A DNA stretch of 64,000 bases, taken from contig OZ024740.1 in assembly GCA_964016885.1 (NCBI GenBank), positions 33,356,001-33,420,000 of the forward strand, read 5' to 3'. The translations under genes were made by a program, and so were the position numbers. This stretch comes from Eledone cirrhosa (Eukaryota). Each line of letters begins with the position of its first letter. Positions within the stretch are counted from its first letter, which is position 1. The notes beneath the pieces are model-generated. The model saw only the letters and a program-made list of their open reading frames with translations, was not told the origin of the DNA and searched no databases. This document shows positions 1 through 64,000 of the stretch, one piece after another.

Positions 1-3000
1 CCTCTATATATTCTAGATAGAAAGTGACCATGTATATATTCTAGATAGAAAGTGACCATGTATATATTCTAGATAGAAAGTAACCATCTATATATTTTAG
101 ATTGAAAATGACCATCTATATATATATTCTAGATAGAAAGTGTTCATATATATATTCTAGATAGAAAGTGTTCATCTATATATTCTAGATAGAAAGTGAC
201 CATCTATATATTCCAGATAAAAAGTGTTCATCTATATATTCTACATAGAAAGTGTTCATCTATATATTTTAGATAGAAAGTGTTTATTTATATATTCTAG
301 ATAGAAAGTGTTCATCTATATATTCTAGATAGAAAGTGACCATCTATATATTCTAGATAGAATGTATTCATCTATATTTTCTAGATAGAAAGTGACCATC
401 TATATATTCTAGATAGAAAATGACCATCTATATATTCTATATAGAAAGTGACCATTTATATATTTTAGATAGAAAGTGTTCATTTATATATTCTAGATAG
501 AAAATGACCATCTATATATTTTAGATAGAAAGTGACCATCTATATATTTTAGACAGGAAGTGTTCATCTATATATTCTAGATAGAAAGTGACCATCCATA
601 TAATCTAGATAGAAAGTTTTCATATATATATTCTAGATAGGAAGTGACCATCTATATATTTTAGATAGAAAGTGTTCATCTATATATTCTAGAGAGAAAG
701 TGTTCATCTATATATTTTAGATAGAAAGTGACCATCTATATATTTTAGATAAAAAGTGACCATCTATATATTTTAGATAGAAAGTGTTCATCTATATATT
801 CTAGATAGAAAGATTTCATATATATATTCTAGATAGAAAGTTTTCATATATATATTCTAGATAGAAAGTGACCATCTATATATTTTAGATAGAAAGTGTT
901 CATCTATATATTCTAGATAGAAAGTGACCATCTATACATTCTAGATAGAAAGTGTTCATCTATATAATCTAGATAGAAAGTGTTCATCTATATATTCTAG
1001 ATAGAAAGTGACCATGTATATATTCTAGATAGAAAGTGTTCATCTATATATTTTAGATAGAAATTGACCATCTATATATTTTTAGATAGAAAGTGACCAT
1101 CTATATATTTTAGATAGAAAGTAACCATCTATATATTCTAGATAGAAAGTGTTCATCTATATATTCCAGATAGAAAGTGTTCATCTATATAATCTAGATA
1201 GAAAGTGTTCATCTATATATTCTAGATAGAAAGTGACCATGTATATATTCTAGATAGAAAGTAACCATCTATATATTTTAGATTGAAAATGACCATCTAT
1301 ATATATATTTTAGATAGAAAGTGTTCATATATATATTCTAGATAGAAAGTGTTCATATATATATTCTAGATAGAAAGTGTTCATCTATATATTCCAGATA
1401 AAAAGTGTTCATCGATATATTCTACATAGAAAGTGTTCATCTATATATTTTAGATAGAAAGTGTTTATTTATATATTCTAGATAGAAAGTGTTCATCTAT
1501 ATATTTTAGATAGAAAGTGACCATCTATATATTCTATATAGAAAGTAACATCTATATATTTTAGATAGAAAGTGTTCATCTATATATTCTAGATAGAAAA
1601 TGACCATCTATATATTTTAGATAGAAAGTGACCATCTATATATTTTAGACAGAAAGTGTTCATCTATATATTCTAGATAGAAAGTGACCATCTATATATT
1701 CTAGATAGAAAATGACCATCTATATATTTTGGATAGAAAGTGTTCATCTATATATTCTAGATAGAAAGTGACCATCTATATATTCTAGATAGAAAGTGTT
1801 CATCTATATATTCTAGATAGAAAGTGACCATCTATATATTCTAGATAGAAAATGACCATCTATATATTTTGGATAGAAAGTGTTCATCTATATATTCTAG
1901 ATAGAAAGTGACCATCTATATATTCTAGATAGAAAGTGTTCATCTATATATTCTAGATGGAAAGTGACCATCTATATATTCCAGATAGAAAGTGTTCATC
2001 TATATATTCTAGATAGAAAGTGTTCATCTATATATTCTACATAGAAAGTGTTCATCTATATATTTTAGATAGAAAGTGTTTATTTATATATTCTAGATAG
2101 AAAGTGTTCGTCTATATATTCTAGATAGAAAGTGACCATCTATATATTCTAGATAGAATGTATTCATCTATATTTTCTAGATAGAAAGTGACCATCTATA
2201 TATTCTAGATAGAAAGTGTTCATCTATATATTCTAGATAGAAAGTGACTATCTATATATTCTAGATAGAAAATGACAATCTATATATTTCAGATAGAATG
2301 TGACCATCTATATATTTTAAATAGAAAATGACCATCTATATATTCTAGATAGAAAGTGTTCATCTATATATTCTAGATAGAAAGTGTTCATCTATATATT
2401 CAACATAGAAAGTGTTCATCTATATATTTTAGATAGAAAGTGTTTATTCATATATTCTAGATAGAAAGTGTTCATCTATATATTCTAGATAGAAAGTGAC
2501 CATCTTTATATTTTAGATAAAAAATGTTCATCTATATATTCTAGATAGAAAGTGACCATCTATACATTCTAGATAGAGAGTGTTCATCTATATATTCTAG
2601 ATAGAAAGTGTTCATCTATATATTCCAGATAGAAAGTGTTCATCTGTATATTCTAGATAGAAAGTGACCATCTATATATTCTAGATAGAAAGTGCCCATC
2701 TATATATTCTAGATAGAAAGTGACCATGTATATATTCTGGATAGAAAGTAACCATCTATATATTTTAGATTGAAAATGACCATCTATATATATATTCTAG
2801 ATAGAAAGTGTTCATATATATATTCAAGATAGAAAGTATTCATCTATATATCCCAGATAGAAAGTGTTCATCTATATATTCTACATAGAAAGTGTTCATC
2901 TATATATTTTAGATAGAAAGTGTTTATTTATATATTCTAGATAGAAAGTGTTCATCTATATATTCCAGATAGAAAGTGTTCATCTATATATTCTAGATAG

Positions 3001-6000
3001 AAAGTGACCATCTATATATTCTAGATAGAAAGTGTTCATCTATATATTCTAGATAGAAAGTGACTATCTATATATTCTAGATAGAAAATGACAATCTATA
3101 TATTTCAGATAGAATGTGACCATCTATATATTTTAAATAGAAAATGACCATCTATATATTCTAGATAGAAAGTGACCATCTATATATTTTAGATAGAAAG
3201 TGACCATCTATATATTTTAGACAGAAAGTGTTCATCTATATATTCTAGATAGAAAGTGTTCATCTATATATTCTAGATAGAAAGTGACCATCTATATATT
3301 CCAGATAGAAAGTGTTCATCTATATATTCTAGATAGAAAGTGTTCATCTATATATTCTACATAGAAAGTGTTCATCTATATATTTTAGATGGAAAGTGTT
3401 TATTTATATATTCTAGATAGAAAGTGTTCATCTATACATTCTAGATAGAATGTATTCATCTATATTTTCTAGATAGAAAGTGACCATCTATATTTTCTAG
3501 ATAGAAAGTGACCATCTCTATATTCTAGATAGAAAGTGACCATTTATATATTTTAGATAGAAAGTGTTCATTTATATATTCTAGATAGAAAATGACCATC
3601 TATATATTTTAGATAGAAAGTGACCATCTATATATTTTAGACAGAAAGTGTTCATCTATATATTCTAGATAGAAAGTGACCATCCATATAATCTAGATAG
3701 AAAGTTTTCATATATATATTCTAGATAGAAAGTGACCATCTATATATTTTAGATAGAAAGTGTTCATCTATATATTCTAGAGAGAAAGTGTTCATCTATA
3801 TATTTTAGATAGAAAGTGACCATCTATATATTTTAGATAAAAAGTGACCATCTATATATTTTAGATAGAAAGTGTTCATCTATATAATCTAGATAGAAAG
3901 TGTTCATCTATATATTCTAGATAGAAAGTGACCATCTATATATTCTAGATAGAAAGTGACCATGTATATATTCTAGATAGAAAGTAACCATCTATATATT
4001 TTAGATTGAAAATGACCATCTATATATATATTCTAGATAGAAAGTGTTCATATAGATATTCTAGATAGAAAGTGTTCATCTATATATTCCAGATAAAAAG
4101 TGTTCATCTATATATTCTACATAGAAAGTGTTCATCTATATATTTTAGATAGAAAGTGACCATCTATATATTTTAGATAAAAAGTGACCATCTATATATT
4201 TTAGATAGAAAGTGTTCATCTATATAATCTAGATAGAAAGTGTTCATCTATATATTCTAGATAGAAAGTGACCATGTATATATTCTAGATAGAAAGTGAC
4301 CATGTATATATTCTAGATAGAAAGTAACCATTTATATATTTTAGATTGAAAATGACCATCTATATATATATTCTAGATAGAAAGTGTTCATATATATATT
4401 CTAGATAGAAAGTGTTCATCTATATATTCCAGATAAAAAGTGTTCATCTATATATTCTACATAGAAAGTGTTCATCTATATATTTTAGATAGAAAGTGTT
4501 TATTTATATATTCTAGATAGAAAGTGTTCATCTATATATTTTAGATAGAAAGTGACCATCTATATATTCTATATAGAAAGTGACATCTATATATTTTAGA
4601 TAGAAAGTGTTCATCTATATATTCTAGATAAAAAATGACCATCTATATATTTTAGATAGAAAGTGACCATCTATATATTTTAGACAGAAAGTGTTCATCT
4701 ATATATTCTACATAGAAAGTATCCATCTATATATTCTAGATAGAAAGTGACTATCTATATATTCTAGATAGAAAATGACAATCTATATATTTCAGATAGA
4801 ATGTGACCATCTATATATTATAAATAGAAAACGACCATCTATATATATATTCTAGATAGAAAGTGTTCATCTATATTTTCTACATAGAAAGTGTTCATCT
4901 ATATATTTTAGATAGAAAGTGTTTATTTATATATTCTAGATAGAAAGTGTTCATCTATATATTCTAGATAGAAAGTGACCATCTATATATTCTAGATAGA
5001 ATGTATTCATCTATATTTTCTAGATAGAAAGTGACCATCTATATATTCTAGATAGAAAGTGTTCATCTATATATTCTAGATAGAAAGTGACTATCTATAT
5101 ATTCTAAATAGAAAATGACAATCTATATATTTCAGATAGAATGTGACCATCTATATATTATAAATAGAAAATGACCATCTATATATTCTAGATAGAAAGT
5201 GACCATCTATATATTTTAGATAGAAAGTGACCATCTATATATTTTAGACAGAAAGTGACCATTTATATATTTTAGAGAGAAAGTGTTCATTTATATATTC
5301 TAGATAGAAAATGACCATCTATATATTTTAGATAGAAAGTGACCATCTATATATTTTAGACAGAAAGTGTTCATCTATATATTCTAGATAGAAAGTGACC
5401 ATCCATATAATCTAGATAGAAAGTTTTCATATATATATTCTAGATAGAAAGTGACCATCTATATATTTCAGATAGAATGTGACCATCTATATATTATAAA
5501 TAGAAAATGACCATCTATATATTCTAGATAGAAAGTGTTCATCTATATATTCTAGATAGAAAGTGACTATCTATATATTCTAGATAGAAAATGACAATCT
5601 ATATATTTCAGATAGAATGTGACCATCTATACATTTTAGATAGAAAGTGACCATCTATATATTTTAGACAGAAAGTGTTCATCTATATATTCTAGATAGA
5701 AAGTGACCATCCATATAATCTAGATAGAAAGTTTTCATATATATATTCTAGATAGAAAGTGACCATCTATATATTTCAGATAGAATGTGACCATCTATAT
5801 ATTATAAATAGAAAATGACCATCTATATATTCTAGATAGAAAGTGACCATCTATTTATTTTAGATAGAAAGTGACCATCTATATATTTTAGACAGAAAGT
5901 GTTCGTCTATATATTCTAGATAGAAAGTGTTCATATATATATTCTAGATAGAAAGTGACCATCTATATATTCTAGATAGAAAGTGTTCATCTATATATTC

Positions 6001-9000
6001 TAGATAGAAAGTGTTCATCTATATATTCTAGATAGAAAGTGACCATCTATATATTCTAGATAGAATGTACTCATCTATATTTTCTAGATAGAAAGTGACC
6101 ATCTATATATTCTAGATAGAAAGTGTTCATCTATATATTCTAGATAGAAAGTGACTATCTATATATTCTAGATTGAAAATGACAATCTATATATTTCAGA
6201 TAGAATGTGACCATCTATATATTTTAAATAGAAAATGACCATCTATATATTCTAGATAGAAAGTGACCATCTATATATTTTAGATAGAAAGTGACCATCT
6301 ATATATTTTAGACAGAAAGTGTTCATCTATATATTCTAGATAGAAAGTGTTCATCTATATATTCTAGATAGAAAGTGTTCATCTATATATTCTACATAGA
6401 AAGTGTTCATCTATATATTTTAGATAGAAAGTGTTTATTTATATATTCTAGATAGAAAGTGTTCATCTATATATTCTCGATAGAAAGTGACCATCTATAT
6501 ATTCTAGATAGAATGTATTCATCTATATTTACTAGATAGAAAGTGACCATCTATATATTCTAGATAGAAAGTGACCATCTATATATTCTAGATAGAAAGT
6601 GACCATCTTTATATTTTAGATAAAAAGTGTTCATCTATATATTCTAGATAGAAAGTGACCATCTATACATTCTAGATAGAGAGTGTTCATCTATATATTC
6701 TAGATAGAAAGTGTTCATCTATATATTCCAGATAGAAAGTGTTCATCTATATATTCTACATAGAAAGTGTTCATCTATATATTTTAGATAGAAAGTGTTT
6801 ATTTATATATTCTAGATAGAAAGTGTTCATCTATATATTCCAGATAGAAAGTGTTCATCTATATATTCTAGATAGAAAGTGACCATCTATATATTCTAGA
6901 TAGAAAGTGTTCATCTATATATTCTAGATAGAAAGTCACTATCTATATATTCTAGATAGAAAATGACAATCTATATATTTCTAGATAGATTGTGACCATC
7001 TATATATTTTAAATAGAAAATGACCATCTATATATTCTAGATAGAAAGTGACCATCTATATATTTTAGATAGAAAGTGACCATCTATATATTTTAGACAG
7101 AAAGTGTTCATCTATATATTCTAGATAGAAAGTGTTCATCTATATATTCTAGATAGAAAGTGACCATCTATATATTCCAGATAGAAAGTGTTCATCTATA
7201 TATTCTAGATAGAAAGTGTTCATCTATATATTCTACATAGAAAGTGTTCATCTATATATTTTAGATAGAAAGTGTTTATTTATATATTCTAGATAGAAAG
7301 TGTTCATCTATATATTCTAGATAGAAAGTGACCATCTATATATTCTAGATAGAATGTATTCATCTATATTTTCTAGATAGAAAGTGACCATCTATATATT
7401 CTATATAGAAAGTGACCATTTATATATTTTAGATAGAAAGTGTTCATTTATATATTCTAGATAGAAAATGACCATCTATATATTTTAGATAGAAAGTGAC
7501 CATCTATATATTTTAGACAGAAAGTGTTCATCTATATATTCTAGATAGAAAGTGACCATCCATATAATCTAGATCGAAAGTTTTCAAATATATATTCTAG
7601 ATAGAAAGTGACCATCTATATATTCCAGATAGAAAGTGTTCATCTATATATTCTAGATAGAAAGTGTTCATCTATATATTCTACATAGAAAGTGTTCATC
7701 TATATATTTTAGATAGAAAGTGTTTATTTATATATTCTAGATAGAAAGTGTTCATCTATATATTCTAGATAGAAAGTGACCATCTATATATTCTAGATAG
7801 AATGTATTCATCTATATTTTCTAGATAGAAAGTGACCATCTATATATTCTAGATAGAAAGTGTTCATCTATATATTCTAGATAGAAAGTGACTATCTATA
7901 TATTCTAGATAGAAAATGACAATCTATATATTTCAGATAGAATGTGACCATCTATATATTTTAAATAGAAAATGACCATCTATATATTCTAGTTAGAAAG
8001 TGACCATCTATATATTTTAGATAGAAAGTGACCATCTATATATTTTAGACAGAAAGTGTTCATCTATATATTCTAGATAGAAAGTGTTCATCTATATATT
8101 CTAGATAGAAAGTGACCATCTATATATTCCAGATAGAAAGTGTTCATCTATATATTCTAGATAGAAAGTGTTCATCTATATATTCTACATAGAAAGTGTT
8201 CATCTATATACTTTAGATAGAAAGTGTTTATTTATATATTCTAGATAAAAAATGTTCATCTATATATTCTAGATAGAAAGTGACCATCTATATATTCTAG
8301 ATAGAATGTATTCATCTATATTTTCTAGATAGAAAGTGACCATCTATATATTCTAGATAGAAAGTGACCATCTATATATTCTATATAGAAAGTGACCATT
8401 TATATATTTTAGATAGAAAGTGTTCATCTATATATTCCAGATAGAAAGTGTTCATCTATATAATCTAGATAGAAAGTGTTCATCTATATATTCTAGATAG
8501 AAAGTGACCATGTATATATTCTAGATAGAAAGTAACCATCTATATATTTTAGATTGAAAATGACCATCTATATATATATTCTAGATAGAAAGTGTTCATA
8601 TATATATTCTAGATAGAAAGTGTTCATATATATATTCTAGATAGAAAGTGTTCATCTATATATTCCAGATAAAAAGTGTTCATCTATATATTCTACATAG
8701 AAAGTGTTCATCTATATATTTTAGATAGAAAGTGTTTATTTATATATTCTAGATAGAAAGTGTTCATCTATATATTTTAGATAGAAAGTGACCATCTATA
8801 TATTCTATATAGAAAGTGACATCTATATATTTTAGATAGAAAGTGTTCATCTATATATTCTAGATAGAAAATGACCATCTATATATTTTAGATAGAAAGT
8901 GTTCATCTATATATTCTAGATAGAAAGTGAACATCTATATATTCTAGATAGAAAATGACCATCTATATATTCTAGATGGAAAGTGTTCATCTATATATTC

Positions 9001-12000
9001 TAGATAGAAAGTGTTCATCTATATATTCTAGATAGAAAGTGAACATCTATATATTCTAGATAGAAAATGACCATCTATATATTTTAGATAGAAAGTGTCC
9101 ATCTATATATTCTAGATAGAAAGTGACCATCTATATATTCTAGATAGAAAGTGTTCATCTATATATTCTAGATAGAAAGTGACTATCTATATATTCTAGA
9201 TAGAAAATGACAATCTATATATTTCAGATAGAATGTGACCATCTATATATTTTAAATAGAAAATGACCATCTATATATTCTAGATAGAAAGTGATCATCT
9301 ATATATTTTAGATAGAAAGTGACCATCTATATATTTTAGACAGAAAGTGTTCATCTATATATTCTAGATAGAAAGTGACCATCTATATATTCTAGATAGA
9401 AAGTGTTCATCTATATATTCTAGATAGAAAGTGTTCATCTATATATTCTACATATAAAGTGTTCATCTATATATTTTAGATAGAAAGTGTTTATTTATAT
9501 ATTCTAGATAGAAAGTGTTCATCTATATATTCTAGATAGAAAGTGACCATCTATATATTCTAGATAGAATGTATTCATCTATATTTTCTAGATAGAAAGT
9601 GACCATCTATATATTCTAGATAGAAAGTGACCATCTATATATTCTATATAGAAAGTGACCATTTATATATTTTAGATAGAAAGTGTTCATTTATATATTC
9701 TAGATAGAAAATGACCATCTATATACTCTAGATAGAAAGTGACCATCCATATAATCTAGATAGAAAGTTTTCATATATATATTCTAGATAGGAAGTGTTC
9801 ATCTATATATTTTAGATAGAAAGTGACCATCTATATATTTTAGATAAAGAGTGACCATCTATATATTTTAGATAGAAAGTGTTCATGTATATATTCTAGA
9901 TAGAAAGTTTTCATATATATATTCTAGATAGAAAGTGACCATCTATATATTTTAGATAGAAAGTGTTCATCTATATATTCTAGATAGAAAGTGACCATCT
10001 ATACATTCTAGGTAGAAAGTGTTCATCTATATAATCTAGATAGAAAGTGTTCATCTATATATTCTAGATAGAAAGTGACCATGTATATATTCTAGATAGA
10101 AAGTGTCCATCTATATATTTTAGATAGAAATTGACCATCTATATATTTTAGATAGAAAGTGACCATCTATATATTTTAGATAGAAAGTAACCATCTATAT
10201 ATTCTAGATAGAAAGTGTTCATCTATATATTCCAGATAGAAAGTGTTCATCTATATATTCTAGATAGAAAGTGACCATGTATATATTCTAGATAGAAAGT
10301 AACCATCTATATATTTTAGATTGAAAATGACCATCTATATATATATTCTAGATAGAAAGTGTTCATATATATATTCTAGATAGAAAGTGTTCATATATAT
10401 ATTCTAGATAGAAAGTGTTCATCTATATATTCCAAATAAAAAGTGTTCATCTATATATTCTACATAGAAAGTGTTCATCTATATATGTTAGGTAGAAAGT
10501 GTTTATTTATATATTCTAGATAGAAAGTGTTCATCTATATATTTTAGATAGAAAGTGACCATCTATATATTCTATATAGAAAGTGACATCTATATATTTT
10601 AGATAGAAAGTGTTCATCTATATATTCTAGATAGAAAATGACCATCTATATATTTTAGTTAGAAAGTGACCATCTATATATTTTAGACAGAAAGTGTTCA
10701 TCTATATATTCTAGATAGAAAGTGACCATCTATATATTCTAGATAGAAAATGACCATCTATATATTTTAGATAGAAAGTGTTCATCTATATATTCTAGAT
10801 AGAAAGTGACCATCTATATATTCTAGATAGAAAGTGTTCATCTATATATTCTAGATAGAAAGTGACTATCTATATATTCTAGATAGAAAATGACAATCTA
10901 TATATTTCAGATAGAATGTGACCATCTATATATTTTAAATAGAAAGTGACCCTCTATATATTTTAGATAGAAAGTGACCATCTATATATTTTAGACAGAA
11001 AGTGTTCATCTATATATTCTAGATAGAAAGCGTTCATCTATATATTCTAGATAGAAAGTGACCATCTATATATTCCAGATAGAAAGTGTTCATCTATATA
11101 TTCTAGATAGAAAGTGTTCATCTATATATTCTACATAGAAAGTGTTCATCTATATATTTTAGATAGAAAGTGTTTATTTATATATTCTAGATAGAAAGTG
11201 TTCATCTATATATTCTAGATAGAAAGTGACCATCTATATATTCTAGATAGAATGTATTCATCTATATTTTCTAAATAGAAAGTGACCATCTATATATTCT
11301 AGATAGAAAGTGACCATCTATATATTCTATATAGAAAGTGACCATTTATATATTTTAGATAGAAAGTGTTCATTTATATATTCTAGATAGAAAATGACCA
11401 TCTATATATTTTAGATAAAAAGTGACCATCTATATATTTTAGACAGGAAGTGTTCATCTATATATCCTAGATAGAAAGTGACCATCCATATAATCTAGAT
11501 AGAAAGTTTTCATATATATATTCTAGATAGAAAGTGACCATCTATATATTTTAGATAGAAAGTGTTCATCTATATATTCTAGAGAGAAAGTGTTCATCTA
11601 TATATTTTAGATAGAAAGTGACCATCTATATATTTTAGATAAAAAGTGACCATCTATATATTTTAGATAGAAAGTGTTCATCTATATATTCTAGATAGAA
11701 AGTTTTCATATATATATTCTAGATAGAAAGTGACCATCTAAATATTTTAGATAGAAAGTGTTCATCTATATATTCTAGATAGAAAGTGACCATCTATACA
11801 TTCTAGATAGAAAGTGTTCATCTATATAATCTAGATAGAAAGTGTTCATCTATATATTCTAGATAGAAAGTGACCATGTATATATTCTAGATAGAAAGTG
11901 TTCATCTATATATTTTAGATAGAAATTGACCATCTATATATTTTAGATAGAAAGTGACCATCTATATATTTTAGATAGAAAGTAACCATCTATATATTCT

Positions 12001-15000
12001 AGATAGAAAGTGTTCATCTATATATTCTAGATAGAAAGTGACCATCTATATATTCCAGATAGAAAGTGTTCATCTATATATTCTAGATAGAATGTATTCA
12101 TCTATATTTTCTAGATAGAAAGTGACCATCTATATATTCTAGATAGAAAGTGTTCATCTATATATTCTAGATAGAAAGTGACTATCTATATATTCTAGAT
12201 AGAAAATGATAGAATGTATTCATCTATATTTTCTAGATAGAAAGTGACCATGTATATATTCTAGATAGAAAGTTACCATCTATATATTCTAGATTGAAAA
12301 TGACGATCTATATATTTTAGATAGAAAGTGACCATCTATATATTTGAGATAGAAAATGACCATCTATATATTCTAGATAGAAAGTGACCATCCATATATT
12401 TTAGATAGAAAGTGTTCATCTATATATTCTAGATAGAAAGTAACCATCTATACATTCTAGATAGAAAGTGTTCATCTATATATTCTAGATAGAAATTGAC
12501 TATCTATATATTCTAGATAGAAAGTGTTTATCTATATAGTCCAGATAGAAAGTGTTCATCTATATAATCTAGATAGAAAGTGTTCATCTATATATTCTAG
12601 ATAGAAAGTAACCATCTATATATTCTAGATAGAAAGTGACCATGTATATATTCTAGATAGAAAGTGACCAAGTATATATTCTAGATAGAAAGTAACCATC
12701 TATATATTTTAGATTGAAAATGACCATCTATATATATATTCTAGATAGAAAGTGTTCATATATATATTCTAGATGGAAAGTGTTCATCTATATATTCCAG
12801 ATAAAAAGTGTTCATCTATATATTTTAGATAGAAAGTGTTTATTTATATATTCTAGATAGAAAGTGACTATCTATATATTGTTAATAGAAAGTGTTCATC
12901 TATATATTCTAGATAGAAAGTTACCCTCTATATATTCTAGATAGAAAGTGACCATCTATATATTTTAGATAAAAAGTGTTCATCTATATATTCTAGATAG
13001 AAAGTGTTCATTTATATATTCTAGATAGAAAGTGTTCATCTATATATTCCAGATAGAAAGTGTTCATCTATATATTCTAGATAGAAAGTGTTCATCTATA
13101 TATTCTAGATAGAAAGTGTTCATCTCTATATTCTAGATAGACATGGTTCATCTATATATTCTAGATAGAAAGTGACCATCTATATATTCTAGATAGAAAG
13201 TGACCATCTATATATTTTAGATAGAAAGTGACCATCTTTATATTTTAGTTAAAAAGTGACCATCTATATATTCTAGATAGAAAGTGTTCATCTATATATT
13301 TTAGATAGAAAATGACCATCTATATATTCTAGATAGAAAGTAACCATCTATATATTTTAGATTGAAAATGACCATCTATATATATATTCTAGATAGAAAG
13401 TGTTCATATATATATTCTAGATAGAAAGTGTTCATATATATATTCTAGATAGAAAGTGTTCATCTATATATTCCAAATAAAAAGTGTTCATCTATATATT
13501 CTACATAGAAAGTGTTCATCTATATATGTTAGATAGAAAGTGTTTATTTATATATTCTAGATAGAAAGTGTTCATCTATATATTTTAGATAGAAAGTGAC
13601 CATCTATATATTCTATATAGAAAGTGACATCTATATATTTTAGATAGAAAGTGTTCATCTATATATTCTAGATAGAAAATGACCATCTATATATTTTAGT
13701 TAGAAAGTGACCATCTATATATTTTAGACAGAAAGTGTTCATCTATATATTCTAGATAGAAAGTGACCATCTATATATTCTAGATAGAAAATGACCATCT
13801 ATATATTTTAGATAGAAAGTGTTCATCTATATATTCTAGATAGAAAATGACCATCTATATATTCTAGATAGAAAGTGACCATCCATATATTTTAGATAGA
13901 AAGTGTTCATCTATATATTCTAGATAGAAAGTAACCATCTATACATTCTAGATAGAAAGTGTTCATCTATATATTCTAGATAGAAATTGACTATCTATAT
14001 ATTCTAGATAGAAAGTGTTTATCTATATAGTCCAGATAGAAAGTGTTCATCTATATAATCTAGATAGAAAGTGTTCATCTATATATTCTAGATAGAAAGT
14101 AACCATCTATATATTCTAGATAGAAAGTGACCATGTATATATTCTAGATAGAAAGTGACCAAGTATATATTCTAGATAGAAAGTAACCATCTATATATTT
14201 TAGATTGAAAATGACCATCTATATATATATTCTAGATAGAAAGTGTTCATATATATATTCTAGATGGAAAGTGTTCATCTATATATTCCAGATAAAAAGT
14301 GTTCATCTATATATTTTAGATAGAAAGTGTTTATTTATATATTCTAGATAGAAAGTGACTATCTATATATTGTTAATAGAAAGTGTTCATCTATATATTC
14401 TAGATAGAAAGTTACCCTCTATATATTCTAGATAGAAAGTGACCATCTATATATTTTAGATAAAAAGTGTTCATCTATATATTCTAGATAGAAAGTGTTC
14501 ATTTATATATTCTAGATAGAAAGTGTTCATCTATATATTCCAGATAGAAAGTGTTCATCTATATATTCTAGATAGAAAGTGTTCATCTATATATTCTAGA
14601 TAGAAAGTGTTCATCTCTATATTCTAGATAGACATGGTTCATCTATATATTCTAGATAGAAAGTGACCATCTATATATTCTAGATAGAAAGTGACCATCT
14701 ATATATTTTAGATAGAAAGTGACCATCTTTATATTTTAGTTAAAAAGTGACCATCTATATATTCTAGATAGAAAGTGTTCATCTATATATTTTAGATAGA
14801 AAATGACCATCTATATATTCTAGATAGAAAGTAACCATCTATATATTTTAGATTGAAAATGACCATCTATATATATATTCTAGATAGAAAGTGTTCATAT
14901 ATATATTCTAGATAGAAAGTGTTCATATATATATTCTAGATAGAAAGTGTTCATCTATATATTCCAAATAAAAAGTGTTCATCTATATATTCTACATAGA

Positions 15001-18000
15001 AAGTGTTCATCTATATATGTTAGATAGAAAGTGTTTATTTATATATTCTAGATAGAAAGTGTTCATCTATATATTTTAGATAGAAAGTGACCATCTATAT
15101 ATTCTATATAGAAAGTGACATCTATATATTTTAGATAGAAAGTGTTCATCTATATATTCTAGATAGAAAATGACCATCTATATATTTTAGTTAGAAAGTG
15201 ACCATCTATATATTTTAGACAGAAAGTGTTCATCTATATATTCTAGATAGAAAGTGACCATCTATATATTCTAGATAGAAAATGACCATCTATATATTTT
15301 AGATAGAAAGTGTTCATCTATATATTCTAGATAGAAAGTGACCATCTATATATTCTAGATAGAAAGTGTTCATCTATATATTCTAGATAGAAAGTGACTA
15401 TCTATATATTCTAGATAGAAAATGACAATCTATATATTTCAGATAGAATGTGACCATCTATATATTTTAAATAGAAAGTGACCCTCTATATATTTTAGAT
15501 AGAAAGTGACCATCTATATATTTTAGACAGAAAGTGTTCATCTATATATTCTAGATAGAAAGTGTTCATCTATATATTCTAGATAGAAAGTGTTCATCTA
15601 TATATTCTACATAGAAAGTGTTCATCTATATATTTTAGATAGAAAGTGTTTATTTATATATTCTAGATAGAAAGTGTTCATCTATATATTCTAGATAGAA
15701 AGTGACCATCTATATATTCTAGATAGAATGTATTCATCTATATTTTCTAAATAGAAAGTGACCATCTATATATTCTAGATAGAAAGTGACCATCTATATA
15801 TTCTATATAGAAAGTGACCATTTATATATTTTAGATAGAAAGTGTTCATTTATATATTCTAGATAGAAAATGACCATCTATATATTTTAGATAAAAAGTG
15901 ACCATCTATATATTTTAGACAGGAAGTGTTCATCTATATATCCTAGATAGAAAGTGACCATCCATATAATCTAGATAGAAAGTTTTCATATATATATTCT
16001 AGATAGAAAGTGACCATCTATATATTTTAGATAGAAAGTGTTCATCTATATATTCTAGAGAGAAAGTGTTCATCTATATATTTTAGATAGAAAGTGACCA
16101 TCTATATATTTTAGATAAAAAGTGACCATCTATATATTTTAGATAGAAAGTGTTCATCTATATATTCTAGATAGAAAGTTTTCATATATATATTCTAGAT
16201 AGAAAGTGACCATCTAAATATTTTAGATAGAAAGTGTTCATCTATATATTCTAGATAGAAAGTGACCATCTATACATTCTAGATAGAAAGTGTTCATCTA
16301 TATAATCTAGATAGAAAGTGTTCATCTATATATTCTAGATAGAAAGTGACCATGTATATATTCTAGATAGAAAGTGTTCATCTATATATTTTAGATAGAA
16401 ATTGACCATCTATATATTTTAGATAGAAAGTGACCATCTATATATTTTAGATAGAAAGTAACCATCTATATATTCTAGATAGAAAGTGTTCATCTATATA
16501 TTCTAGATAGAAAGTGACCATCTATATATTCCAGATAGAAAGTGTTCATCTATATATTCTAGATAGAATGTATTCATCTATATTTTCTAGATAGAAAGTG
16601 ACCATCTATATATTCTAGATAGAAAGTGTTCATCTATATATTCTAGATAGAAAGTGACTATCTATATATTCTAGATAGAAAATGATAGAATGTATTCATC
16701 TATATTTTCTAGATAGAAAGTGACCATGTATATATTCTAGATAGAAAGTTACCATCTATATATTCTAGATTGAAAATGACGATCTATATATTTTAGATAG
16801 AAAGTGACCATCTATATATTTGAGATAGAAAATGACCATCTATATATTCTAGATAGAAAGTGACCATCCATATATTTTAGATAGAAAGTGTTCATCTATA
16901 TATTCTAGATAGAAAGTAACCATCTATACATTCTAGATAGAAAGTGTTCATCTATATATTCTAGATAGAAATTGACTATCTATATATTCTAGATAGAAAG
17001 TGTTTATCTATATAGTCCAGATAGAAAGTGTTCATCTATATAATCTAGATAGAAAGTGTTCATCTATATATTCTAGATAGAAAGTAACCATCTATATATT
17101 CTAGATAGAAAGTGACCATGTATATATTCTAGATAGAAAGTGACCAAGTATATATTCTAGATAGAAAGTAACCATCTATATATTTTAGATTGAAAATGAC
17201 CATCTATATATATATTCTAGATAGAAAGTGTTCATATATATATTCTAGATGGAAAGTGTTCATCTATATATTCCAGATAAAAAGTGTTCATCTATATATT
17301 TTAGATAGAAAGTGTTTATTTATATATTCTAGATAGAAAGTGACTATCTATATATTGTTAATAGAAAGTGTTCATCTATATATTCTAGATAGAAAGTGAC
17401 CCTCTATATATTCTAGATAGAAAGTGACCATCTATATATTTTAGATAAAAAGTGTTCATCTATATATTCTAGATAGAAAGTGTTCATTTATATATTCTAG
17501 ATAGAAAGTGTTCATCTATATATTCCAGATAGAAAGTGTTCATCTATATATTCTAGATAGAAAGTGTTCATCTATATATTCTAGATAGAAAGTGTTCATC
17601 TCTATATTCTAGATAGACATGGTTCATCTATATATTCTAGATAGAAAGTGACCATCTATATATTCTAGATAGAAAGTGACCATCTATATATTTTAGATAG
17701 AAAGTGACCATCTTTATATTTTAGTTAAAAAGTGACCATCTATATATTCTAGATAGAAAGTGTTCATCTATATATTTTAGATAGAAAATGACCATCTATA
17801 TATTCTAGATAGAAAGTAACCATCTATATATTTTAGATTGAAAATGACCATCTATATATATATTCTAGATAGAAAGTGCTCATATATATATTCTAGATAG
17901 AAAGTGTTCATATATATATTCTAGATAGAAAGTGTTCATCTATATATTCCAAATAAAAGGTGTTCATCTATATATTCTACATAGAAAGTGTTCATCTATA

Positions 18001-21000
18001 TATGTTAGATAGAAAGTGTTTATTTATATATTCTAGATAGAAAGTGTTCATCTATATATTTTAGATAGAAAGTGACCATCTATATATTCTATATAGAAAG
18101 TGACATCTATATATTTTAGATAGAAAGTGTTCATCTATATATTCTAGATAGAAAATGACCATCTATATATTTTAGTTAGAAAGTGACCATCTATATATTT
18201 TAGACAGAAAGTGTTCATCTATATATTCTAGATAGAAAGTGACCATCTATATATTCTAGATAGAAAATGACCATCTATATATTTTGGATAGAAAGTGTTC
18301 ATCTATATATTCTAGATAGAAAGTGACCATCTATATATTCTAGATAGAAAGTGTTCATCTATATATTCTAGATAGAAAGTTACTATCTATATATTCTAGA
18401 TAGAAAATGATAATCTATATATTTCAGATAGAATGTGACCATCTATATATTTTAAATAGAAAGTGACCCTCTATATATTTTAGATAGAAAGTGACCATCT
18501 ATATATTTTAGACAGAAAGTGTTCATCTATATATTCTAGATAGAAAGTGTTCATCTATATATTCTAGATAGAAAGTGACCATCTATATATTCCAGATAGA
18601 AAGTGTTCATCTATATATTCTAGATAGAAAGTGTTCATCTATATATTCTACATAGAAAGTGTTCATCTATATATTTTGGATAGAAAGTGTTTATTTATAT
18701 ATTCTAGATAGAAAGTGTTCATCTATATATTCTAGATAGAAAGTGACCATCTATATATTCTAGATAGAATGTATTCATCTATATTTTCTTAATAGAAAGT
18801 GACCATATATATATTCTAGATAGAAAGTGACCATCTATATATTCTATATAGAAAGTGACCATTTATATATTTTAGATAGAAAGTGTTCATTTATATATTC
18901 TAGATAGAAAATGACCATCTATATATTTTAGATAGAAAGTGACCATCTATATATTTTAGACAGGAAGTGTTCATCTATATATTCTAGATAGAAAGTGACC
19001 ATCCATATAATCTAGATAGAAAGTTTTCATATATATATTCGAGATAGAAAGTGACCATCTATATATTTTAGATAGAAAGTGTTCATCTATATATTCTAGA
19101 GAGAAAGTGTTCATCTATATATTTTAGATAGAAAGTGACCATCTATATATTTTAGATAAAAAGTGACCATCTATATATTTTAGATAGAAAGTGTTCATCT
19201 ATATATTCTAGATAGAAAGTTTTCATATATATATTCTAGATAGAAAGTGACCATCTAAATATTTTAGATAGAAAGTGTTCATCTATATATTCTAGATAGA
19301 AAGTGACCATCTATACATTCTAGATAGAAAGTGTTCATCTATATAATCTAGATAGAAAGTGTTCATCTATATATTCTAGATAGAAAGTGACCATGTATAT
19401 ATTCTAGATAGAAAGTGTTCATCTATATATTTTAGATAGAAATTGACCATCTATATATTTTAGATAGAAAGTGACCATCTATATATTTTAGATAGAAAGT
19501 AACCATCTATATATTCTAGATAGAAAGTGTTCATCTATATATTCTAGATAGAAAGTGACCATCTATATATTCCAGATAGAAAGTGTTCATCTATATATTC
19601 TAGATAGAATGTATTCATCTATATTTTCTAGATAGAAAGTGACCATCTATATATTCTAGATAGAAAGTGTTCATCTATATATTCTAGATAGAAAGTGACT
19701 ATCTATATATTCTAGATAGAAAATGATAGAATGTATTCATCTATATTTTCTAGATAGAAAGTGACCATGTATATATTCTAGATAGAAAGTTACCATCTAT
19801 ATATTCTAGATTGAAAATGACGATCTATATATTTTAGATAGAAAGTGACCATCTATATATTTGAGATAGAAAATGACCATCTATATATTCTAGATAGAAA
19901 GTGACCATCCATATATTTTAGATAGAAAGTGTTCATCTATATATTCTAGATAGAAAGTGTTCATCTCTATATTCTAGATAGACATGGTTCATCTATATAT
20001 TCTAGATAGAAAGTGACCATCTATATATTCTAGATAGAAAGTGACCATCTATATATTTTAGATAGAAAGTGACCATCTTTATATTTTAGTTAAAAAGTGA
20101 CCATCTATATATTCTAGATAGAAAGTGTTCATCTATATATTTTAGATAGAAAATGACCATCTATATATTCTAGATAGAAAGTAACCATCTATATATTTTA
20201 GATTGAAAATGACCATCTATATATATATTCTAGATAGAAAGTGTTCATATATATATTCTAGATAGAAAGTGTTCATATATATATTCTAGATAGAAAGTGT
20301 TCATCTATATATTCCAAATAAAAAGTGTTCATCTATATATTCTACATAGAAAGTGTTCATCTATATATGTTAGATAGAAAGTGTTTATTTATATATTCTA
20401 GATAGAAAGTGTTCATCTATATATTTTAGATAGAAAGTGACCATCTATATATTCTATATAGAAAGTGACATCTATATATTTTAGATAGAAAGTGTTCATC
20501 TATATATTCTAGATAGAAAATGACCATCTATATATTTTAGTTAGAAAGTGACCATCTATATATTTTAGACAGAAAGTGTTCATCTATATATTCTAGATAG
20601 AAAGTGACCATCTATATATTCTAGATAGAAAATGACCATCTATATATTCTAGATAGAAAGTGTTCATCTATATATTCTAGATAGAAAGTGACTATCTATA
20701 TATTCTAGATAGAAAATGATAATCTATATATTTCAGATAGAATGTGACCATCTATATATTTTAAATAGAAAGTGACCCTCTATATATTTTAGATAGAAAG
20801 TGACCATCTATATATTTTAGACAGAAAGTGTTCATCTATATATTCTAGATAGAAAGTGTTCATCTATATATTCTAGATAGAAAGTGACCATCTATATATT
20901 CCAGATAGAAAGTGTTCATCTATATATTCTAGATAGAAAGTGTTCATCTATATATTCTACATAGAAAGTGTTCATCTATATATTTTAGATAGAAAGTGTT

Positions 21001-24000
21001 TATTTATATATTCTAGATAGAAAGTGTTCATCTATATATTCTAGATAGAAAGTGACCATCTATATATTCTAGATAGAATGTATTCATCTATATTTTCTAA
21101 ATAGAAAGTGACCATCTATATATTCTAGATAGAAAGTGACCATCTATATATTCTATATAGAAAGTGACCATTTATATATTTTAGATAGAAAGTGTTCATT
21201 TATATATTCTAGATAGAAAATGACCATCTATATAATTCAGATAGAAAGTGACCATCTATATATTTTAGACAGGAAGTGTTCATCTATATATTCTAGATAG
21301 AAAGTGACCATCCATATAATCTAGATAGAAAGTTTTCATATATATATTCTAGATAGAAAGTGACCATCTATATATTTTAGATAGAAAGTGTTCATCTATA
21401 TATTCTAGAGAGAAAGTGTTCATCTATATATTTTAGATAGAAAGTGACCATCTATATATTTTAGATAAAAATTGACCATCTATATATTTTAGATAGAAAG
21501 TGTTCATCTATATATTCTAGATAGAAAGTTTTCATATATATATTCTAGATAGAAAGTGACCATCTAAATATTTTAGATAGAAAGTGTTCATCTATATGTT
21601 CTAGATAGAAAGTGACCATCTATACATTCTAGATAGAAAGTGTTCATCTATATAATCTAGATAGAAAGTGTTCATCTATATATTCTAGATAGAAAGTGAC
21701 CATGTATATATTCTGGATAGAAAGTGTTCATCTATATATTTTAGATAGAAATTGACCATCTATATATTTTAGATAGAAAGTGACCATCTATATATTTTAG
21801 ATAGAAAGTAACCATCTATATATTCTAGATAGAAAGTGTTCATCTATATATTCTAGATAGAAAGTGACCATCTATATATTCCAGATAGAAAGTGTTCATC
21901 TATATATTCTAGATAGAATGTATTCATCTATATTTTCTAGATAGAAAGTGACCATCTATATATTCTAGATAGAAAGTGTTCATCTATATATTCTAGATAG
22001 AAAGTGACTATCTATATATTCTAGATAGAAAATGATAGAATGTATTCATCTATATTTTCTAGATAGAAAGTGACCATGTATATATTCTAGATAGAAAGTT
22101 ACCATCTATATATTCTAGATTGAAAATGACGATCTATATATTTTAGATAGAAAGTGACCATCTATATATTTGAGATAGAAAATGACCATCTATATATTCT
22201 AGATAAAAAGTGACCATCCATATATTTTAGATAGAAAGTGTTCATCTATATATTCTAGATAGAAAGTAACCATCTATACATTCTAGATAGAAAGTGTTCA
22301 TCTATATATTCTAGATAGAAATTGACTATCTATATATTCTAGATAGAAAGTGTTTATCTATATAGTCCAGATAGAAAGTGTTCATCTATATAATCTAGAT
22401 AGAAAGTGTTCATCTATATATTCTAGATAGAAAGTAACCATCTATATATTCTAGATAGAAAGTGACCATGTATATATTCTAGATAGAAAGTGACCAAGTA
22501 TATATTCTAGATAGAAAGTAACCATCTATATATTTTAGATTGAAAATGACCATCTATATATATATTCTAGATAGAAAGTGTTCATATATATATTCTAGAT
22601 GGAAAGTGTTCATCTATATATTCCAGATAAAAAGTGTTCATCTATATATTTTAGATAGAAAGTGTTTATTTATATATTCTAGATAGAAAGTGACTATCTA
22701 TATATTGTTAATAGAAAGTGTTCATCTATATATTCTAGATAGAAAGTGACCCTCTATATATTCTAGATAGAAAGTGACCATCTATATATTTTAGATAAAA
22801 AGTGTTCATCTATATATTCTAGATAGAAAGTGTTCATCTATATATTCCAGATAGAAAGTGTTCATCTATATATTCTAGATAGAAAGTGTTCATCTATATA
22901 TTCTAGATAGAAAGTGTTCATCTCTATATTCTAGATAGACATGGTTCATCTATATATTCTAGATAGAAAGTGACCATCTATATATTCTAGATAGAAAGTG
23001 ACCATCTATATATATTAGATAGAAAGTGACCATCTTTATATTTTAGTTAAAAAGTGACCATCTATATATTCTAGATAGAAAGTGTTCATCTATATATTTT
23101 AGATAGAAAATGACCATCTATATATTCTACATAGAAAGTAACCATCTATATATTTTAGATTGAAAATGACCATCTATATATATATTCTAGATAGAAAGTG
23201 TTCATATATATATTCTAGATAGAAAGTGTTCATATATATATTCTAGATAGAAAGTGTTCATCTATATATTCCAAATAAAAAGTGTTCATCTATATATTCT
23301 ACATAGAAAGTGTTCATCTATATATGTTAGATAGAAAGTGTTTATTTATATATTCTAGATAGAAAGTGTTCATCTATATATTTTAGATAGAAAGTGACCA
23401 TCTATATATTCTATATAGAAAGTGACATCTATATATTTTAGATAGAAAGTGTTCATCTATATATTCTAGATAGAAAATGACCATCTATATATTTTAGTTA
23501 GAAAGTGACCATCTATATATTTTAGACAGAAAGTGTTCATCTATATATTCTAGATAGAAAGTGACCATCTATATATTCTAGATAGAAAATGACCATCTAT
23601 ATATTTTGGATAGAAAGTGTTCATCTATATATTCTAGATAGAAAGTGACCATCTATATATTCTAGATAGAAAGTGTTCATCTATATATTCTAGATAGAAA
23701 GTGACTATCTATATATTCTAGATAGAAAATGACAATCTATATATTTCAGATAGAATGTGACCATCTATATATTTTAAATAGAAAGTGACCCTCTATATAT
23801 TTTAGATAGAAAGTGACCATCTATATATTTTAGACAGAAAGTGACCATCTATATATTTTAGACAGAAAGTGTTCATCTATATATTCTAGATAGAAAGTGT
23901 TCATCTATATATTCTAGATAGAAAGTGACCATCTATATATTTTAGATAGAAAGTGTTCATCTATATATTCTAGATAGAAAGTGACCATCTATACATTCTA

Positions 24001-27000
24001 GATAGAAAGTGTTCATCTATATAATCTAGATAGAAAGTGTTCATCTATATATTCTAGATAGAAGGTGACCATGTATATATTCTAGATAGAAAGTGTTCAT
24101 CTATATATTTTAGATAGAAATTGACCATCTATATATTTTAGATAGAAAGTGACCATCTATATATTTTAGATAGAAAGTAACCATCTATATATTCTAGATA
24201 GAAAGTGTTCATCTATATATTCCAGATAGAAAGTGTTCATCTATAAAATCTAGATAGAAAGTGTTCATCTATATATTCTAGATAGAAAGTGACCATGTAT
24301 ATATTCTAGATAGAAAGTAACCATCTATATATTTTAGATTGAAAATGACCATCTATATATATATTCTAGATAGAAAGTGTTCATATATATATTCTAGATA
24401 GAAAGTGTTCATATATATATTCTAGATAGAAAGTGTTCATCTATATATTCCAAATAAAAAGTGTTCATCTATATATTCTACATAGAAAGTGTTCATCTAT
24501 ATATGTTAGATAGAAAGTGTTTATTTATATATTCTAGATAGAAAGTGTTCATCTATATATTTTAGATAGAAAGTGACCATCTATATATTCTATATAGAAA
24601 GTGACATCTATATATTTTAGATAGAAAGTGTTCATCTATATATTCTAGATAGAAAATGACCATCTATATATTTTAGTTAGAAAGTGACCATCTATATATT
24701 TTAGACAGAAAGTGTTCATCTATATATTCTAGATAGAAAGTGACCATCTATATATTCTAGATAGAAAATGACCATCTATATATTTTAGATAGAAAGTGTT
24801 CATCTATATATTCTAGATAGAAAGTGACCATCTATATATTCTAGATAGAAAGTGTTCATCTATATATTCTAGATAGAAAGTGACTATCTATATATTCTAG
24901 ATAGAAAATGACAATCTATATATTTCAGATAGAATGTGACCATCTATATATTTTAAATAGAAAGTGACCCTCTATATATTTTAGATAGAAAGTGACCATC
25001 TATATATTTTAGACAGAAAGTGTTCATCTATATATTCTAGATAGAAAGTGTTCATCTATATATTCTAGATAGAAAGTGACCATCTATATATTCCAGATAG
25101 AAAGTGTTCATCTATATATTCTAGATAGAAAGTGTTCATCTATATATTCTACATAGAAAGTGTTCATCTATATATTTTAGATAGAAAGTGTTTATTTATA
25201 TATTCTAGATAGAAAGTGTTCATCTATATATTCTAGATAGAAAGTGACCATCTATATATTCTAGATAGAATGTATTCATCTATATTTTCTAAATAGAAAG
25301 TGACCATCTATATATTCTAGATAGAAAGTGACCATCTATATATTCTATATAGAAAGTGACCATTTATATATTTTAGATAGAAAGTGTTCATTTATATATT
25401 CTAGATAGAAAATGACCATCTATATATTTTAGATAGAAAGTGACCATCTATATATTTTAGACAGGAAGTGTTCATCTATATATCCTAGATAGAAAGTGAC
25501 CATCCATATAATCTAGATAGAAAGTTTTCATATATATATTCTAGATAGAAAGTGACCATCTATATATTTTAGATAGAAACTGTTCATCTATATATTCTAG
25601 AGAGAAAGTGTTCATCTATATATTTTAGATAGAAAGTGACCATCTATATATTTTAGATAAAAAGTGACCATCTATATATTTTAGATAGAAAGTGTTCATC
25701 TATATATTCTAGATAGAAAGTTTTCATATATATATTCTAGATAGAAAGTGACCATCTAAATATTTTAGATAGAAAGTGTTCATCTATATATTCTAGATAG
25801 AAAGTGACCATCTATACATTCTAGATAGAAAGTGTTCATCTATATAATCTAGATAGAAAGTGTTCATCTATATATTCTAGATAGAAAGTGACCATGTATA
25901 TATTCTAGATAGAAAGTGTTCATCTATATATTTTAGATAGAAATTGACCATCTATATATTTTAGATAGAAAGTGACCATCTATATATTTTAGATAGAAAG
26001 TAACCATCTATATATTCTAGATAGAAAGTGTTCATCTATATATTCTAGATAGAAAGTGACCATCTATATATTCCAGATAGAAAGTGTTCATCTATATATT
26101 CTAGATAGAATGTATTCATCTATATTTTCTAGATAGAAAGTGACCATCTATATATTCTAGATAGAAAGTGTTCATCTATATATTCTAGATAGAAAGTGAC
26201 TATCTATATATTCTAGATAGAAAATGATAGAATGTATTCATCTATATTTTCTAGATAGAAAGTGACCATGTATATATTCTAGATAGAAAGTTACCATCTA
26301 TATATTCTAGATTGAAAATGACGATCTATATATTTTAGATAGAAAGTGACCATCTATATATTTGAGATAGAAAATGACCATCTATATATTCTAGATAGAA
26401 AGTGACCATCCATATATTTTAGATAGAAAGTGTTCATCTATATATTCTAGATAGAAAGTAACCATCTATACATTCTAGATAGAAAGTGTTCATCTATATA
26501 TTCTAGATAGAAATTGACTATCTATATATTCTAGATAGAAAGTGTTTATCTATATAGTCCAGATAGAAAGTGTTCATCTATATAATCTAGATAGAAAGTG
26601 TTCATCTATATATTCTAGATAGAAAGTAACCATCTATATATTCTAGATAGAAAGTGACCATGTATATATTCTAGATAGAAAGTGACCAAGTATATATTCT
26701 AGATAGAAAGTAACCATCTATATATTTTAGATTGAAAATGACCATCTATATATATATTCTAGATAGAAAGTGTTCATATATATATTCTAGATGGAAAGTG
26801 TTCATCTATATATTCCAGATAAAAAGTGTTCATCTATATATTTTAGATAGAAAGTGTTTATTTATATATTCTAGATAGAAAGTGACTATCTATATATTGT
26901 TAATAGAAAGTGTTCATCTATATATTCTAGATAGAAAGTGACCCTCTATATATTCTAGATAGAAAGTGACCATCTATATATTTTAGACAAAAAGTGTTCA

Positions 27001-30000
27001 TCTATATATTCTAGATAGAAAGTGTTCATCTATATATTCCAGATAGAAAGTGTTCATCTATATATTCTAGATAGAAAGTGTTCATCTATATATTCTAGAT
27101 AGAAAGTGTTCATCTGTATATTCTAGATAGACATGGTTCATCTATATATTCTAGATAGAAAGTGACCATCTATATATTCTAGATAGAAAGTGACCATCTA
27201 TATATTTTAGATAGAAAGTGACCATCTTTATATTTTAGTTAAATAGTGACCATCTATATATTCTAGATAGAAAGTGTTCATCTATATATTTTAGATAGAA
27301 AATGACCATCTATATATTCTAGATAGAAAGTAACCATCTATATATTTTAGATTGAAAATGACCATCTATATATATATTCTAGATAGAAAGTGTTCATATA
27401 TATATTCTAGATAGAAAGTGTTCATATATATATTCTAGATAGAAAGTGTTCATCTATATATTCCAAATAAAAAGTGTTCATCTATATATTCTACATAGAA
27501 AGTGTTCATCTATATATGTTAGATAGAAAGTGTTTATTTATATATTCTAGATAGAAAGTGTTCATCTATATATTTTAGATAGAAAGTGACCATCTATATA
27601 TTCTATATAGAAAGTGACATCTATATATTTTAGATAGAAAGTGTTCATCTATATATTCTAGATAGAAAATGACCATCTATATATTTTAGTTAGAAAGTGA
27701 CCATCTATATATTTTAGACAGAAAGTGTTCATCTATATATTCTAGATAGAAAGTGACCATCTATATATTCTAGATAGAAAATGACCATCTATATATTTTA
27801 GATAGAAAGTGTTCATCTATATATTCTAGATAGAAAGTGACCATCTATATATTCTAGATAGAAAGTGTTCATCTATATATTCTAGATAGAAAGTGACTAT
27901 CTATATATTCTAGATAGAAAATGACAATCTATATATTTCAGATAGAATGTGACCATCTATATATTTTAAATAGAAAGTGACCCTCTATATATTTTAGATA
28001 GAAAGTGACCATCTATATATTTTAGACAGAAAGTGTTCATCTATATATTCTAGATAGAAAGTGTTCATCTATATATTCTAGATAGAAAGTGACCATCTAT
28101 ATATTCCAGATAGAAAGTGTTCATCTATATATTCTAGATAGAAAGTGTTCATCTATATATTCTACATAGAAAGTGTTCATCTATATATTTTAGATAGAAA
28201 GTGTTTATTTATATATTCTAGATAGAAAGTGTTCATCTATATATTCTAGATAGAAAGTGACCATCTATATATTCTAGATAGAATGTATTCATCTATATTT
28301 TCTAAATAGAAAGTGACCATCTATATATTCTAGATAGAAAGTGACCATCTATATATTCTATATAGAAAGTGACCATTTATATATTTTAGATAGAAAGTGT
28401 TCATTTATATATTCTAGATAGAAAATGACCATCTATATATTTTAGATAGAAAGTGACCATCTATATATTTTAGACAGGAAGTGTTCATCTATATATTCTA
28501 GATAGAAAGTGACCATCCATATAATCTAGATAGAAAGTTTTCATATATATATTCTAGATAGAAAGTGACCATCTATATATTTTAGATAGAAAGTGTTCAT
28601 CTATATATTCTAGAGAGAAAGTGTTCATCTATATATTTTAGATAGAAAGTGACCATCTATATATTTTAGATAAAAAGTGACCATCTATATATTTTAGATA
28701 GAAAGTGTTCATCTATATATTCTAGATAGAAAGTTTTCATATATATATTCTAGATAGAAAGTGACCATCTAAATATTTTAGATAGAAAGTGTTCATCTAT
28801 ATATTCTAGATAGAAAGTGACCATCTATACATTCTAGATAGAAAGTGTTCATCTATATAATCTAGATAGAAAGTGTTCATCTATATATTCTAGATAGAAA
28901 GTGACCATGTATATATTCTAGATAGAAAGTGTTCATCTATATATTTTAGATAGAAATTGACCATCTATATATTTTAGATAGAAAGTGACCATCTATATAT
29001 TTTAGATAGAAAGTAACCATCTATATATTCTAGATAGAAAGTGTTCATCTATATATTCTAGATAGAAAGTGACCATCTATATATTCCAGATAGAAAGTGT
29101 TCATCTATATATTCTAGATAGAATGTATTCATCTATATTTTCTAGATAGAAAGTGACCATCTATATATTCTAGATAGAAAGTGTTCATCTATATATTCTA
29201 GATAGAAAGTGACTATCTATATATTCTAGATAGAAAATGATAGAATGTATTCATCTATATTTTCTAGATAGAAAGTGACCATGTATATATTCTAGATAGA
29301 AAGTTACCATCTATATATTCTAGATTGAAAATGACGATCTATATATTTTAGATAAAAAGTGACCATCTATATATTTGAGATAGAAAATGACCATCTATAT
29401 ATTCTAGATAGAAAGTGACCATCCATATATTTTAGATAGAAAGTGTTCATCTATATATTCTAGATAGAAAGTAACCATCTATACATTCTAGATAGAAAGT
29501 GTTCATCTATATATTCTAGATAGAAATTGACTATCTATATATTCTAGATAGAAAGTGTTTATCTATATAGTCCAGATAGAAAGTGTTCATCTATATAATC
29601 TAGATAGAAAGTGTTCATCTATATATTCTAGATAGAAAGTAACCATCTATATATTCTAGATAGAAAGTGACCATGTATATATTCTAGATAGAAAGTGACC
29701 AAGTATATATTCTAGATAGAAAGTAACCATCTATATATTTTAGATTGAAAATGACCATCTATATATATATTCTAGATAGAAAGTGTTCATATATATATTC
29801 TAGATGGAAAGTGTTCATCTATATATTCCAGATAAAAAGTGTTCATCTATATATTTTAGATAGAAAGTGTTTATTTATATATTCTAGATAGAAAGTGACT
29901 ATCTATATATTGTTAATAGAAAGTGTTCATCTATATATTCTAGATAGAAAGTGACCCTCTATATATTCTAGATAGAAAGTGACCATCTATATATTTTAGA

Positions 30001-33000
30001 TAAAAAGTGTTCCTCTATATATTCTAGATAGAAAGTGTTCATTTATATATTCTAGATAGAAAGTGTTCATCTATATATTCCAGATAGAAAGTGTTCATCT
30101 ATATATTCTAGATAGAAAGTGTTCATCTATATATTCTAGATAGAAAGTGTTCATCTCTATATTCTAGATAGACATGGTTCATCTATATATTCTAGATAGA
30201 AAGTGACCATCTATATATTCTAGATAGAAAGTGACCATCTATATATTTTAGATAGAAAGTGACCATCTTTATATTTTAGTTAAAAAGTGACCATCTATAT
30301 ATTCTAGATAGAAAGTGTTCATCTATATATTTTAGATAGAAAATGACCATCTATATATTCTAGATAGAAAGTAACCATCTATATATTTTAGATTGAAAAT
30401 GACCATCTATATATATATTCTAGATAGAAAGTGTTCATATATATATTCTAGATAGAAAGTGTTCATCTATATATTCCAGATAGAAAGTGTTCATCTATAT
30501 ATTTTAGATAGAAAGTGTTCATCTATATATTCTAGATAGAAAGTGTTCATTTATATATTATAGATAGAAAGTGACCATCTATATATTCTAGAAAGAAAAT
30601 GACAATCTATATATTTTTGATAGAAAGTGACCATCTATATATTTTAGATACAAAATGACCATCTGTATATTCTAGATAGAAAGTGACCATCTATCTATTT
30701 TAGATTGAAAATGATCATTTATATATATATTCTAGATAGAAAGTGACCCTCTATATATTCTACATAGAAAGTGTTCATCTATATATTTTAGATAGAACGT
30801 GACCATCTATATATTCGAGATAGAAAATGACCATCTATATGTTCTAGATAGAAAGTGTTCACCTATATATTCTAGATAGAAAGTGTTCATTTATATATTT
30901 TAGCTAGAAAGTGTTCATCTATATATTTTAGATAAAAAGTGCTCATCTATATATTTTAGATTGGAAAAGACCATCTATATATATATTCTAGATAGAAAGT
31001 GACCCTCTATATATTCTAGATAGAAAGTGTTCATCTATATATTCTAGATAGAAATGGTTCATCTATATATTCTAGATAGAAAGTGACCATCTATATATTC
31101 TAGATAGAAAGTGACCATCTATATATTTTAGATTGAAAATGACCATCTATCTATATATTCTATATAGAAAGTGACCCTCTATATATTCTAGATAGAAAGT
31201 GATCATCTATATATTTTAGTTAGAAAGTGACCATCTATATATTCTAGATAGAAATTAACTATCTATATATTCTATATAGAAAGTGACCCTCTATATATTC
31301 TAGATAGAAAGTGTTCATCTATATATTCTAGATAGAAAGTGATTGTCTATATATTTTAGATAGAAAGTGACCATATATATATATTTAGATAGAAAGTGAC
31401 CATCTTTATTTTTTAGTTAAAAAGTGACCATCTATATATTCTAGATAGAAAGTGTTCATCTATATATTTTAGATAGAAAATGACCATCTATATATTCTAG
31501 ATAGAAAGTAACCATCTATATATTTCAGATTGAAAATTACCATCTATATATTCTAGATAGAAAGTGTTCATCTATATATTCTAGATAGAAAGTGTTCATT
31601 TATATATTATAGATAGAAAGTGACCATCTATATATTCTAGAAAGAAAATGACCATCTATATATTTTTGATAGAAAGTGACCATCTATATATTTTAGATAC
31701 AAAATGACCATCTGTATATTCTAGATAGAAAGTGACCATCTATCTATTTTAGATTGAAAATGATCATCTATATATATATTCTATATAGAAAGTGACCCTC
31801 TATATATTCTAGATAGAAAGTGTTCATCTATATATTCTAGATAGAAATGGTTCATCTATATATTCTAGATAGAAAGTGACCATCTATATATTCTAGATAG
31901 AAAGTGACCATCTATATATTTTAGATTGAAAATGACCATCTATCTATATATTCTATATAGAAAGTGACCCTCTATATATTCTAGATAGAAAGTGATCATC
32001 TATATATTTTAGTTAGAAAGTGACCATCTATATATTCTAGATAGAAATTAACTATCTATATATTCTATATAGAAAGTGACCCTCTATATATTCTAGATAG
32101 AAAGTGTTCATCTATATATTCTAGATAAAAAGTGATTGTCTATATATTTTAGATAGAAAGTGACCATATATATATATTTAGATAGAAAGTGACCATCTTT
32201 ATTTTTTAGTTAAAAAGTGACCATCTATATATTCTAGATAGAAAGTGTTCATCTATATATTTTAGATAGAAAATGACCATCTATATATTCTAGATAGAAA
32301 GTAACCCTCTATATATTTCAGATTGAAAATTACCATCTATATATTCTAGATAGAAAGTGTTCATCTATATATTCTAGATAGAAAGTGTTCATTTATATAT
32401 TATAGATAGAAAGTGACCATCTATATATTCTAGAAAGAAAATGACCATCTATATATTTTTGATAGAAAGTGACCATCTATATATTTTAGATACAAAATGA
32501 CCATCTGTATATTCTAGATAGAAAGTGACCATCTATCTATTTTAGATTGAAAATGATCATCTATATATATATTCTATATAGAAAGTGACCCTCTATATAT
32601 TCTAGATAGAAAGTGTTCATCTATATATTCTAGATAGAAAGTGTTCATCTATATATTTTAGATAGAAAGTAACCATCTATATATTCCAGATAGAAAATGA
32701 CCATCTATATATTCTAGATAGAAAGTATTCATCTATATATTCTAGATAGAAAATGACCCTCTATATATTCTAGATAGAAAGTGACCACCTATATATTCTA
32801 GATAGAAAGTGTTCATTTATATATTCTAGATAGAAAGTGTTCATCTATATATTCCAGATAGAAAGTGTTCATCTTTATATTCTAGATAGAAAGTGTTCAT
32901 CTATATATTCTAGATAGAAAGTGACCATCTATATATTCTAGATAGAAAGTGACCATCTATATATTTTAGATTGGAAAAGACCATCTATATATATATTCTA

Positions 33001-36000
33001 GATAGTAAGTGACCCTCTATATATTCTAGATAGAAAGTGTTCATCTATATATTCTAGATAGAAAGTGTTTATCTATATATTCTAGATAGAAATGGTTCAT
33101 CTATATATTCTATTAAGAAAGTGACCCTCTATATATTCTAGATAGAAAGTGTTCATCTATATATTCTAGATAGAAAGTGATCATCTATATATTTTAGATA
33201 GAAAGTGACCATATATATATTTTAGATAGAAAGTGTTCATCTATATATTCTAGATAGAAAGTGACCATCTATATATTCTAGATAGAAATTAACTACCTAT
33301 ATATTCTATATAGAAAGTGACCCTCTATATATTCTAGATAGAAAGTGTTCATCTATATATTCTAGATAGAAAGTGATCATCTATATATTTTAGATAGAAA
33401 GTGACGATCTATATATTTTAGATAGAAAGTGTTCATCTATATATTCTAGATAGAAAGTGACCATCTATATATTCTAGATAGAAAGTGTTCATCTATATAT
33501 TCTAGATAGAAAGTGTTCATCTATATATTCTAGATAGAAAGTAAACATCTATATATTTTAGATAGAAAGTGACCATCTATATATTTTAGATAGAAAATGA
33601 CCATCTATATATTTTAGATAGAAAGTGACCATCTATATATTTTAGATAGAAAGTGACCATCTATATATATATTCTAGATAGAAAGTGACCATCTATATAT
33701 TCTAGACAGAAAGTGTTCATCTATATATTCTAGATAGAAAGTGTTCATCTATATATTCTAGATAGAAAATGACCATCTATATATATATTCTAGATAGAAA
33801 GTGACCATCTATATATTCTAGATAGAAAGTGACCATCTATATATTTTAGATAGAAAGTGACCATCTATATATTTTAGATAGAAAGTGACCATCTATATAT
33901 ATATTCTAGATAGAAAGTGTTCATATATATATTCTAGATAGAAAGTGTTCATCTATATATTCCAGATAGAAAGAGTGTTCATCTATATATTTTAGATAGA
34001 AAGTGTTCATCTATATATTCTAGATAGAAAGTGTTCATTTATATATTATAGATAGAAAGTGACCATCTATATATTCTAGAAAGAAAATGACAATCTATAT
34101 ATTTTTGATAGAAAGTGACCATCTATATATTTTAGATACAAAATGACCATCTGTATATTCTAGATAGAAAGTGACCATGTATCTATTTTAGATTGAAAAT
34201 GATCATTTATATATATATTCTAGATAGAAAGTGACCCTCTATATATTCTACATAGAAAGTGTTCATCTATATATTTTAGATAGAACGTGACCATCTATAT
34301 ATTCTAGATAGAAAGTGTTCACCTATATATTCTAGATAGAAAGTGTTCATTTATATATTTTAGCTAGAAAGTGTTCATCTATATATTTTAGATAAAAAGT
34401 GCTCATCTATATATTTTAGATTGGAAAAGACCATCTATATATATATTCTAGATAGAAAGTGACCCTCTATATATTCTAGATAGAAAGTGTTCATCTATAT
34501 ATTCTAGATAGAAATGGTTCATCTATATATTCTAGATAGAAAGTGACCATCTATATATTCTAGATAGAAAGTGACCATCTAGATATTTTAGATTGAAAAT
34601 GACCATCTATCTATATATTCTATATAGAAAGTGACCCTCTATATATTCTAGATAGAAAGTGATCATCTATATATTTTAGTTAGAAAGTGACCATCTATAT
34701 ATTCTAGATAGAAATTAACTATCTATATATTCTATATAGAAAGTGACCCTCTATATATTCTAGATAGAAAGTGTTCATCTATATATTCTAGATAGAAAGT
34801 GATTGTCTATATATTTTAGATAGAAAGTGACCATATATATATATTTAGATAGAAAGTGACCATCTTTATTTTTTAGTTAAAAAGTGACCATCTATATATT
34901 CTAGATAGAAAGTGTTCATCTATATATTTTAGATAGAAAATGACCATCTATATATTCTAGATAGAAAGTAACCATCTATATATTTCAGATTGAAAATTAC
35001 CATCTATATATTCTAGATAGAAAGTGTTCATCTATATATTCTAGATAGAAAGTGTTCATTTATATATTATAGATAGAAAGTGACCATCTATATATTCTAG
35101 AAAGAAAATGACCATCTATATATTTTTGATAGAAAGTGACCATCTATATATTTTAGATACAAAATGACCATCTGTATATTCTAGATAGAAAGTGACCATC
35201 TATCTATTTTAGATTGAAAATGATCATCTATATATATATTCTATATAGAAAGTGACCCTCTATATATTCTAGATAGAAAGTGTTCATCTATATATTCTAG
35301 ATAGAAAGTGTTCATCTATATATTTTAGATAGAAAGTAACCATCTATATATTCCAGATAGAAAATGACCATCTATATATTCTAGATAGAAAGTATTCATC
35401 TATATATTCTAGATAGAAAATGACCCTCTATATATTCTAGATAGAAAGTGACCATCTATATATTCTAGATAGAAAGTGTTCATTTATATATTCTAGATAG
35501 AAAGTGTTCATCTATATATTCCAGATAGAAAGTGTTCATCTTTATATTCTAGATAGAAAGTGTTCATCTATATATTCTAGATAGAAAGTGACCATCTATA
35601 TATTCTAGATAGAAAGTGACCATCTATATATTTTAGATTGGAAAAGACCATCTATATATATATTCTAGATAGTAAGTGACCCTCTATATATTCTAGATAG
35701 AAAGTGTTCATCTATATATTCTAGATAGAAAGTGTTTATCTATATATTCTAGATAGAAATGGTTCATCTATATATTCTATTAAGAAAGTGACCCTCTATA
35801 TATTCTAGATAGAAAGTGTTCATCTATATATTCTAGATAGAAAGTGATCATCTATATATTTTAGATAGAAAGTGACCATCTATATATTTTAGATAGAAAG
35901 TGTTCATCTATATATTCTAGATAGAAAGTGACCATCTATATATTCTAGATAGAAAGTGTTCATCTATATATTCTAGATAGAAAGTGTTCATCTATATATT

Positions 36001-36537
36001 CTAGATAGAAAGTAAACATCTATATATTTTAGATAGAAAGTGACCATCTATATATTTTAGATAGAAAATGACCATCTATATATTTTAGATAGAAAGTGAC
36101 CATCTATATATTTTAGATAGAAAGTGACCATCTATATATATATTCTAGATAGAAAGTGACCATCTATATATTCTAGACAGAAAGTGTTCATCTATATATT
36201 CTAGATAGAAAGTGTTCATCTATATATTCTAGATAGAAAGTGACCATCTATATATATATTCTAGATAGAAAGTGACCATCTATATATTCTAGATAGAAAG
36301 TGACCATCTATATATTTTAGATAGAAAGTGACCCTCTATATATTTTAGATAGAAAGTGACCATCTATATATATATTCTAGATAGAAAGTGACCATCTATA
36401 TATTCTAGATAGAAAGTGTTCATCTATATATTTTAGATAAAAAATGACCATCTATATATTTTAAATAGAAAGTGACCATCTATATATTTTAGATAGAAAG
36501 TATTCATATATATATTCTTGATAGAAAGTGTTTATCT
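1..36537. repeat. 28-bp AT-rich tandem satellite, consensus CTAGATAGAAAGTG(AC/TT)CATCTATATATT, ~1,300 copies, runs off the window start
   Basis: Period read directly: CTAGATAG at 13 and 41; AAAGTG at 3001, 3029 and 3057. Two main variants, GTGACC and GTGTTC. The array ends at ~36,537. Confidence 0.98.
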
Positions 36538-36587
36538 AATTTTTCCACAGTATTATTTGTGTATTCAATAACATTGATTCTATCATA

Positions 36588-36763
36588 TACAAGTAAAATT
36601 CCATTATAACAAATTTTTGAGTATAACAAAATTCTTTTCAATCCCTGAGGTAATAACAAACAAACCCTCGATTTGTTTCAGTCGGTTTTGTTATAAAGAA
36701 GTTTTGTTACAATGAATTATTTTTTATACCCCGTGAATTTCGTCATAACGGAATTTCACTGTA
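36588..36763. mobile_element. Short TA-flanked MITE (Tc1/mariner/pogo-Tigger type)
   Basis: Left end TACAAGTAAAATTCCATTATAACAAATT is an imperfect inverted repeat of right end AATTTCGTCATAACGGAATTTCACTGTA. Both ends carry TA, and there are internal ATAACAAA/TTTGTTA palindromic subrepeats. Confidence 0.7.
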
Positions 36764-36927
36764 TTTCAGGGTTAAACAACAACAAAACTCAACTAAATGG
36801 CCTAATTTGTATTTTAAATGTTATATTTACTTGATAAATTGCCCCCACGACCTTCCCTGGAATTGTGGGTAAAGAAGAAAAAGAAGACTTGATAAATTAA
36901 TAAAATACCTGGATATTATATCATCTT

Positions 36928-37072
36928 TTATTGAAGTCTTGCGACTGAAACTAAAGAAGAACTGCCAATTTCTAAAAAGAATGGTCCCTCTTTCTCTGGG
37001 TGAAATGTACACGGCATAAGGTTGTATATTCCACCAGAGATGTTATCGAGCTGTAATACACAATAACCAGGT
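36928..37072 (-). CDS. CAPN7: CAPN7 last coding exon (PGYCVLQLDNISGGIYNLMPCTFHPEKEGPFFLEIGSSSLVSVARLQ*)
   Basis: Acceptor ttcttcag|A; 145 nt = 1 + 48 codons; TAA stop at 36930-36928. Confidence 0.93.
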
Positions 37073-40000
37073 CTGAAGAACAGAAAAAAGTAAAATATTA
37101 TTAAAAAACGTAATACTTATTTTTGGTAGTAATTTAGATTTAATATTTTATACTGGTAATAGTTTTTCATTCACTCACATTATTAAAGTCGGTAAAGGCA
37201 ATAGACGAGCTGTAAAAATGTATACATTGTGTTATAAGAAAAATTAAGAGGTACTTCATAATACTCAGGTGTGTATTAATGATGTTTTGCTTTTAATTCT
37301 TTCTTCACCTCAGCACAAAAACAAAATTCTAGAGAATGTGTATCCAGAACTTGTATTATCTGAATAATTTGGGTGTTTCTGACAAATAACACAGAGGACA
37401 TGCAAAGGCTGAGGTAAGCATGCTTCGATGGATGAACAATGTTCATGTGTGAGAATGACAAAGCATGGATGAACTGAGAGAAACTGGGTGTAAGAGGAAA
37501 TAAATGTAGTGTACAGGAGAGGAGACTATGATGGTATGAACATGTGATGCGCATGGATGTTGAACGCAGGGTGAAGAAGTGTCTAGTAATTCCAGTGGAA
37601 GGAAGCCACAGTAGAGGAAGACTAACCAAGACCTGGTGAATGAAATCCCAAAGGAAAGGGGCTCTAAATACAGAGAAATATTTTTTAAGAAATATTTTTT
37701 AAACAAAAAAAGGGTTAATGTTGGTTTACGCAGTCTTACATGTGAAATGAAAACGGTTTAGTTGAATACAATGAAAGTGGATATAAAATAGAAAATTAAA
37801 CACAAAGAAATATTTACAGTAAAGTAATGGTGGTTTATTATTTCTAACCAATTACCGTATATACTCGAATATAGACCAAAGAATATGTGACCAAAATTTG
37901 ATGGTAAAATCAGAGGTTGGCTTATATACACCATTTAAACAATATATTGATTAGCTGCCTCAGTTCATAGGTGGGTTTGGATTTTTATTTATTTTTCAGA
38001 CATAAAATAAGGATGTTGGCTTATATTCAAGTATATACAGTAAATGTAGTTTCATAAATTACAACATACTCTCCATCCAGAACCACAAATTGTTGATTAC
38101 ATTAATATAAAACATGGATAAGTTTGGTATTTTGTATTCAGTCCAACCTGTCAATTGGTCATTTTTGTGCCATGATAAAGAGCACCCAGTCTACATTGTA
38201 ATATGGTTGGCATTAAGAAAGTCATCCAGCCATAGAAACCAAGTCAGAAACAGTTCTGTATGAGTAAGATATGGTCACTTGACCTGACTTGTTACACAAT
38301 GGGACAATTCCTCTAACCCATACAAGCATGGAAAACAGGCGCTAAACAATGATGATAATAAAATTAATACAATAGTTGGAGCCAGTTGTAAAATTGTAGT
38401 AGAATAAATAATTTGTAGGAAAAGATAATTATTTTAAAATAGTTAATTAATTTGAGTCCTAAAACAGAATGTCATTAGTATTTCAATATTGTCACATATG
38501 CACCTCCCAACATAGACTGATAATTAGCGACCTCATAGTCAGGACGAGACGTACTCGACAACAGAAGAGGACTATCTTCAGGAGAAAAATATGGAAGCTA
38601 AAGGACCCCACAACCAGTAATAAATTTAAAAGCATATTACTTGATGCTTTCGACAGTAAGGAAGAGCAATTAGAGTAATACAATATAGAGGAACAGTGAG
38701 AATTCCTGAAAGCAAACCTGCTGATGGCGGCAGATGAAGTCTGTGGCTGGAGCAGGCCTATAGGCAGGAGGAGAGTAACGTGGTGGTGGAACAGTAAGGT
38801 GGAGGAGTCAATTAAGGCCAAAAAGCAGGCTTGGAAAGTATGGCAGGATGGGGGAAGTAGAGAAGACTATCAAGTGGCCAGGAGGGAAGCTAGGAGACAA
38901 GTGTACTTCGCAAGAAGGGAAGCAGAGGAAAGAAAGTTCAAGCATGTTCTACAACGCGAGGGCCAAAAACGTGAGGTGTTCAGGATTGCTAGGCAATGTG
39001 TCAAGGAAAACCATGATATTGTCGGGGAGAAGTGTGTCTTTAATGATGATGGTGTACTTGCCATCACTGATGCTGATAAGAAGGTAGCTTGGAAGTGTCA
39101 CTACGAAAGGCTACTAAATGAGGAGAATAAATGGGAGAAAGACAGTCTCCCCCCCCATCGATCCAATAGAGGAACCAGCAGTGTTAATCGAAGGTAGTAT
39201 AATAAGTAAGGCAATCAAAGATATGAAGACGGGTAAGGCGGCTGGGCCATTGGAAATAGTTGCTGAAATACTGAAAGCTTCTGGAACGGTGGGACACACC
39301 ATGGTCACCCGGATAGTAAACCAAGTCATACAGAATGGGGTTGTTCCGAAGGACTGGCGTAGCAGCATCATCATTAACTGCTACAAGGGTAAAGGAGATG
39401 CTCTAGATAGGGGTAACTATAGAGGCATTAAATTAATCGACCAGGTCATGAAGGTTACAGAAAAAGTAATAGCGCAACTAATCAGAGAGCGAATTGATCT
39501 AGATGAAATGCAGTTCGGGTTTGTGTCATTATCTGGTGGGCTCTTAGAAAACTAGGTGTTGATGAATGGCTTGTGAGAGCTATACAAGCCATGTATAAAG
39601 AAACAGTCAGCAAGGTTATAATTAACAATGAATATAGTGAAGAGTTTAGCGTAAAAGTTGGTGTTCATCAGGGCTCCATTCTTAGCCCCCTACTATTTAT
39701 TATTGCCCTTCAGGCTATAACAGTGGAGTTCAAGACCGGCTGCCCATGGGAACTCTTATACGCAGATGATCTAATGCTCATAGCTGAATCAATGGCCGAA
39801 CTAGAGAAGAAATTCCAAACATGGAAGCATGGCCTAGAATCAAAAGGCCTTAAAATTAACCTGTCTAAGACTAAAGTTCTAGTTTGTAGGAAGGAAAATA
39901 GGATACCGGTCCCATCCGGGAAATGGCCATGCTCAGTGTGTAGGAAAGGAGTAGGTAGAAACTCCATTTTATGTCCCAAATGCAAAGTATGGGTGCATAA

Positions 40001-43000
40001 AAGATGTAGTGGGATCACAGGTAAGCTAACTAAGAACATAGATTTTATATGTGGCCGGTGCTCTTGTGCAATAAGTAGCAGCAAGTGCCCACAGAATACT
40101 AGCTCATTCCATTGCACAGATGGTTCTATAGAAATAGTGGACAGCTTCCTTTACCTGGGTGACAAAATCAGCAGTGGGGGAGGGTGCTCTGAAAGTACAG
40201 TAGCTAGAGTCAGAACTGGATGGAAAAAGTTCAGAGAGTTTGTACCACTATTAGCCGCTAAAGGGTTCTCTCTAAAAATGAAAGGCAGGCTGTATGATGC
40301 CTGCATACGAACAGCAATGTTGCATGGCAGTGAGACCTGGGCATTGTGTGCAGAGGATATACGCAGACTAGAGAGGAACGAAGCTTGCATGCTCCGCTGG
40401 ATGTGTAATAGTAATATACGTGAACGGCAAAGCATAAATGAACTAAGGGAAAAATTAGAAATAAGAGGGATCAGATGTTGTTTACTCGAGAGAAGACTAC
40501 GTTAGTATGATCACGTGATGCGCATGAAAGACGACAGCTGTTTAAAAAAGTGCAGGGCAATAAAAATAGACGGTAGCCACGGAGTAGGCAGACCCAGAAA
40601 AACCTGGGACGACTTGATAAATTCCGACCTCACACACTTACACCTCTCCAAGACAATGTCACTGGACCGAGATCTTTGGCGCTACACAGTAATACAGAAG
40701 ACCCGCCTTACCTAAGTACAAAGTGAAACCTACTACAGTCAGTAGGCACCTCTAACAAAAATACACCCTCGTCCCACTACCCCCACCCCATCCACACCAC
40801 CCCTTTCAATGTAAAGTTATGTTGGTACCACAACATCCAGTCCAAAACAAATGAGGTCGTGTAGGTGTCACAACAAAAAAAACACACAGTCCACGCTGTA
40901 ATGTGGCCGTGTAGGTAACACGGTAAAAACCTCCCAGTCCACACTGTAAACGTGGTTGGTGTTAGGAAGGGCATCCAGCCGTAGAAAACCCACCAGACAG
41001 TCCTATGCGAGCAAGACAACCACTCTTGCTCAAGTGGAAAAACTCCCGTCCAAACCCATGCAAGTGTGGAATATTGACGTTAAACGATGATGATGATGAT
41101 GATGATATCATTAAAGAGTAGTAATAGTATTTATACTTACCGAAAATCACCAGATGTTTTCCGTTGGAAGGCTCCTAAGGTATTTGGGACATTTTCACTA
41201 ACTGTTATAATCTCAAACCCCACAGCATATTGCCTGAATAATTTAAATATATTTGCATAATATCTTTGGATTGATGTGTTAGAAAAATAATGAATAAGAA
41301 TTTTAAAAGAAAATACCTGTGCATTTGGTGTAAGATGTAAAGGTTTATCAAATGTTAAGTATAATGAACAAAACAATAATAAATTGCTTGTTTGATTTCT
41401 TAAGGTATTTAAATAATTAGAAAATATACCTTAAATTTTATTTAGTATTTAGTATATGCTGAAAAACTAAATGTTCGGACATAAAATAGTTTTCCTTGCA
41501 TTAAGATTCCTATTCTAATAGCCAAACACAAACCTCAAATCAACAACAGACAAGAACAAAACACAAAGTGGATAACAAAAACAGACAGACTACCACACTT
41601 CTTTCCACTTCAACAATAGATATAAGCAGAACATGGCTTACAACACATACCATTTGATCCATTCATCATTTCCAGTGTTGAAAAAAACCCACCAGTTTCA
41701 GATTAAAAAATGCTAGCTTAAAAACAACACAAGAGATCCTACTCTAAATTAGTTTCCTCATCTCATCTTTTGATAATGGGATTTTACCCTGAAATATTAA
41801 GGGTTAATAAGCACCACCAAGGTAACATCCACACAACTTTATCATTATTTTTAACATTTTATGTCTTATTTACATTGCTGTAATTTCTACACGCCATTTC
41901 TACAACCTATCTAATTTTAATGAGAATCGACTTATTGTAAATACCTACTTCAATTTCATCAATTCTAATTTTATTTGATAAATATTGGTACTTACTTAGG
42001 TCCCATCAATTCAATCAAAATATGATTTTCAGCTGACTGATTGTCGATATTTATCTGATAAATAGGATTGTTTTTATGTGTTTGTGGATAGTTAGCACAA
42101 CCACCAGCAGAGATTCCCTTCCAGTGGCCTGTGATCTGGCAAACAAACAAAAAATACAACCTCAATGTTAACTCATGAAAAAGTCACTTTTTAACAATTG
42201 TCTTTCCACAACTTCACAAAGTTGAAATAATGGTTATCATATTTACTGTAGTAATGTGAAGCAGCATGGTGATGATAATGGTTTCTAATTTAGGCACAAG
42301 GACAACAAATTTTGAGAAGGAATGTTGATTAAATCGACCACGTAAGGATGAAAGCAAAGCTAACCTCAGCAGGATTTGAAATCAAAACGTAAAGGGACGT
42401 AACTCTATGCCACGAAGCATAGTGTCCGACGTTCTATTGATGCTGCCAATCCATGGACAAAAACCAACACAATGGGGTTTACATTGAGTAAAGGGAAAGA
42501 AGCCAGTATAACAATAACAGTAATTGTAATAAATATTCATGATAATACAAAACAATAACAAATATCAACTAGGAAGAGTTCCCCAATAAAAAGGGACTGC
42601 ATTTTAAGGTAATTCCAGGGAAAACTCCACACAAAATCCCAGATTACTCTGTTATGTCAAGGGCATTGGAAGTGGCCTCTCCTGGCATATTTCCTCCTGT
42701 TTAGAGAAGCATAGTCTGTGTCGGCCTATTCAGTCCCATTTATCTCGCCACACTCACCTATTTTTCATAAAATACACTATAAGGTAGCACCTCCCTCTCT
42801 ACTCACACATTCTTCTTCAAGTTCCACTTGAAGATGTTGATGAGTGTTTGGCCAGAGAGGAAGATACATGTTCTCAAACATTTTAAATATGCCTATCACA
42901 GGTTCTGTTACCATAGCTAGCAGGCAGAAGAAAACTTGCTATGCCTCCCTTCGAAAGAAATGTGGTGGTTCAATTTTCACTATAGATCTGGCTGATAGTT

Positions 43001-46000
43001 GCATGTCTTACACATAATAGCAGTTTTTGACACATGCCCTAAAGTCTGCAATGGAAAGACACTGGGTGGATTCATCATCCTGTGTACATATCAGACTGAT
43101 TTAGTTGTTAGCAATTATGTGCCTGTAGAGTTTGTTATACCTCAGACAGGTTTAGCTGTTAGTAATTCTGTCTGTAGAGTTTGTTACACCTCGGACAGGT
43201 TTAGTTGTTAGTAATTCTGTTACAAACTGGTAGTACCCCTCTGTAGCACTGCTATGCCAAGTATTTTTGGAAATTTTTTGAAAGTCTTCCAGAAGATCTT
43301 GCTCGGACTGTTTTTATCAATGTCCAGAGCTTCTCTCAGGCCATCATCACTCATATTTTCTACTAACAAGCAATGTTTTTCATCTGCTGATTGCATTCTC
43401 CAATTGTAAAAAGTGTTGTCAATGTCTTGCAGTACTTTTAATAATAATAATAATAATTTCAACTAACAATAACTATTTTTTAGATATATACTTCCTTGGC
43501 TATGAGTCCACCTACAACAGCAATGATGATGACAACAATGACAACAACAAGTGACTTGTCAGATGACTAAATACCCTGGTGCATTATCCATCTGCACTGC
43601 GTGACAGAGCTATAATAATGATTTCTTCTATAGGCATAAGGCCAGCAATTATCCCAGTGTATTACTGGTACTTTATTTTATCGACCTCGTAAGGATGAAA
43701 GGCAATGTTAACCTCAGCGGGATTTGAACTCAGACCATAAAGGGCCGTAATTCTTTGCTGCAAAGCAAGGCGTCAGACTCTCTACGATACTGCCAATCCA
43801 CCACCATATCATCATCATCATTTTACGTCCGCTTTTCCCTGCTTGCAAGGGTGGGACGGGAACTGATTCTGGCTTGATTTCTACAGCTGGATGCCCTTCC
43901 TAATACCAACCTCATTTACAGTGAGTGATGGGTGCTTTTTTGCCGTGGCACCTCCACGACCACTTTGCAGTGGAATGATATGGACCCCAGTCCCTATCAT
44001 CTCATTTCTACAGCTGAGTAAACTGGAGCAACGTGAAATAAAGTGTCTTGCTCAAGGAAACAACAGATCACCCGGTCTGAGAATTGAACTCACAACCTTT
44101 CGATTGCAAGGCCAATGCTCTAACCACTAAGCCATGTGCCTCCAACAGCGCTATAATAATAGCAACGATTTCTAATTTAGGAATGATGCTTGCAATGTAT
44201 AGGGAAAGCAAAGTCGATTATATTGACCCTATTTTTTAACTAGTACTTTATTTTATCAACAACAGAATAGCAAAATTGACCTTGGTGGAATTTGAAACCA
44301 GAATGTACAGAGTTGGAATAATTACTACAAGGTATGTTGTCCAATACTTTAATGATACTGCGAAGGTCAGAAATTTGGTGGAGAAATTAATTAAACAATT
44401 ACATTTTTATTCTGGATATGGGCTAATTAGATGTTATTTTTAACCTATATGTTATTTTTAACCTAATGGAGGCGCATGGCTTAGTGGTTAGAGCATTGGC
44501 CTTGCAATCGAAAGGTTGTGAGTTCAATTCTCAGACCGGGTGATCTGTTGTTTCCTTGAGCAAGACACTTTATTTCACATTGCTCCAGTTTACTCAGCTG
44601 TAGAAATGAGATGATAGGGACTGGGGTCTATATCATTCCACTGCAAAGTGGTCGTGGAGGTGCCACGGCAAAAAAAAGCACCCAGCACTCACTGTAAATG
44701 AGGTTGGTGTTAGGAAGGGCATCCAGCTGTAGAAATCAAGCCAGAATCAGTTCCCGTCCCACCCTTGCAAGCAGGGAAAAAGCGGACGTAAAATGAAATG
44801 ATGAAAATGATGAGTAGACTGTCTAGATAATTTGTTGGCCTTTAATTAAGATATGGGCTAATTAGATGTTATTTTTAACCGACTAAAAGCTGTCTAGATA
44901 ATGTGTTGGCCTTTATTTAAGATGTGAGCTAGTTAGATGTTATTTCTAACCTACAGTAGACTGTCTAGATCAGAGGCATGCTACAGGTGGCCTGCGGGCC
45001 ACAATCCGGCCCGCCAGACCAGTCAGAGTGGCTCGCGATGACCATTTTCCTAGTGCTGCAAGAACCAAAGAACAGGTAGTAAACTCATAATTAATTTACT
45101 GTTGAAAACTAGTTCATTTACTCTGTTAATGATCATAGAAAAGGCCATAAATATCACAATTATCTTTTTCTTACATCCTGTAATCAACAGGACTGATGAT
45201 GGTGGTAATGTCAATGGTGTCAGTGGTGTGAATTGTTTCAGTTTTGTGGAATAGTTTTTTTCACATTGAAGTGTTGGTCTTTAATGTAAGTGTCTGGGAA
45301 ATATATACACATACACCAGGTCCAAACATAAAGGAGCCAAACTTCCCCTGTCACTGCCTCCGTCCCTCCCGCTCTCCCCATCTCTCATTATTATGAGCAA
45401 ATGGGGGTCCATGTGCTGGTCGGCCTGTGGCCCCAGCAGACTGATTGTTAATGGTAATCTCTGATCACAAAAGCAAGTAATTAACTATTAATATTGCACC
45501 AGAGCATAGAATAAATATATTTTTGTAGTAAAAACTAGCAGAATGACCCGGCTTTGCTCGGGATTTGCTCTAGGGTTCTTATATATTTGATATATATTTA
45601 TCCTTATCGAGCCTCGTGAAATAAATACGTTTGTTTATATTTTGTTATAGTGTATGCAAAAATATCTGTACACGAATATATAATTATATATATATTAAAA
45701 TAACAGATTAAAGTTTAAGTAAAGAATCGCTGCTTTCACCCTTAATGGGATTTTCTGAAACTAAAAAAATCAATCTGTAAACGCAGAAGTAAATATTTCG
45801 ATAAACGTTACACACTATATATATATATATATACACACACTATATATACATATATACAACACACACACAGATAGCGAAGTCAATGTCGTAATGCAGACAG
45901 CCAGGCATACAGACAGATATTATAAGGGTGCAACGTTATATCTATGTATCTATCTAAAAAGAGAAAGACTAAGAATTATAGAGAGAGATCGCTAAATCGC

Positions 46001-47970
46001 CTAATGCGGTCCCTAGGGCATTGAAAATTTGAAATTCTTTTTTGCTCAAAACACTCACAGGACCATAAGTATTACATTTGTAAAGTTTGAAAACAATCGG
46101 TTGGGTGGTTCTCGAGTTTTAGTGGTCGGACAGACAGACAGACATTCCCTGTTTTAGATATATAGATAATAATATAATTTACAATGGAAGCAATCCCAAT
46201 ATCTTGTAAAGATATTCTTTCCTAAGTAAATGGAACTTTAATCTCCGACTTTCCTTCCCAAAGGGTTTTCTTTTATGAATCATCCTGTTTTTTTTGTTTT
46301 TGCTGTACCATTTCCAATGAAATTGGTTCAAGGTATTACAGTATTGAAATATTTCAAATTTTAAAAAATAACACAGCAAAACTTACCTTTTTGCCATATT
46401 CTTTTTTGTAGGGGTCAACAATGCCTGTGAGACTGAACTCAGAATTAGCATAAACGCGTAGAGTGTAATAAATAGAATTATTCTTTTCATACTGTGAAAC
46501 AATCAAAGTGTATGAATGAGTACCAGGTTCCTCCTCCAGTTTACAAAGGTAGTGAGGGCTGTTGATTCTTACTCCATCAATATAAGGTGGGGGGTCATCT
46601 GAAAATAAGAAAATAATTAGAATAAAAACTATAGAAAGTGAAGAATGATAAAATTAAGGAAAAAGAGAAAAAGGAGTTTGGACTGGAGTGAACAGAAATT
46701 TCATTAGATATTTTGTATGTTTGCTTTGTAATTGTATATGTGTGTAGGTATCATGACAAAAAGCACCCAGCCCACACTGTAAATGTAGTTGGTGTTAGGA
46801 AAGGCATTCAGCCATAGAAACTTGAAGAAATGGGTGAGAGAGATAGAGCCAGAGAAATAGAATCAGATGGCTAGATCATGTATTTAGAAAGGATGAAATA
46901 GAATGGGTGAGAGGAATAGAGTCAGTAAAGAATGTTGTAAAGAGAAAAAGAATGAGATGGTTGGGTCATTTGTTGAGGAAGGATAAACATAACCTGGTGA
47001 GAAGAATAGAGTGATGTTGTGAAAAGAAATGGAATGAAATGGTTGGATCATGTGTTGAAGAAAGATGATGAATGTGGAAGGAAGCAGAGGACAGGGGAAA
47101 CCAAGAAAGATATAGCCAAAGGTGATGAAGGAGGAAATGAAAGCTAAGTGGCTGGTGAGGTGGGGATTCAGACATTAGGGAAAAGTGGAGAAACTTGTCA
47201 TGAAGCCTCATTAGGCTAACTCCTGCTTTAGCATGGAACATGGCTTAAAACACTTGCTGTTTCTTTTAGTTTCAGAAACAGAAGTTGTAATACACATAAG
47301 CCCCTGTCCCACCCTTGTAAGCAGGGAAAAAGCGGACGTAAAATGAAATGATAAGAGATATTATACTCAAAGAAATACAGTATATGACCAGTTAACAGAT
47401 TATATGGTTATTGTAAATTGTGTTGAATGTGTGTGTATGTATTTATATATATGCGACTACAATAACAGCAACAGCACCATTGTCAGCAGCAGCAGCAGTG
47501 AAATGAAGAACAGCAACAACAGCGGCGGCGGCGGCAGCAGCAACAACAACTGCCACCACCACCACCATCACCATACTGACACCATCCACCACCTTCACCA
47601 CTACTACCACTGCCACCATCAATAGCACCATCCATCACCATACCATCAGTCGCCACCACCGTCACCATCAGACACCATCCACCACCTCCACCACTACCAC
47701 CACCATCACCATGACTGACACCATCCACCACCATCACTGACACCATCCACCACCACCACCATTACCAGCTTAAAGCAAACAATTATTATTATTATTATAT
47801 AAAAACTGAACTGGACTGGGAAAAGTCAACAGTTGACATGATTTTGATTTTGTATCAGTACTGTTGGTAATATATATATATATGTGTGTGAGTGGTGTGT
47901 GTGTTTGTATGCATAAGTGTTGATGTGTGAGTGGCGTGTGTGTTTGTAGTTTGTATGCATGAGTGTTGGT

Positions 47971-48008
<38 letters not shown>

Positions 48009-51000
48009 CGTGTTGTGTCAATAAGTGTTTTTTTTTTGTTTTTTTTATGACCATGCTGTAAAATGGAGGGGTAGAGAGGGCCCTTGAGTCTAGTAAGATA
48101 TCCTCTCTAGTGCTGGTGGCACAAATAAAAGCACCCAGTCCATGCTGTAAAGTGGCGCTGGTGTTAGGAAGGGCATCCAACCAGTGTATCAATGCCAAAA
48201 CGCTTAGCAGCACAGCAACAAGTAAGATAGGAACAACAACAAAATATGAAGATGTCGCATCTCAGAGTTGCAACACTTAATGTTGGCACTCTCAGAGGTA
48301 GATCTGCCGAAATAGCGGAGATGCTGGAGAGAAGGCATGTGGATGTGTGCTGCGTGCAAGAGGTGAGATGGAGAGGTGCTTCTGCGAGACTAGCTATAAG
48401 CTTTTCTGGGTAGGTAAGGATGATGGGTTAGGGGGGAGTAGGCATTTTCCTGGCTGAGAAATGGATCAATAAGACAATAGAGGTAGTTCGAGTTAGTAAT
48501 CGAATAATTAAGCTTAGATTAGTTGTAGGCAGGAGACTACTGACAATCATCTCGGCCTATGCTTCCCAAGCAGGCCTAGGCAAAGATGAGAAAGACTGCT
48601 TTTACAAACAACCGCAATGACAGAGGACGGAGACATCGTTATGCTAGCAGGGGACTTCAATGGTCATGTTGGACAGCTCCAGGATGGTTACACTAGGGTA
48701 CATGGTGGGCACGGTTATGTCTCAAGAAATGAAGAAGGAGTGAGACTTCTTGAATTTTGTGATGCAAGTACACTGACTATTTGCAACACAAACTTCCAGA
48801 AACTTGCCAATCACCTAATAACCTACAAATTTGGCGAGCACATAAGCCAGATTGACTTCTTACTAGTTAGGCAGTGGGACAGGCAGATAGTATCTAATAC
48901 CAAGGCATACCCTGGGGAAGAATGTACCCCACAGCATAGGTTAGTCGTTAGTGATATCTCAGTAAGCAAAAGATGGAATGAGACATATAGGAAGGTGTGG
49001 AAAAGAAAGGTCTGGAAGCTAAAAGACCTTTCACTAAAATACAAATTTAGGAAAGCCCTTCAAGATGTATATGATGAAAAAGAAGACGATTTAGAGACAT
49101 AGATAATAACTGGACATAGATAATAACTGGAATTTCTTACGTGACAACTTACTGCAGGCTACTGATGAAACTTGTGGCTGGAGCAGAGCTCCAACCAGAC
49201 AGAGAGTGACCTGGTGGTGGAACAGCACAGTAGATAAGGCCATTAGAGACAAAAGACTAGTAGGGAAGAATATACAGCCATTAAGAGAGAAGCTAGACGT
49301 CAGATGTACTTAGCACGCAGGGAGGCTGAGAGTAGGCGGTTTGCCAATGTTCTGCGACGGGAAGATCAGAGGCGTGCAGTGTCCCACATTGCAAGGCAGT
49401 GTGTCAATGCAAATCAGGATGTTGTTGGAGATAAATGTGTCCGGAATGATGCTGGTGTATCATGAATGATCAGAAAAAGGAGGCCTGGAAATGTCATTAT
49501 GAGAGACTGATGAATGTGGAGAACGAATGGGAGAGAGAGAAATTACCCTTAGTAGATCCGACAGAGGGACCAGCTATTGAGGTTGACGAATATAGGGTCC
49601 AAGAGGCAATTAAGGAAATGAAAAATGGTAAGGCTGCTGGACCATCGGGAATAGTTGCTGAGATGCTGAAGGCATCAGGGAACGTAGGTACTAAACTGGT
49701 TGCACGCATCATCAATCAGGCTATATATGGTGGTGTCATACCCAAAGACTGGTGCAGCAGTATTCAAATAAATTGCTACAAAGGTAAAGGGGATGCTCTG
49801 GAGAGGAGCAATTATAGGGGTATAAAACTGATAGATCAGGTTATGAAAGTGGCAGAAAGGATATTAGCAAAACTAATTAGAGAAAGGTTCAAACCAGATG
49901 AGATGCAGTTTGGTTTTGTGCCTGGGAAGAGTACAACAGATGCCCTCTTCTTGGTGAGACAATTGCAAGAGAGGTTCTTAGAGAAAAATAAGCCACTATA
50001 CTTAGCCTTTGTTGACCTAGAGAAGGCCTTTGATAGGGTACCCCGATCTGTCATCTGGTGGTCCCTAAGGAAACTAGGTGTTGAGGAATGGCTTGTGAGG
50101 ACAGTGCAAACTTTGTACAGAGGTACTCTCAGTAAAGTCAGGGTAGGAATGGAGTTTAGTGAGGAATTCCAGAAACAAGTAGGAGTACATCAAGGTTCGG
50201 TCCTCAGCTCGCTCTTATTCATTATAGTCCTCCAAGCCATAACAGAGGAGTTTAAGAGTGGCTGTCCATGGGAACTTCTCTATGCTGATGATCTGGTTCT
50301 TATAGCAGAATCAGTAGAGGAGCTAGAGAATAAATTCTGGCTATGGAAACAGCAGTTGGAAGCAAGAGGACTGAGAGTGAACCTAGCTAAGACAAAAGTG
50401 TTGATGAGTAGAAAAGAGGACAAAACTCTGATTCCGTCAGGGAAATGGCCATGTTCGATATGCAGAAAAGGAACTGGCATAAATTCTATAAAATGCACAC
50501 AATGCAGATTCTGGGTACACAAGAGATGTAGCGGGATAGCAGGCAAACTAACAGGTAGAGAGAAATATGTATGCAGTAGATGTACAGGGAAATTAGACAG
50601 TAGAAGTCGCATTGATAGACACATTTTTCAAATGCAGGAGGGTGCTATAGAAGTGGTGGAGAGCTTCCGCTACCTAGATCAGATTAGCATGGGGGGGGGG
50701 GGGGGTTCCGAGGCCATAGTATCTAGAATAAGGACAGGTTGGAAGAAATTTAGGGGGCTGTTTACTCTGCTGACGAAGAAGGGTTTCTCCCTGCGTACGA
50801 AAGGCCAGTTATATGATGCCTGTGTGAGGAGCACAATGCTGCATGGTAGTGAGACTTGAGCAGCAACTGCAGAGGATATGCGACGGCTGGAGAGAAATGT
50901 GGCAAGCATGCTCCGTTGGATGTGCAATGTCAATGTGCGTGAATGACCCAGCATGGATGTGTTGAGAGAGAAACTGTGTCTGAGAGGGATAGAATGTAGT

Positions 51001-54000
51001 GTGCGAGAGAGGAGACTGTGGTGGTATGGACATGTGATGCGCATGGAGGATGACCGATGGGTGAAGAAGTGCCAGGAAATGCCAGTTGAAGGAAGACATG
51101 GTAGAGGTAGACCACGAAAAACATGGGCGGAGGTGGTGAGAAGAGACCTCAGATCGCTGAAGCACCACACGTTGGCGATGACGAAGGACGACCGTGACAA
51201 GTGGAGAGATGCTGTGCTGAATAAGACCCGTCCCACCCTTGTAAGCAGGGAAGAGCGGACATAAAATGACGATGATGATGATGTAATATATTCAAGAGAT
51301 ATTATACTCAAAGGAATACAGTTTATGACCATTTAACAGATTTACAATCTGAATTTATTAGTTAATAATAATGATAATGAAATTATTGTGTACAGTACTC
51401 AGGTGCACTACAATCCATCAAAGGTGCATGTATAGTACATAGAATAATGTACAAATGTCAGGAAAATGAACAGTGTACGAGTCATGAAATACATGTGTGC
51501 ATGTTAATATCGAACATTTGCAATGTCTTTATTCTAGCATTAAAAAAAAACTGTCTCTATTAAACAAACAATTGTTAGTGTATAGATGAAGATCAAAGAA
51601 GTGTGTGGGTGAGGAGAGGACCATGAAAATGAAGTGGATACAAAAGAGAAAATACTACCGTATATACTCAAATATAAGCCAATCCCACTATTTTAAGTCT
51701 GAGAAATGGGCAAAAATCCAAACCTTGTTTATAAGCCAAGGCAACTAATCAACACATTGTTTAGATAGCAAATATAAGCCAAACCCACCATTTTACCATC
51801 GATTTTTTGGTCACATTCCTTCGCGTATATTCAGGTATATACAGTATATGTTTACTATCTTAATAATGAAATCATTAATAATTTTAGAAATCTGGTCATA
51901 TATTCCTTTCATAAATATACAGTAACTCACAGATAATACTTACATGGGTAGAATACTTTTTTACCATCACTCTTGTACACTAATAGGGTAATGAATTCAC
52001 GGTTATTTGCAAAGTCATCCTATTAAGAAAAGAAAAACATCTTTTAATAAAAGATGATGTAACATGGCTGCAAAGATATGATAATTGTTAACAGAGTTCC
52101 CTGGTGTTAAGATGTTCAACTACAGACAAGATTATAAATTCAAATAATGTTACAGTTGTAACATTTTTTAGTAAGGATTAAATAATAATAATGGAAATTA
52201 TTGTGTACAGTGCTCAGGTGCACTCATCAAAGGTGCATGTATAGTACATAGAATAATATACAAATGTCAAGAAAGTGAACAGTGTATGAGTCATGATATA
52301 CACACAGACGTACACACACACATGCGTGCTTGTGTATGAAGGGGGAATATCAGGTGTAGTGTTGGCGAATATCAGGAAGCATGGAGGTTTTGAAGGATGC
52401 AGTGTCCCAACAGCTAACAACTGATGCAGGTAGTTTGTTCCATGCTTCAGCAACTCAGAGCTTGTAAAAACGATTCCAAAAATCATGAGAGCTGTGCTGT
52501 TTTCCGATTTTGTAAGCATATCCACAGGGTTGAATAAAGAAACACCTGTTTATTGTAGTAACTGAACAAACCTAACAGCTGTTGTAATTATTTAACATTG
52601 ATAAGTGTCAGATAATTAACAAAGAGGTTAACCCTTCTAAGTCAGGTTGCAGAACACATGAATGAGTTGAGAGAAAAACTGGGTATAAGAGGAAACAATT
52701 GTAGTGAGCAAGAGAGAAGATTGTGCTGGTATGGATGAGGATTGTTGGGTGAAGAAATACTAATGTTTCCTAGTGAAAGGAAGCTGCAGTAGAGGAAGAC
52801 CAATGAAGAACTGGGCAGAAACAGTAAGAGCAGATCTTACATAGGAGACAACGAAGAAACGCAGTAGGTGAGGGGAAGCTCTACTAGAAAGACTCGTACT
52901 TACAAGCACGGAAAAATGAACATCAAAAGATGATGATGATGATGTTGATTTGTCCTTGTTCAATGTAATAATGAGTCTCTGATTAAGTGAAATATATTGA
53001 ACCAAATTTTTATTGTCTCCTTCAATAGTTGATGTAATATATCTTCTTTTATATCGACTTCACCAATGTGTACCTGAGGCACTCCTATCTCTTCTTCTAC
53101 ACTATATACTTCTTCACTACCACCCCCAACAACAACAACAACAACAACAAACACTAACCACTATATCTAATCTGTCCTCCACAGAATGTTAAGCGTCTGG
53201 AATTCAATTCCTGCAGACTTTGTTGTTAGACTTACAGATGTTCAAGATGTACTGATGAACAGAATCGTTCTTACGACCTAGCAATGAACTGACCAACAAA
53301 TTGGACCAAGGAAACAATGCTTCTAATGGTCATTCCATTGCTGATACTATTTAACAGTCACAACTCCTGGAAGAAGGAAGCAGAATTTGAACTCACAATA
53401 CATATGGCCAGATCAGATACCCCAAAGTATCCTGCTTAACTCTTAAACAATTTCACCAATCCACATGAACCCTGGACTAGTATTTTATCTATAGAGTGGA
53501 ACAAATACTAAAGTAATTAATCCAATGCTCTAATGACTTTGTCAATTTTCCACCTAAGTGTTCAGCCCATATCAAATGAGCTGCTGGTTTGAAAGAACCA
53601 TTTTTTATTGTAGATCTAAATGAATCTGTTTTGCTATAACTTGTGATAGGTGAAAAGAAGTACAAGAGCTGAAAAATTCTCAGTAAATGTCCAGAAGATA
53701 AAAAAATGGAAAAAAAACATTATAATAATTGTTTCTCCTTCTGGCACAAGATCACCAATTACTCCAGTGCATTACTGGTGCTGTATTTTATCGACCCCGT
53801 AAGGATGAAAGGCAAAGTTAACCTTGGCAGGATTTGAACTCAGAGGTGAACTTTAATAATTTTGCTAAGTAAGAATGACATGATTTTGGATGTTGGCTAC
53901 ACATTGTGAAGGAATGGAATGTAAACTAAATTGGTGACAAAGCCATTGAAGACAGCTTTAGTAAGGGAAAGATAAAATATGATATATTAATTTGGATGTA

Positions 54001-54249
54001 TATGTTAACCAAGAAAAACATTCTAACCTATTGAAAATTATATAAAGTTTTAATTAAAAATATGTAATATAAGACAAAAAAATAATTTTAATTAAATATT
54101 TTAAAGAGAAGCAGACCTTATCTGTAATATGTCGTGTTAACAATATCCATAAAACAGTTGGCTGGGTAGCTTTGACTTGCAGATGATACTGTGGGTTGAA
54201 ACTAATGTTGTAGCTGTCTTTCTTTGGCCCTTCTCTTGATAACCAGGAA
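36928..54249 (-). CDS. CAPN7: Calpain-7 (PalB homologue), 3' part: six coding exons encoding the C-terminal calpain domain-III/C2-like region. The 5' exons are not in this window
   Basis: Joined exons 54249-54117, 52019-51944, 46598-46387, 42135-41996, 41233-41141 and 37072-36928 give SWLSREGPKKDSYNISFNPQYHLQVKATQPTVLWILLTRHITDK-DDFANNREFITLLVYKSDGKKVFYP-YDPPPYIDGVRINSPHYL...GISAGGCANYPQTHKNNPIYQ...ELMGPKQYAVGFE...RKTSGDFRPGYCVLQLDNI...EGPFFLEIGSSSLVSVARLQ*. This closely matches my recollection of the vertebrate CAPN7 C-terminus (RHITDKDDFANNREFI, DPPPYIDGIRINSPHYL, SAGGCGN, EGPFFL). All introns are GT-AG with compatible phases. Confidence 0.95.
37370..37640 (+). mobile_element. Degenerate RTE LINE 3' coding fragment
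   Basis: Nucleotide similarity to 50870-51130 (AGCATGCTTCGATGGATG, GAGAGAAACTG, GAGGAGACTATGATGGTATGAACATGTGATGCGCATGGA). Confidence 0.8.
37853..38042. mobile_element. TA-flanked MITE (Tc2/pogo-like TIR CCGTATATACTCGAATATA), copy 1
   Basis: Ends TACCGTATATACTCGAATATAGACC and GGCTTATATTCAAGTATATACAGTA are inverted repeats. A related copy lies at 51656-51846. Confidence 0.8.
38160..38357 (+). mobile_element. Degenerate bipartite RTE-related non-autonomous element or SINE 3' half
   Basis: Contains the GCACCCAGTC...GGTTGGCATTAAGAAAGTCATCCAGCC module followed by an RTE-like tail AACCCATACAAGCATGGAAAA...TAAACAATGATGAT. Confidence 0.65.
38499..41106 (+). mobile_element. 5'-truncated, internally deleted RTE-clade LINE (endonuclease C-end, RT, PHD finger), pseudogenised
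   Basis: ORF pieces 38724-39197, 39118-39555, 39573-40505 and 40515-40715 carry TWWWN, KGKGDA..NYRGIKL, GVHQGSILSPLLF, LLYADDL and GRPRKTW. Frameshifts and stops are present. Ends in a (GAT)n tail at ~41086-41106. Confidence 0.93.
41141..41233 (-). CDS. CAPN7: CAPN7 exon (QYAVGFEIITVSENVPNTLGAFQRKTSGDF)
   Basis: tattcag|G ... CG|gtaagt; 93 nt = 1 + 30 codons + 2. Visible as the end of ORF 41137..41376. Confidence 0.93.
41996..42135 (-). CDS. CAPN7: CAPN7 exon (ITGHWKGISAGGCANYPQTHKNNPIYQINIDNQSAENHILIELMGP)
   Basis: tttgccag|ATC ... AA|gtaagt; 140 nt = 46 codons + 2. Contains the calpain domain-III motif GxW...SAGGC...NP. Confidence 0.94.
42270..42452 (-). mobile_element. tRNA-derived SINE family B, degenerate copy
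   Basis: On the minus strand it has a GGATTGGCAG..AT head, a B-box-like TTCAAATCC, then GAGGTTAGCTTTGCTTTCATCCTTACG..GTCGAT. Shared with 43615-43803 and 53722-53842. Confidence 0.7.
43091..43220. repeat. ~50-bp minisatellite, ~2.6 copies
   Basis: TCAGACAGGTTTAG(C/T)TGTTAGTAATTCTGT..CTGTAGAGTTTGTTA(T/C)ACC repeated. Confidence 0.8.
43615..43803 (-). mobile_element. tRNA-derived SINE family B
   Basis: Minus strand: GGTGGATTGGCAG..., B-box GAGTTCAAATCCC, central GAGGTTAACATTGCCTTTCATCCTTACGAGGTCGATAAAATAAAGTACCAGT, and an (ATT)n-like tail. Confidence 0.75.
43808..44143 (-). mobile_element. tRNA-derived SINE family A (tRNA head + CORE-like body + RTE-derived module and tail), full length
   Basis: Near-identical reverse complement of 44468-44812, with a (GAT)n tail at 43808-43821. 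Confidence 0.88.
44155..44362 (-). mobile_element. Highly degenerate SINE family B copy
   Basis: TTTCTAATTTAGG, AGTACTTTATTTTATC and GACCTTGGTGGAATTTGAA resemble the copies at 42270 and 43615. Confidence 0.55.
44415..44970. repeat. ~70-bp local tandem repeat (~2.5-3 copies) interrupted by the SINE at 44468-44812
   Basis: GATATGGGCTAATTAGATGTTATTTTTAACC occurs at ~44415, ~44850 and ~44921 (diverged). CTGTCTAGATAAT.TGTTGGCCTTTA occurs at ~44819 and ~44890. Confidence 0.75.
44468..44812 (+). mobile_element. tRNA-derived SINE family A, full length
   Basis: A-box TGGCTTAGTGG and B-box GAGTTCAATTCT. Body TCCTTGAGCAAGACACTT...CAGCTGTAGAAATG resembles the MIR/CORE domain. The 3' end CCCGTCCCACCCTTGCAAGCAGGGAAAAGCGGACGTAAAATG matches the RTE tail at 51227-51268. 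Confidence 0.9.
44971..45060 (+). mobile_element. Probable left end of a hAT/Charlie-like non-autonomous DNA transposon
   Basis: Starts CAGAGGC immediately after GTCTAGAT (an NTCTAGAN-type target) and contains the GC-rich subterminal GGCCTGCGGGCCACAATCCGGCCCGCC. The right end was not confidently found. Confidence 0.5.
45535..46166 (-). mobile_element. Non-autonomous Helitron (~630 bp)
   Basis: On the minus strand it begins A|TCTATATATCTAAAA followed by (GTCT)n. It ends with hairpin CCCGAGCAAAGCCGGG, 8 nt, then CTAG|T. These are the canonical 5'-TC, 3'-hairpin-CTAG and A/T insertion without TSD. Confidence 0.85.
46387..46598 (-). CDS. CAPN7: CAPN7 exon (DPPPYIDGVRINSPHYLCKLEEEPGTHSYTLIVSQYEKNNSIYYTLRVYANSEFSLTGIVDPYKKEYGKK)
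   Basis: attttcag|AT ... AAG|gtaagt; 212 nt = 2 + 70 codons. Confidence 0.94.
46740..47250 (+). mobile_element. Degenerate RTE-related remnant (5' module plus decayed 3' coding end and tail)
   Basis: AAAAGCACCCAGCCCACACTGTAAATGTAGTTGGTGTTAGGAAAGGCATTCAGCC, then GAATGAGATGGTTGGGTCAT (RxRWxGH), GGGGAAACCAAGAAAGA (GRPRK-like), and tail CTAACTCCTGCTTTAGCATGGAA. Confidence 0.6.
47296..47401 (+). repeat. Isolated RTE 3' tail plus ~50-bp flank, duplicated at 51221-51342
   Basis: Direct alignment of both the tail and the downstream AAGAGATATTATACTCAAAG.AATACAGT.TATGACCA.TTAACAGATT. Confidence 0.85.
47455..47765. repeat. Compound trinucleotide microsatellite (CAG/CAA/GGC/CAC/CAT)
   Basis: Runs of CAGCAG, GGCGGC, CAACAA and CACCAC/CATCAC. 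Confidence 0.9.
47870..48015. repeat. (TA)n/(GT)n microsatellite
   Basis: TATATA followed by imperfect and then perfect GT runs. Confidence 0.9.
48050..51283 (+). mobile_element. Near full-length RTE-clade LINE (APE endonuclease-RT-PHD single ORF), pseudogenised
   Basis: ATG at 48246 opens MKMSHLRVATLNVGTLRGR...VDVCCVQEVRW (APE N-terminus), followed by LAGDFNGHVG, SQIDFLL and QHRLVV. RT motifs AFVDLEKAFDRVP, GVHQGS and LLYADDL; C-terminal RRLWWYGHV..GRPRKTW. Has a (GAT)n tail. Lesions include TGA at 50857 and 50944, a 17-bp duplication at 49096-49129, and deletions. Confidence 0.95.
51365..51500 (-). mobile_element. 3' UTR fragment of a CR1-like LINE
   Basis: Direct match to 52185-52300 (AAATTATTGTGTACAGT.CTCAGGTGCACT...AGGTGCATGTATAGTACATAGAATAAT). 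Confidence 0.7.
51656..51846. mobile_element. TA-flanked MITE, copy 2 (opposite orientation to 37853-38042)
   Basis: TACCGTATATACTCAAATATAAGCC ... TATATTCAGGTATATACAGTA. Internal ATTTTACCATC..TTTTGGTCACA is the reverse complement of the copy 1 interior. Confidence 0.8.
51944..52019 (-). CDS. CAPN7: CAPN7 exon (DDFANNREFITLLVYKSDGKKVFYP)
   Basis: ttcttaatag|GAT ... T|gtaagt; 76 nt = 25 codons + 1. Confidence 0.94.
52185..52525 (-). mobile_element. CR1/L2-group LINE 3' end
   Basis: The minus strand translates VAEAWNKLPASVVSCWDTASFKTSMLPDIRQHYT*, the WNxLP..VV....FK motif of CR1-type ORF2 C-termini, followed by a UTR and an (ATT)n tail. Confidence 0.75.
52655..52945 (+). mobile_element. Degenerate RTE LINE 3' fragment with (GAT)n tail
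   Basis: GAGAGAAAAACTGGGTATAAGAGG, GAGAGAAGATTGTGCTGGTATGG, AGAGGAAGACCAATGAAGAACTGGG, tail CAAGCACGGAAAA...GATGATGAT. Confidence 0.8.
53179..53282 (+). mobile_element. Possible small CR1-like ORF2 C-terminal remnant
   Basis: Translates HRMLSVWNSIPADFVV, resembling the R...WNxLP..VV motif. Confidence 0.4.
53722..53842 (-). mobile_element. SINE family B, 5'-truncated copy
   Basis: CCAGTGCATTACTGGTGCTGTATTTTATCGACCCCGTAAGGATGAAAGGCAAAGTTAACCTTGGCAGGATTTGAACTCAGA matches 43654-43734. Confidence 0.75.
54117..54249 (-). CDS. CAPN7: CAPN7 exon (SWLSREGPKKDSYNISFNPQYHLQVKATQPTVLWILLTRHITDK)
   Basis: catttcag|T ... AAG|gtctgc; 133 nt = 1 + 44 codons. NPQY motif present. Confidence 0.92.
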
Positions 54250-54442
54250 CTGAAATGATGTGATAGATAACAACATTAACAATAACAGTCACAACAACAA
54301 TAACAACAACAGAAAAACCTTATAGTCTAAGGCAATATAAAATCTTTAATTTGATATTGGATCAACATAGAATTTAAGAAACAACGAAACAACCTACTAA
54401 AGTATTTCAAAACTAAGGATTCACTTAATAACAAAGTATTTG

Positions 54443-54511
54443 TTTAATAATGAAAGATTTATTTAATAATGAAAGATTTATTTAATAATGAAAGATTTAT
54501 TTAATAATGAA
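54443..54511. repeat. 19-bp minisatellite TTTAATAATGAAAGATTTA, ~3.6 copies
   Basis: Exact tandem copies read directly. Confidence 0.9.
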
Positions 54512-54624
54512 GAGGAAAGGAAACATATTTCAAAAACTAACAACGTAGAAATTATCAGATATTAAAATGAAAAAAAATGGTCAAAGTATATAAATTTTAT
54601 TGGAAGTGACCCCAATATAGCAGC

Positions 54625-57600
54625 AATTAACCAGCAACACAGTAGGTTCCAACTGACCACATAGATTGGTCATATTTAATTAACCAGTAATACAGTAGAT
54701 ACCAACTGACCACTGAAACTGTTTAGATTTAGTTAACCAGTAATACAGTAAGTTCTAACTGACCACTTAAATTGTTGAGATTTAGTTAACCAGTAATACA
54801 GTAGGTTCTAACTGACCACTGAAACTGTTGAGATTTAGTTAACCAGTAATACAGTAGGTTCTAACTGACCACTGAAACTGTTGAGATTTAGTTAACCAGT
54901 AATACAGTAAGTTCTAACTGACCACTTAAATTGTTGAGATTTAGTTAACCAGTAATACAGTAGGTTCTAACTGACCACTGAAACTGTTGAGATTTAGTTA
55001 ACCAGTAATACAGTAAGTTCTAACTGACCACTTAAATTGTTGAGATTTAGTTAACCAGTAATACAGTAGGTTCTAACTGACCACTGAAACTGTTGAGATT
55101 TAGTTAACCAGTAATACAGTAGGTTCTAACTGACCACTGAAACTGTTGAGATTTAGTTAACCAGTAATACAGTAGGTTCTAACTGACCACTGAAACTGTT
55201 GAGATTTAGTTAACCAGTAATACAGTAGGTTCTAACTGACCACTTAAATTGTTGAGATTTAGTTAACCAGTAATACAGTAGGTTCTAACTAACCACTTAA
55301 ATTGTTGAGATTTAGTTAACCAGTAATACACTAGATACCAACTGACCACTGAAACTGTTGAGATTTAGTTAACCAGTAATACAGTAGGTTCTAACTGACC
55401 ACTGAAACTGTTGAGATTTAGTTAACCAGTAATACAGTAGATACCAACTGACCACTGAAACTGTTGAGATTTAGTTAAACCAGTAATACAGTAGGTTCTA
55501 ACTGACCACTGAAACTGTTGAGATTTAGTTAACCGGTAATACAGTAGATACCAACTGACCACTTAAATTGTTGAGATTTAGTTAACCAGTAATACAGTAG
55601 GTTCTAACTGACCACTGAAACTGTTGAGATTTAGTTAACCAGTAATACAGTAGGTTCTAACTGACCACTGAAACTGTTGAGATTTAGTTAACCGGTAATA
55701 CAGTAGGTTCTAACTGACCACTGAAACTGTTGAGATTTAGTTAACCAGTAATACAGTAGGTTCTAACTGACCACTGAAACTGTTGAGATTTAGTTAACCA
55801 GTAATACAGTAGGTTCTAACTGACCACTGAAACTTGAGATTTAGTTAACCAGTAATACAGTAGGTTCTAACTGACCACTGAAACTGTTGAGATTTAGTTA
55901 ACCAGTAATACAGTAGGTTCTAACTGACCACTGAAACTGTTGAGATTTAGTTAACCAGTAATACAGTAGGTTCTAACTGACCACTGAAACTGTTGAGATT
56001 TAGTTAACCAGTAATACAGTAGGTTCTAACTGACCACTGAAACTGTTGAGATTTAGTTAACCAGTAATACAGTAGGTTCTAACTGACCACTTAAATTGTT
56101 GAGATTTAGTTAACCAGTAATACAGTAAGTTCTAACTGACCACTGAAACTGTTGAGATTTAGTTAACCAGTAATAGTAGGTTCTAACTGACCACTGAAAC
56201 TGTTGAGATTTAGTTAACCGGTAATACAGTAGGTTCTAACTGACCACTGAAACTGTTGAGATTTAGTTAACCAGTAATACAGTAGGTTCTAACTGACCAC
56301 TGAAACTGTTGAGATTTAGTTAACCAGTAATATAGTAGGTTCTAACTGACCACTGAAACTGTTGAGATTTAGTTAACCGGTAATACAGTAGGTTCTAACT
56401 GACCACTGAAACTGTTGAGATTTAGTTAACCGGTAATACAGTAGGTTCTAACTGACCACTGAAACTGTTGAGATTTAGTTAACCAGTAATAGTAGGTTCT
56501 AACTGACCACTGAAACTGTTGAGATTTAGTTAACCGGTAATACAGTAGGTTCTAACTGACCACTGAAACTGTTGAGATTTAGTTAACCAGTAATACAGTA
56601 GGTTCTAACTGACCACTGAAACTGTTGAGATTTAGTTAACCACTAATACAGTAGGTTCTAACTGACCACTGAAACTGTTGAGAATTAGTTAACCAGTAAT
56701 ACAGTAGGTTCTAACTGACCACTGAAACTGTTGAGATTTAGTTAACCAGTAATACAGTAAGTTCTAACTGACCACTGAAACTGTTGAGATTTAGTTAACC
56801 AGTAATAGTAGGTTCTAACTGACCACTGAAACTGTTGAGATTTAGTTAACCAGTAATACAGTAGGTTCTAACTGACCACTGAAACTGTTGAGAATTAGTT
56901 AACCAGTAATACAGTAAGTTCTAACTGACCACTGAAACTGTTGAGATTTAGTTAACCAGTAATACAGTAGGTTCTAACTGACCACTGAAACTTGAGATTT
57001 AGTTAACCGGTAATACAGTAGGTTCTAACTGACCACTGAAACTGTTGAGATTTAGTTAACCAGTAATAGTAGGTTCTGACCACTGAAACTGTTGAGATTT
57101 AGTTAACCGGTAATACAGTAGGTTCTAACTGACCACTGAAACTGTTGAGATTTAGTTAACCGGTAATACAGTAGGTTCTAACTGACCACTGAAACTGTTG
57201 AGATTTAGTTAACCAGTAATAGTAGGTTCTAACTGACCACTGAAACTGTTGAGATTTAGTTAACCGGTAATACAGTAGGTTCTAACTGACCACTGAAACT
57301 GTTGAGATTTAGTTAACCAGTAATACAGTAGATACCAACTGATCACTGAAACTGTTGAGATTTAGTTAACCAGTAATACAGTAGGTTCTAACTGACCACT
57401 GAAACTGTTGAGATTTAGTTAACCAGTAATACAGTAGGTTCTAACTGACCACTGAAACTTGAGATTTTGTTAACCAGTAATACAGTAGATAGCAACTGAC
57501 CACTGAAACTGTTGAGATTTAGTTAAACCAGTAATACAGTAGGCTCTAACTGACCACTGAAACTGTTGAGATTTAGTTAACCGGTAATACAGTAGATACC

Positions 57601-60600
57601 AACTGACCACTTAAATTGTTGAGATTTAGTTAACCAGTAATACAGTAGGTTCTAACTGACCACTGAAACTGTTGAGATTTAGTTAACCAGTAATACAGTA
57701 GGTTCTAACTGACCACTGAAACTGTTGAGATTTAGTTAACCGGTAATACAGTAGGTTCTAACTGACCACTGAAACTGTTGAGATTTAGTTAACCGGTAAT
57801 ACAGTAGGTTCTAACTGACCACTTAAATTGTTGAGATTTAGTTAACCAGTAATACAGTAGGTTCTAACAGACCACTGAAACTGTTGAGATTTAGTTAACC
57901 AGTAATACAGTAGGTTCTAACAGACCACTGAAACTGTTGAGATTTAGTTAACCAGTAATACAGTAGGTTCTAACTGACCACTGAAACTGTTGAGATTTAG
58001 TTAACCGGTAATACAGTAGGTTCTAACTGACCACTGAAACTTGAGATTTAGTTAACCAGTAATACAGTAGGTTCTAACTGACCACTGAAACTGTTCAGAT
58101 TTAGTTAACCAGTAATACAGTAGGTTCTAACTGACCACTGAAACTGTTGAGATTTAGTTAACCGGTAATACAGTAGATACCAACTGACCACTTAAATTGT
58201 TGAGATTTAGTTAACCAGTAATACAGTAGGTTCTAACAGACCACTGAAACTGTTGAGATTTAGTTAACCAGTAATACAGTAGGTTCTAACTGACCACTGA
58301 AACTGTTGAGATTTAGTTAACCAGTAATACAGTAGGTTCTAACTAACCACTGAAACTGTTGAGATTTAGTTAACCGGTAATACAGTAGATACCAACTGAC
58401 CACTTAAATTGTTGAGATTTAGTTAACCAGTAATACAGTAGATACCAACTGACCACTGAAACTGTTGGGATTTAGTTAACCAGTAATACAGTAGATACCA
58501 ACTGACCACTGAAACTGTTGAGATTTAGTTAACCAGTAATACAGTAGGTTCTAACTGACCACTGAAACTGTTGAGATTTAGTTAACCGGTAATACAGTAG
58601 ATACCAACTGACCACTTAAACTGTTGAGATTTAGTTAACCAGTAATACAGTAGGTTCTAACTGACCACTGAAACTGTTGAGATTTAGTTAACCAGTAATA
58701 CAGTAGGTTCTAACTGACCACTGAAACTGTTGAGATTTAGTTAAACCAGTAATACAGTAGGTTCTAACTGACCACTGAAACTGTTGAGATTTAGTTAACC
58801 AGTAATACAGTAGGTTCTAACTGACCACTTAAACTGTTGAGATTTAGTTAACCAGTAATACAGTAGGTTCTAACTGACCACTGAAACTGTTGAGATTTAG
58901 TTAACCAGTAATACAGTAGGTTCTAACTGACCACTGAAACTGTTGAGATTTAGTTAAACCAGTAATACAGTAGGTTCTAACTGACCACTGAAACTGTTGA
59001 GATTTAGTTAACCAGTAATACAGTAGGTTCTAACTGACCACTGAAACTGTTGAGATTTAGTTAACCAGTAATACAGTAGGTTCTAACTGACCACTGAAAC
59101 TGTTGAGATTTAGTTAACCAGTAATACAGTAGGTTCTAACTGACCACTGAAACTGTTGAGATTTAGTTAACCAGTAATACAGTAGGTTCTAACTGACCAC
59201 TGAAACTGTTGAGATTTAGTTAACCAATAATACAGTAGGTTCTAACTGACAACTGAAACTGTTGAGATTTAGTTAACCAGTAATACAGTAGGTTCTAACT
59301 GACCACTGAAACTGTTGAGATTTAGTTAACCAATAATACAGTAGGTTCTAACTGACAACTGAAACTGTTGAGATTTAGTTAACCAATAATACAGTAGGTT
59401 CTAACTGACCACTGAAACTGTTGAGATTTAGTTAAACCAGTAATACAGTAGGTTCTAACTGACCACTGAAACTGTTGAGATTTAGTTAACCAGTAATACA
59501 GTAGGTTCTAACTGACCACTGAAACTGTTGAGATTTAGTTAACCAATAATACAGTAGGTTCTAACTGACAACTGAAACTGTTGAGATTTAGTTAACCAGT
59601 AATACAGTAGGTTCTAACTGACCACTGAAACTGTTGAGATTTAGTTAAACCAGTAATACAGTAGGTTCTAACTGACCACTGAAACTGTTGAGATTTAGTT
59701 AACCAGTAATACAGTAGGTTCTAACTGACCACTGAAACTGTTGAGATTTAGTTAACCAGTAATACAGTAGGTTCTAACTGACCACTGAAACTGTTGAGAT
59801 TTAGTTAACCAGTAATACAGTAGGTTCTAACTGACCACTGAAACTGTTGAGATTTAGTTAACCAGTAATACAGTAGGTTCTAACTGACCACTGAAACTGT
59901 TGAGATTTAGTTAACCAGTAATACAGTAAGTTCTGACCACTGAAACTGTTGAGATTTAGTTAACCAGTAATACAGTAGGTTCTAACTGACCACTGAAACT
60001 GTTGAGATTTAGTTAACCAGTAATACAGTAGGTTCTAACTGACCACTGAAACTGTTGAGATTTAGTTAACCAGTAATACAGTAGGTTCTAACTGACCACT
60101 GAAACTGTTGAGATTTAGTTAACCAGTAATACAGTAGGTTCTAACTGACCACTGAAACTTGAGATTTAGTTAACCAGTAATACAGTAGGTTCTAACTGAC
60201 CACTGAAACTGTTGAGATTTAGTTAAACCAGTAATACAGTAGGTTCTAACTGACCACTGAAACTGTTGAGATTTAGTTAACCGGTAATACAGTAAATACC
60301 AACTGACCACTTAAATTGTTGAGATTTAGTTAACCAGTAATACAGTAGGTTCTAACTGACCACTGAAACTGTTGAGATTTAGTTAACCAGTAATACAGTA
60401 GGTTCTAACTGACCACTGAAACTGTTGAGATTTAGTTAACCAGTAATACAGTAGGTTCTAACTGACCACTGAAACTGTTGAGATTTAGTTAACCAGTAAT
60501 ACAGTAAGTTCTAACTGACCACTGAAACTGTTGAGATTTAGTTAACCAGTAATACAGTAGGTTCCAACTGACCACTGAAACTGTTGAGATTTAGTTAAAC

Positions 60601-63600
60601 CAGTAATACAGTAGGTTCTAACTGACGACTGAAACTGTTGAGATTTAGTTAACCAGTAATACAGTAGGTTCTAACTGACCACTGAAACTGTTGAGATTTA
60701 GTTAACCAGTAATACAGTAGGTTCTAACTGACCACTGAAACTGTTGAGATTTAGTTAACCAGTAATACAGTAGGTTCTAACTGACCACTGAAACTGTTGA
60801 GATTTAGTTAACCAGTAATACAGTAGGTTCTAACTGACCACTGAAACTGTTGAGATTTAGTTAACCAGTAATACAGTAGGTTCCAACTGACCACTGAAAC
60901 TGTTGAGATTTAGTTAAACCAGTAATACAGTAGGTTCTAACTGACCACTGAAACTGTTGAGATTTAGTTAACCGGTAATACAGTAGATACCAACTGACCA
61001 CTTAAATTGTTGAGATTTAGTTAACCAGTAATAGAGTAGGTTCTAACTGACCACTGAAACTGTTGAGATTTAGTTAACCAGTAATACAGTAGGTTCTAAC
61101 TGACCACTGAAACTGTTGAGATTTAGTTAACCAGTAATACAGTAGGTTCTAACTGACCACTGAAACTGTTGAGATTTAGTTAACCAGTAATACAGTAGGT
61201 TCTAACTGACCACTGAAACTGTTGAGATTTAGTTAACCAGTAATACAGTAGGTTCTAACTGACCACTGAAACTGTTGAGATTTAGTTAACCAGTAATACA
61301 GTAGGTTCTGACCACTGAAACTGTTGAGATTTAGTTAACCAGTAATACAGTAGGTTCTAACTGACCACTGAAACTGTTGAGATTTAGTTAACCAGTAATA
61401 CAGTAGGTTCTAACTGACCACTGAAACTGTTGAGATTTAGTTAACCGGTAATACAGTAGGTTCTAACTGACCACTGAAACTTGAGATTTAGTTAACCAGT
61501 AATACAGTAGGTTCTGACCACTGAAACTGTTGAGATTTAGTTAACCAGTAATACAGTAGGTTCTAACTGACCACTGAAACTTGAGATTTAGTTAACCAGT
61601 AATACAGTAGGTTCTAACTGACCACTGAAACTGTTGAGATTTAGTTAACCAGTAATACAGTAGGTTCTAACTGACCACTGAAACTGTTGAGATTTAGTTA
61701 ACCAGTAATACAGTAGGTTCTAACTGACCACTGAAACTGTTGAGATTTAGTTAACCAGTAATACAGTAGGTTCTAACTGACCACTGAAACTGTTGAGATT
61801 TAGTTAACCAATAATACAGTAGGTTCTAACTGACCACTGAAACTGTTGAGATTTAGTTAACCAGTAATACAGTAGATACCAACTGACCACTGAAACTGTT
61901 GAGATTTAGTTAACCAGTAATACAGTAGGTTCTAACTGACCACTGAAACTGTTGAGATTTAGTTAACCAGTAATACACTAGATACCAACTGACCACTGAA
62001 ACTGTTGAGATTTAGTTAACCAGTAATACAGTAGGTTCTAACTGACCACTGAAACTGTTGAGATTTAGTTAACCAGTAATACAGTAGATACCAACTGACC
62101 ACTGAAACTGTTGAGATTTAGTTAACCAGTAATACAGTAGGTTCTAACTGACCACTGAAACTGTTGAGATTTAGTTAACCAGTAATACAGTAGGTTCTAA
62201 CTGACCACTGAAACTTGAGATTTAGTTAACCAGTAATACAGTAGATACCAACTGACCACTGAAACTGTTGAGATTTAGTTAACCAGTAATACAGTAGATA
62301 CCAACTGACCACTGAAACTGTTGAGATTTAGTTAACCAGTAATACACTAGATACCAACTGACCACTGAAACTGTTGAGATTTAGTTAACCAGTAATACAG
62401 TAGGTTCTAACTGACCACTGAAACTGTTGAGATTTAGTTAACCAGTAATACAGTAGATACCAACTGACCACTGAAACTGTTGATTTAGTTAACCAGTAAT
62501 ACAGTAGGTTCTAACTGACCACTGAAACTGTTGAGATTTAGTTAACCAGTAATACAGTAGGTTCTAACTGACCACTGAAACTGTTGAGATTTAGTTAACC
62601 GGTAATACAGTAGGTTCTAACTGACCACTGAAACTGTTGAGATTTAGTTAACCAGTAATACAGTAGGTTCTAACTGACCACTGAAACTTGAGATTTAGTT
62701 AACCAGTAATACAGTAGGTTCTAACTGACCACTGAAACTGTTGAGATTTAGTTAACCAGTAATACAGTAGGTTCTAACTGACCACTGAAACTTGAGATTT
62801 AGTTAACCAGTAATACAGTAGGTTCTAACTGACCACTGAAACTGTTGAGATTTAGTTAACCAGTAATACAGTAGGTTCTAACTGACCACTGAAACTGTTG
62901 AGATTTAGTTAAACCAGTAATACAGTAGGTTCTAACTGACCACTGAAACTGTTGAGATTTAGTTAACCGGTAATACAGTAGGTTCTAACTGACCACTGAA
63001 ACTGTTGAGATTTAGTTAAACCAGTAATACAGTAGGTTCTAACTGACCACTGAAACTGTTGAGATTTAGTTAACCAGTAATACAGTAGGTTCTAACTGAC
63101 CACTGAAACTGTTGAGATTTAGTTAACCAGTAATACAGTAGGTTCTAACTGACCACTGAAACTTGAGATTTAGTTAACCAGTAATACAGTAGGTTCTAAC
63201 TGACCACTGAAACTGTTGAGATTTAGTTAACCAGTAATACAGTAGGTTCTAACTGACCACTGAAACTGTTGAGATTTAGTTAACCAGTAATACAGTAGGT
63301 TCCAACTGACCACTGAAACTGTTGAGATTTAGTTAAACCAGTAATACAGTAGGTTCTAACTGACCACTGAAACTGTTGAGATTTAGTTAACCGGTAATAC
63401 AGTAGATACCAACTGACCACTTAAATTGTTGAGATTTAGTTAACCAGTAATACAGTAGGTTCTAACTGACCACTGAAACTGTTGAGATTTAGTTAACCAG
63501 TAATACAGTAGGTTCTAACTGACCACTGAAACTTGAGATTTAGTTAACCAGTAATACAGTAGGTTCTAACTGACCACTGAAACTGTTGAGATTTAGTTAA

Positions 63601-64000
63601 CCAGTAATACAGTAGGTTCTAACTGACCACTGAAACTGTTGAGATTTAGTTAACCAGTAATACAGTAGGTTCTGACCACTGAAACTGTTGAGATTTAGTT
63701 AACCAGTAATACAGTAGGTTCTAACTGACCACTGAAACTGTTGAGATTTAGTTAACCAGTAATACAGTAGGTTCTAACTGACCACTGAAACTGTTGAGAT
63801 TTAGTTAACCAGTAATACAGTAGGTTCTAACTGACCACTGAAACTGTTGAGATTTAGTTAACCAGTAATACAGTAGGTTCTAACTGACCACTGAAACTGT
63901 TGAGATTTAGTTAACCGGTAATACAGTAGGTTCTAACGGACCACTGAAACTTGAGATTTAGTTAACCAGTAATAGTAGGTTCTAACTGACCACTGAAACT
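54625..64000. repeat. 53-bp tandem satellite GTTAACCAGTAATACAGTAGGTTCTAACTGACCACTGAAACTGTTGAGATTTA, ~175 copies, runs off the window end; probably intronic to CAPN7
   Basis: Period read directly (TTTAG at 54781 and 54834). Highly homogeneous, with diverged first units at 54625-54730. Confidence 0.98.

Follow-up and report, generated by a model that had tools for sequence, protein, structure and literature searches.

A tandem RNA module with a candidate pseudoknot in RTE-type LINEs and SINEs of Eledone cirrhosa

A compact stretch of potential RNA structure recurs in both LINEs and SINEs at one locus of Eledone cirrhosa, which raises the question of what this module is and what it might do for the elements that carry it. 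The window, a stretch of 64,000 nucleotides, is flanked by satellites, with a 28-bp unit at 3-36530 and a 53-bp unit at 54627-64000. On the island between them lie several SINEs and two broken LINEs, in which APE, RT and PHD domains are recognizable. An earlier note on this DNA described six copies of a module composed of two pseudoknots (PK1 and PK2) and a terminal hairpin, and suggested four possible functions. All six copies are confirmed, and the helices quoted for positions 44651, 40906, 48110, 40935, 44683 and 48136 pair as written. From the comparisons below, the module appears to be a real and very abundant RTE cis module, in which one pseudoknot is moderately backed and the rest more weakly, with an unexpected relocation between the 5' and 3' ends and a putative function.

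Host elements, abundance and position

Family B is represented by a 5'-truncated RTE-clade LINE on the forward strand (38570-41105, start approximate) with a broken ORF, a module in the 3' UTR and a GAT-repeat tail; RVT_1 (E = 1.4e-15) and PHD (E = 2.7e-06) domains are found at 39507-40502. A 6-bp hairpin 5' of its module (40819-40836, forward strand) has a constant stem and a loop that differs among family B subfamilies. The second RTE-clade LINE, of family C (47455-51285, start approximate, forward strand), has a long low-complexity 5' UTR (>1 kb), an ATG at 48246 and a broken APE-RT-PHD ORF that reaches the 3' tail, with no 3' module. Also on the forward strand are the decayed old 3' end of a related LINE, consisting of module, spacer and tail (38139-38359), and an old, 5'-truncated module copy of the D type (46741-46820); the module copies at these two places (38165 and 46745) show age, decay or 5' truncation. 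The host elements have a single ORF of 1,021 aa with Exo_endo_phos and RVT_1 domains and a GAT microsatellite tail, as RTE-clade LINEs do. We take them to be RTE from this anatomy (single ORF, GAT tail), the tree described below having been built without a reference RTE.

The SINE is tRNA-derived (44468-44815, forward strand), with a second copy on the reverse strand (43810-44143, module at 43884-43962). It comprises a tRNA-like head (44477-44534; 28.1 bits in Rfam), a body that is presumably CORE-like, a module of the family A type and an RTE tail of the family C type, and thus has the head, RTE UTR segment and RTE tail of a bipartite RTE-derived SINE. The SINE module matches the 3' UTR module of LINE family A, and the SINE tail matches family C; the earlier suggestion of an RTE 5'-derived segment is thus right only in an indirect way, the source being a LINE 3' UTR.

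Exact matches to the 21-nt core of the terminal hairpin number 92,388 in the 3.0-Gb genome, compared with 0 for the reversed control. The six copies are therefore homologous transposon insertions, neither chance occurrences nor independent ones, and because they are homologous, covariation can be counted only between source lineages.

Several families could be resolved in a genome sample of ~1.2 Mb, supplemented by targeted loci. In LINE families A and B the module consists of two tandem units in the 3' UTR, and the 5' regions of both carry CCAAT boxes, with no module within 330 nt before the ORF. Family E, which has a GGAG loop, carries the module in the 3' UTR as well (4/4 copies examined). 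Family C has one unit, in the 5' UTR only, which ends ~60 nt before the ATG. Every family examined has the module at least once, and where a separate 3' tail follows the distance to it is about 110-130 nt. An RT tree of 44 copies places families A, B and C close together and a twister-headed family of the same genome far from them, with support of 0.73-0.94 for the order B,(C,A). On this weakly supported tree, the swap of the module between 5' and 3' positions appears as a single event.

The same core is found in at least 122 stretches of metagenome contigs, where it lies in ~240-nt elements with RTE-type tails and sharp 5' ends ~6 nt before a CAGUG:CRCUG hairpin. These elements have the terminal part only, PK1 and the PK2 loop helix being absent, and the invariance of their core is partly imposed by the search pattern. 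The PK1-PK2 junction was found at high summed depth in runs from three other organisms, none of which shows a difference of ≥15% at CAG, CUG, GGUG or CACC; a fourth run yielded one contig. The one core match in viral contigs is chance-like.

Pairing and covariation

The array at 40856-40980, on the forward strand, begins with a PK1 unit (40856-40886) with the consensus stem 1 GUCGUG:CACGAC, a predicted helix 2 GUGU:ACAC and an A-rich loop 3. In this copy, a C-A mismatch replaces the CpG pair found in stem 1 of the subfamily consensus. It is followed by a first PK2 unit (40887-40906; CAG:CUG plus CCACG:UGUGG), whose last G doubles as the opening G of the PK1 that comes after it. The second PK1 unit (40906-40934) has stem 1 GCCGUGU:ACACGGU and a helix 2 that is broken in the ancestral register by U-U, A-C and A-C. 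The pairing AGGU:ACCU had been read here as covariation; it turns out to be a two-base register shift, possible in the shifted register, in which the 7-bp stem 1 leaves no loop 1. A second PK2 unit (40935-40955; CAG:CUG plus CCAC:GUGG), which is a hot zone for 5' truncation in family B, and the terminal element (40954-40980) complete the array.

The SINE module (44638-44728, forward strand) has a CCAC:GUGG hairpin, a fully paired PK1 (GUCGUG:CACGGC, GGUGC:GCACC), a PK2 with CUCA:UGAG and the terminal element. That of family C (48110-48186, forward strand) has a PK1 of GUGC:GCAC and GGUG:CACC, a PK2 with CCAU:GUGG and a terminal element refolded as CGCUGGU:ACCAGUG, and is preceded by an upstream piece (48048-48109, forward strand) with a CCAU:AUGG hairpin, GAGGG and then a 9-bp hairpin. 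The stacking energies of the two PK1 helices are -10.7 and -11.0 kcal/mol at 44651 and -7.7 and -7.6 kcal/mol at 48110, and the interleaved helices could form; in a nested alternative to PK1, the same 3' strand pairs downstream.

PK1 shows compensatory change between subfamilies in both of its helices. In stem 1, one pair occurs as U-A, U-G and C-G, and the junction pair as G-C, U-A and C-G, although one double change in this stem is probably CpG decay. The CpG pairs of stem 1 are kept in source elements, though copies lose CpG fast. Helix 2 changes between subfamilies from U-A to A-U, from G-C to A-U and from C-G to U-A. GGUG:CACC becomes GGAG:CUCC in the dispersed E subfamily; with the partner of GGAG left open, a hand tally of the 100 listed of 839 genome-wide matches gave U 91, A 6 and C 3. 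Helix 2 is broken in three unit types, by C-A in the second unit of family A, by U-U with A-C in the last unit of family B and by the lack of any pair in the AAAAG type. All three are duplicated units, whereas the single-unit families (SINE and C) keep the helix intact.

For the statistics, 743 units found with an HMM were reduced to 15 types present at at least three loci, leaving aside smaller clusters and singletons. Against a tree-aware null, which keeps the tree and the number of changes per column and whose tree was built from the same columns, there are 7 pairs changed between two Watson-Crick types versus 3.2 expected (p = 0.012) and 252 paired cells versus 223 expected (p = 0.0006). 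PK1 helix 2 alone has 3 double changes versus 1.0 expected (p = 0.03); those of stem 1 and of the PK2 loop helix, each taken alone, are nonsignificant. Covariation between subfamilies, which the earlier note had made the test of its proposal, is thus seen above the null. Among 15 real copies, 87% of cells are paired versus 21-45% with slid partners. With a shuffle simpler than the tree-aware null, the covariation score of these copies exceeds 499 of 500 shuffles, but the number of double-changed pairs is unremarkable (276/500 shuffles). An all-pairs test returned 4 of the 8 proposed pairs among 26 hits from 215 variable pairs (p = 0.009), a result which at the same time shows that a filter of this kind lets through a large number of unrelated pairs of columns. 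RNAalifold kept the CAC:GUG helix alone in 15 units, real copies carrying CpG decay, and between subfamilies we counted roughly equal numbers of A-C mismatches and G-U wobbles. The covariation analysis comes down to 15 unit types, few events and modest p-values, and the evidence for a PK1 pseudoknot is moderate.

PK2 and the terminal element gain less from the comparison. The CAG:CUG stem of PK2 is invariant in 15/15 rows and so yields no covariation, and CCAU:GUGG at 48136 is a one-sided wobble. The loop helix shows one double change, from CCAC:GUGG to CUCA:UGAG, for which old copies provide U-U intermediates; a plain hairpin would fit PK2 equally well as a pseudoknot. The terminal element has a conserved AGGAAGGGCAUCC core, for which an outer UUGG:CCAG stem and an inner GGA:UCC hairpin compete; this second, small fold lies within a shifted 7-bp stem in family C. 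No double change is seen in the terminal hairpin, only wobble changes, among 30 aligned copies and 123 metagenome copies. Nor can all helices be full length as drawn, the GUGG/UGAG strand of PK2 and the terminal GGUUGG strand sharing 1-2 G, and PK2 and the PK1 unit after it sharing another. When folding is nested, with no pseudoknots, no window copy beats its shuffles (z from -1.57 to +0.96). Conservation of structure is thus supported in the two helices of PK1 and in the PK2 helix that joins the loop to downstream sequence, whereas neither a PK2 pseudoknot nor the terminal hairpin as drawn receives such support.

Truncation, self-cleavage and candidate functions

The 5' ends of truncated copies offer a further view of the fold. 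In an unselected sample of family B, read by hand with post-hoc windows, 5 of 10 genuine truncations inside the module fall within ~7 nt 3' of a PK1 unit. Genome-wide junctions, marked by a TA-repeat flank and counted on one strand, number 628 in the 30 nt before the PK2 CUG, 65 in the PK1 interior and 251 in the terminal hairpin; with 64, 15 and 61 anchors in the 1.2-Mb sample, this corresponds to 9.8, 4.3 and 4.1 junctions per anchor copy, in the same order. By hand, the junction lies within ~12 nt 3' of PK1 at 34 of 37 distinct loci in the first of these lists, and in the PK1 A-run or the 3' strand of stem 1 at 6 of 53 in the second, even though A, TA and ACA microhomology is available at these latter positions just as it is in the former zone. 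Several junctions have short duplications or an inversion. The SINE has no junction pile-up 3' of PK1, and an efficient RT termination signal was rejected, as 35/46 SINE copies are full length. The map fits an RT pause at PK1 followed by trimming, a sequence of events that would account for the tandem arrangement of the units. Fold-back of the cDNA in simple hairpins could produce such a map as well, and TA-repeat microhomology contributes to its shape. As fold-back fits too, the map supports a structured template, not a pseudoknot as such.

Self-cleavage, one of the four functions first suggested, is disfavored. Rfam has no match in the whole window at the gathering score, and at E ≤ 10 it returns tRNA-like SINE heads and noise only, with no IRES, xrRNA, twister, HDV, pistol or hammerhead; a twister control (RF03160) scored 48.9 bits (E = 2.4e-10). 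Copies extend far upstream of the module in 21/30 cases in family C, keep the head in 35/46 SINEs and run ≥1,500 nt in 17/62 of family B and 15/62 of family A. Because most copies run through the module and Rfam finds no ribozyme, self-cleavage is unlikely. A cleavage site before the family C module was likewise rejected, 21/30 copies reaching beyond it. An HDV-like ribozyme was set aside on the missing Rfam match and on a helix order that by eye is serial rather than a nested double pseudoknot. A true twister, the one behind this control score, does head the separate, small and distant RTE family of this genome; after it come UUGG, a hairpin with GUUAG in it and then CCGUAAAA, in parallel with the end of the module. 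This parallel is an argument for a new class of self-cleaving ribozyme, or for PK2 as a decayed twister (a P2 or P4/T1 remnant) before a post-ribozyme hairpin, together with the UAAA..GAGGG piece of family C (48048-48072), where 5/30 copies end and which may be a twister remnant with no model score. Set against it are the lack of any twister, HDV, pistol or hammerhead score at E = 10, the SINE, A and B copies that extend through the module, and the missing twister core near the hairpin core: there is none ≤40 nt 5' of it genome-wide (8 matches, none a twister by text), and none 5' of it in viral contigs. We regard this as the least probable of the explanations considered.

Of the four functions in the earlier note, recognition by the RT or its RNP would fit best, and we propose, with a probability of roughly 40%, that the module offers the RTE protein an RNA handle that works irrespective of its position, and is not a self-cutting RNA. 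Its presence in noncoding elements, at either end of the RNA and in each family makes a cis handle for the retrotransposition complex the simplest reading. The module would be a cis element of one RTE lineage, located in either UTR or in a SINE body, whose RNA is predicted to fold as an H-type pseudoknot plus two stacked helices. The pile-up of truncations just 3' of PK1, as a pausing RT leaves, suggests that this RNA is folded during retrotransposition; the same pausing with repriming may duplicate the 49-nt PK1+PK2 unit, after which spare units would decay. As a second handle, the module would allow the RTE protein, its putative partner, to select and hold its own RNA, like R2 proteins on pseudoknots. 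Among SINE junctions, 35,479 are intact versus 72 in which the module is deleted between 13-nt repeats. As evidence that the module is needed this rarity is weak, because few copies ever become sources and the 72 may be rare by chance. A core kept across distant animals could equally mean a host partner, and successful subfamilies that break PK1 helix 2 speak against the handle.

Recruitment of ribosomes or initiation factors is an unlikely explanation, though the leading one among the rivals to the protein handle. The module would act as an IRES-like element in the family C 5' UTR and as a 3' translation enhancer in families A and B, and the SINE would ride ribosomes to catch nascent RTE protein. 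The family C position suits it, ~60 nt before the ATG and behind a >1-kb low-complexity leader, and so does the example of tobacco mosaic virus, whose 3' UTR carries small pseudoknots in tandem that enhance translation. Also in its favor are the RTE-linked ribozyme folds that support translation (PMC8501958; PMC6765202), and Alu has been proposed to sit on ribosomes via SRP9/14 and thereby catch nascent protein (bioRxiv 2024.12.16.628748). However, most copies are in 3' UTRs or in a Pol III-type SINE, families A and B have promoter-like 5' regions of their own, and no Rfam IRES matches. An IRES alone fits the 3' UTR and SINE positions poorly.

Less probable still is a nuclease block that shields uncapped or untailed RTE RNA, in which Xrn1-type trimming would halt at the PK1/PK2 boundary and trimmed RNAs would retrotranspose as short elements. 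Tandem compact units, the sharp 5' ends of the metagenome elements ~6 nt before the CAG stem and the 5' edge of the family B pile-up at CAG would be expected of such a block, but the majority of junctions fall within PK2 and not 5' to it, 21/30 family C copies reach far upstream, a block in the LINE 3' UTR leaves the ORF unprotected from 5' decay, and Rfam has no xrRNA family match. About as improbable is that the module is a hitchhiking relic, made up of a 49-nt unit prone to duplication and a piece of old 5' UTR next to the 3' tail, in which a few compensations arose by chance and the pseudoknots have no present role. The 49-nt unit does expand to minisatellites with broken pairs, the pseudoknot helix is broken in subfamilies that are young and successful, shuffles do as well as the real copies when folding is nested, and the p-values are modest. 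A relic accounts poorly for the three double changes in helix 2 and the excess of paired cells (p = 0.0006), for the stem-1 CpG pairs kept in source elements despite their fast loss in copies, for a module kept in a 323-nt SINE, and for the deep runs from three other organisms with no change of ≥15% at CAG, CUG, GGUG or CACC.

Relation to known elements and significance

Linkerless tandem small pseudoknots in a 3' UTR are known from the upstream pseudoknot domain of tobacco mosaic virus and from the tandem xrRNAs of flaviviruses. Unlike these, the module is cellular, has no sequence or Rfam match to them and also occurs in 5' positions and in a SINE. Like the twister and HDV-like ribozymes of RTE 5' ends, it is a candidate pseudoknotted RNA in an RTE UTR; it differs in having no model match, in lying mostly away from the 5' end and in copies that extend through it. 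Twisters have been described at RTE 5' ends, as in Perere-3 (Liu 2021, PMC8501958), and a search of the supplement to that paper found nothing. To initiate TPRT, the R2Tg protein binds a pseudoknot in the 3' UTR (PMC12222951), and a likeness to R2 (the R2Tg 3' UTR and the R2Bm 5' element; PMC12222951, PMC6765202) is proposed in the small UTR pseudoknot, located at either end according to lineage, and in its working. The module is unlike R2 in belonging to an APE-type RTE, in its sequence, in its tandem units and in lying ~110-130 nt 5' of the tail; binding is predicted.

Bipartite RTE SINEs with a conserved RTE 5' UTR domain, for which a life-cycle function was speculated, were described by Kojima (2018, PMC5786205), who left open why nonautonomous RTE derivatives keep a conserved UTR piece. 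Our SINE shares with those a tRNA head, a CORE-like body, an RTE UTR segment and an RTE tail. It differs in that its segment comes from a LINE 3' UTR, and the accessible text of that paper proposes no structure for the domain. A 23-mer printed there is unlike the module by eye, and none of four module motifs was found in its supplement, where alignments may split motifs across lines. A full-text literature search, with subscription papers, patents, Repbase and Dfam outside its scope, found no description of the structure, in agreement with the earlier note; the sequence families themselves have probably been deposited in Repbase or Dfam already. That an undescribed, compensated tandem-pseudoknot module is a cis requirement of an entire RTE lineage and of its SINEs, effective at either end of the RNA and with a terminal part common to RTE-derived elements of another animal group, is a tentative reading to which we give somewhat less than even odds.

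At 75 nt, the module is a mutable candidate for which compensatory variants and a 5'-to-3' relocation already exist in nature, and this makes the question of the RTE UTR directly testable. RTE UTRs have been tuned empirically as gene-insertion templates (PMC13708176), and a defined recognition structure would serve such RTE-based templates. With ~10^5 copies, it would be among the commonest potential RNA structures in the genome or, if its pairs have no function, an ordinary repeat. If the proposed handle is true, genomic 5'-truncation points would be a natural RT-stop map of the module fold, and the module would explain in structural terms why bipartite elements and SINE bodies arise from RTE but from hardly any other LINEs.

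Twister ribozymes and PHD fingers in RTE families

A type-P1 twister ribozyme stands at the head of an RTE family of low copy number (L081-L105, L493-L497); one example, at L095:1481-1535, scores 48.9 bits (E=2.4e-10), which is below the gathering score. Several copies of this family start at an AA after a TA-repeat target, as those of Perere-3 likewise do. A second twister-headed RTE family (L105/L495) has an open frame of 1,043 aa.

In family C, the RTE-clade LINE with the module in its 5' UTR, a CCAU:AUGG helix followed by GAGGG (window 48048-48072) resembles the 3' end of a twister without P4, and the piece received no model score. Near the T run immediately before it, 5 of 30 family C copies stop. 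The 5' UTR of family C (window 47455-48047) consists of more than 1 kb of CAA/CAG, CAC, and GT repeats that its copies have in common, so that retrotransposition spreads these microsatellite-like tracts.

In the ORFs of family C and of family B, which carries the module in its 3' UTR, the RT domain is closely followed by a PHD finger (window 50450-50590 and 39930-40060, respectively) that scores above the Pfam cut-off for PF00628. The ORF of the twister-headed family (L491) gave no score for PF00628.

Derivatives and relatives of the module

The 49-nt PK1+PK2 unit has also grown into minisatellite arrays in which the pairing is broken (G000:C1:5904875-5914677, covered by L299-L325, and L291, L329, and L337), one array spanning at least 10 kb. 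Among the metagenome elements (L106-L227), which share only the terminal part of the module, the terminal hairpin loop GAAGG(G) has its complement in the CCUUC or CCCUUC of the conserved 5' end. By this complementarity the two may form a pseudoknot, a candidate that is absent from the module of the Eledone cirrhosa genome.

Repeats surrounding the module copies

The transposon island is bounded on one side by a 28-bp satellite (window 3-36530; ~1,297 copies) and on the other by a 53-bp satellite (window 54627-64000; ~178 copies). The element at window 45530-46170 starts with an ACTAG-like sequence, contains an (ACAG)n tract, and ends in TATATAGAT; it resembles non-autonomous Helitron-type elements, and L055 and L057 are flanked by sequence similar to it. 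A further dispersed repeat is present in pieces (window 42270-42430, 43620-43800, 44160-44380, and 53730-53850) that, judged by eye, represent another, minus-strand SINE family. Two SINE copies, at 43810-44143 (minus strand) and 44468-44790 (plus strand), are 97% identical and form a head-to-head pair separated by 325 nt; an RNA transcribed through both of them would fold into a long double strand.

What the first reader, a model, noticed from the sequence alone, without database searches (positions are those of the whole stretch)
50452..50583. PHD finger inserted in-frame inside the reverse transcriptase region of an RTE LINE
Seen: between the YADD/NLAKTKV motifs and the FRYL(G) motif, the ORF reads CSIC-x10-CTQC-x4-H-x2-C-x14-CSRC, an exact Cys4-His-Cys3 PHD pattern. 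The diverged second LINE has the same insertion with all eight ligands (39930-40061: CSVC..CPKC..WVHKRC..CGRC), so it was a family trait kept under selection. Known: PHD fingers read histone H3 tails, and in LINEs they are typical of CR1/L2 ORF1 rather than RT. The Trp in WVH and the Trp before Cys1 sit near the aromatic-cage positions of ING-type readers, but the cage Met is replaced by Ser. Inference: a retrotransposon RT with a built-in chromatin reader that could steer integration. I cannot exclude that this architecture is already catalogued.
Basis: partly seen in the sequence, partly recalled or inferred. Interest (0 to 1): 0.8.

Follow-up and report, generated by a model that had tools for sequence, protein, structure and literature searches.

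The report
PHD finger inside RTE reverse transcriptase
A widespread lineage of jumping genes (RTE-type LINEs) carries a conserved PHD zinc finger inside its reverse transcriptase, in the loop that R2 elements use to grip target DNA; it is strongly basic and lacks the acidic residues of histone readers, so it likely binds DNA rather than histone marks.

Summary
Both LINEs in the window carry an in-frame Cys4-His-Cys3 PHD finger (Pfam PF00628 over cut-off; PHD fold predicted) 57 residues after YADD. It is not a local oddity: 113 of 120 listed homologues have it at the same place, the eight ligands are at least 98% conserved, one origin is not rejected, and Pfam and the ESM Atlas already label the pairing automatically. 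Seven literature searches found no paper describing it; Repbase and Dfam could not be checked. The finger sits between RT motifs 6 and 7, the site of R2's target-DNA-binding 6a loop. It is Pygopus-like and keeps the hydrophobic pocket, but lacks the acidic residue after Cys3 (0 of 119 against 15 of 15 host fingers) and has net charge about +7. A histone-mark reader is therefore less likely than a DNA-contacting module (inferred, untested). In this genome the PHD-bearing families sit in (TA)n repeats (38-61% of 3' junctions) and two PHD-less RTE families rarely do (about 10%), but this is one evolutionary contrast and was not seen in other hosts. The window copies are dead. Verdict: real, old, apparently undescribed variant; function open but testable.

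The parts
47419..51283 (+). Family A RTE-type LINE, near full length, dead copy (5' end approximate)
   Evidence: 5' region shared with another genomic copy from 47419; 3' end and tail shared with 28 of 28 DNA-picked copies; 91-93% identical to other copies
48246..49000 (+). APE endonuclease region of the single ORF, broken by frameshifts and stops
   Evidence: ATG at 48246; tblastn with a natural long-ORF copy gives pieces in three frames; Pfam Exo_endo_phos in that copy
49450..50859 (+). Open frame of 469 aa: RT core, PHD insert, motif 7 and start of thumb
   Evidence: AlphaFold2 mean pLDDT 88.4; VIA Z 31.2 to R2Tg (386 aligned, rmsd 3.4) and 30.2 to L1 ORF2p (398 aligned, rmsd 3.4)
50281..50292 (+). 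Catalytic YADD (RT motif 5)
   Evidence: Translation; Y278, D280, D281 invariant in alignment A1
50368..50403 (+). RT motif 6, directly before the insert
   Evidence: Aligns to R2Bm up to residue 667-668; R2Bm 6a loop is residues 672-677
50440..50583 (+). PHD finger module (four conserved lead-in residues plus C4HC3 at 50452-50583), Pygopus-like, basic
50665..50676 (+). RT motif 7 (primer grip), directly after the insert and a variable linker
   Evidence: Translation; F406, Y408 invariant in A1
51266..51283 (+). (GAT)n 3' tail of family A
   Evidence: Sequence; same tail in other copies
38498..41106 (+). Family B RTE-type LINE, 5'-truncated, with an internal deletion near 39528 and a (GAT)n tail; dead copy
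   Evidence: 96% identity to a longer natural copy in two pieces
39930..40061 (+). PHD finger of family B, same position in the RT
   Evidence: best PDB sequence hit Pygo2 PHD, E 3.1e-5

Best explanation
A Pygopus-like PHD zinc finger sits in the loop between RT motifs 6 and 7 of an old, widespread RTE sub-lineage and is kept by selection; it likely works as a basic nucleic-acid-binding module that would contact target DNA beside the nick during target-primed reverse transcription, as R2's 6a loop does. Shown: domain identity, position, conservation, charge, loss of the acidic histone-binding residues. Inferred: one capture event; that the loop faces upstream target DNA in RTE as in R2; that the ligand is DNA; that it raises integration efficiency or biases site choice.
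For: Position: motif 6 aligns to R2Bm 667-668; R2's 6a insertion between motifs 6 and 7 (residues 672-677) reads the upstream target motif, and deleting it blocks nicking (PMC10499050, passages); the same loop wedges into target DNA in two vertebrate R2s (PMC12180492, passages). Motif 6-7 spacing is 88-94 aa with the PHD and 26-30 aa without; the RT around it superposes on L1 over 398 of 469 residues. Charge: net charge median +7, range +2 to +12, in 112 homologues and +7 in 68 metagenome loci, against a median of -2 in 15 host PHD hits. Acidic residue after Cys3: 0 of 119 homologues, 1 of 68 loci, 15 of 15 host fingers (read); its Pygo equivalent E360 is needed for H3 binding, on a negatively charged face (PMC2726290, passages). 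Precedent: BAZ1A and BRD1 PHDs bind DNA; BAZ1A's lacks acidic residues and bound no histone array (PMC5636791, passages). Selection: A versus B dN 0.26 in the PHD, 0.14 in RT core, 0.83 in the next linker, with synonymous sites saturated. Site bias: (TA)4+ at 3' junctions 15 of 28 and 27 of 44 (A), 12 of 32 (B), against 4 of 43 (PHD-less C), 2 of 21 (PHD-less E, same tail) and about 6% background; 5' junctions 11 of 19, 22 of 36, 7 of 18 against 1 of 40.
Against: No binding was measured, and the model could not be placed on DNA here. The hydrophobic floor and walls of the Pygo K4 pocket are highly conserved (aromatic before Cys1 116 of 120, Val 97%, Ser 96%, Trp 100%), which fits a retained peptide pocket as well as a structural role. 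One host PHD hit is also +6, so charge alone does not decide. The basic residues could bind the element's RNA instead. The TA bias is one evolutionary contrast (A and B are sisters), goes along with a different endonuclease, and family E is much older (about 20% diverged); PHD-less RTEs are reported to cut at TA (PMC13295347, passages); none of 28 tail-like matches in metagenome loci of other hosts (about 17 true tails by eye) is followed by a TA run (with short-read bias). PHD-less RTE relatives transpose well, so the finger is not needed for the chemistry.
Confidence: 0.5

Rival explanations
1. The finger is a histone H3 tail reader (Pygopus-like K4me pocket), alone or together with DNA binding, and steers integration by chromatin state.
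For: Best PDB sequence and fold matches are Pygo and other H3 readers; Pfam 38 labels some members PHD_Pygo; equivalents of Pygo Y341, V350, A356, I357 and W366 are conserved; retrotransposon chromodomains, MBDs and PHDs are proposed or shown targeting modules (PMC6673714, passages).
Against: Equivalents of E349, D352 and E360 are absent and the loop is two residues shorter; net charge +7 would repel the basic tail; family A has Thr at the Val position; the bias seen is towards a DNA repeat.
Confidence: 0.2
2. The finger binds the element's own RNA or a host protein (a histone-mimic or repair factor), standing in for functions that other LINEs give to ORF1p or a C-terminal zinc knuckle.
For: These elements have one ORF that ends soon after the thumb with no CCHC knuckle (natural copies; Pfam); the domain is basic; PHDs also occur in ORF1 of CR1 and L2 elements with Pygo PHD as a best match (PMC4120745, passages).
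Against: PHD-less RTEs have the same single-ORF build and do without it; the homologous loop faces DNA in R2.
Confidence: 0.2
3. The finger is a mainly structural insert that has become part of the RT fold, with no outside ligand.
For: Fixed spacing (57 residues from YADD to Cys1 in most loci) and conserved Gly, Pro and Asn suggest packing on the palm; AlphaFold confidence is higher in context (81-95) than alone (72-89).
Against: Surface basic residues are conserved (Lys before Trp lead-in 79%, Lys after His 82%); sister lineages lack it, and loss or absence is tolerated.
Confidence: 0.1

Closest known systems
R2 retrotransposon RT insertion 6a (R2Bm, R2Tg, PlaMe)
   Same: Insertion between RT motifs 6 and 7 of a non-LTR RT; basic; in R2 it contacts upstream target DNA.
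   Different: R2's is a short loop, described as unique to R2; here a 44-residue two-zinc PHD domain with linkers, in an APE-type element without site specificity. No sequence homology; convergent use of the site is inferred.
PHD fingers of CR1/L2 LINEs (ORF1, or start of ORF2 in a few subgroups)
   Same: C4HC3 finger in a LINE; a Pygo PHD structure (2vpb) is a best match for one subgroup (PMC4120745, passages).
   Different: Those lie in ORF1 or before the endonuclease, in Jockey-group elements; here it is inside the RT palm of an RTE-type single ORF.
Pygopus PHD finger (H3K4me2 reader)
   Same: Aromatic-Pro-Cys start, Val, small residue-Ile before Cys3, cage Trp; best profile hit E 3.6e-7.
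   Different: Lacks the acidic EVND loop and E360; loop 1 and loop 2 shorter; net charge strongly positive.
DNA-binding PHDs of BAZ1A and BRD1
   Same: PHD fold without the acidic histone-binding residues, with a basic patch.
   Different: Host proteins; no close sequence match was seen; DNA binding not tested here.
PHD-less RTE elements (near relatives; DUF6451/BovB-type family C; octopus RTE-2_OV)
   Same: Single APE-RT ORF, microsatellite tail, 5' truncation.
   Different: Short 6-7 loop. RTE-2_OV is described with a C2H2 finger, not a PHD (PMC9115989, passages). Names such as Expander or plant RTE for the near relatives are recalled, not from a call.
Chromodomain- and MBD-bearing LTR retrotransposons
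   Same: Retroelement that captured a chromatin-protein domain, proposed to guide integration.
   Different: Appended to integrase-type elements; here embedded in a TPRT enzyme and probably not reading a mark.

Membership tests
PHD finger | Cys4-His-Cys3 ligand pattern | tested here: met
   all eight ligands 98-100% conserved in 120 unfiltered homologues
PHD finger | Pfam PF00628 over the curated cut-off | tested here: met
   25.5 and 27.7 bits against 24
PHD finger | PHD fold | tested here: met
   Model pLDDT 72-89 in the core; nearly all top rows are PHD structures: best VIA Z 5.0 (fly Pygo, 53 aligned, rmsd 3.6), Foldseek E 0.008-0.07; scores modest, as usual for a 50-residue domain
PHD finger | Binds two zinc ions | not testable with these tools
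   Needs experiment
H3K4-reading PHD (Pygo, ING, BPTF type) | Cage Trp two before His and aromatic before Cys1 | tested here: met
   Trp 119 of 119; W/Y/F/H 116 of 120
H3K4-reading PHD (Pygo, ING, BPTF type) | Acidic residue after Cys3 (Pygo E360) | tested here: not met
   0 of 119 homologues; 15 of 15 host fingers have it
H3K4-reading PHD (Pygo, ING, BPTF type) | Acidic loop 1 and negatively charged binding face | tested here: not met
   Loop is Gly-rich, acidic in 7 of 120 at the D352-like position; net charge +7; surface potential itself not computed
H3K4-reading PHD (Pygo, ING, BPTF type) | Measured binding to an H3 tail | not testable with these tools
   Needs experiment
RTE-clade non-LTR retrotransposon | Single ORF with APE endonuclease and RT | tested here: met
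   Natural copies with open frames of 930-1010 aa; 26 of 80 metagenome loci have frames of 950 aa or more
RTE-clade non-LTR retrotransposon | 3' microsatellite tail and variable 5' truncation | tested here: met
RTE-clade non-LTR retrotransposon | RT phylogeny places it among named RTE references | tested here: inconclusive
   Tree holds only unnamed relatives and DUF6451-type elements; no Repbase reference and no other LINE clade was available
R2-type 6a target-DNA loop | Lies between RT motifs 6 and 7 | tested here: met
R2-type 6a target-DNA loop | Contacts upstream target DNA | not testable with these tools
   No protein-DNA modelling or coordinates available

The most novel reading that the evidence does not exclude
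An RTE lineage captured a chromatin-reader fold, stripped its histone-binding acids and rebuilt it as a DNA sensor in the same RT loop that R2 uses for target recognition; it steers insertions into (TA)n microsatellites as safe havens. The 6a loop would then be a general, swappable targeting socket of non-LTR reverse transcriptases.
Probability: 0.15. Interest if true: 0.85.

Novelty: new variant of a known kind. Interest (0 to 1): 0.55.

Why it matters
How APE-type LINEs choose sites beyond the endonuclease is an open question. A folded domain tolerated inside the RT palm, at the loop that R2 uses for target DNA, gives a clean test: delete, mutate or swap one module and map insertions, with PHD-less sister elements as natural controls. 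It also shows that this loop accepts a 60-residue insert, which bears on engineering retrotransposon-based gene insertion. If the finger did read histones it would be the first mark reader inside a LINE RT. The many copies also matter for annotation: most of the 150 scored PHD hits in this genome resemble retroelement fingers rather than host genes.

Tried and rejected
Complex prediction of the finger with the first 30 residues of the genome's own histone H3 gave no verdict (score 0.02, mark 0.34, alignment not used); it is not counted either way. No RNA holder was listed for the element. Cluster look-up gave no organism names, so host range rests on four named hits (two Octopus species, Branchiostoma floridae, Gordionus) and Atlas taxa (Mollusca, Arthropoda, few records). 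Within-family pN/pS from protein-picked copies (1 of 368 and 0 of 304 ligand codons altered) was rejected as biased by the search score and replaced by DNA-picked copies. The first tree lost its outgroup through a pattern error and did not finish its careful search; one search is a quick tree. The first family-E junction count used a faulty tail pattern and was redone. C1 domain: Pfam C1_2 passes its cut-off on the isolated family-A domain (32.2 bits) but covers only the first 31 residues; ligand order and fold matches favour PHD. Target-site duplications could not be called inside TA runs. tblastn of nine arbitrary 10-kb stretches found no copy, so first-look candidate counts (89,934; 93,303) are not used as copy numbers. 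Rfam found only two tRNA-like hits. Earlier findings of the scan: none returned. Kapitonov and Jurka 2003 and a second classification paper were not held.

Full report
Observation. The window is a satellite-rich stretch of a 3.0-Gb animal genome; the nearest named proteins are from Octopus, so an octopus-like host is inferred, not established. Between two satellite arrays lie two LINE copies. Each has a Cys4-His-Cys3 pattern, at 50452-50583 and 39930-40061, in frame with YADD; these are the only matches in six frames, and 0 of 20,000 shuffles of the ORF give one. Pfam PHD passes its cut-off in both. AlphaFold2 folds the 469-aa frame at mean pLDDT 88.4 with the finger at 81-95. The RT superposes on R2 and L1 structures (Z 30-31; 386-398 residues aligned), which leaves about 70 residues, the size of the insert. 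The finger alone matches PHD structures first, with modest scores.

The elements. Family A (about 47419-51283) and family B (38498-41106) are single-ORF APE-RT elements with (GAT)n tails and variable 5' truncation. They are about 68% identical in DNA and are sisters in the RT tree (99% SH-aLRT). Each has at least 150 close copies at 93-97% protein identity (only 150 are scored). The window copies carry stops and frameshifts. In 28 copies picked by 3' DNA likeness, ligand codons are altered as often as others (7 of 118 against 288 of 6237), as expected for dead copies.

Spread and selection. 113 of the 120 listed homologues (of 200 found) match the pattern at the same place; six of the seven misses show a damaged finger and one was not displayed. 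That query contained the finger and so favours it. A query of RT core alone returned both kinds: fingers in the closer hits and none in the 40-46% group. 0 of 120 relatives of a DUF6451-type RTE of this genome (family C) have one. In metagenome contigs 68 of 80 loci have a clean finger and 26 have frames of 950 aa or more (these were confirmed with the finger as query). Across all 120 homologues, unfiltered, the ligands are 98-100% conserved, the first half of the finger is as conserved as RT motifs 4-6 (0.74 against 0.73) and the flanking linkers are not (0.33, 0.27). Between A and B synonymous sites are saturated and dN is 0.26 in the finger, 0.14 in the RT core, 0.83 in the following linker. 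In a quick tree of 75 RT cores without the insert (49 with finger, 13 near relatives without, 13 outgroup; rows over 80% identical, rows too short to score and one long branch left out) one clade of finger-bearing rows is not rejected (p-AU 0.59), but the base is unresolved, so one origin is allowed, not shown.

Position. Motif 6 aligns to R2Bm residues up to 667-668. In R2Bm an insertion '6a' between motifs 6 and 7 (residues 672-677) reads the upstream target motif, and deleting it blocks nicking; the authors call it unique to R2 (PMC10499050, passages). It wedges into target DNA in two vertebrate R2s too (PMC12180492, passages). The finger occupies this interval: spacing from motif 6 to 7 is 88-94 residues with it and 26-30 without. 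That the loop faces target DNA in RTE is inferred from R2.

What the finger could bind. Its best solved relatives are Pygopus fingers, and Pfam 38 labels some members PHD_Pygo. In Pygo1 the K4me2 pocket is W366, Y341, D352, V350 and A356, on an acidic face, and mutating E360 abolishes binding (PMC2726290, passages). By the alignment the RTE finger keeps the aromatic, Val (Thr in family A), a small residue (Ser), Ile and Trp, but has no acidic loop and no acid after Cys3 (0 of 119; 1 of 68). All 15 host-type fingers among the 30 loci have that acid (read; the pattern mis-picked two). Net charge is +7 (median; 112 homologues and 68 loci) against -2 for the host fingers, whose range reaches +6. 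BAZ1A's PHD, which lacks the acids, bound no histone array and binds DNA through basic residues (PMC5636791, passages). Position and chemistry together favour DNA (0.5) over histone tail (0.2), RNA or protein (0.2) and a structural role (0.1).

Insertion sites. A (TA)4 or longer run follows the tail in 15 of 28 DNA-picked and 27 of 44 protein-picked A copies (45 given) and 12 of 32 B copies (37 given), against 4 of 43 unique copies of PHD-less family C (49 loci given) and about 6% of positions in nine arbitrary 10-kb stretches. At 5' truncation points the counts are 11 of 19, 22 of 36, 7 of 18 and 1 of 40, which shows insertion into existing runs. A PHD-less near relative with the same (GAT)n tail (family E) gives 2 of 21 (30 loci fetched, 9 did not reach the 3' end). 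Against a causal reading: A and B are one contrast, endonucleases differ too, E is about 20% diverged, PHD-less RTEs are reported to cut at TA (PMC13295347, passages), and no TA run follows any of 28 tail-like matches in metagenome loci of unknown hosts, about 17 of them true tails (short-read assemblies break at such runs). The window's own A copy has no TA run at its 3' end. The bias is real in this genome; its cause is open. Histone-mark maps were not available.

What is known. PHDs are known in ORF1 of CR1 and L2 elements and at the start of ORF2 in some (PMC4120745, passages) and are cited as possible targeting modules (PMC6673714, passages). Searches aimed at a PHD or cysteine-rich insert in an RTE RT (listings) showed no such paper. 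Term look-ups found no PHD domain mention in PMC9115989, PMC3849965, PMC11203168, PMC13282606, PMC10294476, PMC12477816 or PMC8226300, and only ORF1-type mentions in PMC8392823 (passages only; no supplements read, and these may hold domain tables). Subscription papers, Repbase and Dfam were out of reach, and a Repbase note on this insert is quite possible. Automatic annotation already records the pairing: RVT_1 with PHD on many proteins and an Atlas cluster of 262 members named for both.

Verdict. Real, old and widespread; catalogued by machines, apparently not described or tested. New variant of a known kind; interest 0.55.

Noticed in passing
window 3-36530 and 54627-64000: Two large satellite arrays: a 28-bp unit (about 1297 copies) and a 53-bp unit (at least 178 copies) flank the LINE-bearing stretch.
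   Followed up: no
window 47295-47401 and 51220-51342: A short copy of the family A 3' end plus about 50 nt of the following flank is duplicated on both sides of the long element; a similar short 3' end lies at about 44784. Could be a long target duplication next to a SINE-like partner.
   Followed up: partly
window about 48160-48190 and about 40950-40985: The same short motif lies in the 5' region of family A and in the long 3' UTR of family B; it looks like a shared SINE-like segment.
   Followed up: no
window 44077-44134 (-) and 44477-44534 (+): Two near-identical tRNA-like repeats in inverted orientation, just under the Rfam cut-off; probably tRNA-derived SINEs.
   Followed up: partly
L253-L256, L261, L262 (G000 C25 19.3-23.7 Mb and elsewhere): A different repeat with a 46-residue basic PHD after a proline-rich stretch, with many near-identical copies clustered on one contig; not RT-internal; element type not identified.
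   Followed up: partly
L112:2346-4343 (family C): This PHD-less RTE is 70-72% identical over 441 aa to Branchiostoma proteins while most other hits are 44-47%; a candidate horizontal transfer.
   Followed up: no
P0001: The closest homologue (69%) is labelled as from a Herbaspirillum metagenome bin on a 1.5-kb contig; probably animal LINE DNA in a bacterial bin.
   Followed up: no
L193, L259 (G000 C436): A small contig holds a copy identical to the window copy over 161 nt and 96% over 1.3 kb.
   Followed up: partly
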